From the NCBI GenBank assembly GCA_963708135.1, contig OY970192.1, positions 5,088,001 through 5,152,000 of the forward strand: a stretch of DNA of 64,000 nt, written 5' to 3'. Under the pieces are notes generated by a model. It was not told the origin of the DNA. It did not search any database and was given only the letters and a program-made list of their open reading frames with translations. Both the position numbers and the translations under genes were made by a program. This document shows, in pieces, positions 1 to 64,000 of the stretch (positions are counted from its first letter, which is position 1; each line of letters begins with the position of its first letter). Source of the DNA: an uncultured Gemmatimonadales bacterium. Its GTDB lineage: Bacteria > Gemmatimonadota > Gemmatimonadetes > Longimicrobiales > RSA9.

Positions 1-250
1 GGTGCAGCGCGAGCGCCGCGGCGGCGCCGCCGGTCAGCCCGACCAGCACTCCCGTCGCCGCGAGCCAGCCCCGCTCCCCACCACCTGCCGCACCACGGTC
101 GCGGCGGGCGCGCCCAAGCCATGCGCACGCCGATCTCCCGCGCCCGCTGCGCGACCCGGAACGCCAGCACGCCGTAGACGCCGATGCCGGCCAGCACCAC
201 GCCCATGGCGCCGAACAGGGCGAGCAGCGTGGTCAGCGTCCGCTGCGGTG
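1..250 (-). pseudogene. C-terminal fragment of an FtsX-like/ADOP ABC permease, frameshifted
   Basis: Minus strand reads TLLALFGAMGVVLAGIGVYGVLAFRVAQRAREIGVRMA / LGAPAATVVRQVVG / WLAATGVLVGL across three frames, matching the REIGIRMALGA motif. The upstream part is missing next to the IS. The frameshifts could be sequencing indels. Confidence 0.6.
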
Positions 251-370
251 CCAGAATCCGGCCGACGGCCGCCGCCCGGGACCCGGGACCCGGGGGTGCG
301 GGCGCGGGCGCGGGACGCCGGGCGCGGCTCCGGCCGGCACGACGGCTCCCCTGGCTGCGGCGCGGGGCCT

Positions 371-2400
371 CTAGGCGGAAGTTCCGCCGGACGATAGGGG
401 TGCAATCCTTTGGTGGGCAAGGGGTTGAGCCCCATTTCGCGCTGCAGGATGTAGTCACTAACGTGAAGCTATCAAGACCATTGACATGGGTGCACCCCAA
501 TCTGTAGCTTCATGTGTACTGTAGACGGTAACCATGCGCCCGGAGCTGCCCCTTGCCCGCTCGGTCCGGCCCCGTCCACGTGGCCACCTCCCGCCGCCAC
601 TACAAGGGCAAGGTCTACGTCACTCACCTGCTGCGCCGCACGTACCGCGAAGGCGGCAAGGTCAAGAACGAGACCGTCGGCAACATCTCGCACCTGCCGC
701 CCGCGGTGATCGAGCTCGTGCGGAGGGCGTTGCGGGGCGAGCGCTTCGTGCCCGCCGAGGAGGCGGGTGTGCGGGTTCTGCGGACCCTGCCGCACGGGCA
801 TGTGGTGGCCGTGCTGGGAACGCTTCGGAAGCTGGGGCTCGAGCGGCTGCTCTCGAGCCGGCGCACGCCCGAGCGGGACCGGGTGGTGGGCATGATCGTC
901 TCCCGGATCCTGGAGCCTTCCTCGAAGCTGGCCACCGCCCGCCGGCTGGCCCGGGCGACGGCCACCTCGACGCTCGGGGAGGTGCTCGAGCTGGGAGAGG
1001 TTACGGCGGACGATCTCTATCCGGCGCTGGACTGGCTGGGGCAGCGGCAGGGGCGGATCGAGCGCACACTGGCCGAGCGGCACTTGAAGGAGGGCACGCT
1101 GCTCCTCTACGACGTGACATCCACGTACTTCGAAGGGCGCAGCTGCCCGTTGGCCAAGCTCGGCCACAGCCGCGACGGGAAGAAAGACAAGCTGCAGATC
1201 GTGGTCGGGCTGTTGTGCGCCGGCGACGGCTGTCCGGTGGCCGTGGAGGTGTTCCCCGGCAACACGGCGGATCCGACCACGCTTGCCGCGGCGATCCACA
1301 AGGTGCGCGACCGCTTCGGACTGAGGCGGGTGGTGTTTGTGGCGGACCGGGGGCTCCTCACCGAGGCGCGCATCCGCGACGAACTGCGGCCGGTGGAGGG
1401 GCTGGATTGGATCAGTGCGCTGCGCGCTCCCGCCATTGCGAGCCTCGTCGAGGAAGAGGTGCTTCAGCTCTCGCTCTTCGACGAGCAAGACCTCTTTGAG
1501 ATCACCTCGGCAGACCACCCGGGAGAGCGGCTCATCGCCTGCAAGAATCCCTTCCTGGCCGAGGAGCGGGCGCGCAAGCGAGCCGAACTGCTCGCCTGTA
1601 CGGAGCGGGAGTTGGAGAAGATCCGCAAGGCCACCCTGCGCGAACGCCGACCGCTCCGTGGCAAAGACACCATCGGGATCCGGGTGGGCCGGGTGCTCGG
1701 CCGCTACAAGATGGGCAAGCACTTCTACTACGAGATCACCGACGAGAGTTTCACCTTTCGCCGCAACACCGAGCGCATCGAGGGCGAAGCGAGCCTCGAC
1801 GGCGTCTACGTGATCCGCACCAGCGTGCCCGCGGACATGCTGGGCAGCGAGGCAGCCGTCCAGGCCTACAAGGATCTCGCCCGGATCGAGCGCGCCTTCC
1901 GCAGTTTCAAAACCGTGGACCTCGAGGTGCGGCCGATTCACCACCGGCTCCCGGACCGGGTCCGCGCGCACGTCTTCCTCTGCATGCTGGCCTACTATGT
2001 CCTCTGGCACATGCAGGGCGCCCTCGCTCCGCTCCTCTTCCGCGACGGAGAGCCCGACGCCGGCCGCGCCCGCCGCCCCTCGGTCGTCGCGCGGGCGCAG
2101 CGCTCCCGGGGCGCCGAGGAGAAGGCGGCCACCAAGCGGACGCAGAACGGCGAGGTCGTCCACGACTTCCACACTCTCATGGCCGACCTCGCCACGCTCG
2201 CCAGGAACCGCTGCAGCCCACCCGGCCTCGCGGAGGCCACCTTCGATCTCGTCACTGAACCGACGCCCCTGCAGCGCCGAGCTTTCGAGCTCCTGGGGCT
2301 CTCCGGCCGGTTGTAGACAGAACCGAAGCACCCGCTGCCAGAGCTAACCGCATCGGCAGCAACAAGTTAATACCAATCTCGCGCTGGAACTTCGGTCTAG
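371..2400 (+). mobile_element. IS1634-family insertion sequence, copy 1
   Basis: Bounded by CTAG (371-374, 2397-2400). Imperfect terminal IR CTAGGCGGAAGTTCC / GGAACTTCGGTCTAG. Contains one transposase. Confidence 0.9.
553..2316 (+). CDS. IS1634-family DDE transposase (587 aa)
   Basis: Motifs LLYDVTSTYFEG, GHSRDGK, VFVADRG, IERAFRSFK, RPIHHR...HVFLCMLAY. Confidence 0.9.
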   Translation: MPARSGPVHVATSRRHYKGKVYVTHLLRRTYREGGKVKNETVGNISHLPPAVIELVRRALRGERFVPAEEAGVRVLRTLPHGHVVAVLGTLRKLGLERLLSSRRTPERDRVVGMIVSRILEPSSKLATARRLARATATSTLGEVLELGEVTADDLYPALDWLGQRQGRIERTLAERHLKEGTLLLYDVTSTYFEGRSCPLAKLGHSRDGKKDKLQIVVGLLCAGDGCPVAVEVFPGNTADPTTLAAAIHKVRDRFGLRRVVFVADRGLLTEARIRDELRPVEGLDWISALRAPAIASLVEEEVLQLSLFDEQDLFEITSADHPGERLIACKNPFLAEERARKRAELLACTERELEKIRKATLRERRPLRGKDTIGIRVGRVLGRYKMGKHFYYEITDESFTFRRNTERIEGEASLDGVYVIRTSVPADMLGSEAAVQAYKDLARIERAFRSFKTVDLEVRPIHHRLPDRVRAHVFLCMLAYYVLWHMQGALAPLLFRDGEPDAGRARRPSVVARAQRSRGAEEKAATKRTQNGEVVHDFHTLMADLATLARNRCSPPGLAEATFDLVTEPTPLQRRAFELLGLSGRL

Positions 2401-4426
2401 GCGGAAGTTCCGCCGGACGATAGGGGTGCAATCCTTTGGTGGGCAAGGGGTTGAGCCCCATTTCGCGCTGCAGGATGTAGTCACTAACGTGAAGCTATCA
2501 AGACCATTGACATGGGTGCACCCCAATCTGTAGCTTCATGTGTACTGTAGACGGTAACCATGCGCCCGGAGCTGCCCCTTGCCCGCTCGGTCCGGCCCCG
2601 TCCACGTGGCCACCTCCCGCCGCCACTACAAGGGCAAGGTCTACGTCACTCACCTGCTGCGCCGCACGTACCGCGAAGGCGGCAAGGTCAAGAACGAGAC
2701 CGTCGGCAACATCTCGCACCTGCCGCCCGCGGTGATCGAGCTCGTGCGGAGGGCGTTGCGGGGCGAGCGCTTCGTGCCCGCCGAGGAGGCGGGTGTGCGG
2801 GTTCTGCGGACCCTGCCGCACGGGCATGTGGTGGCCGTGCTGGGAACGCTTCGGAAGCTGGGGCTCGAGCGGCTGCTCTCGAGCCGGCGCACGCCCGAGC
2901 GGGACCGGGTGGTGGGCATGATCGTCTCCCGGATCCTGGAGCCTTCCTCGAAGCTGGCCACCGCCCGCCGGCTGGCCCGGGCGACGGCCACCTCGACGCT
3001 CGGGGAGGTGCTCGAGCTGGGAGAGGTTACGGCGGACGATCTCTATCCGGCGCTGGACTGGCTGGGGCAGCGGCAGGGGCGGATCGAGCGCACACTGGCC
3101 GAGCGGCACTTGAAGGAGGGCACGCTGCTCCTCTACGACGTGACATCCACGTACTTCGAAGGGCGCAGCTGCCCGTTGGCCAAGCTCGGCCACAGCCGCG
3201 ACGGGAAGAAAGACAAGCTGCAGATCGTGGTCGGGCTGTTGTGCGCCGGCGACGGCTGTCCGGTGGCCGTGGAGGTGTTCCCCGGCAACACGGCGGATCC
3301 GACCACGCTTGCCGCGGCGATCCACAAGGTGCGCGACCGCTTCGGACTGAGGCGGGTGGTGTTTGTGGCGGACCGGGGGCTCCTCACCGAGGCGCGCATC
3401 CGCGACGAACTGCGGCCGGTGGAGGGGCTGGATTGGATCAGTGCGCTGCGCGCTCCCGCCATTGCGAGCCTCGTCGAGGAAGAGGTGCTTCAGCTCTCGC
3501 TCTTCGACGAGCAAGACCTCTTTGAGATCACCTCGGCAGACCACCCGGGAGAGCGGCTCATCGCCTGCAAGAATCCCTTCCTGGCCGAGGAGCGGGCGCG
3601 CAAGCGAGCCGAACTGCTCGCCTGTACGGAGCGGGAGTTGGAGAAGATCCGCAAGGCCACCCTGCGCGAACGCCGACCGCTCCGTGGCAAAGACACCATC
3701 GGGATCCGGGTGGGCCGGGTGCTCGGCCGCTACAAGATGGGCAAGCACTTCTACTACGAGATCACCGACGAGAGTTTCACCTTTCGCCGCAACACCGAGC
3801 GCATCGAGGGCGAAGCGAGCCTCGACGGCGTCTACGTGATCCGCACCAGCGTGCCCGCGGACATGCTGGGCAGCGAGGCAGCCGTCCAGGCCTACAAGGA
3901 TCTCGCCCGGATCGAGCGCGCCTTCCGCAGTTTCAAAACCGTGGACCTCGAGGTGCGGCCGATTCACCACCGGCTCCCGGACCGGGTCCGCGCGCACGTC
4001 TTCCTCTGCATGCTGGCCTACTATGTCCTCTGGCACATGCAGGGCGCCCTCGCTCCGCTCCTCTTCCGCGACGGAGAGCCCGACGCCGGCCGCGCCCGCC
4101 GCCCCTCGGTCGTCGCGCGGGCGCAGCGCTCCCGGGGCGCCGAGGAGAAGGCGGCCACCAAGCGGACGCAGAACGGCGAGGTCGTCCACGACTTCCACAC
4201 TCTCATGGCCGACCTCGCCACGCTCGCCAGGAACCGCTGCAGCCCACCCGGCCTCGCGGAGGCCACCTTCGATCTCGTCACTGAACCGACGCCCCTGCAG
4301 CGCCGAGCTTTCGAGCTCCTGGGGCTCTCCGGCCGGTTGTAGACAGAACCGAAGCACCCGCTGCCAGAGCTAACCGCATCGGCAGCAACAAGTTAATACC
4401 AATCTCGCGCTGGAACTTCGGTCTAG
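2397..4426 (+). mobile_element. IS1634-family IS, copy 2 (tandem with copy 1)
   Basis: Repeat of 371-2400 with a 2026-bp period, sharing one CTAG at the junction. Confidence 0.9.
2579..4342 (+). CDS. IS1634-family transposase (protein identical to 553..2316)
   Basis: Identical translation in the ORF track. Confidence 0.9.
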   Translation: MPARSGPVHVATSRRHYKGKVYVTHLLRRTYREGGKVKNETVGNISHLPPAVIELVRRALRGERFVPAEEAGVRVLRTLPHGHVVAVLGTLRKLGLERLLSSRRTPERDRVVGMIVSRILEPSSKLATARRLARATATSTLGEVLELGEVTADDLYPALDWLGQRQGRIERTLAERHLKEGTLLLYDVTSTYFEGRSCPLAKLGHSRDGKKDKLQIVVGLLCAGDGCPVAVEVFPGNTADPTTLAAAIHKVRDRFGLRRVVFVADRGLLTEARIRDELRPVEGLDWISALRAPAIASLVEEEVLQLSLFDEQDLFEITSADHPGERLIACKNPFLAEERARKRAELLACTERELEKIRKATLRERRPLRGKDTIGIRVGRVLGRYKMGKHFYYEITDESFTFRRNTERIEGEASLDGVYVIRTSVPADMLGSEAAVQAYKDLARIERAFRSFKTVDLEVRPIHHRLPDRVRAHVFLCMLAYYVLWHMQGALAPLLFRDGEPDAGRARRPSVVARAQRSRGAEEKAATKRTQNGEVVHDFHTLMADLATLARNRCSPPGLAEATFDLVTEPTPLQRRAFELLGLSGRL

Positions 4427-4681
4427 GCGTTCTGCCCGCCGCATGCGGCGCGCGGCGCGGACCATTCTGCACAATCCTGCCTGCTCTCGGGGCGCTCTCG
4501 CAGTTTGAGGCGTCCAGCGGACCAAACTCCGCTCGCGTTCCTGCGCACCGATGGCGCGAGGGGACTTTGGTCCGTATAGCGGCCTTTTCTGCGACGGCGT
4601 TTCCCGCCCGTCGACGATCTGGATGTTTGGTCCGCCCCCGCCTGCCGGCTGCCGCCGCGCCGCCGGGCGCGCGAGAGGAGG

Positions 4682-5005
4682 AAAGTCCCCACCCTTCGGC
4701 CGTGGAACCGACGCCTGGGGACTTGACCGCGAATAGCGCGGCAAAGTCCCCAACCCTTCGGCCGTGGAACCGACGCCTGGGGACTTGACCGCGAATAGCG
4801 CGGCAAAGTCCCCACCCTTCGGCCGTGGAACCGACGCCTGGGGACTTGACCGCGAAAAGCGCGGCAAAGTCCCCACCCTTCGGCCGTGGAACCGACGCCT
4901 GGGGACTTGACCGCGAATAGCGCGGCAAAGTCCCCAACCCTTCGGCCGTGGAACCGACGCCTGGGGACTTGACCGCGAATAGCGCGGCAAAGTCCCCACC
5001 CCTTC
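4682..5005. repeat. Tandem repeat, 5 full 61-62-bp units plus a partial, each with internal hairpins
   Basis: Unit AAAGTCCCCA(A)CCCTTCGGCCGTGGAACCGACGCCTGGGGACTTGACCGCGAATAGCGCGGC. Internal IRs AAGTCCCCA/TGGGGACTT and CCGCG/CGCGG. Confidence 0.9.
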
Positions 5006-5291
5006 CCATGGACCTGCGGCCCGTGGGGAGTTGACAGCGTTCGCGACGTCGTACGGACGCGTCCGGTGCGCCTTTCGTCTCGGAACCCGATCGATAACGG
5101 GAGCTGGCCCGCGGCCGGCAGGTCCAGTTGCCGACTCTGCTCGCCTCCCCGGCCGGCGCGCGCGGACGCGGATCCTGCTGTCGAGCGGGCGCGTAAGCGG
5201 GTCGATATCTGCCACGCCGTCTTGCCCCCCCCTCCTCGCGGGTGTAGTATCCCCGTAGTGGCTGCACATCGAACTCAATGATCTCGGATGG

Positions 5292-5819
5292 ATGGACAAG
5301 GTGATGTCCAGCTTTCGAAGGCTCGCGTCCATTCCGCGTGAGGCTCGCCCGGTTTTCGGCGCGCTCGTCGCGGCCGCGCTGCTCTGCGCCGGCCCTCGTG
5401 CCGTCTCGGCGCAGCAGGCGGATTCCACGCTGAGGTCCGTGCTGGTGCGGGCTCACCTGGAGAACTGGCTGGTCCAGCTGCGAGGGCCGACGCTCTCGCC
5501 GGTGGCGGGCCGGATCCTCCAGCTGTCCGACACGGCGGCGCTCCTCGTCGGCGGCGCCAGCGCGCGGCTGGACGAGATCACGCGGGTCGAGCGCGGCGGT
5601 CGCGGCCATCGAGGGGCGGTGGTCGGGGCGATCGTGGCCGCCGTGGCGCTCGGAGCCCTCGCCTACGGCTTCTCGGGGCTTTCCGACTCGCTCACTCATA
5701 CGCAGCGCGTGGAGGGGGCGGCTGTGACCGCGCTCGGCGGCGCCTTCATGGGCTTCATACTCGGCGGCATGATCCATCCCGGCCCGGTCCACTGGAAGCC
5801 CGCCTGGCCTTCGCCGTGA
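5292..5819 (+). CDS. Hypothetical exported/membrane protein
   Basis: Signal-peptide-like N-terminus (AVSA|QQ) and Gly-rich hydrophobic C-terminal helices; start uncertain. Confidence 0.6.
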   Translation: MDKVMSSFRRLASIPREARPVFGALVAAALLCAGPRAVSAQQADSTLRSVLVRAHLENWLVQLRGPTLSPVAGRILQLSDTAALLVGGASARLDEITRVERGGRGHRGAVVGAIVAAVALGALAYGFSGLSDSLTHTQRVEGAAVTALGGAFMGFILGGMIHPGPVHWKPAWPSP

Positions 5820-5867
5820 CCGATTCCGCCATGGCTCGACCCGCTGCGCGGTCGCGCCCCCGCGATG

Positions 5868-8159
5868 CTATTCGTCCGCCAGGAAGTGCTCCGCCAGTGC
5901 CTCCTCGATCCCCCTGAATCCCCCCGAGCGCGCGTAGATCCAGGGCACCCCGGCCGCATCACACTCCTTGCGCAGCCGCTCCGACACGTCGTGCCCCGAG
6001 AACTGCCAGCGGAAGACGACGGCGGCGTAGCTGCCATTCGCGATCTTCTGCGCCAGCGCGTCGAGCGGTGCGCTCTCGCCGCGGAACACCTCGCCGAACT
6101 CGACGCTGGCGCCGGTCAGCTCGCGCAGCCGCTCCTCGTGGCCCTCGCGCTTGAGGCCGCCGAGGATGAGGATGCGGCGGTTGAGGAGCGCCTCGCGCAG
6201 GCGGTCCGCGCGGCGCTCCCGGTCGGTGGCGCGCCACTCGGCCAGGGAGCCGGCCTCGGCCCAGGCGCGCTCGACGCGCGAGGTCGCCTCGCGCAGCAGC
6301 TCGGGCGTGGGGCCGCCCTCGAGGACGGCGAGGCCGGTGGCGCGCTCGACGGCGTCGCTCGCGGCATCCAGGTCGCCGGTGGCGAGGGCGGCGTAGGCCA
6401 GCTCCACGAGCAGCGAGACCGCCTCGCCGCCCCGGCCCATGCCCACCAGCCGGTCCACGGCGCGGTGATAGACGCGGTCGCGCTCGTCGCGCGGCAGCGC
6501 GGGCGTGGCCTGTCGCAGTCGGGCGAGCGCCTCCTCGACCTGGGCGCGTGCCAGCAGGTTGGCCACGCGGTGGCTCACGAGCCCCGCCAGCTCCGGCTCC
6601 TCCGCGCCCGCGTCCGCCAGCTCGATCAGCACGTCCGCCAGCGGCGCGGCGTCGGACCGGAGCGCGCGGCGCCGGTCGGTCACGAAGGCGGCGGCGCGCG
6701 CGGCGTCCCCCGTCGCCATGAAGAAGTTGCGGGCGGTGTCCGCGATGAGCTCGGGCGAGGTGAGCCGGCCGGCGGTGCGCTCGAGCACGGCCAGCACGTC
6801 CGGCTCCTCGGGCAGCGTGGCGGCGAGCTCGCGCACGATCCGGTCGAGCAGCGGCGGCTCCAGCCGGTCGAGCTCGGCGAGGAGCCGCGGCAGAACGTCG
6901 CCCTCCGAGAAGTCGAGGCCGGCCACGAGCGCCGCCGCGGCCGGCGCGGCACCGCGCAGCGCGGAGAGCCGGAAGAGGGTGAAACGCGCGCCGTCGTGCA
7001 GCCGCTCCGGCTCGAGCGCCGAGAGCGTCTCGTAGGCCGCCGCGTCGTTCCCCGTCTCCGCCAGCAGCATGCCCCGCCGCTCGAGTACGCGCGACTCGGT
7101 GGGCAGCAGCACTGCGAACGCCTCCAGCACCGCCAGCTCCCGCTCCGCCCCGGGCGCCAGCGAGCGCCGCACCACGTCGTAGAGCCGGAGCAGCGCGTCG
7201 GCCGTTGTGCCGCCTGCGGCCCGGGTGCCTGGCACCGCACCGGCTCCGCCCGCGCCGCCCTCCTCGCCCGCCGCGCCCGCGCCCCTCTCCCGCGTCGCGG
7301 CTCCCGCACCCTCGCGCGCCGCCGGGAATCGCAGCGCGAGCGCCGGGTGCTCCGCCGGGTCCGGTGTCACGCGCAGCGCGAGCTCGCCGCCGGGCCCCGT
7401 CGCCTGAAGCCGGATGGCGACGCTCCCCTCCGCCAGCACCGGCGCCTCCCGCTCGACCCGCAGCAGCCGCCGGTCCGCCTGGCACTCCAGCCGGTGCCCC
7501 GCCAGCTCCGCCTCCGTCAGGTGCGGGTTGTGGAAGCCGACGACCAGCTCCGCCTCCTCGCCCGCCGGCAGCGGCTCGCGCCGTGCCCGGTGCAGCTCGC
7601 CCCCGATCCGCACCCCGACCGGGCTGTAGAAGACCGTGCGCGCGTAGGCCGGCTCCTCGCTCGACAACGACAGATCCAGCACCCCGTCCACCACCCGCCG
7701 CCACCCTTCCTCCTCCCGCTCGTCGTACCAGCGCTCGAGGGGATGAACATCGCGCCGCCGCGCCACGAACTTCTCCCCCGGCACCGCGCCCGGGTCCGCC
7801 TGCCGGACCGCCGCCGTGAACGCCGCCAGGTCGCCGTCGGGCGGGCCCGTCCAGTCCCCCAGCGCCAGCCACAGCCGCAGCGACGTGTCCTCCCACCGAG
7901 CCTCCACCACCTCCGCCTCCCGCACCGGAAGGAACAGCGCGTACGGCCGGTCCGTCAGCAGTACCAGCGCGCGCGTCCCCGGCTCGATCGTCCCCGCCTC
8001 GTAGCACTCCGCCGCCACCCACGACCGGTTCCACGCCAGCTCCACCATGCCGCCCCGCTCCGCCGCCAGCAGGTGCAGGTTCTGCCGGCGGTACAGCGGA
8101 CGCCGCGAGGCCTTGAAGAGGAGGAGCGTCGCCGGGGTGTTTCCGGGAGGGCTGAACAT
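5868..8159 (-). CDS. 763-aa hypothetical protein with a helical (TPR-like) middle and a C-terminal DUF2325-like domain
   Basis: Long ORF with protein-like composition. C-terminus RILILGG...AAVVFRWQFSGHDVSERLRKECDAAGVPWIYARSGG resembles DUF2325. Confidence 0.7.
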   Translation of the reverse strand: MFSPPGNTPATLLLFKASRRPLYRRQNLHLLAAERGGMVELAWNRSWVAAECYEAGTIEPGTRALVLLTDRPYALFLPVREAEVVEARWEDTSLRLWLALGDWTGPPDGDLAAFTAAVRQADPGAVPGEKFVARRRDVHPLERWYDEREEEGWRRVVDGVLDLSLSSEEPAYARTVFYSPVGVRIGGELHRARREPLPAGEEAELVVGFHNPHLTEAELAGHRLECQADRRLLRVEREAPVLAEGSVAIRLQATGPGGELALRVTPDPAEHPALALRFPAAREGAGAATRERGAGAAGEEGGAGGAGAVPGTRAAGGTTADALLRLYDVVRRSLAPGAERELAVLEAFAVLLPTESRVLERRGMLLAETGNDAAAYETLSALEPERLHDGARFTLFRLSALRGAAPAAAALVAGLDFSEGDVLPRLLAELDRLEPPLLDRIVRELAATLPEEPDVLAVLERTAGRLTSPELIADTARNFFMATGDAARAAAFVTDRRRALRSDAAPLADVLIELADAGAEEPELAGLVSHRVANLLARAQVEEALARLRQATPALPRDERDRVYHRAVDRLVGMGRGGEAVSLLVELAYAALATGDLDAASDAVERATGLAVLEGGPTPELLREATSRVERAWAEAGSLAEWRATDRERRADRLREALLNRRILILGGLKREGHEERLRELTGASVEFGEVFRGESAPLDALAQKIANGSYAAVVFRWQFSGHDVSERLRKECDAAGVPWIYARSGGFRGIEEALAEHFLADE

Positions 8160-8506
8160 GGTCTCAATCTCTCATGGCGACGGCGCCTCGCGCCATGCCG
8201 GGCGCGGAATCCCCCGCAGCCGCAGGCCGACGGGGCAGTTCGAGGATTCAGGAATTCGTGAATCGCGGTCGCGGGAGGCGCGCCGCGACCGCACGGGGGT
8301 CGCGCAACGCGACGCGTCCCGAAAACGGCTGCGCGCGTGAGCAGCGCACCCGCACACGCAGCCGCACCCGAACACGGCACACGCACACGGGTCCAATCCT
8401 CCACCCGGCGCGAAGTGACAACCGACACCCGGAGGTCAACGTCGGGGCCGCCGATTTGCCCTCGACACGGTGCCCTGCCGAGATTGCGCGCGAAAGCGAG
8501 GCGCGC

Positions 8507-10231
8507 GTGAGCAACAGGTTCGTTGGCCGCCCGGAAGCCGGGCCGGGGGAGTCATCCGCCGCCGTGGAATCGGCGGCGAGGGGCGCCACGCGCCGCGCGT
8601 TCCTGGCGGATGCCCTCTGCGCCGCCTGCGCCCTCGCCCTCGCCCCGCTGCGGAGCCTGGTGGGCCCGCGGACCGGGAGGCGCGCGGGCGGTCTCCGGGC
8701 GGCGTCGCCTGCGGCGGTGCCGTTGCAGGCGACGGGGCCCGTCACGCCGCCGGCGCCCTACGGCCCGCTCCCCACGCCGCGTCAGCTTCGCTGGCACGCG
8801 ATGGAGCTCACCGGCTTCCTGCACTTCGGCGTGAACACGTTCACGGACCGGGAGTGGGGCTACGGCGACGAGTCGCCATCACTCTTCGCTCCGACGGATT
8901 TCGACGCCGACCAGATCGTCGAGGCGGCGCGCGCGGGCGGCATGAAGGGGCTGATCCTCACCTGCAAGCACCACGACGGCTTCTGCCTCTGGCCGTCGCG
9001 CTACACGCGCCACTCGGTGGCGGCGAGCCCGTGGCGCGGCGGCAGGGGCGACGTGGTGAGAGAGGTCTCGCGCGCGTGCGAGCGGCAGGGGCTGCGCTTC
9101 GGCGTCTACCTCTCCCCCTGGGACCGGAACCGCGCCGACTACGGCCGCCCGAGCTACCTGGCGTACTACCGCAATCAGCTCCGCGAGCTGCTCACGGGCT
9201 ACGGCCCCATCTACGAGGTCTTCTTCGACGGCGCGAACGGCGGCGACGGCTTCTACGGCGGCGCCCGCGAGACCCGGCGCATCGACCGGAAGACGTACTA
9301 CGACTGGCCGGACACCTGGGGGCTCGTGCGCGAGCTGCAGCCCGACGCGGTGATGTTCAGCGACGCCGGGCCCGACGTCCGCTGGGTCGGCAACGAGCGG
9401 GGCGAGGCCGGCGAGACCTGCTGGGCGACGCTGGACCGCGCCGACTTCGTCCCCGGCGACGCCGACGCCGCCCGCCTCGTCCGCGGCGACCGCCCCGGCA
9501 CCGACTGGGTCCCGCCCGAGAGCGACGTCTCGATCCGCCCGGGCTGGTTCTACCACGCCGTGGAGAACGGGAAGGTGAAGAGCCCCGAGGGGCTGGTCGA
9601 GCTCTACTTCACGTCCGTCGGCCGCGGCGCCTCGCTGCTGCTCAACGTGCCGCCCGACCGCCGCGGCCGCATCCACGAGACCGACGCCCGGGCGCTCCTC
9701 GGCTTCCGCCAGGCCCTCGATGCGACGTTCTCCAGCGACCTCGCCGCGCGCGCCGCCGCCACCGCGAGCAACGAGCGCGGCGGCGGGCGGGATCCGCGCT
9801 TCGTCGCCTCGAACGTGCTGGATGGCCGCCGGGACACCTACTGGGCGAGCGACGACGACGTCCACACCCCCGCGCTCACCCTCGACTTCGGCCGCGACGT
9901 CACGTTCGACGTCATCCGGCTGCGGGAGCACCTGCCGCTGGGGCAGCGCATCGAGGCGTTCGCGCTGGACGCCTGGGCGGCGGGCGGGTGGTCGGAATTC
10001 GCGCGCGGGACGAGCATCGGCAGCTGCCGGCTGGTGCGGGTGGCGCCGACCACCGCCGCGCGGCTGCGCCTGCGGATCGTGAAGGCGCCCGTGTGTCCGG
10101 CGGTGGCGGAGGTGGGGGTGTTCGCCGCGGCGTCGCCGGCGCCGGGTCAGGGCGAGCGGAGCAGCCGTCAGATGGGCTTGACCGCGACCACCTCATCGAG
10201 TCCCGCGAAATCCGCCGGGTTGCGCGTGTAG
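8507..10231 (+). CDS. Alpha-L-fucosidase (GH29) with Tat signal and C-terminal F5/8 type C domain
   Basis: TRRAFL Tat motif; HFGVNTFTDREWG, LTCKHHDGFCLWPS, VYLSPWDRN, DVSIRPGWFYH. GTG start inferred; the 3' end overlaps the convergent vapC. Confidence 0.9.
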   Translation: MSNRFVGRPEAGPGESSAAVESAARGATRRAFLADALCAACALALAPLRSLVGPRTGRRAGGLRAASPAAVPLQATGPVTPPAPYGPLPTPRQLRWHAMELTGFLHFGVNTFTDREWGYGDESPSLFAPTDFDADQIVEAARAGGMKGLILTCKHHDGFCLWPSRYTRHSVAASPWRGGRGDVVREVSRACERQGLRFGVYLSPWDRNRADYGRPSYLAYYRNQLRELLTGYGPIYEVFFDGANGGDGFYGGARETRRIDRKTYYDWPDTWGLVRELQPDAVMFSDAGPDVRWVGNERGEAGETCWATLDRADFVPGDADAARLVRGDRPGTDWVPPESDVSIRPGWFYHAVENGKVKSPEGLVELYFTSVGRGASLLLNVPPDRRGRIHETDARALLGFRQALDATFSSDLAARAAATASNERGGGRDPRFVASNVLDGRRDTYWASDDDVHTPALTLDFGRDVTFDVIRLREHLPLGQRIEAFALDAWAAGGWSEFARGTSIGSCRLVRVAPTTAARLRLRIVKAPVCPAVAEVGVFAAASPAPGQGERSSRQMGLTATTSSSPAKSAGLRV

Positions 10232-10569
10232 AGCGGCAGGTGGTTCGCGACGGCGGTCGCCGCGATCAGGAGATCGGCCAGGCGCGCGCGGCTCGATCGG
10301 CCCGTGGCACGGACGGCCGCGAAGATCCGCCCGTACGCGCGCGCTGCGTCCCCATCGAACGGGAGGGCATCCCAGGTCGCGGCGGCCCACTGCAGCCGAT
10401 CCTGCCGCCGCGCCCGCTCGAGCTCGTCGGCCGTGGCGTGAGGCCCGGCGGCCAGCTCCGCCAGCGTTACCGCGGCGATCGCCGTCTCTTCCGGCAGGAG
10501 CTCCGGGTCGATCACGTCAAGATCGATCACGACCGACGTGTCCAGGAGACCGCTCGGCGGCTCAGCCAT
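10168..10569 (-). CDS. vapC: VapC-family PIN toxin
   Basis: LLDTSVVI, TLAEL, DLLIAATA, LYTRNPADF. Confidence 0.9.
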   Translation of the reverse strand: MAEPPSGLLDTSVVIDLDVIDPELLPEETAIAAVTLAELAAGPHATADELERARRQDRLQWAAATWDALPFDGDAARAYGRIFAAVRATGRSSRARLADLLIAATAVANHLPLYTRNPADFAGLDEVVAVKPI

Positions 10570-10813
10570 CGACCGACGAATCGATGACCGCGTCCACCTC
10601 ACGCCGGAACCGCGCCGCATCGATCCGGGGCGCGCCCACGGCCGCCTCGGCAATGCTCGCGCGCGGCACGAACCGCCTTGGCTGGATCGGCCTCAGCTCC
10701 GCGACCGGCGTCCCGTTGCGCGTCACGATCACGACCTGCCCCGCCTGCACCTCGCGCAGCACCGCCGCGGATTCGTTGCGCAGCTCTCGCTGCGTGACCG
10801 TTCGTCTCTTCAT
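10562..10813 (-). CDS. Phd/YefM-family antitoxin
   Basis: TQRELRNESAAVLREVQAG..VIVTRNGTPVAEL; overlaps the vapC start. Direct repeat ATGTAGCAC x2 just upstream may be the operator. Confidence 0.85.
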   Translation of the reverse strand: MKRRTVTQRELRNESAAVLREVQAGQVVIVTRNGTPVAELRPIQPRRFVPRASIAEAAVGAPRIDAARFRREVDAVIDSSVDG

Positions 10814-10917
10814 GGCGTCCAATGTAGCACATGTAGCACGCCGGACCAAGATTGTCCGGCCGCAAGACAGCCGGGCACGGGTCACGGGCAGCGGCACGGA
10901 AGACGGGCAGAACGAGC

Positions 10918-11217
10918 CTACGACTCCCGGACCGTCAGCGCGGGGACGCTGCGGAAGGAGCGCGCGTTTCCGGTGACGATCTCGTCGCCCCGGAAGAGCG
11001 CCGTGCTGGCAATCAGGAGGTCGGAGGTGGGGAGGCGAGTCCCCTCCTTTCGCAGGCTCGCGTCCACCTCGGCGAAGATCCGCATGACGGGCAGGGTGAT
11101 CGCGACGACCGGCACCGCGGCCAGCAACGACTCCACGAACTCCTCCCGGCGCGCCCGACGTTGCGGACTCTCCGCGCGCCAGCAGCCATGAAGCAGCTCG
11201 CCCGCGCTCCTGGCCAT
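10918..11217 (-). pseudogene. 5'-truncated PIN (VapC) toxin
   Basis: SAGELLHG...DLLIASTAL..IVTGNARSF present; the N-terminal DT motif is absent. Confidence 0.7.
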
Positions 11218-11276
11218 CGCTGGATGCGGTACGCCGCGGCGTTGACATGCGGCAAGCATGCTGTCATGTTTTGCGC

Positions 11277-11507
11277 ATGTCTAAGATGATCCAGGTCCGC
11301 AACGTGCCCGACGCCTTGCACCGCACGCTCAAGGCGCGCGCAGCCCTCGCCGGGATGTCGCTGTCGGACTACCTGCTGGCGGAGCTCGAGCGGGCGGCGG
11401 CGCGGCCCACCGCCGATGAGATGCGCGCGCGGCTGGCATCGCGGGAGCCCGTCGAGCCCGGCACGCCGGTGGTCGAGGCGGTCCGAGCGGAGCGCGACGC
11501 GCATTGA
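11277..11507 (+). CDS. FitA-like ribbon-helix-helix antitoxin
   Basis: MIQVRNVPDALHRTLKARAALAGMSLSDYL; TTGACA and GCATG inverted repeats upstream. Confidence 0.85.
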   Translation: MSKMIQVRNVPDALHRTLKARAALAGMSLSDYLLAELERAAARPTADEMRARLASREPVEPGTPVVEAVRAERDAH

Positions 11508-11893
11508 TCGTCGTCGACGCCTCCGCGGTGCTCGAGCTGCTGCTCCGGACGCAGGCGGCCGAGGCGGTGGAGGCCCGGCTGCTCTCGGGCGAGGCGTTGC
11601 ACGCGCCGCACCTGCTCGACGTCGAGATCGCGCAGGTGCTGAGGCGCTACTGCCGGGCGGGCCAGCTCGGCGCCGCGCGCGCCGCCGAGGCGCTGGCCGA
11701 TCTCGCCGACCTCCGCATCGAGCGCCATCCACACGACCTCTTCCTGCCGCGCATCTGGGCCCTCCGCGACAACCTCACCGCATACGACGCCGCCTACGTC
11801 GCGCTCGCCGAGGCGCTGGACGCGCCGCTGCTCACACGGGACCGGCGCCTGGCCGGCGCGGCCGGACACGGGGCGCGGGTGGAGGTGGTGTGA
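11504..11893 (+). CDS. vapC: VapC-family PIN toxin
   Basis: IVVDASAVLE, APHLLDVE, NLTAYDAAYVALAE, LLTRDRRL. Confidence 0.9.
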   Translation: MIVVDASAVLELLLRTQAAEAVEARLLSGEALHAPHLLDVEIAQVLRRYCRAGQLGAARAAEALADLADLRIERHPHDLFLPRIWALRDNLTAYDAAYVALAEALDAPLLTRDRRLAGAAGHGARVEVV

Positions 11894-12161
11894 AGGGGCG
11901 GCTCGCGCTGCCCGAGGTCGCCGGCTCCCGGGGCCAGGGGCGGGTGGAGCGTGCGCGACGTCGCCTGGGGGTCCGTCCAGCTCGTCGTCCGAGGCTCCAG
12001 GAATGAGAACGGAAGGCGTGGTCATGGACTGGCGAGGAACCACCGTGCCCGGGACGCATCCTGGCATGAGAGATCTCGCAAGGGGCGCCTGCCCCCACGG
12101 TGGTCAACGAGATCTCGCTCGGTTGGCGGGATGCCTCTCGTCGTCGGTGGCGAGCATCGTG

Positions 12162-12596
12162 CTACTCCTGCAGCACGTCCATTCCCAGCGTTCGCGCCGC
12201 GTCGGCCAACGCGCCATCGAACACCGCGAAACGGAACTCCGCGGCTCCGCCGACACGCGTCCATATGGCTTCCGCCGCGGCGAGATGGACGCTGTCGTAT
12301 CCGCGCAGCCGAAGCTCCACCGCGAGATCCCCCGCCCGCCGCACGAGCGGCCAGTCCGCTTCGATCACATCGAGCTCAGCCCACGTGCGCTCCAGGTCGG
12401 CGAGGAGGCCCTGAATCGCTCGCGGCCCGAGGCCGCGCGCCCGGCCACCGCGCGCCAGCGCGGCGCATGCCTCAGCGTAGCCGATCATATGGCAGCCCCG
12501 AAACTCCGCCTGCTCCGCCGCCTCGCGCACTAGCGTCAACCCCGGCTCATCGGAGAACAGCTTCACGAGCGCCGACGTGTCGAAATAGACGATCAC
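12162..12596 (-). CDS. vapC: VapC-family PIN toxin
   Basis: VYFDTSALVKL, LRGYDSVHLAAA, FAVFDGAL. Confidence 0.9.
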   Translation of the reverse strand: MIVYFDTSALVKLFSDEPGLTLVREAAEQAEFRGCHMIGYAEACAALARGGRARGLGPRAIQGLLADLERTWAELDVIEADWPLVRRAGDLAVELRLRGYDSVHLAAAEAIWTRVGGAAEFRFAVFDGALADAARTLGMDVLQE

Positions 12597-12880
12597 CCAC
12601 GGTCCTCACTGACGATCTCCGCCAGCGTCTTCCTGCCCGCCCGATGCGCCAGGGCCTCGCGCGCCCCGAGGGGTGTCCGCCCCGCCGCTCCGGGCCGGAT
12701 CCAGGGAAGCTTGCGCAGCCTCTCCGCTACGCCCGCCTCCGGTGTCGCCGGCACCTCTCCCGGGCCCACGATGCGGGCGACCGGCTTTCCACGGCTCGTG
12801 ACGACGACCACCTCTCCCTTCTGCACCCGGCGCAGATACTCGGAGAGCCGTGCCTTCAGATCGCGGACCGACACATCCAT
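12593..12880 (-). CDS. Phd/YefM-family antitoxin
   Basis: VSVRDLKARLSEYLRRVQKGEVVVVTSRGKPVARI. Confidence 0.9.
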   Translation of the reverse strand: MDVSVRDLKARLSEYLRRVQKGEVVVVTSRGKPVARIVGPGEVPATPEAGVAERLRKLPWIRPGAAGRTPLGAREALAHRAGRKTLAEIVSEDRG

Positions 12881-13049
12881 GGCGCCCCTCCTTGTGGTCA
12901 CGCAGCTCCTTAATGTAGTCACGGTGTGGAGGGATGTCGAGAGGTTCGGCCGGACAACCCCTGCGCTGCCTCATGAACCGCGCGCGGGGGGGAGCGGCGG
13001 CCGGACATTTCTGCGCTCCCGTCGCCTTCCCGCCGACGCTCTCGCACTT

Positions 13050-13129
13050 ATGGCCGCTATGCGGCCCAAAGTCCCCGTCGGTCCGCGCCGCCGCCGGCGC
13101 GCCGGGACTTTGGTCCGCATGGCGGCCAT
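13050..13129. repeat. 26-bp inverted repeat (REP-like)
   Basis: ATGGCCGCTATGCGGCCCAAAGTCCC (13050-13075) versus GGGACTTTGGTCCGCATGGCGGCCAT (13104-13129), 2 mismatches; related sequence at 4561-4584. Confidence 0.75.
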
Positions 13130-13213
13130 TTCTGCAAGGCGGCTCCACAGCCCTCGGCGATACGGCAGTTCGGTCCGCCTTCGGGGCGCCGATCCGCCGG
13201 GCCGGCTCCCGAG

Positions 13214-15586
13214 CTACGCGGGTGGTGGCCTTGGCTCACGAATGTGATGCACGCCTCGCACGCCTGGACTCGCGGGCCGGGCGCGCAGGGGGCGTGGTGG
13301 CGGCGCGGAACGCCGGGTGGCTGCCGCGAGCCGGAGCGCCGCGAACCGCACGTACCTGCGCGCGTCCGCGGGCGCCAGCACCTCCGCCTCGCCCCCGTAC
13401 TGCAGGATGTGACGCGCCAGCCAGTCGAGGTCCGCCAGCGGGTGCCAGGCGACGAGGCCGTCGTCCGGCTCGCGAGTCCCCTCCACCCGCTCGCCGATCC
13501 AGGGCGCCACGCGCGCGGAGTAGCGGACGCGCACGCGCCCGACGCCGGTCCCGCCGAATACGCCGCCTTCCGCGGTGGTGAACGCGGCGAGGTCGAGGTC
13601 GGCCGGCGGGGTGAAGGCCTCGTCGCATGGCTCGGCGCGCAGCACCCGGTCCATGCGAAAGACCCGGCGACCTCGATTGGCATCGTCCGCGAGCACGTAC
13701 CAGTGCCCCTCCGCGAAGAGCAGTCGGTAGGGCGCGATGCGCCGCCAGCCCGGCGCCGCCGCGTCCGGCTTCAGGTACTCGATCCGGCACCAGCGCCGCT
13801 CCCGCGAGGCGGCGGCGACGACCCCATCGAGCATCTCCCCGGCCAGATCGAAGGCGACGGAGCCGCCTCCGTCCTCCGGGGCCGATCCACGATCCCGCGC
13901 CACTCCGTCCACCGGCGCGGCGCCATCGCGTGGCGCCATTCCGCCCTCCGGCACCACTCCCCCGCGCGGCACGGCTCCGCCGTCCGGCGGAACGCGGCGC
14001 CGGGCGAGAAGCCGCTCGAGCGAGGCGGCCAGCGAACGAAGCGCCGTGGCGCGGCCCGGGCCCGTCTGCGCAGCGAGCGCCCGCAGCGCGAGCGACAGCG
14101 CGACCGCTTCCCGAGCCGTCAGCCGCGGCGGCCGCGTGAATTCGCCCGGCGCGTGCACCTCCACGCGCCCATCCTCGATCAGGATCTGCAGGTCTCCCGG
14201 CGCGCCCGGCTCGAGGTAGTACGCGCGGTCCGCCAGCTCCTGGAGGTCGCGCAGCAGCGCGGGCACCGATGCACCGGTCCGCGATGCCAGCTCCGCCAGG
14301 GCGACGCCGCCCGGCCGCCGCGCCCGCGGCAGGATATCGAGGAGCCGCGTGAGGCGGTCGGCCGCCGTCGCGCGGCCGGACCCCCGATCGGCCGGCTCCG
14401 ACCTGGGCTGCAGCCCGTCCGGGCGCGCCGACTCCGGGCGCGCGCTCTCGCGCGACCGCGCCTCGCGCTCCGCCAATGGCGGCCCGGCGTGCGCCCGCGC
14501 GACGCGCAGGGCGAGGCGACGGAGCTCGACGCGAAGGGCGGGCGGCTCCACCACCTCCGCCGCGCCCAGCCACGCGGCCAGCCAGCGCACGAACGGCTCG
14601 GGGCGGCGGACCTCGAAGAGCCGCACCGCCGAGCCGTCCGCCCGCCGCTCCACGAGCTGGCCGTGCCCGCCGCGCGCGGCCAGCAGCGAGGCAGGGTAGT
14701 GGAAGAGGAGGGTGACCGGCAGCGTCGCCTGCGGGGAGCCCAGCTCCCACGCCGAGCGGCCGAGGTACGACTCGATCCGGAAGTCGCGCGGCACCTCGAA
14801 GGCCACGCCATCAGCCTCCGGGCCCGCGGGCACCAGCGCGCGGATCCGGCCAACCCGGAACGTCCGCACCTCGCCCGTCCCGCCGCCGGTCGCGCCCACG
14901 GCGTACCACTGCCCCGCCCGGAAGAACAGCCCGTACGGCGCGAGCACGCGCACTCCCGGCCGGCCGCCCGCGGGCGCTGCGTAGGTGAAGCGAACCGTGC
15001 GCCGGCTGAGGAGCGTCTCGCACAGCGCCGGCATCCACGCCGCCGCCGCGACCGCGTCGGGCGGGGGGACGATGACGGGCGCCCCGTCGCCGCCGTCAAC
15101 CAGCGGCAGATCGAACGTCAGCTTGCGCAGCGCGCCGGCGAGCGGCGCGGCCAGGGGAAAGCCGGGGATGGACTCCGCGCCGGCGAGCGCCCGGGCGACG
15201 GCATCGGCCTCCCGCCGCGGCAGCTCGACCTCCGCCACCGCCGCCCGGCCACCGGGTCGTTCCGTGGCGCCCTCTCCGCCGTTCACGAGACGCAGCACCG
15301 GCAGGTAGAGGTCGCGCCGGTCGAGCACGTAGCCCGCGCTGCCCGCATCGCCCGCGCGCGCCCGATCCTCGACGGTCCGGATCGGGATGCCCGCCTCCCG
15401 CAGCTCGGCCAGGTCGCGCTCGAAGGTCCGCTGCGCGCTGGCCTCCGCCCGGGGCGTCCCGGGCGCGCGGAGGCACCGGTAGCCCGGCAGTGCGTCGAGC
15501 AGCACCTCCGCGGCGACCGGCATCCGGTGTGCGAGGAGGAGCGCGACGAGGTCGAAGAAGCGCTGGAGCTTGGTGGGCGGAGGCAT
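13214..15586 (-). CDS. Fused tandem HTH-WYL-WCX regulator (PafB-PafC-like fusion)
   Basis: Module 1: RTFERDLAELREAGIPI...PYGLFFRAGQWYAVG...RTFRVGRI. Module 2: RLTRLLDILP...LTAREAVAL...PYRLLFAEGHWYVLA...RVFRMDRV...WLARHILQYGGEAEVLAP. Start could be 15595 or 15664. Confidence 0.88.
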   Translation of the reverse strand: MPPPTKLQRFFDLVALLLAHRMPVAAEVLLDALPGYRCLRAPGTPRAEASAQRTFERDLAELREAGIPIRTVEDRARAGDAGSAGYVLDRRDLYLPVLRLVNGGEGATERPGGRAAVAEVELPRREADAVARALAGAESIPGFPLAAPLAGALRKLTFDLPLVDGGDGAPVIVPPPDAVAAAAWMPALCETLLSRRTVRFTYAAPAGGRPGVRVLAPYGLFFRAGQWYAVGATGGGTGEVRTFRVGRIRALVPAGPEADGVAFEVPRDFRIESYLGRSAWELGSPQATLPVTLLFHYPASLLAARGGHGQLVERRADGSAVRLFEVRRPEPFVRWLAAWLGAAEVVEPPALRVELRRLALRVARAHAGPPLAEREARSRESARPESARPDGLQPRSEPADRGSGRATAADRLTRLLDILPRARRPGGVALAELASRTGASVPALLRDLQELADRAYYLEPGAPGDLQILIEDGRVEVHAPGEFTRPPRLTAREAVALSLALRALAAQTGPGRATALRSLAASLERLLARRRVPPDGGAVPRGGVVPEGGMAPRDGAAPVDGVARDRGSAPEDGGGSVAFDLAGEMLDGVVAAASRERRWCRIEYLKPDAAAPGWRRIAPYRLLFAEGHWYVLADDANRGRRVFRMDRVLRAEPCDEAFTPPADLDLAAFTTAEGGVFGGTGVGRVRVRYSARVAPWIGERVEGTREPDDGLVAWHPLADLDWLARHILQYGGEAEVLAPADARRYVRFAALRLAAATRRSAPPPRPLRARPASPGVRGVHHIREPRPPPA

Positions 15587-15713
15587 CGGTGCCATTTCGG
15601 GATGAGGGGCTGGCCGTGCGGGTCCATGGGTATCGCCGGAATGACCGGCGGACAAGGACGACATCGCCGAGCGGGGCGGGTACCCGCCGCTGGCGCTGCC
15701 GTTTCGCGCTCAC

Positions 15714-15735
15714 TGTCGGTGGGTCCTCTTACGTT
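15714..15735 (+). promoter_or_regulatory. PafBC/RecA-NDp-type promoter (TGTCGG-N10-TANNNT) upstream of the cas operon
   Basis: TGTCGG TGGGTCCTCT TA CGT T; exact consensus match, adjacent to the PafBC-like gene. Confidence 0.7.
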
Positions 15736-16142
15736 GTGGAGCGTGGACGGTGAAGCCGCCGGCGGGCGGCGGCGTTGACCGCGGCGACGTCGCCATCGAT
15801 TCTCTTGCGCGGATCCGGAAGCGGGACTACCCTGGGCTGTGGCGCTGGCGTTCGAAAGAAACCGTCGGCGCCGCGTTCCCCGGCCGCGATTCCGCTCTGA
15901 CCCCCTCCGGACGAGTCGATGGCCGCAACCGCCGGTCGCGCCAGCAGTGGCGCGACCGACGCGTGTCCGCCGCCTGCGCTCTGACCAAGGGTTCCGTAGG
16001 TGAACGTCCGACACTGGCCTCTTCGACCTATCGGGCCCGAAGAATGGGCGGGGTAACGCCCTCGGAGGTCCGAAGGAGGGCCGGTGATTTTTCGTGCCGC
16101 TCGACCTCATGAATTCGTTGACCCTGGACATGGAGTGAACCA

Positions 16143-17375
16143 GTGGCCAATGCGCTGACGCACAATGTGCTCACCCGCGCCGTGACGGGTGGCGCCGCGG
16201 CGTTCCGCTGCCGTCGAAGGCTGCAACCTGCCGGTGGGCCTGGAGACAAGGTTTTCCCGCCGACCTTCGCCGGGGCGGTGTACGCCATCGAGCAACGGCG
16301 CCTGCCCGACCGGGAGGCGCCCGTCCAGTGCGTGCTCCTCGATAGCGTACAGAGCCAGGCGAACCGGATGGAGCTGGCGCTGCAGGAGGCGGTGGATTCG
16401 GGCCGCTTGCGGTTGCCGCTCGTGGTGGTCAACTTCTCGGAGCACGATCCGACGGGCGACCTCGAGGCGGACGAAGAGGCAGGCCGATTCCTGGACGCCG
16501 TGGGCAGGATCACGACCCTCCAGGCGCCACACCGCCTCGCCGACGCGATTCTGCGCGACAGCGAGCTCGACGGCGTGCGATTCCGCAAATCCGAGAAGGG
16601 GAAGACCCTGAACCGCGCGAGCCTCGCCAATGCGACGCCGCTCTTCGAGCTCTGTCCGACGGCGCTGGTCTTCGGGATGTGGGATTCGACGGGGCCGAAG
16701 GGTGGCCTGGGCCCGAAGTTCGAGCGTGCGGTGGTCTCGGAGATCGTGGGGATCGGCGCGGAGTGGAAGGACGATTACCGGGCCCGCGGCGTGCGCCGTG
16801 ATCCGCTCGAGATCACGAAGAACGTGATGGTCCTCGCCGACGGCGACCGGGCCCTCAGCAAGGTGGCCGAGGGCAAGGAGAAAGGCGTCCGCCCGTCAGA
16901 GATCAATCACTCGAGCGTCCCGTTCGACTCCCCCAACTCCGGCGTAACGATCGAATACGCCGAGCAGGTGACGACGCTCTCCCTGATCGCGCTCCGACGA
17001 CTCCACTTCCCGATCGATGGCGCCACGACGACCGAAGCAGACGCGTCCGCCCGCACCGTTCTGGCCGCGCTCGGCCTGTGCGCCGCCACCCTCGCATTCG
17101 AGAACGGCGTCGGACTGCGCTCACGTTCGCTGTTGTGGCCGGAGGCCTCCATCACGTGGGAGCTCCTGGAGCGGCCGGGGAAGGAACCCCAACGCTATTC
17201 GCTGGCGTCTGCGGATACGCAGCAGCTGCTGGCCGACGCTGTGGCGGCGGCCCGATCCGCCGGCCTGCCCTGGCCGGAGCAGCCGCTCCTGCTCAAGCCG
17301 TCTGCGGCACTGGTCAACCTGGTGCGCCGCAGCCAGGTCGAGCTCGTCCGCCAGGGCGCGGCGGAGGACGGATAA
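16143..17375 (+). CDS. cas7: Type I-G Cas7 (Csb1/Cas7u)
   Basis: LQPAGGPGDKVFPPTF, LLDSVQSQANRME, APHRLADAILRDS, PTALVFGMWDS, LRSRSLL. Confidence 0.92.
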   Translation: MANALTHNVLTRAVTGGAAAFRCRRRLQPAGGPGDKVFPPTFAGAVYAIEQRRLPDREAPVQCVLLDSVQSQANRMELALQEAVDSGRLRLPLVVVNFSEHDPTGDLEADEEAGRFLDAVGRITTLQAPHRLADAILRDSELDGVRFRKSEKGKTLNRASLANATPLFELCPTALVFGMWDSTGPKGGLGPKFERAVVSEIVGIGAEWKDDYRARGVRRDPLEITKNVMVLADGDRALSKVAEGKEKGVRPSEINHSSVPFDSPNSGVTIEYAEQVTTLSLIALRRLHFPIDGATTTEADASARTVLAALGLCAATLAFENGVGLRSRSLLWPEASITWELLERPGKEPQRYSLASADTQQLLADAVAAARSAGLPWPEQPLLLKPSAALVNLVRRSQVELVRQGAAEDG

Positions 17376-17377
17376 GC

Positions 17378-18955
17378 GTGTTCTCGCTCGGCATCCGCTA
17401 CCTCAATGGCTTCTCCGTCGCGGCCGAGCCGGACTCCTATGAGCGGGCCGAATGGCCGCCCCACCCGGGCCGCGTGTTCATGGCTCTGGCGGCCGCCCAC
17501 TTCGTTACCGGCGGCGACCCGGCCGAACGCGCGGCGCTCGAGTGGCTCGAGGCGCTGGAGGACGCGCCCGCGATCCGGGCGGGCGAGCACCACGAGCGGG
17601 CGGTCGTGATCCAGTACGTGCCGGTGGACGACAAGGCCGGCCCCGCGAAGGCGCTGCTGCAATCCCTACCGCTCACGCGCGACCGGCAGCCGCGCACCTT
17701 CGCGCATGCCGCCCTCGACGACGACCTGGTCTACCTGAGCTGGCCGGGCGCCGAGCCGCCCGCGCGCGTGTTGGGCGCGCTCGAGACACTCTGCTCCAAG
17801 GTCACCCGCATCGGCCATTCGTCATCGCTGGTGCAGATGTGGATCGCCGATGAGGACGAGGCTGGTGAGCCGAACTGGGTGCCGGATGATTCGCGCTCCG
17901 CCCTGCACCTGCGCACTGCCGGACCGGGTACGCTCGCCGACCTCGAGCGGTTGTACGACGAAACGGCTGTCGAGACTTACGCCTCGCTCAAGGCGGCGGC
18001 GGAAGACGACACCGACAAGAAAGCTCAGCGCGCCGCGAAGAAGCAGCTGAAGCACGAGTTCGGAAACCGGCCCCCGCAGCAGCTCCGCCCACGACTCTCG
18101 ATCTACCAGGGCTATGCGCGGCCGGCGACGCGCGGCGAGGATGGAGCCGCCTCGGGCACGGTGTTCAATCCACACCCGCTCGTGCTGATGCTCGAACGGG
18201 ACGAGCCGGTGCGGCGCGAGCTCGATCTGCCGTGCACGCTCGCCGTGGTGCAGCGCTTGCGCGACGCCGTCCTCAGCCACAGCAACGGGTTGCCGGACCG
18301 GATCCGGTCGCTGCTCTCCGGCCACGAGCCGGATGGCACGCCGCTCGACGCGCCGCATCTTGCCTTCCTCCCCCTGGCCTTCGTAGGCCACCCACATGCC
18401 GACGGCCGCCTGCTCGGCGTCGGCCTCGTCTTTCCGGCTGATACTGCGCGCGAGGAGCGGCGCCTCGCGCTCCAGGCGGTCGCGCGCGTTCGGCACCTCG
18501 CACTCGGACGGCTGGGCAGGTGGAGGATTGCCGGGGAACGCCGCTCCAGTCCGCCATGGAACCTGCGGCCCGAGGCTTGGACCGCCTTTCCGCGCGGCGC
18601 GACACACTGGTCGACCGTCACGCCGGTCGTCTTCGACCGCCACCCGAAGAACAAGGAGCGCGCCGCGTACGAGCGCGAGGTGGCCGCCATGATCGCGGGC
18701 GGTTGTATGCGTATCGGCCTGCCCCGGCCGCGTGAGGTGATCGTGACGCAGATCTCGGCCCACCCTGGCGTGCCACCCGCGTTCGAGTTCCCACGGCTTC
18801 GGCGCAAGGACGGCAGCGAGCGCCGCCACACGCACGCGATCCTCGTCTTCGATCGACCGGTGTGCGGGCCGGTGCTGATCGGCGCGGGGAGGTACAGGGG
18901 GTATGGGGTGGGGAGGGCGATACAGGCGGCCCCTCAACCCCACTCATCGGGCTGA
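17378..18955 (+). CDS. csb2: Type I-G Csb2 (Cas5/Cas6 fusion)
   Basis: EWPPHPGRVFMALAAA, WSTVTPVVFDRHPK, GPVLIGAGRYRGYG glycine loop. Confidence 0.92.
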   Translation: MFSLGIRYLNGFSVAAEPDSYERAEWPPHPGRVFMALAAAHFVTGGDPAERAALEWLEALEDAPAIRAGEHHERAVVIQYVPVDDKAGPAKALLQSLPLTRDRQPRTFAHAALDDDLVYLSWPGAEPPARVLGALETLCSKVTRIGHSSSLVQMWIADEDEAGEPNWVPDDSRSALHLRTAGPGTLADLERLYDETAVETYASLKAAAEDDTDKKAQRAAKKQLKHEFGNRPPQQLRPRLSIYQGYARPATRGEDGAASGTVFNPHPLVLMLERDEPVRRELDLPCTLAVVQRLRDAVLSHSNGLPDRIRSLLSGHEPDGTPLDAPHLAFLPLAFVGHPHADGRLLGVGLVFPADTAREERRLALQAVARVRHLALGRLGRWRIAGERRSSPPWNLRPEAWTAFPRGATHWSTVTPVVFDRHPKNKERAAYEREVAAMIAGGCMRIGLPRPREVIVTQISAHPGVPPAFEFPRLRRKDGSERRHTHAILVFDRPVCGPVLIGAGRYRGYGVGRAIQAAPQPHSSG

Positions 18956-18961
18956 TAGCCT

Positions 18962-19948
18962 ATGTCTGGACCCGCCGCCACCTGGGACTTCACGGCGCAG
19001 ACCGACCTTTGGACAGGTAGGGTCGTTGGGATCAACGAGCGGAAGGGGAGAGTGGAGCTGCGGGAGAGCATCAAAAACTCGCGGCTGATCCCAACCGGCC
19101 TGCTCGGGTCCATCCGCTGGTGGTTCGAAGTTGTGGTGCGCGGTCTCGGCGGGAACGCATGCGACCCCACCAGGACCAAGTGTCAGGATGGCAAACACTG
19201 CGTCGTCTGCGAGCTGTTCGGTTGCACCGGCTGGGCCCGGAAGTTCCGTTTCCAGGTGCTGGACGGGAATGGAGAGATCCTGGGCTCCGCGATCAAGAAG
19301 GATTCGAAGTTCAAGGTCCGATTCGTACCGCTACGGCCCATCGCCAGCGAGGAAAGGGCGCTGCTCGACCTCACCCTCCGGCTCATCGCCGAGTACGGTG
19401 CGGTCGGTGGGAAGACAGTGCTCAAGCCTTCAGACGAGCCGAACCGCGCGGACGCGCTGCACCATCTCGACTATGGTGTGGTGTCTCTGGACAGCAGCCC
19501 CGGGGTCGCTGTCGGGGACGAGCGAACGCTGAAAGGCTATCTCCGCCAGGTCTCGCAGCGAGCCGCGCACGACACAAGCAATGCCACCTGGGCCTCGCTC
19601 GCGAACTTCTGGTGCGTGAACGGCAGGTACTTGACGCGCGCGAAGGCTGATGCGAGCACATTCAACAGGGTTTTGGGCCGCCAGGAACCCAAGCAGCAAG
19701 CGCAGACGCTTGCGAGCAACGGAAACGCAGATCGCTGGCTCGCCGGCTCACAGCAGGAGAGCAAGAAGGTCTTCAGCTTCAAGAATCCGCCCCGGACGTT
19801 CGGCTTCGTGCTGCCGGGGACGATTTCACTCGACGAGATGAAGACGCGGCTGCAGCCAGCCTGGTCGGACCTCCGGGATGGCGAGTTCCTCACCGGCGCG
19901 GATGTCCTGTCGAAGCTCGTTCCCGCGGCATCGGAGCCCGCTCGATGA
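18962..19948 (+). CDS. cmr1: Type III RAMP Cmr1-like
   Basis: TDLWTG, TGLLGSIRWWFEVVVRGLGG, CxxCELFGCTGWARKFRF, YGAVGGK. Confidence 0.8.
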   Translation: MSGPAATWDFTAQTDLWTGRVVGINERKGRVELRESIKNSRLIPTGLLGSIRWWFEVVVRGLGGNACDPTRTKCQDGKHCVVCELFGCTGWARKFRFQVLDGNGEILGSAIKKDSKFKVRFVPLRPIASEERALLDLTLRLIAEYGAVGGKTVLKPSDEPNRADALHHLDYGVVSLDSSPGVAVGDERTLKGYLRQVSQRAAHDTSNATWASLANFWCVNGRYLTRAKADASTFNRVLGRQEPKQQAQTLASNGNADRWLAGSQQESKKVFSFKNPPRTFGFVLPGTISLDEMKTRLQPAWSDLRDGEFLTGADVLSKLVPAASEPAR

Positions 19949-20859
19949 CCTTCGATCACTACGCCGCCTTGGCGGACCAGCGGACGTGCCCGCGCTCAGT
20001 GTCGAAGCCGGGCGGGTTCGCGTCCGGGTTCGTGGACGGCTGCACCGTATGGTCGGGAACGGAAGCGGAGAAGAACAACGCGCGGCGTTGCTACCTCAAA
20101 CATCTGGATGGCGCCGCTTCGCTCGCGCCCCCCCCGGAGCTGAAGCTCGCTTCCGATTTCACCGCGCTCCCCGCCCCGGGCTGGATCGGGATCGAGGTCG
20201 ACTTCAAGCTCGAAACGCCGTGGTATTCCAGGGATGACCGGCGCTTCCACGTTTTGGACAACCCGGTGCGTAAGGACCGCGTCTTCGGCGTGCCCTTCAT
20301 GGCGGCGGCGAGCTGGAAGGGACTCCTCCGCTGGGCCTGCAGGATGCGTGCGGGTCTGCTCGAGCACCTGGCGTCGCAGGGCGGCAAGCTGGCCGGGTGG
20401 GACGAGCCCGAGTGGATCGTGCACCTGCTCGGCAACGAGAAGGGTGAAGGCGAGTCGTTCCAGCGTGGTGCGTTGGCGTTTTACCCGACGTGGTTCGACC
20501 GGCTCGGCTTTGAGGTCATCAACCCGCACAGCCGCCGGACGCGGGCGGGCACGCAGCCCATCCACTACGAGGTCGTACCGCCGGGCGCGACCGGCGTCCT
20601 GCAGCTACTGTACGCACCGTTCGTCGGCCGAACCGCCCAACCTGCCGGTCACGGGCTGATTGATCTGATCGGCTCCATCGAGGACCTGCTCGAAACGTAC
20701 GGCATCTCGGCCAAGCGCACGGCAGGTTGGGGCACGGCGACCGCCACCGCGTGGAAAGCGTTCCGGGTTGGAGAGCCCGGAATCCAAGCGGAGAACGCGT
20801 CGGACCTCGCGCGGCAATTGGAGCCCTGGCTGGAATCAACGGAGCGCGGCTATGGCTGA
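19945..20859 (+). CDS. cmr6: Type III RAMP Cmr6-like
   Basis: PWYSRDD..F..LDNPVRKDRVFGVP, SWKGLLR, EVINPHSR, YGISAKRTAGWG. Confidence 0.8.
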   Translation: MTFDHYAALADQRTCPRSVSKPGGFASGFVDGCTVWSGTEAEKNNARRCYLKHLDGAASLAPPPELKLASDFTALPAPGWIGIEVDFKLETPWYSRDDRRFHVLDNPVRKDRVFGVPFMAAASWKGLLRWACRMRAGLLEHLASQGGKLAGWDEPEWIVHLLGNEKGEGESFQRGALAFYPTWFDRLGFEVINPHSRRTRAGTQPIHYEVVPPGATGVLQLLYAPFVGRTAQPAGHGLIDLIGSIEDLLETYGISAKRTAGWGTATATAWKAFRVGEPGIQAENASDLARQLEPWLESTERGYG

Positions 20860-23581
20860 GTTTGCGCCCGCCGCGACACTCCGCGACCACCGCTCGCTGC
20901 TCTTGTCCATGGAGGCTGTGGGGTGGCTGCACATGACCGGCAAGTGCCGCCTGGCGTTCCTGCGCGAGCACGGCGGACAGGGGTCGGGCTACGACGACCT
21001 CCGCTGGTTCGAGAACGAGAGCCCGCCGTTCCCGTGGGACGAACTGCTGGGCTGGCTCAGGACGCGGTACGCGAACGCAAACGGCACTGCGCTCCCGTGG
21101 CCGGGCACGCTCACCGGTTTCCTGACTCGGCACCGGGGTCGGAACGCGGGACTCCTAGGTCTGCTGCAGGCGGGCCATGGCATTGCCTCCGGCATCGAGA
21201 AGAACATGCCTGCCGCGGCAGCGAAATATCTCCAGCAGGATGCCACGCACATGTGGCTCTCCTCGGCCTTCGGACGCCCGGTGCGCAATCTGCTCGCGGA
21301 TCCGCCCGGGTCGTTGAGCCAGGCAGGCTGGGCGCGGTTGCTCGAGGAGATGCAGCGCATCCTACGAGACCTCCATCAGCTCGGCTCCGCATCCGCCACG
21401 GATCTCGGCTCGTGGTCAACCTGGCGCGAAGATGCCATCGGCGCCGGGAGCGTCCTCCGGCACGCGTTCGGCTCCACGCTCGCGGAAACCCGCCTCCCGA
21501 ACAATGAGGTCACGCTCTGGGATCAGTCCTACGTCGCCGCGGCGCTGTTCAAGAGCGCCCTGGCCAGTGCCCTGCTCGACGGTAGGTCCTTCCCCTGGAA
21601 TGACGCGGCAATCAAGAGCCAAGTCCGCTGGCGGCTGCTGACGGTCGGGATCGGAGCGGATCACTTCGAAGCGCGGGCCGTGCGCATCGGCGACTGGACT
21701 GGGGCACGGCTGGCGCTCGACCGCTTCTTCGGAGGCGTGCGACGACTCGTCGAAGTCGACCTGGCGGTGGGCTCGTTGCTCTACGCCGACGGCGGCGTAC
21801 TCGTGTTCTCGTTTCCTGGCGAGCGCACTGATGGCGCTGGCGCTGTGGATGCATCCGGGTGGACGGATTGGCTGCAGGAGGCCGTGGACCAGTCCGCGCG
21901 CGGGCTCGCGCTCGAGCTGCCGCCGTATGTGCGCCTGACCGAATCGACGCGCTCGCTGGTCCCGATGACGCGGGAGATCGCGAACGCGCGAAGCGTTCTC
22001 ACCATTCCCGTGCACCGCGCGTGGGACGTCACCGGATCCGGCGAGACCGGCCACGTGTGTCCCGTGTGCCTCGTGCGCCTGAACGGCGCGCCCACCGACA
22101 AGCAGAAGCCGTGCGCCACCTGCCGCGAGCGCCGAACCCACCGGCTCGATGCCTGGCTCGGGGGCGAGCAAGGGGACGACACGATCTGGATCAGCGAGGT
22201 GGCGGACCAGAACGACCGTCTCGCCCTCCTTACGCTGAGTCTCAATATTGAGCCGTGGCTGGACGGCAGTCGGCTGGATGCGCTGCGTACCCAGGCAGTG
22301 TCCGAATGGCGCCGTCACAACCCGACGCTCGGAGGGAGCTCCAACCCGATTGATTCCGCTAAGCCGTTTGCAAGCCTCGCTGCATACATACAGGGGACCC
22401 TCGGAAGCTTCGACGCGAACAATCCGGTGCTCAGGAGTCTGCAGGAAGGCTATCAGCACGACACCGGCTGGGAGACGTTCTTCCAGAAGGTGGTCGAGGA
22501 CCGCGCGGACGCGCCTCTCTGGAACTCCCTGGATGACCATGGCAGGGCCCGCTGGCTCCTGCATCAGCTCTTCTGCAAGCTCGCCTCTCCTGGTCGCGTT
22601 CACCGCTTCTGGCGGCAGGCGGAGGGCTTCTTCGCCAACCTGCTGGCCGAATTCCGGCAACTAGCAGCGGCGGACGCGAACCGCTGCCGCGTGCGGCGGC
22701 TCGTGCTGACGCCCGGCGCAGACGGCGACCTCTCCGTGTGGCGAGACCGCGAGGTCTACAACGGCCGGGTCGGCGAAGCGCCGCTCAGCCTCCTCTACCG
22801 TGGCCAGAGCCAAGACTTCCTCACGGTCTGCAACCTGGCGCGCCTGCTGCGTGCGGAGGAGGACGGCGAGGCGCTGGTCCGGCGCTCGCAGGAAGGGATC
22901 GAGCTCCGCGGCGGCGACAGCGACCTGCCGGTCAGGTTCCGGATCGCGAGTGTGGAGCCCGCAGATGGCCGAGCCGGCGTCTACCATCCAGTCATCCCCC
23001 TGGAACTGAGCCCGTTGCGCTTCCGGGTGCTGCTTCCGCTCTCCGCAGCGTCGGCCTGCGTCGAGTGCGCGATCGGCATCTGGAACGACGAGATGGCCCG
23101 CGTCTGGGACCGTCTCCCCCTCCGCGCCGGCATCGTTGCCTTTCCACGCACGGTGCCGTTCCAGGCGGTGATCGAGGCTGCCCGCTCCCTCGAGCATGCT
23201 CTGGAAGAGCAGCCGGCGGAGGAGACGTGGCGCGTCACCGAGCGTGACGCCCGCGACGGGATCGTCGCGTTCCGACTCGTTCGTCGCGACGGCGGATCCG
23301 AGCTCCGCTCGATGCCGGTCACGTTACCGGACGGCCGGCGCGATGTGTTCTACCCGTACTGCCGCGTCGAGGATGGGGCAGTGCGCACCGCGCTCGACTT
23401 CCAGCATCCGGACGGCCAGACCTTTCGCCACGCGCTCGACCTGCGCCCTGGCGACGGCATCGTCGTGGCGCCGTCCCGCATCGCCGGTGTCTTTCTCGAC
23501 AGTAGCGCGCGCCGCTTCGACGAGGTGCAGGTGCGCCCGCTGGCGGAGTGGACGCGGATGCGCTGGTGGGCAGAGCCGTGA
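20852..23581 (+). CDS. cas10: Type III-C Cas10 (Csx11), C-terminally truncated
   Basis: AETRLPNNEVTLWDQS, CPVC...CATC zinc motif, IWISEVADQN, ASPGRVHRFW, DLRPGDGI..PSR. Ends abruptly inside cmr4 sequence. Confidence 0.8.
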   Translation: MAEFAPAATLRDHRSLLLSMEAVGWLHMTGKCRLAFLREHGGQGSGYDDLRWFENESPPFPWDELLGWLRTRYANANGTALPWPGTLTGFLTRHRGRNAGLLGLLQAGHGIASGIEKNMPAAAAKYLQQDATHMWLSSAFGRPVRNLLADPPGSLSQAGWARLLEEMQRILRDLHQLGSASATDLGSWSTWREDAIGAGSVLRHAFGSTLAETRLPNNEVTLWDQSYVAAALFKSALASALLDGRSFPWNDAAIKSQVRWRLLTVGIGADHFEARAVRIGDWTGARLALDRFFGGVRRLVEVDLAVGSLLYADGGVLVFSFPGERTDGAGAVDASGWTDWLQEAVDQSARGLALELPPYVRLTESTRSLVPMTREIANARSVLTIPVHRAWDVTGSGETGHVCPVCLVRLNGAPTDKQKPCATCRERRTHRLDAWLGGEQGDDTIWISEVADQNDRLALLTLSLNIEPWLDGSRLDALRTQAVSEWRRHNPTLGGSSNPIDSAKPFASLAAYIQGTLGSFDANNPVLRSLQEGYQHDTGWETFFQKVVEDRADAPLWNSLDDHGRARWLLHQLFCKLASPGRVHRFWRQAEGFFANLLAEFRQLAAADANRCRVRRLVLTPGADGDLSVWRDREVYNGRVGEAPLSLLYRGQSQDFLTVCNLARLLRAEEDGEALVRRSQEGIELRGGDSDLPVRFRIASVEPADGRAGVYHPVIPLELSPLRFRVLLPLSAASACVECAIGIWNDEMARVWDRLPLRAGIVAFPRTVPFQAVIEAARSLEHALEEQPAEETWRVTERDARDGIVAFRLVRRDGGSELRSMPVTLPDGRRDVFYPYCRVEDGAVRTALDFQHPDGQTFRHALDLRPGDGIVVAPSRIAGVFLDSSARRFDEVQVRPLAEWTRMRWWAEP

Positions 23582-24290
23582 CGGCGGCGGACACTGCGGT
23601 GAGCCGGACTGTCCGATCTGCACGGTTTTCGGCTTCGCCCGTGGCAACAGCGGCGGCTTCGCCGGGTTGGCGGCATTCAGCGACGCGCACGTGCTCCTGT
23701 TTCCGGTCGCCACGCGGGAGGGGCCCGTGTGGATCACCTGCCCGGGCGCGCTGCGCGGCCTGAGCGCGCTGAGCGAGCTGCCCGATATCAGCGAGAACGC
23801 AGTCCTCCGCGCTGGCAACGCCACAGGCTCGTTGAACCTCGGCTGGCTCGTCCTCCCCGTGAAAGGCCGGAACGGCGAGTGGGCGAGCGTGGATACCGAG
23901 CTCGGTGCGCTCGGTGTACCGGATCACGTTAAGCGGACCTGGGCGATCATCTCCGACAAGGTCTTCTCGCACGTCGTGAACAGCAATCTGGAGGTCCGCA
24001 CTTCGGTCTCGATCGACCCCGAGACCGGTGCCGCGGAGGGAGGTGCGCTCTTCACCTATGAAGCCCTCCCGCGCGGGACGGTGCTCGTGTGGCAGGTCAC
24101 GTGCCGGCACCCCGGGCATTTCCGGGTCGGAAAGAGCGACGTGAGTGCCGTTGCCGATGCAGGGGTGGTTCATAGCGTCGTCGGCGAAGGGCACGGCTAT
24201 CTCGAATTCCTGGGCATCGGCGGGATGGGCACCCGTGGCATGGGGCGCTTACGGGTCCTGAATGCTGCGGCAGGCGAGGGAGGCACGTGA
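23556..24290 (+). pseudogene. cmr4: Cmr4 RAMP lacking its N-terminus
   Basis: CAG...HCGEPDCPICTVFGF, DAHVLLFPV, NLEVRTSVSIDPETGAAEGGALFTYEALPRG, GIGGMGTRGMGR; no start codon or N-terminal motifs. Confidence 0.8.
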
Positions 24291-24655
24291 TGGAGAACCT
24301 GGACCTCAGGTGCGCGGAGCTCGGCGCGACGCTCGCGGGTGCCCACGGCGTGGAGGAGAAAACCCTGACGGACGCGCTGGCGGTTCTTGAGGAGCAGGGC
24401 GTCTATGCCTTCTTCCTCTACCTGAGCGCGCCCGGAAGAAATGGCGGAGGTGAGGTGTCCCGAGCGTGCCATAAGTTCCTGCAGCAGGAGCCCAGCGACA
24501 AGGCGCTCCTGCCTGCGGGCGGCGATGTCCTCAGGAGCGTCCGCGAATCGCTCGCGAACGAGCTCGACAACCTGCTCCTCGCGAGGGACCTGTTGCGCCA
24601 GGCTCTGGTCTACGGCCGCTATCACGCCAAGGCCGAATCCCGGGGTATCCGGTGA
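24287..24655 (+). CDS. cmr5: Type III small subunit Cmr5 (Cas11)
   Basis: NLDLRCA, ALAVLEEQGVYAFFLYL, LLRQALVYGRYHAKA; position between cmr4 and cmr3. Confidence 0.75.
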   Translation: MMENLDLRCAELGATLAGAHGVEEKTLTDALAVLEEQGVYAFFLYLSAPGRNGGGEVSRACHKFLQQEPSDKALLPAGGDVLRSVRESLANELDNLLLARDLLRQALVYGRYHAKAESRGIR

Positions 24656-25530
24656 TTTGGAAGCTGTACCGTTGGGTTTGGCAGCTCGAAGGGCCCCTGT
24701 ACGTGGGTATGGCGCCCGCTGGCGTGCTGAACCGGTGTCGGCTCTACGCGCCTGCCCGTGCGGTGTGGGGCGCGCTCACCTCTGAGCTAGCCCGCACAAC
24801 GGCGACGGGTTTTCCCGAATACGAGGGCGTTGGCAGAATGCTTCAGGAGAGCGCACGCTTCACGTACCTCTTTCCGGCCGAGCCGGTCGAGGGTGATTGG
24901 CGAGGCTGGCTTCCACACTATGCCACCGAACACGGGCTCGAGTGGAGACGCGAGGACCTGCCGAATGACCCCGGCAAGAGAGTGCCGGACCGCACGTTTC
25001 GCCGCCGGCTGCTCGACACCCGTGCAGGGACCGCAATCGAGCCGGAGACAGACACTGCCGCCGATGGCAGTTTGAGAGAAACGGAGTGCTTGGGCGCCAT
25101 GTGGCGGCGGAACGGAGCCGGAGGGGAGCCGTCTCCGGCTGCGCTCGTGGGCTATGTCTTTCTGCGTGACGGCGATGGTCGGTTGCGCGTTGAAGCGATC
25201 GATACACTCTTCCTGGGTGGAGACACGCGCTACGGGCTTGGGCGGGTTCGCCTGGTTGAGTGCGACGTGGCGAATGGGGTTTTCGGAAATGAGACGAGGG
25301 TCTCAGCGGGCACACCCGCGATCGTCAGCGCGGCCGTCCTGGCGCACGCTTCGAGCGGTGAGGATCTCATTGGTGCGTTGGAGCGGGTGGCAGGATGGGA
25401 TCGACTGAAGGCGAGCAGGGTCACTCATTTGAGTAGCTCGGTCGCGTGGACGCCTGGTTCCAGTTGTCGCCACGGCGAACGGAGAATTTGGCGGGTGCGG
25501 GGTGACGGAATCTGGCAGCCAGGACAGTAG
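24652..25530 (+). CDS. cmr3: Type III Cas5-group RAMP Cmr3
   Basis: PLYVG, RLYAPARAVWGALT, TAIEPETDTAADGSLRETE, LGGDTRYGLG. Confidence 0.75.
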   Translation: MIWKLYRWVWQLEGPLYVGMAPAGVLNRCRLYAPARAVWGALTSELARTTATGFPEYEGVGRMLQESARFTYLFPAEPVEGDWRGWLPHYATEHGLEWRREDLPNDPGKRVPDRTFRRRLLDTRAGTAIEPETDTAADGSLRETECLGAMWRRNGAGGEPSPAALVGYVFLRDGDGRLRVEAIDTLFLGGDTRYGLGRVRLVECDVANGVFGNETRVSAGTPAIVSAAVLAHASSGEDLIGALERVAGWDRLKASRVTHLSSSVAWTPGSSCRHGERRIWRVRGDGIWQPGQ

Positions 25531-25686
25531 GGTTGTACCGTTCGCCTCTCAGACCGTCACGCCCGTCGGTGGACGGCGTACCCGAGTGACGCGCGGTGGT
25601 CAACCGGCACGCCGATCCTCTTCGACCCGCACATACCGGCACACATACACGTCTGAGGGTGATCCGCCAACGTCTTCGAGAATGAC

Positions 25687-26007
25687 ATGATCGACATCGA
25701 CCAACGCGTACCTGAGATCGTACAACGCCTCACCCGCGTCAGCCGGCCGGACCGTATCATCCTGTTCGGCTCGGCCGCCATGGGCAGGATGACGGCGGAC
25801 AGCGACATCGACGTGCTGATCGTGGAGCCGGAGGTCGAGGACGCACGGTCGGAGAGCCGGCGGCTCCGGGAGGCACTGGCAGGCCTCGGCATCGCGATCG
25901 ACGTAATCGTGATCAGCACGGAGCGCTTCGAGGAGACGAAGGGCGTGATTGGAGGAATCGCGTACCCGGCGAACAAATACGGGAAGGTCATCTATGAAGC
26001 CGCCTGA
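25687..26007 (+). CDS. Minimal nucleotidyltransferase (MNT)
   Basis: IILFGSAAMG...DSDIDVLIV. Confidence 0.9.
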   Translation: MIDIDQRVPEIVQRLTRVSRPDRIILFGSAAMGRMTADSDIDVLIVEPEVEDARSESRRLREALAGLGIAIDVIVISTERFEETKGVIGGIAYPANKYGKVIYEAA

Positions 26008-26425
26008 AGATGTCAGGCGCGAGTTCGTCCGGGATTGGATCGACAAGGCCGAACGGGATCTCGGCGCCGCTCGGCACCTGCTTTCCGGGATGGAATGGCT
26101 GGCGGCGGGCGCGGCGTTTCACGCGCAGCAAGCGGCCGAAAAATACCTGAAGGGCTTTCTGGTCTGGCATCAGGTCGAGTTCCCGAAGACCCACGACATC
26201 GCGCGCCTGCTCGAGCTGATCGGAGCGGTAGATCGGCAGCTTGCGGCATCGCTGCCCAATGCCACAAGTCTGAGCGCGTACGGAGTGGATTACCGGTATC
26301 CGGGTGATTACCCCGAGGTGTCAGCGGCGCAGGCCCGCCAGTGTGTCGAAGTCGCGAGCGCCGTTCGGGAAAAGGTGCTTGGTCAGCTCCCACGCCTAAC
26401 GGCTGAGGAGGAAGAAAGCCGGTGA
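25994..26425 (+). CDS. HEPN domain protein (MNT-HEPN pair)
   Basis: WIDKAERDL, FHAQQAAEKYLKG, PKTHDI, YRYPG. Confidence 0.9.
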   Translation: MKPPEDVRREFVRDWIDKAERDLGAARHLLSGMEWLAAGAAFHAQQAAEKYLKGFLVWHQVEFPKTHDIARLLELIGAVDRQLAASLPNATSLSAYGVDYRYPGDYPEVSAAQARQCVEVASAVREKVLGQLPRLTAEEEESR

Positions 26426-29361
26426 CCCCACTCCCCTCCTTCCCCGACTTCTTCCGCGCCCTCTGGACCTACGACCCGTTCCCGTGGCAGTCCATGCTCG
26501 CGGAACGCGTTGCCGCCGGCGCATGGCCGGCCGCGCTCGACCTGCCCACGGCGAGCGGCAAGACGGCGTGCATCGAGATCGCGCTCTACGCGCTCGCGGC
26601 GCAGGCGGAGCAGCCGACCGCCGAGCGCACGGCGCCGCGGCGCGTCTGGTTCGTGGTGGACCGGCGCATCGTCGTGGACGAGGCGTTCGATCGCGCGACG
26701 CGGCTCGCCGGGAAGCTGGCGGACGCCACGAGCGGGTCCCTGAAGAGCGTCGCCGATCGGCTGCGGGAGGTTGCAGGAACGGAGCGGCCCGTGGCGGTGG
26801 CGCGGCTTCGGGGCGGGGTGTTCCGCGACGACGGATGGGCGCGGCTGCCGTCGCAGCCGGCGATCATCACGTCGACCGTGGACCAGCTCGGCTCGCGGCT
26901 CCTCTTCCGCGGTTACGGCCACGGGCTGCTCGCGGCGCCGATCTACGCCGGCCTGGCCGCGAACGACAGCCTGATTCTGCTCGACGAGGCGCACTGCTCG
27001 GTGCCGTTCCTCCAGACGCTGCGCGCGGTCGAGCGCTTCCGGGGCCCGGACTGGGCCGAGGCCCCGCTGGTCACGCCGTTCGCCTTCGCGATCCTGTCCG
27101 CGACGCCTCCCCCGGACATCCCGGCCGAGTCGGTCTTCCCCGGCGCGGATCGCGCTGCGGCGCTGGATCACGACGTGCTGCGCCAGCGGCTCCGCGCCTC
27201 CAAGCCTGCCGAGCTCGTCGTTGTGAAGGCGAAGAGAGGCGCCGCCGCGGATCCGTTGATCGCCGCGGCGATCGAGCGTGCGCTGGGCCACGTCGGGGAG
27301 GGAAAGCGCCGGATCGCGGTGATGGTGAACCGCGTCCGCACCGCCCGCGATGTCGCCGAGGGGCTCGAGGACACGCTCGGCGGGGATGCCCATGTTGTAC
27401 TCCTCACCGGCCGCCTACGTCCCTTCGACCGCGATGCGCTCGTCGAACGGTGGACCCCGTTCCTGAAGGCGGACAGGCCGGAATCGGCGGCCAAGCCGAT
27501 CGTGCTGGTCTCGACCCAGTGCCTCGAGGTCGGTGCGGACTTCAGCTTCGACGCGCTGGTCACCGAAGCCGCGAGTCTGGATGCGCTGCGGCAGCGCTTC
27601 GGCCGTCTCGACCGGATGGGCACGGCCGGAACTTCGCCCGCCAGCATCCTCGTGCGTGAGCGAGATGCGGAACCCGGGAAGGCGGAGCCGGACCCGATCT
27701 ACGGCGCCGCGATCGCGAACACGTGGACGCTGCTCGAGGCGCACGCGGTCGATGGCAGAGTCGACTTCGGAGTCGAGCCGCTGGAGGCGATGCTCGGCGG
27801 CCTCGAGGACCTGGGCCCCTGCCTCGCGCCCGCGCCTGAGGCGCCGGTGCTGCTGCCGGCGCACCTCGACCTGCTGTGCCAGACCGCGCCGGCCCCGGTG
27901 CCCGAACCGGACGTGCAGCTCTTCCTGCACGGGAAGGATCGCGGGGCGCCGGAGGTTCAGGTCACCTGGCGCGCGGACCTGGACCCGGAGCAGCCGGCGA
28001 GCGTCTGGATCGAGACCGTCGCCCTGTGTCCTCCCGTCAGCGGCGAGATGCTGTCGGTGCCGCTGTACCAGCTTCGCGCTTCCCTGGGCCACGGCGAAAC
28101 AGCGCCGGACACTGGCGACGTCGAGGGTGTTCCGGCCCCGGATGAAGCCGCAGCCCGGGGCGCCCGACCGTTCCTCCTCTGGCGCGGGCGCGGCCGTGAT
28201 CGGTCCCGTCGGACGCGTGATACGCGGCTGATCCGTCCCGGGGATGTCGTCGTCATTCCGGGATCGTACGGCGTGGGCACGCTCGGGCAGCCGCCCGTCA
28301 AGGAAGGAATCGGGCCGGACGGAATCGACCTCTGGGAGCGCGTCCTGGGGCCGGCGGGCCAGCGGTCCGCCATGCGTCTCACGCGTGCGACGCTCGCGCG
28401 CTGGTTGGGCTGGCGGCCGGTGGCGGACCTGCTCGTCGCGGTCGAGGATCCCGAGCCGGACCGGGATGAGATCGCAGCGCGAATCGCCGCGGTGGTCGCT
28501 GACCAGCCCGGGGGCGGCGAGGATGTTGCCGCGGCCCCCCCGCAATGGTGGCGCGAGCTGCTGCGGACCGTCCTGGCCGGCCGCCTGGAGGTGCACCCCG
28601 GGGGTGGGATCATCCTGTTCGCCCGCGCCAGGCCGAAACGCACCGAGGAGCCCGACCTCTTCGCGGATGACGATGACCTTGCGTCGGCGACCGGGGTCGA
28701 GGTACCGCATGACCTCCACGCCGATCTCGTCGCGCGGACCGCCGGAAGAACCGCGCGGCTGTGTCTCCCGGAAGCGCACGTTGCCGCACTGGAAAGGGCC
28801 GCGGACTGGCACGACACGGGCAAGCTCGACGAGCGTTTCCAGGTCATGCTCCACCAGGGAGATGAGCTGGCTGCGCTGCAGGCAACGGCCCCCCTCGCCA
28901 AGTCCGCGTGGATTCCCACATCTCCGGCGCACCGCCGGGAGATCCGGGAAGCCGCGCGGCTCCCCGACGGTTTTCGGCACGAGATGCTGTCCTTGGACCT
29001 CGCAGACCGGTTCGCGCCAGGGCTCGAGGGTGAGCACACGACGGACCTGTTGCTGCACCTCGTCGCGAGTCACCACGGACATGCCCGTCCCTTCGCGCCG
29101 GTCGTCTCGGACCCTGATCCGCCTCCGGTGATGGGCACGCGGCGCGATGTCGCCTTCGAGCTGAAGGCCGCCGAGCGCCGCGATCTGCCGCCCGCGCACC
29201 GGCTGGACTCCGGCGTGGCAGACCGGTTCTGGCGCCTCGTTCGGCAGCACGGGTGGTGGGGCCTCGCCTATCTCGAAGCCATTCTCCGGCTGAGCGATTG
29301 GTACGCGAGCGAGTTCGTTCCTGCTGAGCTGAAGGCTTCGGGCGAGGAGGAGGCCGCGTGA
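26422..29361 (+). CDS. cas3: Type I-G Cas3 helicase with C-terminal HD nuclease
   Basis: PFPWQ, PTASGKT, VVDRR, DEAH, QRFGRLDR, HDTGK, FRHE, HHG, GWWGLAYLEAILRLSD. Confidence 0.95.
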   Translation: MTPLPSFPDFFRALWTYDPFPWQSMLAERVAAGAWPAALDLPTASGKTACIEIALYALAAQAEQPTAERTAPRRVWFVVDRRIVVDEAFDRATRLAGKLADATSGSLKSVADRLREVAGTERPVAVARLRGGVFRDDGWARLPSQPAIITSTVDQLGSRLLFRGYGHGLLAAPIYAGLAANDSLILLDEAHCSVPFLQTLRAVERFRGPDWAEAPLVTPFAFAILSATPPPDIPAESVFPGADRAAALDHDVLRQRLRASKPAELVVVKAKRGAAADPLIAAAIERALGHVGEGKRRIAVMVNRVRTARDVAEGLEDTLGGDAHVVLLTGRLRPFDRDALVERWTPFLKADRPESAAKPIVLVSTQCLEVGADFSFDALVTEAASLDALRQRFGRLDRMGTAGTSPASILVRERDAEPGKAEPDPIYGAAIANTWTLLEAHAVDGRVDFGVEPLEAMLGGLEDLGPCLAPAPEAPVLLPAHLDLLCQTAPAPVPEPDVQLFLHGKDRGAPEVQVTWRADLDPEQPASVWIETVALCPPVSGEMLSVPLYQLRASLGHGETAPDTGDVEGVPAPDEAAARGARPFLLWRGRGRDRSRRTRDTRLIRPGDVVVIPGSYGVGTLGQPPVKEGIGPDGIDLWERVLGPAGQRSAMRLTRATLARWLGWRPVADLLVAVEDPEPDRDEIAARIAAVVADQPGGGEDVAAAPPQWWRELLRTVLAGRLEVHPGGGIILFARARPKRTEEPDLFADDDDLASATGVEVPHDLHADLVARTAGRTARLCLPEAHVAALERAADWHDTGKLDERFQVMLHQGDELAALQATAPLAKSAWIPTSPAHRREIREAARLPDGFRHEMLSLDLADRFAPGLEGEHTTDLLLHLVASHHGHARPFAPVVSDPDPPPVMGTRRDVAFELKAAERRDLPPAHRLDSGVADRFWRLVRQHGWWGLAYLEAILRLSDWYASEFVPAELKASGEEEAA

Positions 29362-30503
29362 CCGGCTCCGGCCAACCGACCACTGCGGTCGAGCTGACGG
29401 CGCTCGACGGCGCCAATCCTCTCGCCTTTCTCGCGGCGCTCGGCACGCTGGTCGCGCTGCATGCCGCGGGCGAGCGCAATGCGCGCCTGCGCTGGCGCGC
29501 GGGCGCGAGGTGGACGCCGGTCATCGATGCCGCGCCGTCGAGCGACCCGGACGCGTTCTGCGCAATCGTCGCGCATGCCCTCGAAGGACGGGAGGTGCCG
29601 GTGGACGCGGCCGCGGCCGCCGTGGATGCGGGCCGGCGCCACTCCCACGCGCGAAAGGCCCTCAAGGCCAAGCGGCAGGAGATCAAGGCCCGCGGGCTGA
29701 GAGGTGCGGAGCGTCGTACGGCGATGGAAAACGAGCTCACGCCGCTCGACCGCGAGGTCGCGCTGGCCCGTGCGGTGTGGCTGGAGGCGCTGCGCGCGGC
29801 CGTGGCGCGCCCCGAGCTCGCCGTGGGCGACACGATAAAGTGCACGCCCGAGGAATACCGCCGGTACGCGGATGCGGTCCTCGAGGGCTCCTCCGCGGCC
29901 GACCGCGACCCGATCGATCTGCTCGCCGCGTTCGGCACGGACGCGTGCCTCGCTCGAAAGGGCGACCTCATGGAGCCGACGCCGTTTCAGTTCATCACGG
30001 GCTCGGGCCACCAGTTCTTTCTGAGGACTGTCCGCGACCTCCTGAACGAGGTCTGCGCGGCTCGTGTCAGGGCCGCCCTCTTCGAGCCATGGACCTACTC
30101 CGACGAGAAGCTGTCAATGCGCTGGGATCCCGTGGAGGACCGGCGCTACGCGCTGTCGGACCGCAACCCTTCGGACGAGGCAGCCCGTACCGTCTGGATG
30201 GCGAACCTGCTGGCGTACAGCGGACTCGCCCTGTTCACATGCGCACCGGGCAGAGGCACGCTGCGCACCGTCGGATGGCGCCAAGTCGATGGCGACCCGA
30301 TCCTGACCTGGCCGCTCTGGCAATTCGCGGCGCGGCCGGAAACCGTCCGCTCACTTCTCGCCCTACACGAACTGTCTGAGGAACCGCCCGACCACACTGC
30401 GCTCCGGCAGCGTGGCGTCACGGCGGTGTTCCGCTCGCGACGAATCGAGGTCGGGCACGGGGCGAACATCAAGCTGAACTTCAGCCCGGCGCGCGCGGTG
30501 TAG
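29358..30503 (+). CDS. cas8: Type I-G large subunit, short Cas8g (Cas8u2-like)
   Basis: LDGANPLAFLAALG, F.TGSGHQFFL, SMRWDPVEDRRYAL, LTWPLW; follows cas3. Confidence 0.75.
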   Translation: MTGSGQPTTAVELTALDGANPLAFLAALGTLVALHAAGERNARLRWRAGARWTPVIDAAPSSDPDAFCAIVAHALEGREVPVDAAAAAVDAGRRHSHARKALKAKRQEIKARGLRGAERRTAMENELTPLDREVALARAVWLEALRAAVARPELAVGDTIKCTPEEYRRYADAVLEGSSAADRDPIDLLAAFGTDACLARKGDLMEPTPFQFITGSGHQFFLRTVRDLLNEVCAARVRAALFEPWTYSDEKLSMRWDPVEDRRYALSDRNPSDEAARTVWMANLLAYSGLALFTCAPGRGTLRTVGWRQVDGDPILTWPLWQFAARPETVRSLLALHELSEEPPDHTALRQRGVTAVFRSRRIEVGHGANIKLNFSPARAV

Positions 30504-30730
30504 GGTTGTTGGACCGCTGCCTTGAACCAGGAGGCCCGCGAAGCGGCGGCGCCTGACGGCGCTCCGGCCTTCGTCCACACCTCTCGACAGAGAAAGCGAT
30601 CAGCCGCTCGCGCGCCACCAAGGTCTACCTCGCCCATCCAGAACGCCGAGGTGTCTTTCCGTGGTCTCGCACGAACGGCTATCTTGCTGAGTTGCGAACC
30701 GCGCGGGCCGAGAGCCAGATGGAGGCATGC

Positions 30731-30961
30731 ATGCGACGCGAATTTACGGCGGTGTTCGAGCGCGACGGCGAATGGATCGTCGCCTACTGCCCCGAGGTCC
30801 CCGGCGCCAGTGGCCAGGGGCACACCAGGGACGAGGCCCGCCAGAGCCCCAGCGAGGCCATTGCCCTGATCCTCGAGGTCCGGCGGGAGGACGGGCTGCG
30901 GGGCGTCCCGCTGGACGCGGAAGCCGAAACGATCGCCGTCGAAGTCCGCGATGTCGCCTGA
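30731..30961 (+). CDS. HicB-family antitoxin (orphan)
   Basis: FTAVFERDGEWIVAYCPEVPGASGQGHTRDEA; GGAGG RBS; no hicA seen. Confidence 0.75.
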   Translation: MRREFTAVFERDGEWIVAYCPEVPGASGQGHTRDEARQSPSEAIALILEVRREDGLRGVPLDAEAETIAVEVRDVA

Positions 30962-31018
30962 TGCTTTCGCGGGGACCCGACGTGCGCCGTGGACCGGCTG
31001 TAAGAGCATGGAGCCTGA

Positions 31019-31366
31019 ATGAAAGAAATAGTGCCGAGTGAGAACGTCTCCCGGACCGACGCCACCATCCGCACCATGGTCAACCGCATCGTCGAGCGGT
31101 TTCAGCCGCGGCGCGTGTTGCTCTTCGGATCGCACGCGCGCGGTACCGCGACGCGGCACAGCGACGTCAACCTGCTCGTTGTATGCGACGAGATCGGACA
31201 CAAGCGCCGCCTGGCCATCGAGATCGGCCGTGTGCTCTCGGATCTGCCGATCAGTAAGGACATCATCGTCACCACGCCCGAGGAGATCAGCCGGCGAGGG
31301 CACCTGGTGGGCACGGTCCTCCGTCCCGCCCTTCGCGAGGGCAAGGTGATGTATGAGCGATCCTGA
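31019..31366 (+). CDS. MNT nucleotidyltransferase with DxD changed to DxN
   Basis: LLFGSHARG...SDVNLLVV. Confidence 0.8.
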   Translation: MKEIVPSENVSRTDATIRTMVNRIVERFQPRRVLLFGSHARGTATRHSDVNLLVVCDEIGHKRRLAIEIGRVLSDLPISKDIIVTTPEEISRRGHLVGTVLRPALREGKVMYERS

Positions 31367-31766
31367 GGTTCTGGCCGAAGTCGGCCGCTGGATACGATAC
31401 GCCGCGGAAGATGTGCGCTTCGCCGGAGCGGCTCTGGGGCAATCCGGGGCGATGCCGCGGCACGTCTGCTACAATGCACAGCAGGGAACCGAAAAAGCGC
31501 TCAAGGCAGCTCTGGTTTTCGAGCAGATCGAGTTTCCTTTCCGGCACGATCTGGACGCGTTGCGGAACCTTCTCCCGCAACACTGGGGCGTGAAGACCGA
31601 CCAGCCTGATCTCCGAGCGTTGAGCGAGTGGGCGGTCGAAGCCCGCTATCCGGGTGACTGGCCGGAGGCCACCCGCGAAGAGGCCGAAGCCGCGGTCCGA
31701 CAGGCGCGTGCCGTCTACGAGTCAATCGCACGGGATCTGCGCGAGCGCGGATTTTACGATGCCTGA
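31353..31766 (+). CDS. HEPN domain protein
   Basis: YAAEDV, CYNAQQGTEKALKA, FRHDL, EARYPG. Confidence 0.85.
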   Translation: MSDPEVLAEVGRWIRYAAEDVRFAGAALGQSGAMPRHVCYNAQQGTEKALKAALVFEQIEFPFRHDLDALRNLLPQHWGVKTDQPDLRALSEWAVEARYPGDWPEATREEAEAAVRQARAVYESIARDLRERGFYDA

Positions 31767-31887
31767 GGCGGCGGGTTTCTTCCGCGCGTGATGGCGCTCC
31801 CCTCCCTCCCCGCTTCCGGGCAAGAATCGCGCGCGCCAGCCAGTTGACATGCGGATAGCATGCTGACATGTGTTGCGCACGCCAAAG

Positions 31888-32129
31888 ATGATCCAGGTCC
31901 GCAACGTCCCCGACGCGTTGCACCGCAGGCTCAAGACCCGGCCCGCCCTGGCCGGGATGTCGCTCTCGGACTACTTGCTGGCGGAGCTCGAGCGGGCGGC
32001 GGCGCGGCTCACCGCCGCGGCCCAGCCCAGCGGCGATGATATGCGTGCGCGGTTGGTCCTCGCGGGCCCCCGGTCGAGCCGGACACGCCGGTGGTCGAAG
32101 CGGTGCGGGCAGAGCGCGACGCGCGTTGA
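31888..32129 (+). pseudogene. Degenerate copy of the FitA-like antitoxin (11277..11507)
   Basis: Same N-terminus; first ATG mutated to ACG; insertion and frameshift in the 3' half. Confidence 0.75.
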
Positions 32130-32503
32130 TCGTGGTCGACGCCTCTGCGGTGCTCGAGCCGCTGCTCGGGACGCGGGCGGTCAACGCGGTGGCGGCCCGG
32201 CTGCTCTCGGGCGAGGCGTTGCGCGCGCCGCACCTGCTGGATGCGGAGGTCGCGCAGGTGGTGCGGCGCTACTGGCGGGCGGGCCAGCTCGGCGCCGCGC
32301 GCGCCGCCGAGGCGCTGGCCGATCTCGCCGACCTCCACATCGAGCGGCATCCACACGGCGTCCTCCTGACGCGCACCTATGCCCTTGGCGACGACGTCAC
32401 CGCCTACGTCGCGCTCGCCGAGGCGCTGGACGCGCCGCTGCTGACGCCAAACCGGCGCCTGGCCGGCGCGGCCGGACACGGGGCGCGGGTGGAGGTGGTG
32501 TGA
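32126..32503 (+). pseudogene. Degenerate copy of vapC (11504..11893)
   Basis: Near-identical, but TAYDAAYV is shortened to TAYV, losing a conserved Asp. Confidence 0.75.
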
Positions 32504-32556
32504 AGGGGCGGCGCGCGGCGCGCCCGAAGCCTTGGTGGGCAGGTGCCGCGGCTCAC

Positions 32557-32578
32557 CGTCGGTGGGTCCTTTTACATT
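32557..32578 (+). promoter_or_regulatory. Second copy of the PafBC-type promoter (1 mismatch)
   Basis: CGTCGG TGGGTCCTTT TA CAT T within a diverged duplicate of 15707-16140. Confidence 0.55.
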
Positions 32579-33007
32579 GTAGAGCATGCACGATGAACCG
32601 TCGGCGGGCGGCGGCGTGGCCGCGGCGAGGTCGCCATCGATTCTCTTGCGCGGATCCGGAACCGAGACTACCCTGGGCTGTGGCGCCGGCGTTCGGAACA
32701 ACCGTCCGCGCCGCGCCCCCCCGGCCGCGATTCCGCTCCGACCCCCTCCGGACGAGTCGCTGGCCGCAACCGTCGGTCGCGCCAGCAGTGGCGCGGCCGG
32801 CGCGTGTCCGCCGCCTACGGTCCGAGCAAGAGTTCCGGGGGTGTAGGTCCGACGATGGACTGTCTCGAGCATTCCGGCGCGAACAGTGGTACGGCGTACG
32901 GGCACCGGTTGGCGGAACGCCAGCGGGAGGCGGTCCACGATTTTCGCGCGGGAACGTCGATCGCTTGATCGCCGGGATTTGTTGACCCCTGGAGAAGGAG
33001 AGAACCA

Positions 33008-34030
33008 GTGGCCGATGCGCTGACCCACCCGGCGCGAGCTTCTGGGTTGGAGCCCAGGCGCCTGCCGATTCGCGAGGGGTCGATCCAAGGCGACGCCGAT
33101 CCGAAAGCCCGGCGTCCGGCGAAGAAGCGCCCAAGGGAGAAGTTCGCCAACGAAGCCGCGCCGCCGGTCCCACCGCGGCTCTCGGTTTACCGCGGCTCCG
33201 CGCGGCCGGGCTTTCTGAATCCCGAAACAGCGGCGCCCGGAACCGTGTTCAGTCCACATCCCCTCGTCCTGAGGCTGGAACCGGAGGGGCCGGTCCGCCG
33301 CGAGCTTGACCTGCCCCGCACGCTCGCGGTGGTGCAGCGATTCCGCGAAGCGGTTCTCAGCCAGAGTAACGGGCTGCCGGAGCGGATCCGGTCACTGTTG
33401 TCGGGCCATGAGCCTGACGGCGCACCGCTCGATCAGCCGCACCTCGCCTTCCTGCCGCTCGCGTTCGTGAGGCACTCGCACGCCGACGGCCGGTTGCTGG
33501 GCCTAGCCCTCGTCCTGCCCGCCGAGGTTACGCGCGACGAGCGCGGCTCAGCGCTGCAAGCGATCATACGCGTCCCGTACCTCGCCCTGGGGCGCCTGGG
33601 AAGCTGGAAAATTGTGCCGGAACGGCGCTCCAGCCCGCCGTGGAACCTGCGGCCGGATGCGTGGACCGCCTATCCGCAGGGTGCGACGCACTGGTCGACC
33701 GTCACGCCGATCGTCTTCGACCGACACCCGAAGGCCAAAGACCCCGCCGTGTACGAGCGCGAGATGGCGACCACGATCGCGGAGGGCTGTATGCGCACCG
33801 GGCTTCCTCAGCCGCGCGAGGTGATCGCGACGCATGTCTCCGCGCACGCCGGCGTGCCGCCCGCGTTCGCGTTTCCGAGGCTGAGACGCAAGGACGGCGG
33901 CGAGCGGCGCCACACGCACGCGATCGTGGTCTTCGACCGGCCGGTTTGCGGGCCAGTGCTGGTGGGGGCGGGGAGGTATCGGGGATATGGCGTTTGTCGC
34001 CCCATGATGGCGGAAGGTGTCCGCGAGTGA
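33008..34030 (+). CDS. Chimeric ORF: cas7 start fused to the C-terminal (Cas6-like) half of Csb2
   Basis: MADALTH parallels Cas7 MANALTH; the remainder closely parallels Csb2 from PRLSIY to GAGRYRGYG; AAGGAG RBS. Confidence 0.8.
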   Translation: MADALTHPARASGLEPRRLPIREGSIQGDADPKARRPAKKRPREKFANEAAPPVPPRLSVYRGSARPGFLNPETAAPGTVFSPHPLVLRLEPEGPVRRELDLPRTLAVVQRFREAVLSQSNGLPERIRSLLSGHEPDGAPLDQPHLAFLPLAFVRHSHADGRLLGLALVLPAEVTRDERGSALQAIIRVPYLALGRLGSWKIVPERRSSPPWNLRPDAWTAYPQGATHWSTVTPIVFDRHPKAKDPAVYEREMATTIAEGCMRTGLPQPREVIATHVSAHAGVPPAFAFPRLRRKDGGERRHTHAIVVFDRPVCGPVLVGAGRYRGYGVCRPMMAEGVRE

Positions 34031-36928
34031 CTGCGGCATGGCTGCACGCGGCGCTTGGACTGACGGCCGAGCAGACGCCCTTCCCCTGGCAGGAAGAGCT
34101 ATTGAGGCACTTCCTGGAGGGGCAGGTTGACCGCGCCCTCGATATCCCGACGGGCCTTGGCAAGACCGCCGTAATGGCCATTCTGGCTTGTCGCACGTGC
34201 GGCTCGTGCCTCTCTTCCCCGGCGGCTCGTCTACATCGTGGACCGCCGAGCCGTTGTCGATCAGGCCACGGAGACGGCTATCGCCCTCCGAGACCTGGTC
34301 GATCGCGACGCAACATTGAAGGAGGCGCTCGGCCTTGGCGCCGATCGTCCGCTGCCGATATCGACCCTTCGGGGCCAGTATGTCGATAATCGGGAATGGC
34401 TGGAAGACCCGGCTTCTCCAGCGATCATCGTGGGGACCGTGGACATGGTGGGCTCTCGGCTGCTTTTCCAGGGCTATGGCGTTTCGCGAAAGATGCGCCC
34501 GTACCACGCGGGACTGCTAGGCGCCGATTCGCTTCTGGTGCTCGACGAGGCGCACCTCGTACCGCCATTCGAGGAACTCCTTCGATCGATTGCCGAACGC
34601 GGCGCCGAGTTCCGGCCAAAGCAGGAGAATCTGCGCGACCTGCTGCCACCTTTCAGGCTGCTCTCGCTATCAGCCACGGGGCGCAGCTTGGGTAGCCGCT
34701 CACTGACCCTGACGGACGCGGATCTTAGGCACGAGGTATTAAGCAGGCGGCTGAACGCGACGAAACATCTCCTCTGGAAGCCGCTCAATCCGGCAGCGGC
34801 AGAGGACTCCGTGCCCCTGCCGGATGCGCTGGCACGGGAAGCCTGGACACTTATCGACAAAGGCAGGCGCAGTGCACGGATACTCGTCTTTTGCAACAGC
34901 CGGACAGTAGCTGAAAAGACCAAGGTCGCAGTTCAGAAGCTGGCAAATCTCGAGTCGAAGCTGCGTGCGGAATCGGTAAACCTCGATACGGAGCTGTTCG
35001 TCGGCGGACGCAGGGTCTTCGAGCGCGAGCAGGCGAGAAAGCGCCTGGCAGATCTCGGGTTCGTCGCCGGCAGTAATCGGGCGCCGGAGCGTCCGGTCTT
35101 CCTCTTCGCCACATCGGCAGCGGAGGTCGGAGTGGACCTCGATGCCGATCATATGGTCTGCGACCTCGTCCCATGGGAGCGCATGGTTCAGCGCCTCGGT
35201 CGAGTGAACCGCCGGGGCTACGCCGAGGCAACAGTCGTGGTGGTCTTGGAGCCCGAGCCTCAACCGAAGAAGAAGGAGCAGGAGGCGATCCGAAAGGAGA
35301 TAGACGGTGAGGATCTCGACGAGAAGGAGCAGAAGCTGCTAGGTGCCTTCGACGCCCGCGTCCGCGACTGGAAGAGCTATCAAGCGCCATTCGAGCACCT
35401 GCCGAGGCTGGCCGGTGCAATCGATGTGAGCCCCCGTGCGCTGCGCCATTTGAAGCACCATGCTGAAGGCGACCCAGAACTCCAGACGTTGCTCGACCAC
35501 GCGACCACGCGGGCGCCGCTCCGCCCAGCCCTCACTCGCGCCCTGGTCAACGCCTGGTCCATGACCTCGCTCAAGGAGCACACCGGGCGGCCGGCCATCG
35601 ATCCGTGGATACGCGGGTGGATCGAGAACGATCCACCCCAGACCGCGATGGTTTGGCGAACATACCTCCCAGTGCGTTCCGGCCCCCACGAGCCCACAAA
35701 CGGCGAGGTCGAGGGCTTCTTTGAGGGCGCGCCGCCCCATACCAGCGAAATCCTCGAGACCGAGACGTCGCGCGTGCTTCAGTGGCTGGAGGAGCGCGCG
35801 AAACTTATCCGAAAGGCGGCGGACAAAGGGCAGAACACCACCGAGCACCCGCTTCCGCCCGCGCCGGATGAGGTGGTGGCGTTCGTTCTCTCTCGCGCGG
35901 GCGACCTGCGCGACAAACTGCGGCTTGAGAATCTCGCGGCCAGTGACGGTGCCGAGTCCCGAAAGGAACGTCGGCAGAACCTTCGCGAGGCCTTGGCTGG
36001 TGGAACGCTCGTGGTCGATGCGCGGCTCGGCGGGCTGAGCGAAGGCTTGCTCAATGATAAGGAAGCGTCTCCCCCCCGCACCGCTGACGACGGGCAGCCA
36101 TGGATTGCCGAGCACGTTACTGGATTCCGCATCCGGCGCGTGGACCCGGACCAAGCTGGTGCACCGGATGACGGCTGGCGCGAGCGTCTGCGGTTTGCGA
36201 CGGAGGTTTCCGAAGAGGGAGAGCCGAGACGCTGGCTCGTCATCGAGAAATGGCGTCACGATGCCAGAACCGAAGACGACCGATCATCGTCTCACCCTCA
36301 ACTACTCGATGACCACCATTCGTATGCCGAGCAGCGGGCGAAGGAACTCTCTCTACGCCTCGGGCTCCAAGCTGAATACGCTGAGATGCTGACTACGGCC
36401 GCGCGGATTCACGACGAAGGCAAGCGTGCTAACCGGTGGCAGCGTGCCTTCAACGCCCCGACGAATGGCCCCTACGCGAAGACGAAAGGACCGATCGACC
36501 AAGCGCTGCTCGATGGCTATCGGCACGAGCTGGGTTCTCTTCCCCACGCTGAGCAGGAGGATAGGCTCCGGAGCCTTCGCGAACAACTCCGGGATCTCGC
36601 GCTCCATCTCATCGCGGCCCACCATGGCTTTGGACGCCCTGCAATAGGCATTAGCGGGTGCGAAGACGCTCCTCCCTCCATCATCGAGGGGCGCGCGCAA
36701 GAAGTTGCGCTGCGGTTTGCGCGGCTTCAGCGGCGGTGGGGACCGTGGGGTCTCGCATGGTGGGAGGCGCTCCTTCGTGCTGCCGACCAGCAGGCATCGC
36801 GAGATAACGACGCAGCCCAGCCGCCCGGCATCCAGACATCCGCCGCGGCTCAAGTCATGTCAACGCCTGCGGCTGAAGGCCCCGAGACGCAACTTGCCAT
36901 CGCCGCTCCTGCTCGAACCCGCGGGTAG
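34027..36928 (+). pseudogene. cas3: Second type I-G cas3, frameshifted near 34181-34183
   Basis: PFPWQ..PTGLGKTAVMAI then one extra base; removing it restores WLVARAA..LPRRLVYIVDRRAVVDQ. DEAH, QRLGRVNR, HDEGK, WGPWGLAWWE follow. Could be a sequencing indel. Confidence 0.85.
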
Positions 36929-37343
36929 AATCGTGAGGGACGCATACATTCCGGTCGATCTGTCCAATCCGGGAGAAGTATTGGCGTGCTTGGGTTTTCT
37001 TGAGGCGGCGGAAATACTGCTCGGTGGCGCCGAAGGCGGATTTGACTGGAGCGACGAGCCCGAGGTCCGGTTTTCGCTTCGCGCCATGGGCGATCAGAAC
37101 CCATTTGCTGTCGTGCTCGGATATCTTGCTGATGCCGAGATCCGCAGCTACGCCCCCGACACGTCGGATACGTTTCCGAGCCCCACAACTGAGAGAATGG
37201 CGCACCCGATCCGCCTTTACGGCTCGGTGAACGAGAAACAGCAGTGCATTGATCTCGACCACTGGGCGGATGGGTCCAGCCGGAACGCCTTCAGGCTCTA
37301 CTCCGGCAACCGTTCGGCCGCTGACATCGCACGTGCCATGCTC

Positions 37344-38520
37344 CTAGTGTAGTGTCTGCCAATTGAGTTGATTTAACAAGACTCCGAGCGTACTGCGGTG
37401 AGCGCCTCGCGTGCACGCTGGATCTTGCGCAAGATGTCCTCGCCTTTGGCTCGCCACCGGTACGGCTTGGGATGGAGCTTTCGTTCGGCCAAGTAGCTCT
37501 CAATGTCACTCACCAGCTCGCGTACGCTGGAGAAGCTGCCCTCCCGAATCACGTCCTGCGTCAGCTCTCCGAAGAAGCGCTCGACGAGATTCAACCAGGA
37601 CGAGCTGGTCGGCGTGAAGTGAAGGTGGAAGCGCGGATGCTTCGCAAGCCACTGGGTTACGCTCTCTTGCTTGTGCGTGCAGTAATTGTCCACGACGAGG
37701 TGTAGATCGAGATCCTTGGGCGTCTCCCGATCGATCTGCTTGAGGAAGCGAAGCCACTCGACGTGCGTGTGACGCTCTTCCGTGCGCGCGATCAATTTGC
37801 CGTCGAGGTAGTTCAGTGCAGCAAACAGCGTGATGGTGCCGTGGCGGGTGTAGTCGTGGGTCTTGGTGCGAATCTCCCCGACGCCGAGGGGTAAGCCCGG
37901 TTGGGTGCGCTCCAAGGCCTGGCACTGGCTCTTCTCGTCACAACACAGGACCAGCGCCCTCTCGGGCGGATCGAGATACAGCCCGATCACGTCCCAGAAC
38001 TTCTCCTCGAAGCGCGGATCGTTCGACAGCTTGAACGTCTGCGTCAGGTGCGGCTTGATCTCGTTTGCCCGCCAGATCCGGTGCACGCTGTCCGGCGAGA
38101 TCCCGACCTCACGGGCCATTGTGCGCACACTCCAACGCGTGCACGGCTTGGGCGGCCGAGTCGCCCGCGTGATGACCTGCTCCACCTTGTGCGCCGGGAT
38201 CGAGGGGCGCCGGCCCCGTCCTTTTCGATCCTTCAGGCCGTCCAGGCCTTCGCGCTCGAAGCGTTGGGACCACTTGTTGACGCACGCGGCGCTCACGCCC
38301 AGCTCCCGCGCCACCTGCACCTGGCCGAGACCGCGCCCGCGCCGCAGCACGATGGCGGCACGAAGGCTGTCGCGCTTGGACACGCTGGGCGCCTTCACAC
38401 GCCGCTCAAGCTCTTGCCGTTCGGCGTCGGTGGTCTCGATCTTGGACACAGGTCGCGCCATGGCGCAAGGATACGCCCGGCGCCTCCTTGTGTCAAGCTA
38501 TTTGTCGGACGCTACACTAG
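37344..38520 (-). mobile_element. IS630-family IS
   Basis: IR CTAGTGTAGTGTCTGCCAA versus CTAGTGTAGCGTCCGACAA; CTAG/TA at both ends. Confidence 0.9.
37373..38461 (-). CDS. IS630-family transposase
   Basis: CCDEKSQCQALER, HDYTRHGT, VDNYCTHK, TPTSSSWLNLVERFF. Confidence 0.92.
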   Translation of the reverse strand: MARPVSKIETTDAERQELERRVKAPSVSKRDSLRAAIVLRRGRGLGQVQVARELGVSAACVNKWSQRFEREGLDGLKDRKGRGRRPSIPAHKVEQVITRATRPPKPCTRWSVRTMAREVGISPDSVHRIWRANEIKPHLTQTFKLSNDPRFEEKFWDVIGLYLDPPERALVLCCDEKSQCQALERTQPGLPLGVGEIRTKTHDYTRHGTITLFAALNYLDGKLIARTEERHTHVEWLRFLKQIDRETPKDLDLHLVVDNYCTHKQESVTQWLAKHPRFHLHFTPTSSSWLNLVERFFGELTQDVIREGSFSSVRELVSDIESYLAERKLHPKPYRWRAKGEDILRKIQRAREALTAVRSESC

Positions 38521-38967
38521 GGACGCGCGAGAAGCCGAAGAAGAACCAGGCGCTGGGAGACGTGAAGACGCGTGGCTTGCGCGCGCTGTGGAAGGAACAA
38601 TGCGCCGAGCTCGTGGCGCAACCGTTCGACGTGCTTACGCCGGTGGCTGGGACGTTCAACTTTGACGCCCGCGGCGCATGGACCGGCATTGACGCGGGGT
38701 ACTCGCCGAACGATCAGAAACACGGCGTCGCCACCTCGCCGACGGTCGAAATACTTGCCGCTATCGGCCTCGAGAACGCCCGCCCGGATGAGTTCAAGCC
38801 GCGCGAGGTGCGGTACGGAGTATGGGGTGTGCTCCTCCCGCCCGCCCTTGCCCGGCCCGCGCTTGGCGGAGCAAGCCTGCCCATCCCCATCCGACGATTC
38901 CGCTTCACACTCGATCGGCCGAGCCAGTACAGCAAGGTGGTCACATTCGCACAGGAGGACTGAACCG

Positions 38968-38998
38968 ATGACTGCTGAAGTCACGAACGCTACACTAG
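38968..38998 (+). pseudogene. First ~10 codons of the second cas7 (MTAEVTNATL), remainder deleted
   Basis: GGAGG RBS and ATG directly after the cas8 stop, at the expected cas7 position; cut at CTAG by the IS. Confidence 0.5.
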
Positions 38999-40636
38999 GA
39001 GCGTGTCCGAGTAAGCACGCGCGCGCGTGTGCGCACGCGGGGATGTACACGCCGCCTTCGGTGATGTAGTTTGGCGGCAGCCCTTTTCGAGGAGTCTGCC
39101 GCGTGGCGAAAACGTTTCGTCCGTACGATCCGGATCAGCTTCTGGTGCTGCCACCCTCGCTTCGGGAGTGGCTGCCGCCCGAGCACCTGGTCTACTTCGT
39201 GAGCGACCTGGTGGACACCCTGGATCTCTCGCGGATCTACGACAGCTACGACGAGGAGCGGGGCTATCCGCCCTACCACCCGCTGCTGATGACGAAGCTC
39301 ATCCTCTATGGGCAGGTGGTGGGCGTGCGCAGCTCGCGGAAGATGCAGCGGGCGTGCCTGGAAGACGTGGCGTTCCGGGTCGTGTGCGCCGGGGCGAGCC
39401 CGGACTTCCGTACGGTCGCGGATTTCCGCAAGCGGCACCTCAAGGCGCTGGCGGACCTGTTCACGCAGGTGCTCCAGCTGTGCAAAGCGGCGGGGCTGGT
39501 CAAGCTGGGGCACGTGGCGATCGACGGCACGAAGGTCAAGGGGAACGCGAGCAAGCACAAGGCGATGAGCTACTCGCGCATGGTGGAGGAGGAGAAGCGG
39601 CTGAGGGCTGAGGTGAACCGTCTGTTGGCGCAAGCCGCGGCGGAGGACGCGGAAGAGGACCGGCGCTACGGCAAGGACTCGGCCGGCGAGGAGCTTCCGG
39701 AAGAGCTGCGGCGCCGTGAGAGCCGGCTGAAGAAGATCCAGGAAGCGAAGGCGGCGCTGGAAGCCCAGGTCCGGGGCCAGGCCAAGGCGGCGGGCATGGA
39801 GAAGCCCGAGGAGGCGAAGCCGGAGGGCAAGGCGCAGCGCAACTTCACCGATCCGGAGAGCCGGATTATGCTGAACAGCGAGAAGACCTTCGTGCAGGGC
39901 TATAACGCCCAACTCGCCGTGGACGCCGAGCACCAGATCGTCGTGGCCGAGGACGTGGTGCAGCAGAGCAACGATAAGAACTTGCTGGTGCCGATGGTGG
40001 AAGCCGTTTGTGATACTGTAGGCGAGACGCCGGAGGCGGTGAGCGCGGACGCGGGCTACTGGACGGAGGCGGACATCGAGCGGCTCGAGTGGTACGAGAT
40101 CGACGTCTACGTGGCGCCGGAGAAGGTGCGTCACCGCGAGTGGCGTGAGGGGCCGCGGAGCGAGGGGCCGCCGCCGGCGGACGCGAGCACGAAGGAGCGC
40201 ATGCGGCACAAGCTGCGGACCGCCGAAGGCCGCGCGCAGTACGACCGCCGCAAGGTCACCGTCGAGCCGGTGTGCGGGCAGATGAAGGATGTGATCGGAC
40301 TGAGGCACTTCCTCCTGCGCGGTCACGAGAACGTGCGCGGTGAATGGCGCCTCGGCTGCACCGCACACAACCTGCTCAAGCTCTTCCGGGCGTGCCGTGC
40401 GGGGGTGACCTCCATCGACGAGGTGCTCGCCGCGGCGAAAGCGGGGCTCCATGTGGTAGTGGCCCCCGCCTGAGCGCCCCGATCGGGCGTAATGCGCCCG
40501 GTACAGAGCCGGAGAGGCGCCGAACACGGGGCGTGGGACCCGGGCGCACATCGATTGGGGCCGTCCCGGTCCCCGCCTACCCCGGCCGCGACCGGCCCAG
40601 CGATGGTTCGCGGCCATTACGGAGACGGGCTCCTAG
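38995..40636 (+). mobile_element. IS1182-family IS
   Basis: Imperfect IR CTAGGAGCGTGTCCGAGTAA versus CTAGGAGCCCGTCTCCGTAA; CTAG at both ends. Confidence 0.85.
39103..40473 (+). CDS. IS1182-family transposase
   Basis: PPSLREWLPPEH, PPYHP, PDFRTVADFR, AIDGTKVKGNAS, TDPESR, GYNAQ, SADAGY, VEPVCG. Confidence 0.9.
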   Translation: MAKTFRPYDPDQLLVLPPSLREWLPPEHLVYFVSDLVDTLDLSRIYDSYDEERGYPPYHPLLMTKLILYGQVVGVRSSRKMQRACLEDVAFRVVCAGASPDFRTVADFRKRHLKALADLFTQVLQLCKAAGLVKLGHVAIDGTKVKGNASKHKAMSYSRMVEEEKRLRAEVNRLLAQAAAEDAEEDRRYGKDSAGEELPEELRRRESRLKKIQEAKAALEAQVRGQAKAAGMEKPEEAKPEGKAQRNFTDPESRIMLNSEKTFVQGYNAQLAVDAEHQIVVAEDVVQQSNDKNLLVPMVEAVCDTVGETPEAVSADAGYWTEADIERLEWYEIDVYVAPEKVRHREWREGPRSEGPPPADASTKERMRHKLRTAEGRAQYDRRKVTVEPVCGQMKDVIGLRHFLLRGHENVRGEWRLGCTAHNLLKLFRACRAGVTSIDEVLAAAKAGLHVVVAPA

Positions 40637-41706
40637 ACGGCTACCAGGGCCGTGTCTACCGCCCATCCCCAGGGGTTCGCCGCAACGGCGGAAACACCCT
40701 TCTATGCCCTCATCCGGGATCACTGGAGTCCGTCCGCGCCCGGTACGAGAGATACCGCCGTCGGTTCGTAATCGAGAGTAAGGACAAGGCGGTGAAGGTC
40801 ACGTTTCAGCGCCCACCGCGGCCGAGCTTGCGGCCGGTTCTCTACGGCAGTCCGCCATCGCGTTATGTCTATGAATTGCGTACTTCGAGCGCTGAGGCAG
40901 CCTTCGCGCCGTGGCCTTTATCTGCAGCGTCCCGGCTGATTGTCTGTCTTCGCGATGCAGCCGTCGAACGCCTCACGGCAGCGCTACCAACCAGACGCCG
41001 CGATATCGAACGCGTACTAGTGGGCCGCAGGCCTGACGGCGCGAACGCCGGTCCGACAGAGGAGCGAGTGAGAATCGTTCCCCTACCATCCATCGGGCAT
41101 CCCCACGCTGATCGGGAGGTCCGGCGTGTAATCGTGGAAGTGCCGCCAGCATGTCCGCTCGGAACGGACGACGTGAGGTGGGCGTTCTCGGGCCTTGAAC
41201 CGGTTGATATGGGCACGGGCGAGGTACACGCCGTGATCCTGACGCCGACGACCGACGAGAGCATGCTCATGCACTATGGTATCGGCGGCAAGGTCGACCC
41301 TGCACTCGCGTGGCGCACCGTGACTCCGGCGGCGCTTCCGTGGCTGCCAGTGGCCGGACGCGCGCACACCCGGCACGCGCCCTCTGGCGGCATAGAGCGC
41401 CGCGAACAACTAGAAAGTGCAGCCGGTGCCGTGATTCAGGCGCTTCGGCACGTTGACGTTCGTGCGCGCGTCAATAGAATCCGGGTCCAGCGTGAACCAT
41501 TCGAGGGCAATGGTGAACGCGCCGGGGCGTTCGCTCCTGGCACGCGTTTCCCGAGGGAGCGCCTCTGGCACGTTCAGATCACCTTCGATGATCCCGTGTC
41601 TGGGCCGTTGATCATCGGAAATGGCCGATTCCTTGGGCTCGGCGTGATGAGGTCATTAGCGTCGGATCGGTCGACACTCTGCGGGTCGCAGGATGGGATC
41701 TGGTGA
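40637..41706 (+). pseudogene. csb2: C-terminal (Cas6-like) half of a divergent Csb2
   Basis: RIVPLPSIGHPHADREVRR, WRTVTPAALP, GTRFPRERLWHV, GPLIIGNGRFLGLG; N-terminal half absent. Confidence 0.8.
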
Positions 41707-41940
41707 AGGCGCGAGATTCACCCATTTGCGTGGCTCGGTCGGGTGCACGCCTGGTTGCAGATGTCGCTAGGGCGAACGGAGAACTTGGCGGGACGAGATG
41801 ACGGGATCTGGTAGTTCGACGGGTTTTACCCGTCCGTCCCAGACGTCACCCGGATCGCTTGACAGCGTAGCCCCGTGCCACGCACTCGTCGAACGGCACA
41901 TATACATTTGAGGCTGATCCGGGATGTCCTCGCAAACAGC

Positions 41941-42264
41941 ATGATCGACGCCGAGTGCCGCATAATACACGAGATCGTGCAACGGCTCACCCGCGTCAGC
42001 CGCCCGGGCCGCACCATCCTGTTCGGCTCGGCCGCCATGGGGGGGATGACGGCGGACAGCGACATCGACGTGCTGATCGTGGAGCCGGAGATCGAGGAAG
42101 CGCGATCGGAGAGCCGGCGGCTCCGCGAGGCACTGGCGGGCCTCGGTAGCGCGCTCGACGTAATCGTGATGAGCACGGAGCGGTTCGAGGAGACGAAGGG
42201 CCTGATCGGAGGAATCGCGTATCCCGCGAACAAGTACGGGAAGTTCATCTATGAAGCCACCTGA
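41941..42264 (+). CDS. MNT, diverged duplicate of 25687..26007; HEPN partner truncated after ~17 codons
   Basis: Near-identical protein; followed by MKPPEAVRREFV, then homology breaks. Confidence 0.75.
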   Translation: MIDAECRIIHEIVQRLTRVSRPGRTILFGSAAMGGMTADSDIDVLIVEPEIEEARSESRRLREALAGLGSALDVIVMSTERFEETKGLIGGIAYPANKYGKFIYEAT

Positions 42265-42304
42265 GGCTGTCAGGCGCGAGTTCGTCCCGGATTGCATCGA
42301 CAAC

Positions 42305-42467
42305 GGAAGCGACGTGGACGGTGGATCCCTCTCTGGGGCTCCGGTTCGTGGATCTCGCCGAGCGAATCGAGGCCTTGCTCGGTGTCCGGACCGAGGTCGT
42401 CTCACGCCGGGCGATCCGAGCCGGTCATTGGCCCGAGATCGAGAAGGATGTGATTGACGTCGCGTAG
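42305..42467 (+). pseudogene. C-terminal remnant of another MNT (not in the ORF track)
   Basis: GSDVD, then in another frame VDPSLGLRFVDLAERIEALLGVRTEVVSRRAIRAGHWPEIEKDVIDVA*. Confidence 0.55.
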
Positions 42468-42545
42468 GCCGACGCGCCAGCGACTCACCACCCCCGCCGC
42501 CCGATCCTGCGGTCCTCCCCGGGCCCCCCAGACCCGGAGCACATC

Positions 42546-44399
42546 ATGCCGGAGAAGGATCCCAAGCAGAGTCGACCGAAACCCCGCCGCTGGTCCTCGG
42601 GCAAGGCCAGGCCGCCCGCGGATGGCGACGGCGCGAGCCCGGCGCAGGCGACGGCGCCGCCGCCCGCCCCCGGCGCCGCGACCCGCTCCGCCGACGGCGA
42701 GCCGCCGGACCTCCTCCCCGTCCGCATGCTCAACGAGTTCGTCTACTGTCCTCGGCTCTTCCACCTCATGCACGTCGAGGGGTGGTGGGCGGACAACGTC
42801 TACACGGAGGAAGGCAAGCACGTCCACCGGCGCGTGGACCGCTTCGACGACGTGCTGCCGGCGCCGGAGGCCGCACCGAAGAAGGCGCAAGCGGAGGACG
42901 GCGGGGACGAGCCGCCGGCCGTCAGCCGGTCCGTGAACCTCGGGAGCGAGAGGCTGGGGCTCGTCGCCAAGCTCGACCTGGTCTCGACGGCGGGCGAGGA
43001 AGCGGTTCCGGTCGAGACCAAGCGCGGCCGGGTGCCCTCGAACCCGGAGCGCTCGTGGGAGCCGGAACGCGTTCAGCTCATGGCGCAGGGGCTGCTGCTG
43101 CGCGAGCACGGGTTCCGCTGCGACCACGGCGTGCTCTACTTCGCCGGCTCCCGCACGCGCGTGGACATCGCGTTCACGCCGGAGCTCGAGGCGAGCACCT
43201 TCCACTACCTCGAGCGGGCGCGGGCGGCGGCGCGCAGCACCGTGCTCCCCGACCCGCTGGACGACAGCCCCAAGTGCAACGGCTGCTCCCTCAGCGGGAT
43301 CTGTCTGCCGGACGAGACGCTGGCGCTGCGCGAGGTGCCGGCGGACCCGGCGTCGTCGCCGGAAGGCAACGTACGCCGGCTCTATCCGTCGCGGGCCGGG
43401 TCGCTGCCGCTCTACGTGCAGACGCAGGGCGCACGCGTGGGGAAGCGCGGCGAGGTGGTCGTCGTGCAGAAGCAGGACGAGGAGCTGGGGCGCGTGCGGT
43501 TGAAGGACCTCGATCACCTCGTGCTGTGCGGCAACATCAGCGTCAGCGCGCAGACCGTCCACCTGCTGTGCGACGCCGGGATCCCGATCGTCCACCTCTC
43601 GCGCGGGCACTGGTTCCACGGCATCACGCGCGGGATCACGCTCCGGAACGCCTACGACCGCGCGGCGCAGTTCCAGGCCGCCGCGCGTCCCGAGCGGTGC
43701 CTCGAGTTTGCACGGGCCGTGGTGCTGGCCAAGGCGACGAACCAGCGCACCATGCTCCGCCGCAACGCGACGCCCAGGCCCGATGCCGCGCTCGCGCGCA
43801 TGAAGCGGCTGCTCCGCGACGTCGCCGGCGCGTCCTCCGTGGAGTCGCTGCTCGGGCTCGAGGGCGCCCTGGCCGCGCACTACTTCGAGCACTTCGGCCG
43901 CATGCTCCGGCCGCGCGACTTCGATGCCGAGTGGGACTTCGCGAGCCGCAACCGCCGGCCGCCGCGCGACCCGGTCAACGCGCTGCTCTCCTTCGGCTAC
44001 GCGCTCCTCGCCAAGGAGTGCACGGTGGCCATCATGAGCGAGGGACTCGACCCCTGGTGGGGCCTGTTCCACCAGCCGCGCCATGGCCGCCCCGCGCTGG
44101 CGCTGGACCTCATGGAGGAGTTCCGGCCGCTCGTGGTGGACAGCGCCGTGATCACCGCCGTGAACACCGGCATGGTCACGGCCAGCGACTTCACGACCGG
44201 CGCGTCCGGCTGCGCGCTGCGCGACGGCGCGCGCAAGGCGTTCATCAACGCGTACGAGGCGCGGCTGGACCAGCTCGTCAGCCATCCGACGTTCGGCTAC
44301 CGCTGCTCCTGGCGCGCGATCATCCGCGTCCAGGCCAAGCTCCTCGCACGCTGGCTCCGGGGCGACGTCCCCGATTACGTCGGCGTCGTCACGCGGTGA
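42546..44399 (+). CDS. cas1: Cas4-Cas1 fusion
   Basis: Cas4: YCPRLF, KLDLV, PVETKRG, KCNGCSLSGICLPDE. Cas1: LLGLEG, RNRRPPRDPVNALLSFGY, ALDLMEEFRP. Confidence 0.95.
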   Translation: MPEKDPKQSRPKPRRWSSGKARPPADGDGASPAQATAPPPAPGAATRSADGEPPDLLPVRMLNEFVYCPRLFHLMHVEGWWADNVYTEEGKHVHRRVDRFDDVLPAPEAAPKKAQAEDGGDEPPAVSRSVNLGSERLGLVAKLDLVSTAGEEAVPVETKRGRVPSNPERSWEPERVQLMAQGLLLREHGFRCDHGVLYFAGSRTRVDIAFTPELEASTFHYLERARAAARSTVLPDPLDDSPKCNGCSLSGICLPDETLALREVPADPASSPEGNVRRLYPSRAGSLPLYVQTQGARVGKRGEVVVVQKQDEELGRVRLKDLDHLVLCGNISVSAQTVHLLCDAGIPIVHLSRGHWFHGITRGITLRNAYDRAAQFQAAARPERCLEFARAVVLAKATNQRTMLRRNATPRPDAALARMKRLLRDVAGASSVESLLGLEGALAAHYFEHFGRMLRPRDFDAEWDFASRNRRPPRDPVNALLSFGYALLAKECTVAIMSEGLDPWWGLFHQPRHGRPALALDLMEEFRPLVVDSAVITAVNTGMVTASDFTTGASGCALRDGARKAFINAYEARLDQLVSHPTFGYRCSWRAIIRVQAKLLARWLRGDVPDYVGVVTR

Positions 44400-44406
44400 G
44401 GCCGCC

Positions 44407-44697
44407 ATGCCACGTCGCCATTATCTGGTCACCTACGACATCTCGGACGACAAGCGCCGCGACCGCGTCTTCAACACCTTGCACGGCTTCGGCAATCACG
44501 TACAATATTCGGTGTTCCTGTGCGAGCTGGACGCGCAGGACCTGGTGCGGCTTCGGGGACGCCTCGCCGGCGAGGTGAACCACCACGAGGACCAGGTGCT
44601 GGTGCTCGACCTCGGCCGCTCGATCCACCCGCTCGAGCAGATCATCGACTCGATCGGCCGCGCGCTCGATGTCCGGCCCCCCGCGCTCGTGGTGTGA
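44407..44697 (+). CDS. cas2: Cas2
   Basis: YLVTYDISDDKRR, VQYSVF, DQVLVLDLG. Confidence 0.95.
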   Translation: MPRRHYLVTYDISDDKRRDRVFNTLHGFGNHVQYSVFLCELDAQDLVRLRGRLAGEVNHHEDQVLVLDLGRSIHPLEQIIDSIGRALDVRPPALVV

Positions 44698-44885
44698 GCC
44701 GGTCCGGCCCCTCGTGCGAGCGGCCCCGTTGTTTGAAAATCCGGGTAACCGCTCGAAGGTGTTGTCCCATGCGACGTTCCACGCTCCTCGAACCCGGTGC
44801 GCCGACCGCTTCCCGCGCCGATCCGAGGGCCCACTCGCTTTCGGGCCCGCAGGTCGGCTCGTGGCAGCAGGTTGGAACCACCGGC
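44698..44885 (+). promoter_or_regulatory. CRISPR leader
   Basis: Non-coding, between cas2 and the first repeat; the degenerate repeats lie at the opposite end. Confidence 0.75.
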
Positions 44886-47794
44886 ATCTCCGCGCTCTTC
44901 GGGGCGCGGCCTCATTGAAGCGGCGCCGGACCCCGGAGCCCCATGGGCCGCCCTCCTATCTCCGCGCTCTTCGGGGCGCGGCCTCATTGAAGCACAGACA
45001 GTTGGAAGCGCCGGCGTCAATAAGACGACATCTCCGCGCTCTTCGGGGCGCGGCCTCATTGAAGCTGAGCTTCCCTGCACTCGACCAGGTCGAGACCGTG
45101 ATCATCTCCGCGCTCTTCGGGGCGCGGCCTCATTGAAGCCCGACATCCGCGACCTGATGGCGTGGGACGAGCGCAAGAATCTCCGCGCTCTTCGGGGCGC
45201 GGCCTCATTGAAGCGCGGCCTCAGTCATAGGCCATCGCCTCCCGCGCAGCGCTATCTCCGCGCTCTTCGGGGCGCGGCCTCATTGAAGCCAGCGTACGTC
45301 GAAGCGGCAAACGCGACGGCTTTGCGATCTCCGCGCTCTTCGGGGCGCGGCCTCATTGAAGCACGCAGGCCGAAGTCGATGCGCTGGTGGCGGCCGAGAT
45401 CTCCGCGCTCTTCGGGGCGCGGCCTCATTGAAGCGAGGCGGGCGAAGGCGCCCAGCACGGCGCGTCCGATCATCTCCGCGCTCTTCGGGGCGCGGCCTCA
45501 TTGAAGCGCGGCCGGGGTCGGGTCTACTCGTCCTTTTTGGCCAATCTCCGCGCTCTTCGGGGCGCGGCCTCATTGAAGCGTACGGCGAGACGCCGAGGTC
45601 GGGATCGACGTGACGACATCTCCGCGCTCTTCGGGGCGCGGCCTCATTGAAGCTCGGCAATCGACAGCGTTTTCGCGTTGACCTGCACCCCATCTCCGCG
45701 CTCTTCGGGGCGCGGCCTCATTGAAGCGCGGCGAAAGCGAGGACACGAAGACGTTCACGCAGATCTCCGCGCTCTTCGGGGCGCGGCCTCATTGAAGCAG
45801 CCAGCCACGCCCGCATGGCAGGCGCGGACCTGTTCATCTCCGCGCTCTTCGGGGCGCGGCCTCATTGAAGCGATCTCGTGCCCCGTGTGGGCGCGGAATT
45901 TCGCCACCAATCTCCGCGCTCTTCGGGGCGCGGCCTCATTGAAGCAACATCAGCCAAACGTAAGGGCGCTGGGGTCGGGCGATCTCCGCGCTCTTCGGGG
46001 CGCGGCCTCATTGAAGCATCCCGGCCAGCGCCAGCATCGAGCGGACCCGCCGCCCATCTCCGCGCTCTTCGGGGCGCGGCCTCATTGAAGCCCCGATTGC
46101 AGCGTTCGGCCCGCCGTGCGCAACATTCGGATCTCCGCGCTCTTCGGGGCGCGGCCTCATTGAAGCTAGACCCGGTGGTGGTCCGGCTGACCCTCCCACT
46201 CGGATCTCCGCGCTCTTCGGGGCGCGGCCTCATTGAAGCACATGGAGAAGGCGGGCAAGCGGGCGCAGAAGCTCATCTCCGCGCTCTTCGGGGCGCGGCC
46301 TCATTGAAGCTACCTGCTCGCGACGATTGAGGTACTCGATGCCACACCATCTCCGCGCTCTTCGGGGCGCGGCCTCATTGAAGCTCACCGGACACCGTCC
46401 TGCCGCAGCCGCGCCCCCGCCCATCTCCGCGCTCTTCGGGGCGCGGCCTCATTGAAGCGCGTACACCGTCTGGGACCCGGCCGCCCCGGCGAGCATCTCC
46501 GCGCTCTTCGGGGCGCGGCCTCATTGAAGCCACGCCTCCAGAGCGGCGTCGAGGGTCTGTCGTTATCTCCGCGCTCTTCGGGGCGCGGCCTCATTGAAGC
46601 GTGCTGATCCTGAGCGAGGAGGCGTAGCAATGGTGAGATCTCCGCGCTCTTCGGGGCGCGGCCTCATTGAAGCGGGCCGAGCACGAGCGCGCTCTGCACC
46701 GGTTGGCCGATCTCCGCGCTCTTCGGGGCGCGGCCTCATTGAAGCTCATGATGGCCTCCCGGGCAAGACGGGGATGTAGCATCTCCGCGCTCTTCGGGGC
46801 GCGGCCTCATTGAAGCTCATAGGTCTTGATCCTGAGCTTGATCTTGGCGCGCATCTCCGCGCTCTTCGGGGCGCGGCCTCATTGAAGCGCCGGCGCCCGC
46901 GGCGTGCTCATCGACGAGGTGGGTGATCTCCGCGCTCTTCGGGGCGCGGCCTCATTGAAGCCTCGCTCTCGAGACGCGCTACGCGCCGCTCGGCCAATCT
47001 CCGCGCTCTTCGGGGCGCGGCCTCATTGAAGCTCGAGCGCCGGACGACCGTCACCCCTCCACCGGCGACATCTCCGCGCTCTTCGGGGCGCGGCCTCATT
47101 GAAGCGACGTCGCCGTATCGCTCGCGTTCGGTGCGTACCTGCATCTCCGCGCTCTTCGGGGCGCGGCCTCATTGAAGCACGAGGGCCGCAACGGCATAGA
47201 TGCCGCGGAGAGCGCGATCTCCGCGCTCTTCGGGGCGCGGCCTCATTGAAGCCATTAGTAAATCCTGTCGAGAACGCTGTAACGCTAGATCTCCGCGCTC
47301 TTCGGGGCGCGGCCTCATTGAAGCCGGTCACGCGCAAGCGCCCGGTCCAGGCCGACAACGCATCTCCGCGCTCTTCGGGGCGCGGCCTCATTGAAGCAGC
47401 CGTCGCCAACATCGAGAGCGGCAGGCAGCGGGTGATCTCCGCGCTCTTCGGGGCGCGGCCTCATTGAAGCATCTCGACGGCGCCCGGCCCCTCATGGGGC
47501 TCCATCAATCTCCGCGCTCTTCGGGGCGCGGCCTCATTGAAGCCTCGCCTCTCCGCAGCCCTCGACCAGTTCGGGGCGATCTCCGCGCTCTTCGGGGCGC
47601 GGCCTCATTGAAGCCGACACGATCGAGACGGCTGCGGCCGGGCGCTTCAATCTCCGCGCTCTTCGGGGCGCGGCCTCATTGAAGCAAGTAGGTGAGAAAG
47701 TTGGAACAGACGAGATGCAGTCATCTCCGCGCTCTTCGGGGCGCGGCCTCATTGAAGCGATGCACAAATTCTAGTACTAATACATATCAATATT

Positions 47795-49120
47795 CAGTAG
47801 TGTCCCGTCATAAGTCAAAGAGCTGCAACTGGTTACGAATATCGGCGTCTGTGGCAGCGTAGCCGGGTGTCGCAAGTACCTGTGGGAGCGAGACTTGCTC
47901 GAACGGACAGACGCTCAGGATCTGGAGCAAAGTGTAGAGGTCGCGCTGGATGTGCAGCCGTTTTCTCACGATTGCGACGAGCACGTACACACTGATCGCG
48001 ATCCAGATTTGCGTCCGCACGGCGTTGGGGCTCGTTCCATAGAAGCGCTTGATCCGCAGGTGCTGCTTGATCCACTTGAAGAAGAGCTCGATTTGCCAGC
48101 GGCACCGGTACAGGCCGGCGACTGTGGCCGCCGGGAGGAGGAAATCGTTGGTCAGTAGCACGACCTCGTTGCCGGTGTCGGGATCCCGCGAGCGGATGCG
48201 GCGGAGCTTGTCCGGGTAGGCCTGAGCCGAGCGCTGGACCGTCAGGCGGATCGTCTGATCGCAGCGGAGTGCGGTGGTCCGGTCCACGGGATGCGAGTAG
48301 AGCCGGCGGAACTGGAGGTTGGCCTTCGCGCGCACGATAAACGTCGTACGGGCGCGGTGTAAGCGGTGAAGCCGTCCGAAGTCGATGTAGCCGCGGTCCA
48401 TGATGTAGATGGCACCCGGTTCGGGCACGAGCACGTCGAGAATGCGCACGTCGTGCGTCTTCGCGTCCGTAATCCAAGCGTACGAGGGAATGCTGCCGGC
48501 CAGCTGCAGTAGGGTGTGCAGCTTGACGCCCGCCTTCGTGGTGCGGAAGTGCGCCCAAGGGAAGAGCGAGAGAGCCAGATCGATCGTCGTGGCATCGAGC
48601 GCGTAGGCGGTCCGGTCGAGCTCGAGGCCGATCGGTTCGTCCACGTAGAGCTGGCAAGCGCTCGAGATGAGGGGCTGAGCGAAATCGGCGTAGATCCGCC
48701 AGTCGCGCTTCTCGTTCGCCACCGCCAGGGTGTTTCGGGCCACACCGCCGCCGAGGCCCATGTGGTACAACTTGTCGGGCACGGCGCGGAAGCATGCTTC
48801 GATGTCGCGCAGGCTTTCGCGGTAGGTGAGCTGAGCGAAGGCCATGCAGAGGTACTGGTGCCAGCACGTGAAGCTGCGCACCCGTCGATCGCCGTGGTAG
48901 CGCCGGACGGCGCGGCGGAAGGTGTGCCGCGGCAGGTGAGCCATGAGCTGAGCGAAGACGGTCGGTCCGGTGTACATCGGCCACTCCCGGAGTGCAGGGA
49001 AGCGGCACGATGGACCGGGCAGAACGCGCGCTCAAGTCCGTGACACCTGCGAACGTGGCGCAAGCCATTGGTGTTCAGGCACTTGCAGCATCAGAAACAT
49101 CCGTTAACGGGACAGTAGTG
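47795..49120 (-). mobile_element. IS4-family IS inside the CRISPR array
   Basis: 14-bp IR CAGTAGTGTCCCGT versus CACTACTGTCCCGT; 9-bp TSD ATCAATATT (47786-47794, 49121-49129). Confidence 0.92.
47808..48977 (-). CDS. IS4-family transposase (DUF4372 type)
   Basis: MAFAQLTYRESLRDIE, ALDATTIDL, MDRGYIDF, YRCRWQIELFFKWIKQHL. Confidence 0.92.
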   Translation of the reverse strand: MYTGPTVFAQLMAHLPRHTFRRAVRRYHGDRRVRSFTCWHQYLCMAFAQLTYRESLRDIEACFRAVPDKLYHMGLGGGVARNTLAVANEKRDWRIYADFAQPLISSACQLYVDEPIGLELDRTAYALDATTIDLALSLFPWAHFRTTKAGVKLHTLLQLAGSIPSYAWITDAKTHDVRILDVLVPEPGAIYIMDRGYIDFGRLHRLHRARTTFIVRAKANLQFRRLYSHPVDRTTALRCDQTIRLTVQRSAQAYPDKLRRIRSRDPDTGNEVVLLTNDFLLPAATVAGLYRCRWQIELFFKWIKQHLRIKRFYGTSPNAVRTQIWIAISVYVLVAIVRKRLHIQRDLYTLLQILSVCPFEQVSLPQVLATPGYAATDADIRNQLQLFDL

Positions 49121-50382
49121 ATCAATATTATCTCCGCGCTCTTCGGGGCGCGGCCTCATTGAAGCAATATCGGACCTGCTGGTCAGTGGAGAGGAGCACA
49201 AGCATCTCCGCGCTCTTCGGGGCGCGGCCTCATTGAAGCTGGCGTTTTGGCGATACGCCACATCGGGCGTGGTGTGATCTCCGCGCTCTTCGGGGCGCGG
49301 CCTCATTGAAGCTCCAGAAGCCAGCCCGAAGATTACCTCCACGCGCACCATCTCCGCGCTCTTCGGGGCGCGGCCTCATTGAAGCGTCTCGCACCGGCTC
49401 GCTGCCGAGCCCGGCGAAGGTGATCTCCGCGCTCTTCGGGGCGCGGCCTCATTGAAGCCCCTGGCCAGGCTGACGGGCGGCCGGGATCCGTCGGATCTCC
49501 GCGCTCTTCGGGGCGCGGCCTCATTGAAGCCCCCATCGTCCAGACATGATCCGTGACGCCGGCCGCATCTCCGCGCTCTTCGGGGCGCGGCCTCATTGAA
49601 GCCACCAGTTCTTGAGCAGAACGAGGCGTGCTGCTGGGTCATCTCCGCGCTCTTCGGGGCGCGGCCTCATTGAAGCGAGGAGGTATTCGGGATCCAGGCC
49701 GAACCGCTACCCATCTCCGCGCTCTTCGGGGCGCGGCCTCATTGAAGCATGTCAGGGTCGTAGCCGACGCTGATGTTCTTCCGAATCTCCGCGCTCTTCG
49801 GGGCGCGGCCTCATTGAAGCCTCCCGCTCGACGGCGTGCTGCACTTCCTGCTCTGGCATCTCCGCGCTCTTCGGGGCGCGGCCTCATTGAAGCCGCGCGA
49901 TGCCGGTGGACCCGGCCACGGGCGCCTACAATCTCCGCGCTCTTCGGGGCGCGGCCTCATTGAAGCGGCGCCGTCATCCAGCTCGTCTACGGGTTCGCGA
50001 TCGCGATCTCCGCGCTCTTCGGGGCGCGGCCTCATTGAAGCCCGAGTGGGCATGCGCTCACGTTCGGGCTATACGCCATCTCCGCGCTCTTCGGGGCGCG
50101 GCCTCATTGAAGCGTGATCGGGCACCCGCACTTCGCGCAGATGTCCACGCCATCTCCGCGCTCTTCGGGGCGCGGCCTCATTGAAGCCCGCTGAGGCGGA
50201 AGCGGGCGTTGTGTGGCACGCCGTTATCTCCGCGCTCTTCGGGGCGCGGCCTCATTGAAGCCAGCCGGCCGGTGGGGATTGGTCGAGCCCGGAGACGCAG
50301 ATCTCCGCGCTCTTCGGGGCGCGGCCTCATTGAAGCCGCGAAGGTCCCGCCGCTTGATCGACCTGGATTTCACATCTCCGCG

Positions 50383-51704
50383 CAGTAGTGTCCGGTTATA
50401 AGTTGAAGAGCGACAACTGGTTACGATCGGAGGGGACTTCGGGGGTGTAGGCCGAACGCGTAAGTACTTGTGCGAGAGGGGCTTTCTCGAACGCATAGAC
50501 GCTCAGGATCTGTAGAATTGTGTAGAGTTCGCGCTCGATCCGGAGCCGCTTGCGGACGATCGCGACGAGGACGTAAACGCTGATCGCGATCCAGATCTGC
50601 GTGCGCACAGCGTTCGCGCTCGTGCCGAAGAAGCGCTTGATCCTGAGGTGCTGCTTGATCCATTTGAAGAAGAGCTCGATCTGCCACCGCAGGCGGTAGA
50701 GCTCGGCCACGGTAACGGCGGGCAGCGCGACGTCGTTGGTCAGAAGGACGAGGTCCTGCCCGGACCCTGCGTCCTTGAAACGCACGCGGCGAAGCCGGTC
50801 GGGATAGGCCCTGGCAGACGGGGGCAGCGCAAGGCGGATGATCTGATCACAGAAGACGCCGGTGGTGCGATCGACGGGTCCTGAGGAGAGCCGGTTGAAC
50901 TTGAGGTTTGCCTTGGCGCGAACGACGAAGGTGGCCCGGTGCTGATCGAGTCGGTAGAGGCGGGCGAAGTTAACGTAGCCGCGGTCCAGGACGTAGATCG
51001 ATCCGGGCTCCGGGATGAGCGCATCGAGGATGCGCACATCGTGGGTGCTCGCGTCCGTGATCCAGGCGTAGGCGGGGATCCTGCCTGCCAAGTCGAGCAG
51101 TGTATGCAGCTTCACGCCGCCTTTGCTCGTACGAAACGAGGCCCAGGGGAACAGCGACAAACACAGGTCGATCGTGGTGGAATCCAGCGCGTAGACGGTG
51201 TTCGTGAGCTCGATCCCCAACGTGTCGTCGGCGTAGAGCCGACGCGCGTCTGCGATCAGGCGTTGAGCGAAATCGGCGTAGATGCGCCAGTCGCGATTCT
51301 CGTTCGCATCGGCGAGCGTGCTGCGAGAGAGCGGCGAACGGAAGCCAAGATGGTACAGCTTCTCGGGGGCCGCCCCGAGGGTGGCCTCGAGGTCCCGCAG
51401 GCTCTCCCGGTAGGTGAGCTGGGCAAAGGCCATGGCGAGGAACTGGTCCCGACACGAGAAACGTCGGACCCTCCGGTTGCCGTGGTAGCGGCGGATGCAC
51501 CGATCGAGCGCGAAGCGAGATGCGTGGGCCATCACCTGTGAGAAAACCGTGCTTCCGGGATTCATGCGCCACTCCGGCCGGGGGGTCCGGGCAGGATAGC
51601 GGCGCAGCAGCGAAGTTCAAATCGGTGCGGCAACCAAAACGTCGTAACGCACCACGTAGCAATCCGTTACGGCATCATCATCTCAGCTTAACCGGACAGT
51701 ACTG
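50383..51704 (-). mobile_element. Second, diverged IS4-family IS inside the CRISPR array
   Basis: 16-bp IR CAGTAGTGTCCGGTTA versus CAGTACTGTCCGGTTA; 9-bp TSD ATCTCCGCG (50374-50382, 51705-51713). Confidence 0.92.
50396..51565 (-). CDS. IS4-family transposase
   Basis: Same motifs as 47808..48977, 389 aa, clearly diverged. Confidence 0.92.
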   Translation of the reverse strand: MNPGSTVFSQVMAHASRFALDRCIRRYHGNRRVRRFSCRDQFLAMAFAQLTYRESLRDLEATLGAAPEKLYHLGFRSPLSRSTLADANENRDWRIYADFAQRLIADARRLYADDTLGIELTNTVYALDSTTIDLCLSLFPWASFRTSKGGVKLHTLLDLAGRIPAYAWITDASTHDVRILDALIPEPGSIYVLDRGYVNFARLYRLDQHRATFVVRAKANLKFNRLSSGPVDRTTGVFCDQIIRLALPPSARAYPDRLRRVRFKDAGSGQDLVLLTNDVALPAVTVAELYRLRWQIELFFKWIKQHLRIKRFFGTSANAVRTQIWIAISVYVLVAIVRKRLRIERELYTILQILSVYAFEKAPLAQVLTRSAYTPEVPSDRNQLSLFNL

Positions 51705-52635
51705 ATCTCCGCGCTCTTCGGGGCGCGGCCTCATTGAAGCCTCTTCATAGATAAATACTACTCTTGAAGCAAAGCCAATCTCCGCGCTCTTCGGGGCGCG
51801 GCCTCATTGAAGCAAGAACTGCCACGTCTGCCATGCGGGAGCACGATTCGAATCTCCGCGCTCTTCGGGGCGCGGCCTCATTGAAGCTGGTCGAGCCCGA
51901 GGGCCGACACGGGGGTGATCGTGTCATCTCCGCGCTCTTCGGGGCGCGGCCTCATTGAAGCAGGTCGAGGTCGGGCCCGCCGGCGAGCAGCGCTTCCGCG
52001 ATCTCCGCGCTCTTCGGGGCGCGGCCTCATTGAAGCGGAACAGGCAGCGCCTAGCCGCGGACCGGGTCGTCCATCTCCGCGCTCTTCGGGGCGCGGCCTC
52101 ATTGAAGCCTTGTACACCCGGACTCCTCGCGGCCCGGTCAGCTGATCTCCGCGCTCTTCGGGGCGCGGCCTCATTGAAGCAACGTGAACTTCGCCTCGAT
52201 GATCTTCCTCCGGCTGATCTCCGCGCTCTTCGGGGCGCGGCCTCATTGAAGCCCGAACACGAACGTGATGTTGCCGGCGTTGCTCAGATCATCTCCGCGC
52301 TCTTCGGGGCGCGGCCTCATTGAAGCCTGCACCTGCTGGAGTCTGAGCACCTCCGCCGAGTCTATCTCCGCGCTCTTCGGGGCGCGGCCTCATTGAAGCT
52401 CGGCATGTGCCTCAGCGGCCAGCCGCCGGCCTCATTGAAGCCTTCCCCTTTCTTGTTACCGCGTAAACAAAATTGCCGGGGCTCCGCGCTCTTCGGGGCG
52501 CGGCCTGTCGTTGGCGATTGAAAATGTCCCACCTCGGAACGGGGACGAGCCTGAGGGCGTTTTCGCGGCGGCCTTGGGAAGGCCTTGCCGGCTCGTTCCA
52601 CCCGCCCGGCACGCCGCCTGCGCCCGCCTCGCCCC

Positions 52636-53604
52636 ATGCCCTACCGCCTCCTCCCCTGCCCGGTCTGCGGCGCGGCCGACGCCGAGCTCGTGGCGGACGG
52701 GGCGGCGATCCGGGCGGAGGTCGAGGCGCTGTGGGCGTTCCACCTGCGGCGGCTGCGCGACGGGGCGCCGATCGCGGAGCTGTACGACCGGGCGGTGTTC
52801 TCGCAGCGGGCGCCGCTCGAGCTGGTGGCCTGCCCGGGGTGCGGCACGCTGCGGCGGGATCCGGCGGAGGCGCCGCGCGACCTGGTGCGGGGGTACGCGG
52901 CGGAGGCGTTGGACGGGGCGGTGCTGGACGCGCTGCGGCAGGCGCAGCGGCCCTTCTTCGAGGCGGCGGAGCGGCGGCTCCGGCGCGCGCTCGGCGGGAC
53001 GGGCGCGGTGCTCGAGGTGGGGAGCTACGCGGGCGGCTTCCTGGACGTGGCGCGCGAGCGGGGGTGGCGGGTGCGCGGCATCGACGTGAACGAGGGCGCG
53101 GCCGCGCACGCCCGCGGGCGAGGGCATGACGTGCGCGCGGCCGGGCTCGCGGCGGCGGCGGCGGACGGGGCGGCTGGCGGGCTCGACGCCGTCGCCGTCT
53201 GGAGCTGCTTCGAGCAGCTGCCCGAGCCGCGGCGCGCGGCGGCCGATGCGGCGCGGCTCCTGCGCCCCGGCGGCATTCTGGCGCTGCGCGTCCCGAGCGG
53301 CGCGTTCTACCGGGCGCTGCGCGGGCGACGCGGCGTGCGCGGCGGCGCGGCCGGGCGCGCGCTCCTCGCGCTCAGCAACCTGCTCGGCTTCCCCTACCGG
53401 CACGGCTTCACCCCCGCGTCGCTCCGCCGCCTCGTCGAGGAGGCCGGGCTCCGGGTGCTCCACGCCCGCGGCGACGCCCTGGTCCCGACGTCCGGCCCCT
53501 GGACCCGCCCGTGGGCCGCCGCCGAGCAGCGCCTCGCCCGCTCCGCCCTCCGCCTCGCCCCCACCCGCCTGTCGCCGTGGCTGGAGCTGTACGCCCGCAG
53601 ATGA
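52636..53604 (+). CDS. Class I SAM-dependent methyltransferase
   Basis: N-terminal CPVC...CPGC; VLEVGSYAGGFL; LLRPGGILAL. Confidence 0.8.
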   Translation: MPYRLLPCPVCGAADAELVADGAAIRAEVEALWAFHLRRLRDGAPIAELYDRAVFSQRAPLELVACPGCGTLRRDPAEAPRDLVRGYAAEALDGAVLDALRQAQRPFFEAAERRLRRALGGTGAVLEVGSYAGGFLDVARERGWRVRGIDVNEGAAAHARGRGHDVRAAGLAAAAADGAAGGLDAVAVWSCFEQLPEPRRAAADAARLLRPGGILALRVPSGAFYRALRGRRGVRGGAAGRALLALSNLLGFPYRHGFTPASLRRLVEEAGLRVLHARGDALVPTSGPWTRPWAAAEQRLARSALRLAPTRLSPWLELYARR

Positions 53605-53758
53605 GCCACGGCGAAGCCCGTGGCCGCGCCCCCACCCGCCGTCCGCCTTCGCTTTCGGCAGTCACCCGCTGCCCCTGCCCGCGCCCGAAGCTTGCGGACC
53701 CGGCCCGCCGGGAAGGGGTATCCTGACCACTTCACCCACACCCACGGAGCCAGAACGT

Positions 53759-55498
53759 ATGCCAAGGATATTCCCCCGCCGGCTGCTTCCGGCCGGCCTT
53801 CTCCTCGCCCTGGCCGCGTGCGCGCCGGGCGCCACGAGCGGCCCGGCCACGCCGGCGCCGAGGCCCGCCGCGTCCGCGAAGCCGGCCGGAGCCGTGAAGC
53901 CGGCGCAGGCGACGGCGCCCACGCAGCCCGCCACCGCCCCGTCGTCGGCCGCGGCGAGCGCCGCGCCGGCGGCGGCGACGAACGACTGGTGGAAGCTGGA
54001 CGAGACGGCGGACCACGTGGCGGGGATCTCGCTGGACCGTGCGTACCGGGAGGTGCTGGCGGGGCGGCGGCCGGCGCGCAGCGTCGTCGTCGCCATCATC
54101 GACTCGGGCGTGGACACGACGCACGAGGCGCTGCGCGGGCACCTGTGGACGAACCCGAAGGAGGTGGCGGGCAACGGGAAGGACGACGATGGCGATGGTT
54201 TCGTGGACGACGTGCGCGGCTGGGACTTCATCGGCGGCGCGAACGGGGACGTGGACCACGACACCTTCGAGCTGACGCGGCTGTACGTGCGGGACAGCGT
54301 CCGCTTCGCGGGCGCGAAGCCGGAGGCGCTCTCGGGGGCGGACAGGGCGGAGTACGCGCGCTACGGCGAGCTGCGTCAGAAGCTCGTGGCCAAGCGCGGT
54401 GAGGCGGAGCAGACGCTGCACCAGATCGAGGGGATCGAGCAGGCGCTCTCGCAGGCGACGGCGCTGCTCACGCCGGCGCTGGGCGGCGACTCGATCACGG
54501 CCGAGCGGGTGCGGGCGCTGTCGAGCCCGGACCCGAACGTGCAGCAGGCGCGCGCGCTCTATCTCCGGGCCGCGGACGCCGGGATCACGCTGGCCATGGT
54601 GGCGGATGGGAAGAAGTCGTACGAGTCGCAGCTGAAGTACGGCTACAACCCGTCGTACGACCCGCGCTCGGTGGTGGGCGACGACTACTCCGATCCCACC
54701 CAGCGCCACTACGGCAACGCCGACGTGCAGGGGCCGGACCCGCTCCACGCCACGCACGTGTCGGGGATCGTGCTGGCGGAGCGCGAGCCGGCCATCGCGG
54801 GCGAGGCGGCGCCGGACATCCGGATCATGAGCGTCCGCACGGTGCCGGACGGCGACGAGCGCGACAAGGACGTGGCCAACGCGATCCGCTTCGCGGTGGA
54901 CCACGGCGCGGACGTGATCTCGATGAGCTTCGGCAAGGCGTACTCGCCGTACAAGGCGGAGGTCGATTCGGCGGTGGCGTACGCGGACGCGCACGGGGTG
55001 CTGATGGTGCACGCCGCGGGCAACGACGGCGAGGACCTCGCGACGAGTCCGGACTTCCCCTCGCCGAGCTACCTGGCGGGCGGCGAGGCGAAGAACTGGA
55101 TCGAGGTGGGCGCGTCGTCGTGGAAGGGGCTCGACGAGCTGGCGGCCGGCTTCAGCAACTACGGCGCGGACCGCGTGGACGTGTTCGCGCCCGGCGTGGA
55201 CATCTACTCGTCGCTGCCGGGCGGGAAGTACGGCAAGGAGAGCGGCACGAGCATGGCCACGCCGGTGGTGAGCGGGCTGGCGGCCGTGATGATGGCGTAC
55301 TTCCCCACGCTGAAGGCGCCGGACGTGAAGCGGATCATCCTCGAGACCGCGTCGCCGTACCGCGACCAGCAGGTGGTGAAGCCGGGCACGAAGGACGAGA
55401 CGACGACGTTCGGCTCGCTCTCGCGCACGGGCGGCGTCGTGAACGCGTACGAGGCGCTGAAGGCCGCGGCCCGCGAGGCGGGTCGGCCGGCGAGCTGA
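53759..55498 (+). CDS. S8 (subtilisin-like) serine peptidase, lipoprotein
   Basis: Lipobox LAAC; VAIIDSG, HATHVSG, AAGN, SGTSMATP. Confidence 0.92.
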   Translation: MPRIFPRRLLPAGLLLALAACAPGATSGPATPAPRPAASAKPAGAVKPAQATAPTQPATAPSSAAASAAPAAATNDWWKLDETADHVAGISLDRAYREVLAGRRPARSVVVAIIDSGVDTTHEALRGHLWTNPKEVAGNGKDDDGDGFVDDVRGWDFIGGANGDVDHDTFELTRLYVRDSVRFAGAKPEALSGADRAEYARYGELRQKLVAKRGEAEQTLHQIEGIEQALSQATALLTPALGGDSITAERVRALSSPDPNVQQARALYLRAADAGITLAMVADGKKSYESQLKYGYNPSYDPRSVVGDDYSDPTQRHYGNADVQGPDPLHATHVSGIVLAEREPAIAGEAAPDIRIMSVRTVPDGDERDKDVANAIRFAVDHGADVISMSFGKAYSPYKAEVDSAVAYADAHGVLMVHAAGNDGEDLATSPDFPSPSYLAGGEAKNWIEVGASSWKGLDELAAGFSNYGADRVDVFAPGVDIYSSLPGGKYGKESGTSMATPVVSGLAAVMMAYFPTLKAPDVKRIILETASPYRDQQVVKPGTKDETTTFGSLSRTGGVVNAYEALKAAAREAGRPAS

Positions 55499-55501
55499 GG
55501 C

Positions 55502-56062
55502 ATGAACGCGACCGACGCCATCCACGCCCGGCGCTCGATCAAGCGCTTCACGGACCGCCCGGTCACCCGCGAGGAGATCGAGCGGCTGCTCGAGGCGGTG
55601 GTGCGCGCGCCGAACCATCGCATGACGCAGCCGTGGCGCTTCCTCGTGCTGGGCCCGGCCGCGCGCCGCCGCTACGGCGAGGTGCTGGGCGGGCGCAAGG
55701 CGCGGAAGGTGGAGGACCCCGAGGCGGCCGCGATGGTGCGCGAGAAGGTCGCGTCCGAGCAGGCGGCGCTGCCGGCGATGCTCGGCGTCGTCATCCGGCA
55801 GGACGAGAATCCGGAGATCCGGCAGGAGGACTACGCGGCCGCGATGATGGGGGTCGAGAACCTGGCCCTGGCCGCGGTCGAGATGGGGCTCGGCACGCAT
55901 CTGAAGACGGGCGCCGTGATGGACGACCCGGCCGCCCGCGAGCTGCTCGGGCTGGCCGGGGGCGAGCGGCTGGTGGCGGTGGTGAACCTGGGCGAGCCGG
56001 CCCAGATCCCGGACGAGAAGCCGCGCGGGACGGCGGCGGAGCGGACGACGTGGCTGGACTGA
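55502..56062 (+). CDS. Nitroreductase family protein
   Basis: RRSIKRF, APNHRMTQPWRF, NLALAAVEMGLG. Confidence 0.9.
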   Translation: MNATDAIHARRSIKRFTDRPVTREEIERLLEAVVRAPNHRMTQPWRFLVLGPAARRRYGEVLGGRKARKVEDPEAAAMVREKVASEQAALPAMLGVVIRQDENPEIRQEDYAAAMMGVENLALAAVEMGLGTHLKTGAVMDDPAARELLGLAGGERLVAVVNLGEPAQIPDEKPRGTAAERTTWLD

Positions 56063-56138
56063 GCGCGGGACCCGGAAGGCGACGGGGGCGCGGCGTGCGC
56101 CGGCGGCGCGCGGCGGCCGCGTCGCATGGGAGCGCTCC

Positions 56139-57125
56139 GTGCTGAGGCTCCACGAGTACCGCTACCACCGGCCGCGCACGCTCGAGGAGGCGCTCGCGCT
56201 GCTCGCGGAGCACGGCGCGGGGATCCTGCCGATCGCGGGCGGCACGGACCTCATGCCGAACATGAAGCACCGGCTGTTCACCCCCGCGCACCTGGTCGGG
56301 CTGAAGGGCGTGGCCGAGCTGCACGGCATCGCCGTGGAGGACGGCGAGCTCGTGATCGGCGCGGCGGAGACGCTGGCGACGGTGTCGCGGCACCCGCTCG
56401 TCCGGGAGCACGCGCCGTCGCTCGCTCGCGCCGCCGGGCGCGTGGCCGGCCCGCAGCTGCGCAACATGGGCACCATCGGCGGCAACCTCTGCCTCGACAC
56501 GCGCTGCACCTACTACAACCAGACGTTCTTCTGGCGCCAGGCGCTCGGCTTCTGCCTCAAGAAGGACGGCGACGTCTGCCACGTCACGAAGGTCGGGAAG
56601 AAGTGCGTGGCCGCGCACTCCGCCGACACGCCGCCCGTGCTCATGACCCTCGGCGCCGCGGCCGACCTGGCCTCGCCCGACGGCACGCGCAGCGTGGCGG
56701 TGGCCGACTTCTTCGTGGCCGATGGGATCAACAACACGGTGCGCGCGGCGGACGAGATCGTGACGCGCATCCGGATCCCGCTGCCGCGGCCCGGCACGCG
56801 GACGTCGTTCCAGAAGGTGCGCCAGCGCGAGTCGATCGACTTCCCGCTGCTGAACGTGGCCGTGGCCGCCGTGGTGACAGGCGACGGCGTCGTCTCCGAC
56901 CTCCGCATGGTGGTCTCCGCCCTCGGCTCCCGCCCGCGCGCGGTGTCGGGCCTCGACCGCATCGTGGCCGGCCGCGCGCTGGACGAGGAGACGATCGAGG
57001 CCGTCGCCCGGCGCGCCTTCGAGCAGTGCCACCCGCTCACCAACATCATCGTCAACCCGGACTGGCGGCGCGCCATGGTGCCCGTGTACGTGCGGCGCGC
57101 GCTCGCGGAGCTGGCGGGGGGCTGA
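56139..57125 (+). CDS. FAD-binding subunit of a xanthine-dehydrogenase-family enzyme (4-hydroxybenzoyl-CoA reductase beta-like)
   Basis: AGGTDL, RNMGTIGGNLC, Cys-rich insert RCTYYNQ..CLKK..VC..KC. Confidence 0.85.
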   Translation: MLRLHEYRYHRPRTLEEALALLAEHGAGILPIAGGTDLMPNMKHRLFTPAHLVGLKGVAELHGIAVEDGELVIGAAETLATVSRHPLVREHAPSLARAAGRVAGPQLRNMGTIGGNLCLDTRCTYYNQTFFWRQALGFCLKKDGDVCHVTKVGKKCVAAHSADTPPVLMTLGAAADLASPDGTRSVAVADFFVADGINNTVRAADEIVTRIRIPLPRPGTRTSFQKVRQRESIDFPLLNVAVAAVVTGDGVVSDLRMVVSALGSRPRAVSGLDRIVAGRALDEETIEAVARRAFEQCHPLTNIIVNPDWRRAMVPVYVRRALAELAGG

Positions 57126-57744
57126 TCGCGGCCGGTCCGGCTCCCGGGCGGCGCCGGCGCCGGATCCGGGCGGCCTCCGGGTTGCCCGCGCGCCTCACCT
57201 GCCGGGCGGCGCTCCGGCGGGGAGGCCCTCTCCGGCCCTGCGGAACTCGCGGCTCCGCCGCACCGGCCCCACTCCACCGCCGCTCGGACAGTCCTCGGAC
57301 CTCCGAGGGCCTCCCCGCCTGCGCGATCGTTCGGCGGCCCGGGGAGGAGCGCGGCCGATGGCGCGCGTGCTGGCGCCGGCAAGGGCGCGAGGCCTGGCAA
57401 GCCGGCCGGGCGAGCAGACGCCCGCCCGGCGTCTCCCGCTCTCCCACTCCCCCACTCTCGCCCGAAGGGCGCGAGGCCCGGTGCCCTCCGCGCCATCGGC
57501 CGCGTCCCCCGCTCCTGCGTCCGTGTACCGCGGCGCCGGCCTGGCGAGGGCCCGGCCGGAGACGGAAGCGCCGGCCCGGGGTCCCCCACTCTTGCCGGTC
57601 GCGGTGGTGCGCGAAAAGAGCGCCGCCGCGCCCGGCGCCCACGGCACAACCGTCGCGCGGCTCGTCGTCGCCCCGCGTCCCCGCGTCGGGTGGCGGGGTG
57701 GGGTGGGGTTCCGCCGTTCAGCCGCTGAACGGCCGTCGGCGGCG

Positions 57745-59774
57745 CTAGACCGAAGTTCCAGCGCGAGATTGGTATTAACTTGTTGCTGCCGATGCGGTTA
57801 GCTCTGGCAGCGGGTGCTTCGGTTCTGTCTACAACCGGCCGGAGAGCCCCAGGAGCTCGAAAGCTCGGCGCTGCAGGGGCGTCGGTTCAGTGACGAGATC
57901 GAAGGTGGCCTCCGCGAGGCCGGGTGGGCTGCAGCGGTTCCTGGCGAGCGTGGCGAGGTCGGCCATGAGAGTGTGGAAGTCGTGGACGACCTCGCCGTTC
58001 TGCGTCCGCTTGGTGGCCGCCTTCTCCTCGGCGCCCCGGGAGCGCTGCGCCCGCGCGACGACCGAGGGGCGGCGGGCGCGGCCGGCGTCGGGCTCTCCGT
58101 CGCGGAAGAGGAGCGGAGCGAGGGCGCCCTGCATGTGCCAGAGGACATAGTAGGCCAGCATGCAGAGGAAGACGTGCGCGCGGACCCGGTCCGGGAGCCG
58201 GTGGTGAATCGGCCGCACCTCGAGGTCCACGGTTTTGAAACTGCGGAAGGCGCGCTCGATCCGGGCGAGATCCTTGTAGGCCTGGACGGCTGCCTCGCTG
58301 CCCAGCATGTCCGCGGGCACGCTGGTGCGGATCACGTAGACGCCGTCGAGGCTCGCTTCGCCCTCGATGCGCTCGGTGTTGCGGCGAAAGGTGAAACTCT
58401 CGTCGGTGATCTCGTAGTAGAAGTGCTTGCCCATCTTGTAGCGGCCGAGCACCCGGCCCACCCGGATCCCGATGGTGTCTTTGCCACGGAGCGGTCGGCG
58501 TTCGCGCAGGGTGGCCTTGCGGATCTTCTCCAACTCCCGCTCCGTACAGGCGAGCAGTTCGGCTCGCTTGCGCGCCCGCTCCTCGGCCAGGAAGGGATTC
58601 TTGCAGGCGATGAGCCGCTCTCCCGGGTGGTCTGCCGAGGTGATCTCAAAGAGGTCTTGCTCGTCGAAGAGCGAGAGCTGAAGCACCTCTTCCTCGACGA
58701 GGCTCGCAATGGCGGGAGCGCGCAGCGCACTGATCCAATCCAGCCCCTCCACCGGCCGCAGTTCGTCGCGGATGCGCGCCTCGGTGAGGAGCCCCCGGTC
58801 CGCCACAAACACCACCCGCCTCAGTCCGAAGCGGTCGCGCACCTTGTGGATCGCCGCGGCAAGCGTGGTCGGATCCGCCGTGTTGCCGGGGAACACCTCC
58901 ACGGCCACCGGACAGCCGTCGCCGGCGCACAACAGCCCGACCACGATCTGCAGCTTGTCTTTCTTCCCGTCGCGGCTGTGGCCGAGCTTGGCCAACGGGC
59001 AGCTGCGCCCTTCGAAGTACGTGGATGTCACGTCGTAGAGGAGCAGCGTGCCCTCCTTCAAGTGCCGCTCGGCCAGTGTGCGCTCGATCCGCCCCTGCCG
59101 CTGCCCCAGCCAGTCCAGCGCCGGATAGAGATCGTCCGCCGTAACCTCTCCCAGCTCGAGCACCTCCCCGAGCGTCGAGGTGGCCGTCGCCCGGGCCAGC
59201 CGGCGGGCGGTGGCCAGCTTCGAGGAAGGCTCCAGGATCCGGGAGACGATCATGCCCACCACCCGGTCCCGCTCGGGCGTGCGCCGGCTCGAGAGCAGCC
59301 GCTCGAGCCCCAGCTTCCGAAGCGTTCCCAGCACGGCCACCACATGCCCGTGCGGCAGGGTCCGCAGAACCCGCACACCCGCCTCCTCGGCGGGCACGAA
59401 GCGCTCGCCCCGCAACGCCCTCCGCACGAGCTCGATCACCGCGGGCGGCAGGTGCGAGATGTTGCCGACGGTCTCGTTCTTGACCTTGCCGCCTTCGCGG
59501 TACGTGCGGCGCAGCAGGTGAGTGACGTAGACCTTGCCCTTGTAGTGGCGGCGGGAGGTGGCCACGTGGACGGGGCCGGACCGAGCGGGCAAGGGGCAGC
59601 TCCGGGCGCATGGTTACCGTCTACAGTACACATGAAGCTACAGATTGGGGTGCACCCATGTCAATGGTCTTGATAGCTTCACGTTAGTGACTACATCCTG
59701 CAGCGCGAAATGGGGCTCAACCCCTTGCCCACCAAAGGATTGCACCCCTATCGTCCGGCGGAACTTCCGCCTAG
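57745..59774 (-). mobile_element. IS1634-family IS, copy 3 (inverted)
   Basis: Reverse complement of copy 1; CTAG at 57745 and at 59771, the latter containing the gntR stop codon. Confidence 0.9.
57829..59592 (-). CDS. IS1634-family transposase (identical protein)
   Basis: Identical translation to 553..2316. Confidence 0.9.
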   Translation of the reverse strand: MPARSGPVHVATSRRHYKGKVYVTHLLRRTYREGGKVKNETVGNISHLPPAVIELVRRALRGERFVPAEEAGVRVLRTLPHGHVVAVLGTLRKLGLERLLSSRRTPERDRVVGMIVSRILEPSSKLATARRLARATATSTLGEVLELGEVTADDLYPALDWLGQRQGRIERTLAERHLKEGTLLLYDVTSTYFEGRSCPLAKLGHSRDGKKDKLQIVVGLLCAGDGCPVAVEVFPGNTADPTTLAAAIHKVRDRFGLRRVVFVADRGLLTEARIRDELRPVEGLDWISALRAPAIASLVEEEVLQLSLFDEQDLFEITSADHPGERLIACKNPFLAEERARKRAELLACTERELEKIRKATLRERRPLRGKDTIGIRVGRVLGRYKMGKHFYYEITDESFTFRRNTERIEGEASLDGVYVIRTSVPADMLGSEAAVQAYKDLARIERAFRSFKTVDLEVRPIHHRLPDRVRAHVFLCMLAYYVLWHMQGALAPLLFRDGEPDAGRARRPSVVARAQRSRGAEEKAATKRTQNGEVVHDFHTLMADLATLARNRCSPPGLAEATFDLVTEPTPLQRRAFELLGLSGRL

Positions 59775-60478
59775 AGCAGGCCGCGCTCGCCGGCCAGCGC
59801 GATGATCCGACAGAACCGCTCGGCGGCGTTGCGCCAGTTGGTTTCGACGGCGCGCTGTGCCGCGTCGCCCTCGCCTGCGGCGATCGCCTCGACGAGGATG
59901 GCGTGCTCCTCGACGGCGGCGGACGATGGGTCGCTCATCATCGTCATGTAGAGGCGCTCGTAGCGCTCCGCCTGGGGCTTCACCGCCCGGTGCAGGGCCA
60001 GCAGCCGCGGGCCGGCGGCGCGCTCCACGAGCGCCCGGTGGAAGGCAATGTCGAGCTCGTTTGCGCGCGGCGCGTCGGACCGCCCGTGCTGCAGGGCGGC
60101 GGCGAAACGGTCGTTGGTTTCGCCCATCTCGGTGCTCAGCGCCTGGCGTTCGGCCGGGTCGAGCGCGGCGGCGGAGCGCGCGGCCACGCCCTCGAGCGAG
60201 CCCAGGATCGCGAAGATCTCGCGGACGTCGTCCATGGTGAGCGGCGCGACGCGAGCCCGGGAATACGTCCCGATCAGCACCGTCGTGACGAAGCCGGCGT
60301 GCTCGAGGCGCTGGAGCGCGGCGCGGACGTGGGAGCGGCTCAGCCCGAGCTGGCCGGCGAGCTCGCTCTCGATCAGCGTCGCGCCCGGCGCCAGCCGGCC
60401 CTCGACGATCCAGTCACGGATCCGGTCGTACGCCTGCCGGGCGAGACGCCTGCGAGGTCCGCCGCTGGATTTCGGCAT
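59771..60478 (-). CDS. GntR-family regulator (FCD domain)
   Basis: AYDRIRDWIVEGRLAPG..ESELA..SRSHVRAALQRL; AFHRAL, EEHAIL. Confidence 0.9.
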   Translation of the reverse strand: MPKSSGGPRRRLARQAYDRIRDWIVEGRLAPGATLIESELAGQLGLSRSHVRAALQRLEHAGFVTTVLIGTYSRARVAPLTMDDVREIFAILGSLEGVAARSAAALDPAERQALSTEMGETNDRFAAALQHGRSDAPRANELDIAFHRALVERAAGPRLLALHRAVKPQAERYERLYMTMMSDPSSAAVEEHAILVEAIAAGEGDAAQRAVETNWRNAAERFCRIIALAGERGLL

Positions 60479-60481
60479 CGG

Positions 60482-61771
60482 TCAACTGACGGGCGGCTTG
60501 GTCTCCTCGATCGACAGCCTGACGAGCTGCATGAACTTCTGGCGCGGGTTGCGGCCGCGCGGCGTCTGCGTGAAGATGAGCCCGATGACGTCGTTGGCCG
60601 GATCCACCCAGGCGAAGGTGCCGTCGGAGCCCCCGTGGGAGTAAATCCCGTCCTCGCCGATCATCCAGCCGTAGCCGTAGCCGGGCCCGCCGGCCGGGGT
60701 TTGCCGCGACGTCATGAGCTGCACGGTCTCCGGCTTGAGCAGCCGGCTGGTCCCGTAAATCCCGCCGTTCAGGAAGGTCTGGAGGAAGATCGCGTAGTCC
60801 CACGCGGTCGAGATCAGGCCGCCGGAGGCGCGCACGAACGGCACCTGCGGCGGATCGCCAGGTGTCCATCCCGCCACCCACTGGCCGTTCTTCCGCTCGT
60901 AATAGACGGCGCCCATGCGCTGGAGCTTGCCGTCGAGCTTCTCGGCGACCTCCCAGTTGTAGGTGTCGACCATGCCGAGCGGGCGGTAGACCTCGTCGTG
61001 GAGGAAGTCGGCGAGCGGCCGGCCGGACGCGATCTCGACCAGCGCCCCCAGCGTGTTGAAGCCCGGATTGCTGTAGCTGTAGGAGGTGCCGGGCGTGACG
61101 GCCGCCCCGACATCGCCGAAGCGCGCCACCTCGAGCTGCAGCGTCGGGGCGTCCGGATGCTCCGCGGACTTCGTCATGTACGGCTCGAGGAACAGCGAAT
61201 TGATGCGGAACCCGCTCGTGTGGCTGAGCAGGTGGCGGATCAGGATGAAGCCTGACTTGTAGTTGTCGAACGACGAAATGTACTTCCGAACGGGGTCCTC
61301 GTAGCCGAGCTTGCCGCGCTCGACCAGCTCAGACACCGCCGTCGCGATCACCGGCTTGGTGTTCGAGGCCATGCGAAACATCGTGTTCTTTTCCATGGGG
61401 AGGTTGGCCTCGCGGTTGCGCAGGCCGACCGCCTCTTGGAGCACGACCTTGCCGTGGCGGGCGACGAGAACGACCGCGCCGACGAGGTCGCCACGCGCGA
61501 CCGCCTCCCGGTACAGCCCGACACCCGCCTCGAGCACGGCGGGCGACATTCCGACTTCCTGCGGCGTGCCGGTCGTGAGTGTGACGCCCGTCGTCGGCGC
61601 CGGCGCGCTCTTCGTCCGGCCGCGGCCCTGGGCCGACAGCGGCGCGACTTGCAGGGCGAGCAGGACGAGGGCGAGCGTGACGAATCGGCCCCAACAGAAC
61701 GGCATGCGCACACCCGTGAGCCTGCCGGCGGGCGGCCGCACCGCGACCCGTGATCCCGTGATCTCGTTCAT
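60482..61771 (-). CDS. Serine hydrolase, beta-lactamase family
   Basis: FRMASNTK (SxxK), LLSHTSG, YSN, HGG; start uncertain. Confidence 0.88.
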   Translation of the reverse strand: MNEITGSRVAVRPPAGRLTGVRMPFCWGRFVTLALVLLALQVAPLSAQGRGRTKSAPAPTTGVTLTTGTPQEVGMSPAVLEAGVGLYREAVARGDLVGAVVLVARHGKVVLQEAVGLRNREANLPMEKNTMFRMASNTKPVIATAVSELVERGKLGYEDPVRKYISSFDNYKSGFILIRHLLSHTSGFRINSLFLEPYMTKSAEHPDAPTLQLEVARFGDVGAAVTPGTSYSYSNPGFNTLGALVEIASGRPLADFLHDEVYRPLGMVDTYNWEVAEKLDGKLQRMGAVYYERKNGQWVAGWTPGDPPQVPFVRASGGLISTAWDYAIFLQTFLNGGIYGTSRLLKPETVQLMTSRQTPAGGPGYGYGWMIGEDGIYSHGGSDGTFAWVDPANDVIGLIFTQTPRGRNPRQKFMQLVRLSIEETKPPVS

Positions 61772-61826
61772 GTCTCTCCGTTCGGGCGAAGGGGGTATGG
61801 CGCCGGCCACCACGCGGCCGGCTCGC

Positions 61827-63155
61827 CTAGCCATTCAGGTTCGGGTTGGTGCCACGCTCGACGTCCGGCAGCTTGAGGCACGTGGTCGAGCCGTACGGCA
61901 CCCCGGTGTGGTCGACGCCGTTGGGGTCGATCGAGCCGGGCTCGCCCTTGTACGGCACGGCCCACTCTGTGTCGCGGAAACGGAAGTGGTCGTTGAACCG
62001 GTTACCGCCTTCGAGGAAAAGCTCGCGCCGCCGCTCCTCGATCACCTGGCGCACGACCTCGCTCTGGGTCGCCGTGCCGGCGGCGTCGTAGCCGGGGATG
62101 CCGGCGGCGGCGTGCAGGTCGTTGATGATGCCACGCGCCGTCGTGAGATCGCCGCTACGCGCGGACGCCTCGGCGAGGATGAGCTGCGTCTCTTTGTAGG
62201 ACGTCACCGGGACGGCTTCCGCGCGCGAGGTGGCCTTGTTCGCCGGATACCAGAACACCGTGGCGTTGTCGTTCGACACCTTGTTCGCGGTGGTCACCTC
62301 GACGCGCGGGTCCGGCACGCCTTCCCAGCGCACGTCGCGGTAGTCCGGGGCAATGGACGCGTTCCGGCCGTAGGTGGCGCATGTCAAGTTCGCGCACAGC
62401 TGGTTGTAGCGGCGCGAAGCCGTCTCGTCGCGCGTGGCGTTCTTGACGTAGCCGGCGGGCACGAGGGACGCATCCGCAATGGCGCCCGGGAAGTCCTTCA
62501 GGTCGAGGCGGATGCGGGCCCGGCCCGCAAGCGCCATGTTCTGGATGTCGGCCAGGTTGGCCTGCCTGGCGAGCGCGAGGCCCTCGGTGAACCTGGTCTC
62601 GGCCAGCCTCATCACCTCCTCGCGCGTCATCAGCGGGCCGTTGTCGACCGCCATCTCGCAGAAGCCCTCGGCGAGGGCGAGCAACGCGTAGGCGCCGTAG
62701 ACCCGGACCGTGGCCAGGTCCTTCGTCTTGTCGGGCACTGCAGCATCCGGGAAGTTCGAGATGCGGTTGTAGATGTCCTCGGCCTGGAAGCGCGCGATGT
62801 GCAGCGGGCTGTACATGCCATAGGGCGATTCGCAGCCGGAGGTCGAATAGCTGGCGTCGGACGAGTCGATGCGCCGGGTGCCCCAGTTGCGCTGGTTGAG
62901 GTTGCCCGACGCCTGGATGAACTCGTCGGAGAGGAGCGCGGTTCCGGCGACGTAGCTCGCCCACGCGCACTCGAAGTCCGCGATGACGCTCTGCGTCAGG
63001 ACGGGTGCCAGGGCCGGGTCGTTCAGTGCCTCGTCGGGGACGTTGCCGGGGAGGCGCACGCCGAGAAGGTCGCCCACGTTGCACCCGGCGAGGGCGAAGC
63101 ACGCGAGCAGCAGCAGGGCCACGTGGGCCAGAGAACGGCGGGCACGGATACGCAT
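61827..63155 (-). CDS. RagB/SusD-family outer-membrane lipoprotein
   Basis: Lipobox LAGC; LILAEA...ERRRELFLEGGNRFND. Confidence 0.85.
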   Translation of the reverse strand: MRIRARRSLAHVALLLLACFALAGCNVGDLLGVRLPGNVPDEALNDPALAPVLTQSVIADFECAWASYVAGTALLSDEFIQASGNLNQRNWGTRRIDSSDASYSTSGCESPYGMYSPLHIARFQAEDIYNRISNFPDAAVPDKTKDLATVRVYGAYALLALAEGFCEMAVDNGPLMTREEVMRLAETRFTEGLALARQANLADIQNMALAGRARIRLDLKDFPGAIADASLVPAGYVKNATRDETASRRYNQLCANLTCATYGRNASIAPDYRDVRWEGVPDPRVEVTTANKVSNDNATVFWYPANKATSRAEAVPVTSYKETQLILAEASARSGDLTTARGIINDLHAAAGIPGYDAAGTATQSEVVRQVIEERRRELFLEGGNRFNDHFRFRDTEWAVPYKGEPGSIDPNGVDHTGVPYGSTTCLKLPDVERGTNPNLNG

Positions 63156-63214
63156 GGTCGGATCCTCTCCTGAGCGGGCCGCGCGCGGGCGGCCGCGACG
63201 GGTTGCGGTCATCG

Positions 63215-64000
63215 TCACAGGGTCACCCGGATGGTCACGAGGAACCGCCTGAGCTGCGGCCACCCCTCCTGGTAGTATGCATTCGAGTCGCTGCCGTTGT
63301 CGCGCACCTCGGTGTCCACCTGATGGACGCCGAAGTCACCCCACTGTGCGCGCCAGATCGTCCACAGATTCTGCGCCGAGAAGGTCAGTGAGGTGCGCGA
63401 CAGGCGGAACCGCTGGGACAGGCGCTGGGGCAGCGTGTACGTCGCCGACAGGTCACGCAGCTTGGCGAATCCCGCATCGATCGTCCCGGGCTGGCGGCGG
63501 ATGTCGAGGATATCGTAGGCAAGGAGGATCGGGTCGTTGCCCTCGAGGATCGCGCGCTGGTTGCGGAAGGACATGAGAGAGGCCCGGATGTCGCCGCTCA
63601 GAAGCGTGTTGCCGCCGACGTAGTCGGCTTGGGCGTAGAGCTGGAGGTTCCGGAAGAGCGTCAGTGTCGCGTTCGCGGACCCCTCCCACGTCGGCTGTGC
63701 CGAGCCCCAGTAGACCTGCGGTGCGCCGGCGCAGGGTACCGGTGCACCGCCGCCGGGCGAGAAGTTGCTGCCGGCGATCCGCTCGCCACCCTCGCACATC
63801 ATGTTGATCGCCCGCGGCGTCGCGCCAGTCCGGTCGATGTCCGCAGAGACAACGCGCGTCATGAAGATGCTGCCGAGAGGATAGCCGATGACGTTGTAGC
63901 GGCCGTACGGCGCGTTCAGCACAAGGGACGTGGGCCCGCCGAGGGTCACGACCTCGTTCGTGTTATGGGAGTAGGTGAAACCGAGATTCAACTGTGCGTT
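63215..64000 (-). CDS. SusC/RagA TonB-dependent transporter, C-terminal part (runs off the window)
   Basis: FAKLRDLSATYTLP, SAQNLWT, beta-barrel C-terminus; directly upstream of susD. Confidence 0.85.
   Translation of the reverse strand, partial: NAQLNLGFTYSHNTNEVVTLGGPTSLVLNAPYGRYNVIGYPLGSIFMTRVVSADIDRTGATPRAINMMCEGGERIAGSNFSPGGGAPVPCAGAPQVYWGSAQPTWEGSANATLTLFRNLQLYAQADYVGGNTLLSGDIRASLMSFRNQRAILEGNDPILLAYDILDIRRQPGTIDAGFAKLRDLSATYTLPQRLSQRFRLSRTSLTFSAQNLWTIWRAQWGDFGVHQVDTEVRDNGSDSNAYYQEGWPQLRRFLVTIRVTL

What the first reader, a model, noticed from the sequence alone, without database searches (positions are those of the whole stretch)
13214..16143. PafBC-like WYL fusion plus an exact RecA-NDp promoter pointing at the CRISPR-Cas operon
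Seen: a fused double HTH-WYL-WCX gene is divergent from cas7. At 15714-15735 on the cas strand lies TGTCGG-tgggtcctct-TA-cgt-T, and the motif is retained with one mismatch at the very start of the duplicated block (32557-32578). Known: mycobacterial PafBC is a nucleic-acid-activated, LexA/RecA-independent DNA-damage activator that recognises TGTCGG-N10-TA-N3-T (RecA-NDp, tTGTCRgtg-N8-TAnnnT) by sigma adaptation. All 9 fixed positions and the gtg extension match here. Defence-linked WYL proteins I know (BrxR, CapW, Sll7009) are repressors. Inference: a dedicated PafBC-type activator switches on a type I-G/III-C locus on sensing DNA damage or phage ssDNA, in a probably non-actinobacterial host. 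I am not aware of this being described.
Basis: partly seen in the sequence, partly recalled or inferred. Interest (0 to 1): 0.9.

Follow-up and report, generated by a model that had tools for sequence, protein, structure and literature searches.

The report
PafBC-like regulator beside CRISPR-Cas promoter
A fused two-part DNA-damage-sensor regulator of the mycobacterial PafBC type sits next to a CRISPR-Cas operon in a Gemmatimonadota genome, and the operon's only promoter-like element has the special PafBC layout, so this immune system may be switched on by single-stranded DNA.

Summary
P0001 (13214-15664, minus strand; probable start near 15595) is a fused PafB-PafC-like protein. Its best solved relative is Arthrobacter PafBC. 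The two GTC-reading arginines of PafB and the WYL ssDNA-binding arginines are conserved.

The motif TGTCGGTG-N8-TACGTT lies at 15714-15735 on the cas strand. It is followed by a 407-nt non-coding leader and a cas7g-csb2-type III-cas3g operon. No -35/-10 promoter was found there, although this genome clearly uses TTGAC.-N17/18-TAnnnT elsewhere. The host has no Pup ligase and its relatives are Gemmatimonadota.

New comparative evidence comes from spacing scans. TGTCNN-N10-TAnnnT is enriched upstream of PafB-like genes (14 at spacer 10, 0-2 at other spacers; 87 loci). It is also enriched upstream of cas7g homologues (6 versus 0-1; 75 loci).

Evidence against:
- No other PafBC-like gene examined neighbours cas genes.
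- One relative (G026) has the motif at cas7g but no WYL gene.
- G000 has no wider regulon.
- There are no expression data.

Precedents exist: DdaA is a WYL activator of CRISPR-Cas, and a pafBC operon has been noted in Myxococcus.

Verdict: a plausible ssDNA-triggered activator of CRISPR-Cas working by sigma adaptation. It is a new variant of a known kind and remains unproven.

The parts
13214..15664 (-). Fused PafB-PafC-like regulator (P0001, 816-aa ORF). The probable true start is M24/M27 near 15595. The PafB-like half covers about residues 24-395 and the PafC-like half about 433-785. The linkers are disordered.
   Evidence: Pfam gives WYL x2, WCX x2 and HTH_PafC. Sequence matches are 6SJ9 PafBC at E 1.4e-22 and 7P5X PafC at 5.9e-14. 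The N-terminal HTH matches M. smegmatis PafB at E 6.5e-5 with R46/R50 kept. The Foldseek top hit is 6SJ9 at E 1.4e-29. Residues 1-24 have pLDDT below 50.
15714..15721 (+). Candidate -26 element TGTCGGTG, containing the GTC triplet
   Evidence: consensus from PMC8635444
15730..15735 (+). Candidate -10 hexamer TACGTT (TAnnnT), exactly 10 nt after TGTCGG
   Evidence: TAnnnT is this genome's housekeeping -10, shown by TTGAC.-N17/18-TAnnnT enrichment.
15736..16142 (+). Non-coding 5' leader of the cas operon. It includes a weak terminator-like hairpin at 16067-16092.
   Evidence: GC is flat across the three codon positions at 0.63-0.71, against GC3 of 0.86-0.90 in genes. It is 84-94% identical to copy B over 15738-15986.
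16143..17375 (+). cas7g (Csb1)
   Evidence: PF09617 at 3.3e-55; TIGR02570
17381..18955 (+). csb2 (cas5/6 of type I-G). The ORF is open from 17078 and the start is approximate.
   Evidence: TIGR02165 at 1.8e-80, matching from residue 102 of the ORF
18962..25530 (+). Type III effector module, in the order Cmr1-like, RAMP, Csx11-family large subunit, Cmr4-like, 122-aa ORF, 292-aa ORF. The genes abut or overlap.
   Evidence: TIGR01894, TIGR02682 (1e-65, below its cut-off), TIGR02580 and RAMPs; ORF coordinates
26422..30503 (+). cas3g (26422-29361) and the type I-G Cas3-extension gene (29358-30503)
   Evidence: TIGR02621 at 2.6e-212; NF049934 at 7.4e-71
32551..33007 (+). Copy B of the promoter and leader. 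The motif CGTCGGTGGGTCCTTTTACATT lies at 32557-32578.
33008..36928 (+). Decayed second I-G block: a truncated csb2 (33008-34030) and a second cas3g (34238-36928)
   Evidence: Downstream, cas8g2 is split by an IS630 transposase, and there are an IS1182 transposase, another csb2 fragment and cas4g/cas1g.
44884..52399 (.). Three CRISPR arrays (44884-47758, 49203-50337, 51778-52399) sharing one repeat of about 36 nt

Best explanation
P0001 is a single-chain PafB-PafC heterodimer analogue. In the proposed mechanism, the housekeeping RNA polymerase cannot use the cas promoter on its own. The promoter has a normal -10 (TACGTT) but no -35. In place of a -35 it carries a TGTCGG element 10 nt upstream of the -10.

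When ssDNA binds the WYL domains, from DNA damage, phage replication or nuclease action, the PafB-like HTH reads the GTC triplet through R79/R83. The PafC-like HTH replaces the sigma region-4/-35 contact. This is sigma adaptation. Transcription then starts near 15742 and runs through a 400-nt leader into cas7g-csb2-type III module(-cas3g).

Shown here: the family membership of the protein, conservation of the DNA-reading and ssDNA-binding residues, the exact promoter architecture, and recurrence of that architecture at PafB-like and cas7g genes in other non-actinobacterial genomes.

Inferred: that the site is a promoter, that it is activated rather than repressed, that the neighbouring fusion is the factor acting there, and that ssDNA is the signal.
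For: Protein:
- It has two WYL-WCX modules plus an HTH_PafC domain.
- Its best solved relatives are PafBC structures: 6SJ9 at E 1.4e-22 by sequence and 1.4e-29 by Foldseek over 775 columns, followed by 9FND PafC/PafB and then DriD, CapW and BrxR.
- M. smegmatis PafB R46/R50, which read the GTC guanines (PMC8635444), align to P0001 R79/R83. These residues are invariant in 11 of 11 fused relatives.
- Among the ssDNA-binding residues, PafB R181, Y196, R208, R211 and R214 are kept and R204 is not. PafC R201/R204 are kept (residue roles from PMC11804915).

Promoter:
- The match is exact and is expected 1e-4 to 1e-3 times by chance in this intergenic region.
- No sigma-70-type promoter was found on either strand of 15500-16250.
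- The genome itself shows TTGAC.-N17/18-TAnnnT 104 and 75 times, against 3-17 at the other spacers from 12 to 22.
- No palindrome or direct repeat occurs in 15540-15800.
- The duplicated unit begins 6 nt before the motif.

Comparative evidence:
- Upstream of PafB-like genes (87 loci, 39 kb, same strand), TGTCNN-Nx-TAnnnT occurs 14 times at x=10. At x=6-9 and 11-15 the counts are 0, 2, 1, 0, 0, 1, 0, 0, 2.
- Upstream of cas7g homologues (75 of 80 metagenome loci, 28.8 kb), it occurs 6 times at x=10, against 0, 0, 0, 1, 1, 0, 0, 0, 0.
- Whole-locus controls give 39 at x=10 versus 6-15, and 19 versus 5-13.
- In L089 a PafB-like gene is divergent from an AddB-like nuclease gene. The strict motif ends 10 nt before that gene's ATG.
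Against: - No TSS or expression data exist, because no RNA run was listed.
- No relative of the window's cas proteins lies in any of the 108 stored loci, which include the PafBC-like loci. No homologue of the leader was found in 72 family genomes. Conservation at an orthologous locus therefore could not be tested.
- G026 (99% complete, 140 contigs) has TGTCAGAG-N8-TACATT 73-94 nt upstream of its cas7g, yet no WYL or PafBC-like gene by three searches.
- G000 shows no spacer-10 excess genome-wide: 27 sites versus 15-28 at other spacers. Its recA and AddB-like genes lack the motif. The system therefore differs from the mycobacterial regulon.
- Two RNAP contacts described for M. smegmatis are not kept in the alignments. 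PafB wing W70 aligns to Gly, and PafC D62 aligns to Ile (roles).
- The three sigma-70-family candidates of G000 all score below the RpoD cut-off.
- The related loci are kin, so the counts overstate independence. Two of the 14 hits (L011, L016) come from genomes flagged unpublished (G019, G016).
Confidence: 0.45

Rival explanations
1. The site is a PafBC-type promoter, but it belongs to a shared regulon. It would be served by the split PafB/PafC pair at G000 481.9-484.5 kb, or by both paralogues. On this view the adjacency of the fusion gene is not a dedicated one-gene/one-operon circuit.
For: G000 encodes a second PafB+PafC-like pair, 39-40% identical to the two halves of P0001. Motif-bearing cas7g promoters occur in loci with no adjacent PafBC-like gene: 6 of 75 metagenome loci, where only single-WYL genes lie nearby in 5 of 80. 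G327 has a motif at cas7g and its PafB/PafC pair elsewhere in the genome.
Against: A divergent regulator-target arrangement is the commonest signature of local control. G000 has almost no other good sites. The split pair's own upstream region has only a degenerate version, TGTCGGTC-N8-CAGGTT.
Confidence: 0.2
2. The fusion acts differently, as a repressor or dual regulator like BrxR, CapW or Sll7009, or on other targets. The TGTC/-10 element would then be used by RNAP with some other factor, or constitutively.
For: G026 keeps the element at cas7g without any detectable WYL gene. The RNAP-contact residues W70 and D62 are not conserved. Single HTH-WYL-WCX genes of the defence-island type lie near cas7g in 5 of 80 metagenome loci.
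Against: There is no palindromic operator in the intergenic region. The protein has the heterodimer-type architecture with a PafC-type HTH, which in PafBC does not bind DNA (PMC8635444). Its closest structures are PafBC, not CapW or BrxR. The exact N10 spacing recurs at PafB-like genes.
Confidence: 0.2
3. The motif is a chance match, and the real cas promoter lies elsewhere in the 547-nt intergenic region.
For: The strict motif occurs about as often genome-wide as composition predicts, 2 sites, one clearly non-functional. GC-rich genomes yield many weak look-alikes.
Against: The local expectation is 1e-4 to 1e-3. The motif is retained at the start of the duplicated unit. No alternative promoter was found. 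Related loci show spacing-specific recurrence.
Confidence: 0.1

Closest known systems
PafBC of Mycobacterium smegmatis / Arthrobacter aurescens (PDB 7P5X, 9FND, 6SJ9)
   Same: Both have two HTH-WYL-WCX modules, naturally fused as in A. aurescens. The PafB HTH arginines that read GTC are kept, as are the WYL arginines for ssDNA and the PafC-type HTH. The target motif tGTCgg(N10)tA(N3)T, without a -35, is the same.
   Different: The host is a Gemmatimonadota genome without a Pup ligase. The gene is not in a pafA/proteasome locus. No large DNA-repair regulon is seen and recA lacks the motif. The target is a CRISPR-Cas operon. W70 and D62 are not conserved. Identity is only about 23-26%.
DdaA of Acinetobacter/Moraxellaceae (PMC12392091)
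   Same: It is a WYL-family activator that raises CRISPR-Cas (I-F) and RM expression on DNA damage. The biological logic is the same.
   Different: According to that paper, DdaA has a DriD-like three-helix bundle, and its site lies about 50 bp upstream of the TSS. [quoted passage not shown] It is a global regulator, not a neighbour of cas.
SiwR of M. smegmatis (PMC10693628)
   Same: It is a WYL activator that responds to genotoxic stress, controls the adjacent operon and depends on a -26 region.
   Different: It is a homodimer with an imperfect palindromic site and a GGA triplet at -26. Its targets are DinB-like genes.
BrxR / CapW / defence-island WYL regulators (PMC9122601, PMC9122588, PMC11662680)
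   Same: They are WYL-WCX regulators encoded beside defence systems, and ssDNA sensing has been shown for CapW.
   Different: They are single-module proteins, described as repressors in the CapW paper's title and abstract. That they are homodimers on palindromic operators is recalled, not read here. They rank below PafBC and DriD in the fold search. No palindrome is present here.
pafBC operon of Myxococcus xanthus (PMC9705874)
   Same: It is a non-actinobacterial PafB/PafC pair. The authors report PafBC-binding sequences in the promoters of 24 of 51 UV-induced genes.
   Different: It is a split pair in a DNA-damage context with no link to CRISPR-Cas. No mechanism was tested.

Membership tests
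PafBC | Two non-identical HTH-WYL-WCX modules acting as a heterodimer (or natural fusion) | tested here: met
   WYL x2, WCX x2 and two HTH regions in one 816-aa ORF. 6SJ9 aligns over both halves.
PafBC | PafB HTH recognition arginines R46/R50 that read the GTC triplet | tested here: met
   They align to P0001 R79/R83 and are invariant in 11 of 11 fused relatives. Roles are from PMC8635444.
PafBC | PafC-type HTH domain | tested here: met
   PF19187 HTH_PafC, E 2.5e-17, residues 436-550
PafBC | WYL-domain arginines needed for ssDNA binding (PafB R211/R214 and others; PafC R201/R204) | tested here: met
   P0001 R270/R273, R239, Y254 and R267 are kept; the R204 equivalent is Thr. In the PafC half R670/R673 are kept (PMC11804915).
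PafBC | Target promoter tGTCgg(N10)tA(N3)T with a canonical -10 and no -35 | tested here: met
   Exact match at 15714-15735. No -35/-10 promoter in the region. This is sequence-level evidence only.
PafBC | RNAP contacts: PafB wing W70 into the sigma domain 3/beta-flap pocket; PafC D62 (Asp/Glu) to SigA domain 4 | tested here: not met
   W70 aligns to Gly and D62 aligns to Ile. These are pairwise HMMER alignments in loop regions, so the weight is low. The host sigma differs too.
PafBC | Encoded in the Pup-proteasome gene locus of an actinobacterium | tested here: not met
   No PF03136 Pup ligase in the complete genome; the control rings only in Corynebacterium. Nearest relatives are Gemmatimonadota MAGs. 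The neighbours are cas genes.
PafBC | Controls a large DNA-damage regulon including recA | tested here: not met
   2 strict and 27 relaxed sites in 5.45 Mb, with no spacer-10 excess. The recA upstream region lacks the motif.
PafBC | ssDNA-dependent transcription activation with RNAP holoenzyme | not testable with these tools
   Needs in vitro transcription or genetics.
Defence-island WYL repressors (BrxR/CapW type) | Single HTH-WYL-WCX homodimer binding a palindromic operator | tested here: not met
   The architecture is a double module. No inverted repeat occurs in 15540-15800. CapW and BrxR rank 16-23 in Foldseek, behind PafBC and DriD.
Type I-G CRISPR-Cas | cas7g, csb2, cas3g, cas8g, cas4g/cas1g and CRISPR arrays | tested here: met
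   TIGR02570, TIGR02165, TIGR02621, NF049934, NF049935 and TIGR04106; arrays. cas8g2 was found only in two pieces on either side of an IS630 transposase gene.

The most novel reading that the evidence does not exclude
Sigma adaptation by PafBC-type heterodimers would not be an actinobacterial speciality. It would be a cross-phylum mechanism. In Gemmatimonadota and related uncultured lineages, its -26/-10 hybrid promoters would wire type I-G CRISPR-Cas operons, AddB-like repair nucleases and the pafB-like genes themselves to ssDNA sensing. This genome would have evolved a dedicated fused paralogue that keeps a hybrid I-G/type III immune operon silent until ssDNA appears.
Probability: 0.3. Interest if true: 0.8.

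Novelty: new variant of a known kind. Interest (0 to 1): 0.6.

Why it matters
How CRISPR-Cas operons are switched on is known for few systems. PafBC-type sigma adaptation has been described only in actinobacteria, where it controls DNA repair. A PafBC-like fusion placed head-to-head with a cas operon that carries the exact hybrid promoter gives a directly testable case of immunity induced by ssDNA. The spacing-specific recurrence of the motif at pafB-like and cas7g genes suggests the mechanism is wider than thought. It also adds an activator-type WYL circuit to a field dominated by repressors, alongside DdaA.

Tried and rejected
- RNA evidence: no RNA holder was listed for 15000-17500.
- Rfam: no family reached the gathering score in the window.
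- Leader as a structured RNA: RNAalifold on the two copies gave 108 pairs, none broken, but that structure is fitted to both sequences. With the structure taken from copy A alone, copy B's changes break 14 of 20 affected pairs. This idea is not supported.
- Leader as a coding region: rejected. Codon-position GC is flat, and the indels between the copies shift the frame.
- Orthologous loci: P0001 alone found nothing in genome contigs. The leader DNA gave only short GC-rich chance matches in 72 family genomes. The promoter pattern gave 0 hits in metagenome contigs. The nearest proteins among 1.84 billion representatives are at most 40% identical for the fused forms. The search for homologous proteins gave one hit.
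- Searching the metagenome records behind L207, L188 and others for PafBC-like genes was not possible.
- A wider regulon in G000: 27 relaxed sites were inspected, with no DNA-repair theme.
- Complex prediction was not run. G000 has three sigma-70-family candidates, none over the RpoD cut-off, so the partner was ambiguous. A pass would also have leaned on the solved 7P5X/9FND structures.
- The AlphaFold model has mean pLDDT 65.8 and pTM 0.45. Its domains are usable but the overall arrangement is not, hence the low TM-scores.
- The search of earlier findings returned nothing.
- A shuffle simulation timed out and was replaced by the analytic estimate.

Full report
**Observation**

The sequence is as described. 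Window 15714-15735 (+) reads TGTCGG TGGGTCCTCT TA CGT T. A pattern search for TGTCRGTG-N8-TANNNT found this site with 0 mismatches and 32557-32578 (CGTCGG...TACATT) with 1 mismatch. Shuffles of the window gave a mean of 0.32 such sites.

With the composition of the 547-nt intergenic stretch, the strict motif is expected 9.7e-5 times on one strand. The published form TGTCGG-N10-TAN3T is expected 1.1e-3 times. In the whole 5.45-Mb genome (G000, one contig, 72% G+C) the strict motif occurs twice. The second copy lies antisense within what I read by eye as ribosomal protein genes S8/S14, so it looks like chance.

The two promoter/leader copies align from 15708/32551 onward, 6 nt before the motif.

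**The regulator**

ORF 13214-15664 (-) gives P0001, 816 aa. Relatives align from residue 24-31, and residues 1-24 are modelled as disordered. The start is therefore probably M24/M27, near 15595.

- Pfam finds two WYL domains, two WCX domains and HTH_PafC.
- By sequence, the best solved relatives are the natural PafBC fusion of Arthrobacter aurescens (6SJ9, E 1.4e-22) and M. smegmatis PafC (7P5X, 5.9e-14).
- The N-terminal HTH alone matches M. smegmatis PafB (7p5x_AY, E 6.5e-5).
- An AlphaFold model (mean pLDDT 65.8, pTM 0.45) finds 6SJ9 first in Foldseek (E 1.4e-29, 775 columns). Next come 9FND PafC/PafB, then DriD, CapW and BrxR.

I read passages of three papers to learn which residues matter: PMC8635444, PMC11804915 and PMC6789036.

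- PafB R46/R50 read the guanines of the GTC triplet. They align to P0001 R79/R83 and are invariant in an alignment of 11 fused relatives.
- PafB R181, Y196, R208, R211 and R214, and PafC R201/R204, which bind ssDNA, are kept. PafB R204 is Thr.
- Two RNAP contacts are not kept in these alignments. PafB W70 aligns to Gly and PafC D62 aligns to Ile.

**The host**

The nearest relatives of the protein lie in MAGs titled Gemmatimonadota or Gemmatimonadaceae. More distant ones are in Myxococcota, Acidobacteriota and Actinomycetota. G000 has no Pup ligase; the control rings only in Corynebacterium. It has recA and two lexA genes.

PafB/PafC-like genes are common in the host's family, matching in 25 of 36 other genomes. 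G000 itself has a second, split pair at 481.9-484.5 kb. That pair lies next to a 1895-aa DUF4011/AAA/MTES_1575 helicase-nuclease and an SNF2-SWIM protein.

**The target operon**

Downstream of the motif comes a 407-nt stretch with no codon-position G+C bias: 0.63-0.71 in all frames, against GC3 of 0.86-0.90 in genes. The genes that follow are:

- cas7g (16143-17375) and csb2;
- a type III module (Cmr1-like, RAMP, Csx11-family, Cmr4-like and two small ORFs), with abutting or overlapping genes to 25530;
- cas3g and its extension gene.

Copy B of the promoter and leader heads a decayed block. It holds a truncated csb2, a second cas3g, cas8g2 split by IS630, an IS1182 transposase, another csb2 fragment and cas4g/cas1g. 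Three CRISPR arrays follow.

**Is it a promoter of the PafBC class?**

The consensus scan found no -35/-10 promoter on either strand of 15500-16250. No inverted or direct repeat occurs in 15540-15800.

As a control for the method and for the host's RNA polymerase, I counted TTGAC.-Nx-TAnnnT genome-wide. It occurs 104 and 75 times at x=17 and 18, against 3-17 at the other spacers from 12 to 22. This organism therefore uses canonical promoters with a TAnnnT -10. The cas promoter combines that -10 with a TGTCGG element at the -26 position and no -35. That is the hybrid layout described for PafBC (PMC8635444).

**Comparative tests**

No orthologous locus exists in what I could search:

- The closest fused proteins are at most 40% identical.
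- The leader has no homologue in 72 family genomes.
- The promoter pattern is absent from metagenome contigs.
- None of the 108 stored loci, which include the PafBC-like loci, holds a relative of the window's cas proteins.

The motif class, however, recurs with the right spacing.

Upstream of PafB-like genes:
- I used 87 loci. Of 108 loci searched, 89 had an N-terminal match. I dropped L031 and L032 as duplicates.
- The upstream regions total 39,061 nt, scanned on the same strand.
- TGTCNN-Nx-TAnnnT occurs 14 times at x=10. At x=6-9 and 11-15 the counts are 0, 2, 1, 0, 0, 1, 0, 0, 2.
- All 14 hits are in loci of the host's order or in MAGs titled Gemmatimonadota, Gemmatimonadaceae or Longimicrobiales.
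- Two of the 14 (L011, L016) come from genomes flagged unpublished (G019, G016). L004 (G015) is also in the set.

Upstream of cas7g homologues from metagenomes:
- 75 of 80 loci were usable, giving 28,821 nt.
- The motif occurs 6 times at x=10, against 0, 0, 0, 1, 1, 0, 0, 0, 0 at the other spacers.

Whole-locus counts on both strands show the same excess: 39 versus 6-15, and 19 versus 5-13. G000 as a whole shows none: 27 versus 15-28.

In L089 a PafB-like gene is divergent from a 1051-aa gene with a PD-(D/E)XK domain, which I read as AddB-like. The strict motif TGTCAGTG-N8-TATTGT ends 10 nt before that gene's ATG. Relatives of that protein flank PafBC-like genes in five further loci.

**Evidence against**

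- G026 (same family, 99% complete, 140 contigs) has TGTCAGAG-N8-TACATT 73-94 nt upstream of a cas7g that is 59% identical. No WYL or PafBC-like gene was found there with P0001, PF13280 or the A2 profile.
- G134 (cas7g 75% identical) has neither the motif nor a WYL gene. G327 has both a motif and a PafB/PafC pair. G225 and G316 have a pair and only TGTCAC elements with a non-TA -10. These numbers are too small for a test.
- recA and the AddB-like gene of G000 lack the motif.
- No RNA run was listed.
- The loci counted above are kin, so the enrichments overstate independence.

**Mechanism proposed**

I propose an ssDNA-activated, single-chain PafBC analogue that lets the housekeeping holoenzyme start at about 15742 and transcribe the leader and the cas operon. 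I put this at 0.45.

The rivals are:
- the promoter is served by the split paralogue or by both (0.2);
- the fusion works as a repressor or through another mode, and the element is used otherwise (0.2);
- the motif is a chance match (0.1).

**Prior knowledge**

- DdaA, a WYL activator in Moraxellaceae, raises CRISPR-Cas I-F and RM expression on DNA damage. [quoted passage not shown]
- SiwR is a local WYL activator that needs a -26 region (PMC10693628, passages).
- A pafBC operon, and PafBC-binding sequences in UV-induced promoters, were reported for Myxococcus xanthus (PMC9705874, passages).
- No paper in the library holds both 'PafBC' and 'Gemmatimonad'. The 10 papers holding 'sigma adaptation' and 'CRISPR' are the PafBC, DriD, DdaA, SiwR, CapW and c-di-GMP/c-di-AMP WYL papers. 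By their titles and abstracts, none concerns a PafBC-type promoter at a cas operon.
- Subscription journals and bioRxiv supplements were not searched.

**Verdict**

This is a new variant of a known kind. Interest is 0.6.

Noticed in passing
window 15738-15986 vs 32581-32830: The first 250-340 nt of the non-coding leader are 84-94% identical between the two copies. The duplicated coding DNA around them is only 77-79% identical (18003-18909 vs 33087-33993; 25383-26046 vs 41681-42303). The cause could be selection on the leader or gene conversion. A conserved RNA fold was not supported.
   Followed up: partly
window 25383-26046 and 41681-42303: A duplicated stretch of about 660 nt (78.6% identity) lies between cas genes in both blocks. 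No family was assigned; the ORFs on the minus strand gave no NCBIfam hit.
   Followed up: partly
window 36705-41706: The second type I-G block is decayed. cas8g2 is split by an IS630 transposase gene (37373-38461, minus strand). An IS1182 transposase gene lies at 39103-40473 and an extra csb2 C-terminal fragment at 40492-41706.
   Followed up: partly
G000:C1:474000-492000 (L002): The split PafB/PafC paralogue lies beside a 1895-aa DUF4011-AAA_11/12-MTES_1575 helicase-nuclease, an SNF2-SWIM protein, a zinc-ribbon protein and an HNH protein. This looks like a second defence-like or repair-like island with its own PafBC-type pair.
   Followed up: partly
L089:3274-3305 and loci L048, L051, L046, L040, L039: AddB-like PD-(D/E)XK nuclease genes repeatedly flank PafBC-like genes in Gemmatimonadota MAGs. 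In L089 the strict motif ends 10 nt before the ATG, which suggests a nearly leaderless mRNA.
   Followed up: partly
L162 (G225), L165 (G316), L018, L027, L200, L237, L244: An extended form, TGTC[AG]NACCCC, recurs upstream of both cas7g genes and PafB-like genes. It may be a sub-class of the -26 element.
   Followed up: no
window 31870-32503: A FitA/VapB-like ribbon-helix-helix antitoxin ORF, followed by a 155-aa ORF, sits between the first cas block and promoter copy B.
   Followed up: no
window 4682-5001: A tandem repeat of a 61-nt unit, 5.2 copies at 97% identity. It is unrelated to the CRISPR repeat.
   Followed up: no
G000:C1:985346-986053, 4668003-4668710, 4648429-4649145: Three sigma-70-family genes encode ORFs of 302-359 aa. 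All score below the RpoD_Cterm cut-off, so the primary sigma of this lineage is short or atypical. Even so, canonical -35/-10 spacing is strongly enriched in the genome.
   Followed up: partly
L179:3064-4146, L228:283-1278 and L225, L239, L248: Single HTH-WYL-WCX genes of the defence-island type lie near cas7g in 5 of 80 metagenomic type I-G loci, upstream of it in the four loci where positions were compared. In L179 the gene sits beside a PRiA4_ORF3-like gene and a RES-domain gene.
   Followed up: partly

Follow-up and report, generated by a model that had tools for sequence, protein, structure and literature searches.

A type III-C cassette, probably decaying, within a type I-G CRISPR-Cas operon of an uncultured Gemmatimonadales bacterium

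The type I-G effector operon of an uncultured Gemmatimonadales bacterium (GCA_963708135.1; a single 5.45-Mb contig, 70% G+C) holds a type III-C cassette and an MNT-HEPN gene pair at the junction between csb2 and cas3g. We consider it probable that this is a mobile III-C cassette which, together with the MNT-HEPN pair, entered that junction and is now decaying in this genome. Positions given below are those of the window, the whole stretch of 64,000 nucleotides that was analysed.

Gene order of the composite operon and its relatives

Between 16143 and 30503 lie twelve tightly packed genes on the + strand, in the order cas7g-csb2-[cmr1-cmr6-cas10c/csx11-cmr4-cmr5-cmr3]-MNT-HEPN-cas3g-cas8g. The I-G genes of this operon, which we call variant A, are cas7g (csb1; 16143..17375; TIGR02570 63.4 bits, cut-off 38; PF09617 3.3e-55; PADLOC Cas7g 6.9e-52) and a full-length csb2 with a GTG start, encoding a Cas5-Cas6 fusion (17378..18955; TIGR02165 274 bits, cut-off 45, model positions 1-487 of 492), on one side of the cassette, and on the other a full-length cas3g (26422..29361; TIGR02621 708 bits, cut-off 400, model 1-854 of 854) and a cas8g of the 'Cas3-extension' family (29358..30503; NF049934 239 bits, cut-off 65; PADLOC Cas8g 5.6e-75). 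The type I-G set is complete, with Cas3g, Cas8g, Cas7g (Csb1) and Csb2 all above curated cut-offs.

The cassette opens with cmr1 (18962..19948; TIGR01894 43.5 bits, cut-off 28.65; RAMPs 1.5e-16), which aligns over nearly its full length to homologs from related loci, and continues with cmr6 (19945..20859; PADLOC Cmr6 7e-64), a C-terminally truncated cas10c/csx11 encoding 909 aa (20852..23581; PADLOC PDLC01314, Cas10c 'CAS-III-C', 1.6e-94), an N-terminally cut remnant of cmr4 (23556..24290; TIGR02580 match from model position 64 of 283), cmr5, a Cas11 of III-C type (24287..24655; PADLOC Cmr5 'CAS-III-C; effector_SS' 2.3e-28), and cmr3 (24652..25530; PADLOC Cmr3 5.4e-69). It is followed by genes for an MNT-type nucleotidyltransferase (25687..26007; PF01909 5.4e-10; MntA 33.2 bits, below the cut-off of 60) and a HEPN protein with a putative start (25949..26425; PF05168 2e-24). 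Gaps of 2 bp separate cas7g from csb2 and of 6 bp csb2 from cmr1; at most of the remaining junctions neighbouring genes overlap by 4-8 bp, the stop of the HEPN gene overlaps the start of cas3g, and the single real gap is the 156 bp between cmr3 and MNT. No terminator-like site was found on the + strand within 16143-30503. A sigma-70 promoter scan of 15400-31200, uninformative at 70% G+C, returned 0 sites, and a search of each border of the inserted block on its own found no direct or inverted repeats.

Type III-C loci have the gene order cmr1-cmr6-cas10-cmr4-cmr5-cmr3, and the cassette in the window has the same. A preliminary description of this DNA had listed the twelve genes with their order, coordinates and strand, all of which NCBIfam, Pfam and PADLOC profiles bear out; the abutting or overlapping genes and the 6-bp csb2-cmr1 gap that it reported are confirmed by the coordinates, and its III-C-like reading of the bracketed block agrees with the PADLOC 'CAS-III-C' typing of Cas10c and Cmr5. 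The gene set that it gave holds as to order, but cas10c and cmr4 are not whole, both falling below their NCBIfam cut-offs.

The assignment of the window's Cas10c to the Csx11/Cas10c family draws on the PADLOC match (1.6e-94) and on the fold of a homolog, which resembles solved Cas10 chains: a structural search with the model of a full-length homolog gave 9arw_A (Z 15.6, rmsd 3.5, 298 aligned) and 4h4k_C (Z 15.2, rmsd 3.8, 285 aligned). A profile of 22 Cas10c sequences had 0 matches at E <= 1 among PDB sequences. The clade shows 48-66% identity across phyla and more than 150 invariant columns, and in the 22 aligned sequences neither a GGDD/GGDE motif nor a conserved His-Asp dipeptide occurs (0 of 22 for each). 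The absence of the cyclase site (GGDD) is a mark of type III-C, whose loci, in the accessible portion of PMC11229360, are described as generally without cyclase sites and as having an HD domain in half of their Cas10s; the accessible portions of that paper and of PMC9638904 characterise the subtype as one without cyclase sites and without known effectors. Residues 1-400 of the homolog model are poorly predicted (pLDDT mostly below 50), so we draw no structural conclusion on an HD-like N-terminal domain.

Among nine related I-G loci, cas7g-csb2-cas3g-cas8g is contiguous in six (L106-L111), two have the canonical cas3g-cas8g-cas7g-csb2 (L104, L105), and one is partial. Because csb2 is followed directly by cas3g in the six, the cassette and MNT-HEPN pair fill a junction that is otherwise uninterrupted in relatives of this I-G variant, and the cassette is indeed nested in an I-G effector operon, as had been proposed. 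The arrangement is also found outside this assembly. One other genome, of the same class as the source genome, has the same junction filled by a cargo that contains an intact III-C cassette (L062/L113/L114), in the order cas7g (75%)-csb2 (60%)-[second I-G set]-[III-C]-helicase-cas3g (60%)-cas8g (54%)-cas4/1-cas2-array; its array has 77 repeats, with the repeat end ATTGAAGC, also given as CATTGAAGC.

Nesting in I-G appears to be rare, since a synteny survey of + strand ORFs of at least 90 aa within 4.5 kb found the cassette flanked by I-G genes on either side in only two other loci of 80 (L062, L075). Type I cas genes of I-B, I-C, I-G and other subtypes flank it on both sides in 7 of the 30 loci that have both flanks. 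All six genes stand in III-C order in 53 of the 80 related loci; the other 27 are without at least one of the six matches, mostly where contig ends cut them. A gene for crRNA processing immediately precedes the cassette in several loci, csb2 in three independent cases (the window, L062 and L047) and cas6b in L027, L067 and L072. Nine arrays with a 23-45-nt consensus, from 8 of the 80 cassette loci, could be compared, and they end in ATTGAAAC, ACTGAAAG/T or ATTGAAGC, apart from two, both at L089, that end in CTCGAAAC; the three former ends are unlike the source genome's type I-E repeat. Homologs of the cassette are spread over many phyla at 48-66% identity, and a search with a 996-residue Cas10c query found none in the 40 nearest relatives. 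A narrow literature search returned no published description of a III-C cassette nested in I-G.

A deletion joining cas10c to cmr4

On the assembled sequence, a deletion of about 0.5 kb explains why Cas10c (TIGR02682 222.6, cut-off 248.95) and Cmr4 (TIGR02580 75.2, cut-off 87) fall below their NCBIfam cut-offs; for Cas10c such a score is expected because the protein is truncated. At the junction (23553..23565) homology to Cas10c ends at 23563 and homology to Cmr4 starts at 23556, a clean join in which the two blocks overlap by 8 nt. In the window 52 nt separate the block of cas10c homology from that of cmr4; the same distance is 529-656 nt (median 583) in all 62 of the 62 homologous loci compared. 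Cas10c thereby loses about 95-97 C-terminal residues (909 aa, homologs 978-1038 aa), and the window's protein is the only one among the 22 aligned to stop early, by about 95 residues; Cmr4 loses some 66 N-terminal residues and lacks its own start codon at the junction. The Cas10c match in its own genome spans query residues 1-903 of 996. When full-length homologs were used as queries against the genome, Cas10c was matched only over residues 10-899 and Cmr4 from residues 67-90 onward, with nothing significant elsewhere for the missing parts.

The lost tail of Cas10c is a helical bundle in the model of a full-length homolog (pLDDT about 85-90) and lies within the segment that aligns with the C-terminal portion of solved Cas10 chains. 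Residues 14-60 of the L013 Cmr4, a stretch absent from the window, align to residues 10-55 of Pyrococcus furiosus Cmr4 (4wnz_A), and the lost stretch includes the Asp aligned with D26 of that protein, which we take to be its catalytic residue. The window thus has neither a complete Cas10 nor a complete Cmr4 with its catalytic Asp. Since the C-terminal helical domain of the one protein and the N-terminus of the other, with the predicted catalytic Asp, have been deleted, the III-C complex of this genome is very probably non-functional, and the working I-G/III-C hybrid that had been envisaged is unsupported here. A deletion that cuts two core genes makes it more likely that the cassette is a decaying relic than a working hybrid. 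cmr1, cmr6, cmr5 and cmr3 remain open and can be aligned end to end with homologs, as can the first 904 codons of cas10c, so that either the deletion would be recent or some residual function would have been selected.

The second copy, the array and crRNA processing

The operon does not adjoin its array: some 12 kb, occupied by degraded cas genes, toxin-antitoxin genes and insertion sequences, lie between cas8g and cas4/cas1-cas2 with the array. This interval holds a diverged second copy of the composite locus (31-42 kb), which deletions, insertion sequences and a frameshift have eroded. The copy starts on the + strand with a vapBC-like pair and the region that precedes cas7g in the first copy (31843..33028; self-blastn, 11241-11907 against 31843-32517 at 85% and 15708-16163 against 32551-33028 at 79%). 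A C-terminal remnant of csb2 follows, variant A' (33008..34030, + strand; TIGR02165 model 199-492 and tblastn), 71% identical to residues 204-516 of csb2, and then a cas3g of a second I-G variant, B (34078..36928, + strand; TIGR02621 520 bits from model position 74), which is frameshifted between 34182 and 34211, giving two tblastn pieces in different frames with the N-terminal helicase motif in another frame. Beyond an IS630-family transposase gene (37373..38461, - strand; NF033545 268.7 bits) come a cas8g2 (GSU0052-type) seen as a C-terminal fragment (38650..38963, + strand; TIGR04106 model 174-272 of 282, 66.5 bits, below the cut-off of 125), an IS1182-family transposase gene (39103..40473, + strand; NF033551 381 bits), a variant-B C-terminal remnant of csb2 (40492..41706, + strand; TIGR02165 model 168-490, 156.6 bits) and the stub of a second III-C cassette (41681..42310, + strand; tblastn). 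The stub comprises ~37 codons from the end of cmr3, a copy of MNT with 85% aa identity and a HEPN fragment; 25383-26046 and 41681-42303 are 79% identical in nucleotides.

We considered whether the two C-terminal pieces of csb2 are purpose-built standalone Cas6 genes and rejected this for both, the first being a deletion remnant by DNA homology and the second abutting the IS1182 transposase gene. Both still match all of the model's Cas6-like part and may have Cas6-like activity; the Cas6-like domain of Csb2 is active alone in vitro according to the accessible portion of PMC9638904.

Downstream of the second copy, on the + strand, are a cas4g/cas1g fusion (42546..44399; NF049935 703 bits, cut-off 560), cas2 (44407..44697; TIGR01573 41 bits, cut-off 24.5) and an array of 67 repeats, components that likewise belong to a type I-G system. 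The array is in pieces of 40 (44886..47758), 17 (49130..50336) and 10 repeats (51705..52399), with IS4-family transposase genes on the - strand splitting it at 47808..48977 (NF033592 267.5 bits) and, in a second copy, at 50396..51565 (263.3 bits); the genome has no repeats of this type outside the window. The four variant-A effector genes, cas4/cas1, cas2 and, in its three pieces with IS4 copies, the array are still open and could still confer I-G immunity.

The preliminary description had noted a single repeat type and no canonical standalone cas6. This is true of the window but not of the genome, which has a complete type I-E locus, including a match to casE/Cas6e, at about 3.644-3.663 Mb, 1.4 Mb from the window, with an array of 141 repeats of another type. 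The cas6 profiles TIGR01877 and PF01881 matched nothing in the genome. The preliminary description had named a separate cas6 and array elsewhere that serve the III-C genes as evidence that would speak against it; this Cas6e and its array might conceivably do so, although nothing ties them to the III-C genes.

The 36-nt repeat of the window folds into a hairpin of 8 bp, after which come 4 nt and the 8-nt repeat end, ATTGAAGC. In the accessible portion of PMC9638904, Csb2 of the Thioalkalivibrio sulfidiphilus I-G system cleaves the repeat to leave an 8-nt 5' handle and stays on the 3' hairpin in vitro with a KD of 43 nM. The suggestion that Csb2 produces an 8-nt handle here is in keeping with that portion of the paper and, it seems, with the geometry of the repeat. 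Because Csb2 is retained on the 3' hairpin, it is not obvious that crRNAs would be handed over to a type III complex. Synteny and the repeat end make sharing of crRNAs via Csb2 plausible for the ancestral system; in this one it is probably defunct.

Interpretation and comparison with known systems

It is unlikely that this genome has a working, co-transcribed I-G/III-C hybrid in which crRNAs made by Csb2 arm both DNA- and RNA-targeting complexes. Such a hybrid would accord with the tight packing free of internal + strand terminator-like sites, with the open, full-length cmr1, cmr6, cmr5 and cmr3, and with a repeat end and hairpin compatible with Csb2 processing, but Cas10c is without its C-terminal domain, Cmr4 is without about 66 N-terminal residues (the D26-aligned Asp among them) and a start codon at the junction, and the lost parts are found nowhere else in the genome. 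One might ask whether the deletion is an artefact of assembly and the true cas10c-cmr4 junction intact, given that every other cassette gene is whole; the recovery of the genome in one 5.45-Mb contig, the clean junction with its 8-nt overlap of homology blocks, and the other independent lesions at the locus (the frameshift, three insertion-sequence families and the cmr3 stub) make this very unlikely.

The nesting itself could be the product of juxtaposition, with cas7g-csb2 as the tail of one canonical I-G operon, cas3g-cas8g as the start of a following one, and the III-C genes between them. The canonical order does occur, in two of the nine related loci (L104, L105) and in the window's variant-B remnant, and a csb2 fragment lies downstream of cas8g. 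That fragment, however, follows copies of the sequences found ahead of cas7g in the first copy and thus belongs to the head of the second copy; no remnant of cas3 or cas8 was found upstream of 16143 by tblastn, the HEPN stop overlaps the cas3g start, and in six of the nine relatives, including L107 of the same family, cas7g-csb2 runs directly into cas3g-cas8g-(cas4/1). We regard juxtaposition as improbable. The complete I-E locus with its casE/Cas6e match raises the further question of whether its Cas6e and 141-repeat array, rather than Csb2 and the I-G array, serve the III-C genes, which we hold to be extremely unlikely in view of the distance of 1.4 Mb, of array ends near cassettes that are unlike this genome's I-E repeat, and of the three independent cases (the window, L062 and L047) in which csb2 immediately precedes the cassette.

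Under the preferred reading, a horizontally mobile six-gene III-C interference cassette with a Csx11-type Cas10c, lacking cas6, adaptation genes and array of its own, would occupy the csb2|cas3g junction of the I-G effector operon together with the MNT-HEPN pair. In its intact form, as at L062/L113/L114, the I-G adaptation module (cas4/cas1, cas2) would fill one array, the Cas6 domain of Csb2 would cut the repeat 4 nt past the hairpin to give the 8-nt tag AUUGAAGC, and identical crRNAs would be loaded into the I-G Cascade, which would act on DNA with Cas3g, and into a III-C Cmr-like complex with a Cmr4 backbone, which would act on RNA. Cyclic-oligoadenylate signalling would have no part in this, because the Cas10c clade is without the GGDD motif. 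Co-transcription of the genes, hand-over of crRNAs and activity of the III-C complex would all be implied. More tentatively, and with considerable doubt, Csx11-type III-C might be seen as a 'guest' module that crosses phyla, prefers type I effector operons, often behind a crRNA-making gene, and lives off the host's array, adaptation genes and processing enzyme; its Cas10c, without GGDD or a conserved His-Asp yet strongly constrained, might then have an undescribed activity or take part in purely RNA-directed defence.

Of the type III subtypes, III-C has to our knowledge received the least study. Type I operons belonging to several subtypes repeatedly contain one conserved III-C cassette, and the intact I-G-nested relative, with its large array, offers a concrete system in which to ask how a type III complex gets its crRNAs from a Cas5-Cas6 fusion retained on the 3' hairpin, what role falls to a Cas10 that has neither a GGDD motif nor a conserved His-Asp dipeptide, and whether these cassettes cooperate with their host systems or hitch-hike on them. 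In annotation, the locus in the window should be labelled a decaying composite that contains pseudogenes rather than a functional hybrid.

Compared with type III-C (Csx11/Cas10c), the window's cassette has the same six genes in the same order, is without GGDD, and lacks its own cas6, cas1/cas2 and array. It is set apart by its position inside an I-G effector operon, by the truncation of cas10c and cmr4 in one deletion, and by a clade in which 0 of 22 sequences have a conserved His-Asp dipeptide, whereas the accessible portion of PMC11229360 gives an HD domain for half of III-C Cas10s. With the T. sulfidiphilus I-G system, as presented in the accessible portion of PMC9638904, the window has in common a cas3g with a C-terminal HD, cas8g, cas7g, csb2, a cas4/cas1 fusion, cas2, and a 36-nt repeat with hairpin, 4 nt and 8-nt tag, but its effector genes run cas7g-csb2-cas3g-cas8g and not cas3-cas8-cas7-csb2. 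In contrast to that system, the csb2|cas3g junction in the window holds 7.5 kb of foreign genes, and the adaptation genes and array lie 12 kb off.

In the I-F/III-B case, reportedly the subject of Silas et al. 2017, a type III system is said to borrow the crRNAs of a co-resident type I system. In both cases the type III effector lacks an array and a Cas6 of its own, and the genome holds a type I system with compatible crRNAs. There, however, the systems form separate loci or neighbours, whereas here the type III genes stand between two genes of a type I effector operon, the type III part is broken, and sharing is putative. The closest comparison is with L062/L113/L114, which has in common with the window variant-A cas7g-csb2, a cargo bearing III-C, cas3g-cas8g-cas4/1-cas2 and an array ending in CATTGAAGC. 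Ahead of its cassette the L062 cargo has in addition a complete second I-G set (cas3g', cas8g2, cas7g', csb2'), and the cassette there is followed by a DEAH helicase gene, not by MNT-HEPN as in the window; in L062, unlike the window, cas10c and cmr4 are whole.

The I-G/III-C block and its nesting

With a G+C content of about 70%, the window gives ORF listings crowded with spurious frames, and we settled gene assignments through family models (NCBIfam, PADLOC) rather than ORF lists. The block occupies the + strand from 16143 to 30503. It opens with cas7g (16143-17375; Cas7g model 63.4, curated cut-off 38) and csb2 (17378-18955), which has its GTG start 2 bp past the cas7g stop and matches TIGR02165 at 274 bits, covering positions 1-487 of the 492-position model. 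The III-C cassette follows, comprising cmr1 (18962-19948), cmr6 (19945-20859), cas10c/csx11 (20852-23581; PADLOC model labelled CAS-III-C, 1.6e-94), a cmr4 remnant ending at 24290, cmr5 (24287-24655; PADLOC model labelled CAS-III-C, 2.3e-28) and cmr3 (24652-25530). Genes for an MNT nucleotidyltransferase (25687-26007) and a HEPN protein (end 26425) lead on to cas3g (26422-29361; Cas3g model 708, cut-off 400) and cas8g (29358-30503; Cas8g-type model NF049934, 239, cut-off 65), the curated cut-offs being exceeded for all three I-G models. Most junctions are overlaps of 4-8 bp, the sole real gap is the 156 bp ahead of MNT, and a terminator scan found no + strand terminator-like sites inside the block. 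These assignments bear out the gene order and coordinates of the preliminary description, including its 6-bp csb2-cmr1 spacing.

Because the canonical I-G order is cas3-cas8-cas7-csb2, the block could merely sit between two operons. We searched 400 other genomes of the phylum with the window cas8g; ten matched, and nine of the loci were compared. Canonical order was found in two and one is partial, whereas the remaining six carry cas7g-csb2-cas3g-cas8g, mostly with cas4/cas1 and cas2 next; in L107, from the same family as the window genome, 42 bp separate csb2 from cas3g. No cas3 or cas8 remnants were detected by tblastn upstream of 16143. The uninterrupted csb2-cas3g of the relatives, together with this negative result, indicates that the cassette and MNT-HEPN pair (18962-26425) fill the csb2/cas3g junction of an I-G variant, so that the earlier claim of nesting stands.

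The locus of the tenth matching genome, a member of the same class (L062, extended by L113 and L114), is a composite. It starts with cas7g (75%) and csb2 (60%), continues with a complete second I-G set (cas3g', cas8g2, cas7g', csb2'), an intact III-C cassette and a DEAH helicase gene, and ends with cas3g (60%), cas8g (54%), cas4/cas1, cas2 and 77 repeats of the window-repeat family with the terminus CATTGAAGC. An arrangement unique to this assembly, which the preliminary description had considered, is thus not what we found.

The cas10c-cmr4 junction

As read from the assembly alone, a single 5.45-Mb contig, a deletion spans the end of cas10c and the start of cmr4. Csx11 and Cmr4 NCBIfam scores fall below their cut-offs, and the Cmr4 match starts only at model position 64 of 283. 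The window Cas10c has 909 residues and its homologs, at 56-66% identity, 978-1038; it is alone among 22 aligned sequences in ending about 95 residues early. In all 62 related loci holding both homology blocks, 529-656 nt (median 583) separate the end of the cas10c match from the start of the cmr4 match, against 52 nt in the window. Full-length Cmr4 homologs begin some 66-72 residues upstream of where the window frame becomes homologous. When full-length homologs from L013, a locus of another genome, were searched against the window genome, Cas10c matched only over residues 10-899 (window 20879-23563) and Cmr4 only from residue 67 onward (from 23556), with no significant match to either missing part elsewhere in the genome; in a search with a full-length Cas10c homolog of 996 residues, the match covered residues 1-903, the same truncation. 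Past the junction the cas10c frame runs for five further codons before a stop, and the cmr4 remnant lies in a different frame without a start codon at the junction. The first 904 cas10c codons and cmr1, cmr6, cmr5 and cmr3 remain open and can be aligned with homologs over their full length.

Residues 14-60 of L013 Cmr4 align with residues 10-55 of P. furiosus Cmr4 (chain 4wnz_A), pairing Asp31 with Asp26, which we take to be the catalytic residue; this stretch is absent from the window. In the model of a full-length homolog, the Cas10c tail that is missing here forms a helical bundle (pLDDT about 85-90), and structural comparison places it in the region that aligns with the C-terminal portion of solved Cas10 structures (9arw_A: Z 15.6, rmsd 3.5, 298 aligned; 4h4k_C: Z 15.2, rmsd 3.8, 285 aligned). 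With essential parts of two core subunits missing, the III-C cassette of this genome is probably inactive. The I-G genes of variant A, one of the I-G variants in the window, are open, as are cas4/cas1, cas2 and the array, and these may still work.

Second copy, array and Cas6 complement

In the window, 12 kb separate cas8g from the adaptation genes cas4/cas1 (42546-44399) and cas2 (44407-44697). The interval holds a HicB-like ORF (30692-30961; named from its translation, no NCBIfam family found), a second MNT-HEPN pair (31019-31766) and a VapBC-like copy (31843-32517) with 85% nucleotide identity to another at 11241-11907, and the locus is rich in such toxin-antitoxin-type genes. Also in the interval are two C-terminal pieces of csb2, the first with 71% identity to csb2 residues 204-516 and the second of variant B. 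Between them lie a cas3g of another variant (31-33% identity) with a frameshift near 34200, an IS630 transposase gene adjoining a C-terminal fragment of cas8g2, and an IS1182 transposase gene; the second piece is followed by the last ~37 codons of a cmr3 and by an MNT copy (85% identity) with a HEPN fragment (41941-42310). In self-comparison, 11241-11907, 15708-16163, 18003-18909 and 25383-26046 correspond in the same order to 31843-32517, 32551-33028, 33087-33993 and 41681-42303, at 77-85% identity. From this correspondence we infer a locus made of two tandem copies of an L062-like composite, by now diverged and with complementary losses: the first retains the variant-A effector genes and the damaged cassette, and the second the adaptation genes and array, along with a variant-B csb2 and, after it, the stub left by a deleted cassette.

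The array comprises 67 repeats in three pieces (40, 17 and 10), split by two IS4-family transposase genes, and a genome-wide search placed all repeats of this type within the window. Cas6 models TIGR01877 and PF01881 found no match in the genome (97.65% complete). The proposal that there is no standalone cas6 and only one repeat type therefore holds within the window, but not genome-wide: following up another cas1 revealed, outside the window, a complete type I-E locus near 3.644-3.663 Mb (C1:3644148-3663000) with cas3e, cse1, cas7e, cas5e, a casE/Cas6e match, cas1e and an array of 141 copies of a different, 28-nt repeat. An IS630-family transposase gene sits between that array and cas1e.

Elsewhere in the window, a 2.03-kb element occurs in three 100% identical copies (369-2400 and 2396-4429 in direct tandem; 57745-59776 in reverse), each with a 619-aa ORF lacking an NCBIfam match; it probably represents an insertion sequence that is still active and belongs to an unmodelled family. 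A tandem repeat at 4682-5001 (61-bp unit, 5.2 copies, 97% matches) was rejected as a CRISPR array because it has no spacers. Just 3' of the array, a 790-aa ORF (53126-55498) has a C-terminal subtilisin/mycosin-like protease domain; its best match, T7SS mycosin, scores 107.9 bits, below the cut-off of 278.75.

The cassette family and crRNA supply

Using the Cas10c alignment to scan one genome per species, we obtained 80 cassette loci from many phyla; 53 have all six genes in the same order, and in the remaining 27 one or more of the six matches is missing, contig ends cutting most. A search with a full-length Cas10c homolog found no such gene in the 40 nearest relatives of the window genome, a distribution that fits horizontal spread. 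Neither a conserved GGDD nor a conserved His-Asp dipeptide is present in any of 22 Cas10c sequences. Across phyla, column identity averages 65% and over 150 columns are invariant (alignments A1/A2, P0001-P0110), among them a four-Cys cluster and many Trp and Arg; judged from these alignments, conservation of Csx11-type Cas10c is unusually high for a Cas protein. The Cas10c profile had no match among PDB sequences. An excerpt of PMC11229360 describes III-C loci as lacking both cyclase sites and known ancillary effectors.

We surveyed flanks for + strand ORFs of at least 90 aa within 4.5 kb of the cassette, on one strand only. Of 45 loci with an upstream flank, 14 have cas genes on that side; of 44 with a downstream flank, 9 do, L062 being counted among the nine through tblastn matches beyond 4.5 kb. 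Where both flanks were available, type I cas genes occur on both sides in 7 of 30 loci: I-B in L027 and L072 (cas6b-cassette-cas7b-cas5b), I-C in L063 and L074 (cas5c-cas8c-cas7c-cassette-cas4, then cas1c and cas2 in L063), I-A/B-like in L030, and I-G in L062 and L075. Neighbours at other cassette loci are BREX, Hma, restriction-modification or DISARM genes.

MNT-HEPN pairs like that at 25687-26425 accompany 7 of the 80 cassettes: in L014 and L015 the pair immediately precedes the cassette, in L017 it immediately follows (twice), and in L065, L082, L085 and L088 it is found about 3 kb downstream; in the window they follow both cassette copies (25687-26425; 41941-42310). The pair may serve as an addiction module, or it may be an accessory that moves together with the cassette. 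In L015, the upstream ORF (4920-7451) matches PglX model positions 74-623 and the downstream ORF (15222-17216) BREX-1 PglX positions 659-953, so that cassette and pair seemingly lie within a pglX gene; this hints at insertion of the cassette as one unit.

A Cas6-type gene ends directly ahead of cmr1 in several loci, cas6b in L027, L067 and L072, and csb2 in L062, L047 and the window. The L047 ORF (6793-7830, 345 aa) covers just the Cas6-like C-terminal region of Csb2 (model 198-429 of 431) and ends 37 bp ahead of cmr1; a WYL-domain gene lies upstream of it, and cas7g was not found at the locus. Either this ORF is a standalone Cas6g that serves the cassette, or it is a further remnant. Arrays adjoining cassette loci terminate in ATTGAAAC, ACTGAAAG/T or ATTGAAGC, two in L089 instead in CTCGAAAC; those of related I-G loci terminate in ...GGCCTCATTGAAGC.

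According to an excerpt of PMC9638904, T. sulfidiphilus Csb2 alone cleaves a 36-nt repeat 4 nt 3' of the hairpin base, which yields an 8-nt 5' handle of the canonical kind; the Cas6 domain at the Csb2 C-terminus is active in isolation, and Csb2 remains bound to the 3' hairpin. The window repeat forms a hairpin of 8 bp capped by a UUCG loop, then CCUC, then AUUGAAGC, a geometry (hairpin + 4 nt + 8 nt) matching that cleavage site, and the 8-nt Csb2 handle proposed earlier is thus the predicted product. For the L062-like form we infer crRNA loading, co-transcription and any activity; most likely, Csb2-processed crRNAs of the I-G array would be taken up by the III-C complex, which would act on RNA through Cmr4, with no cyclic-oligoadenylate signalling.

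The use of type I crRNAs by type III systems that have no Cas6 or array is established. An excerpt of PMC11229360 touches on such use and deals with CCTyper 'hybrid' loci. Less familiar are the placement of a III-C cassette inside a type I effector operon, between two of its genes, and the recurrence of this arrangement across I-B, I-C and I-G; the window holds a damaged example.
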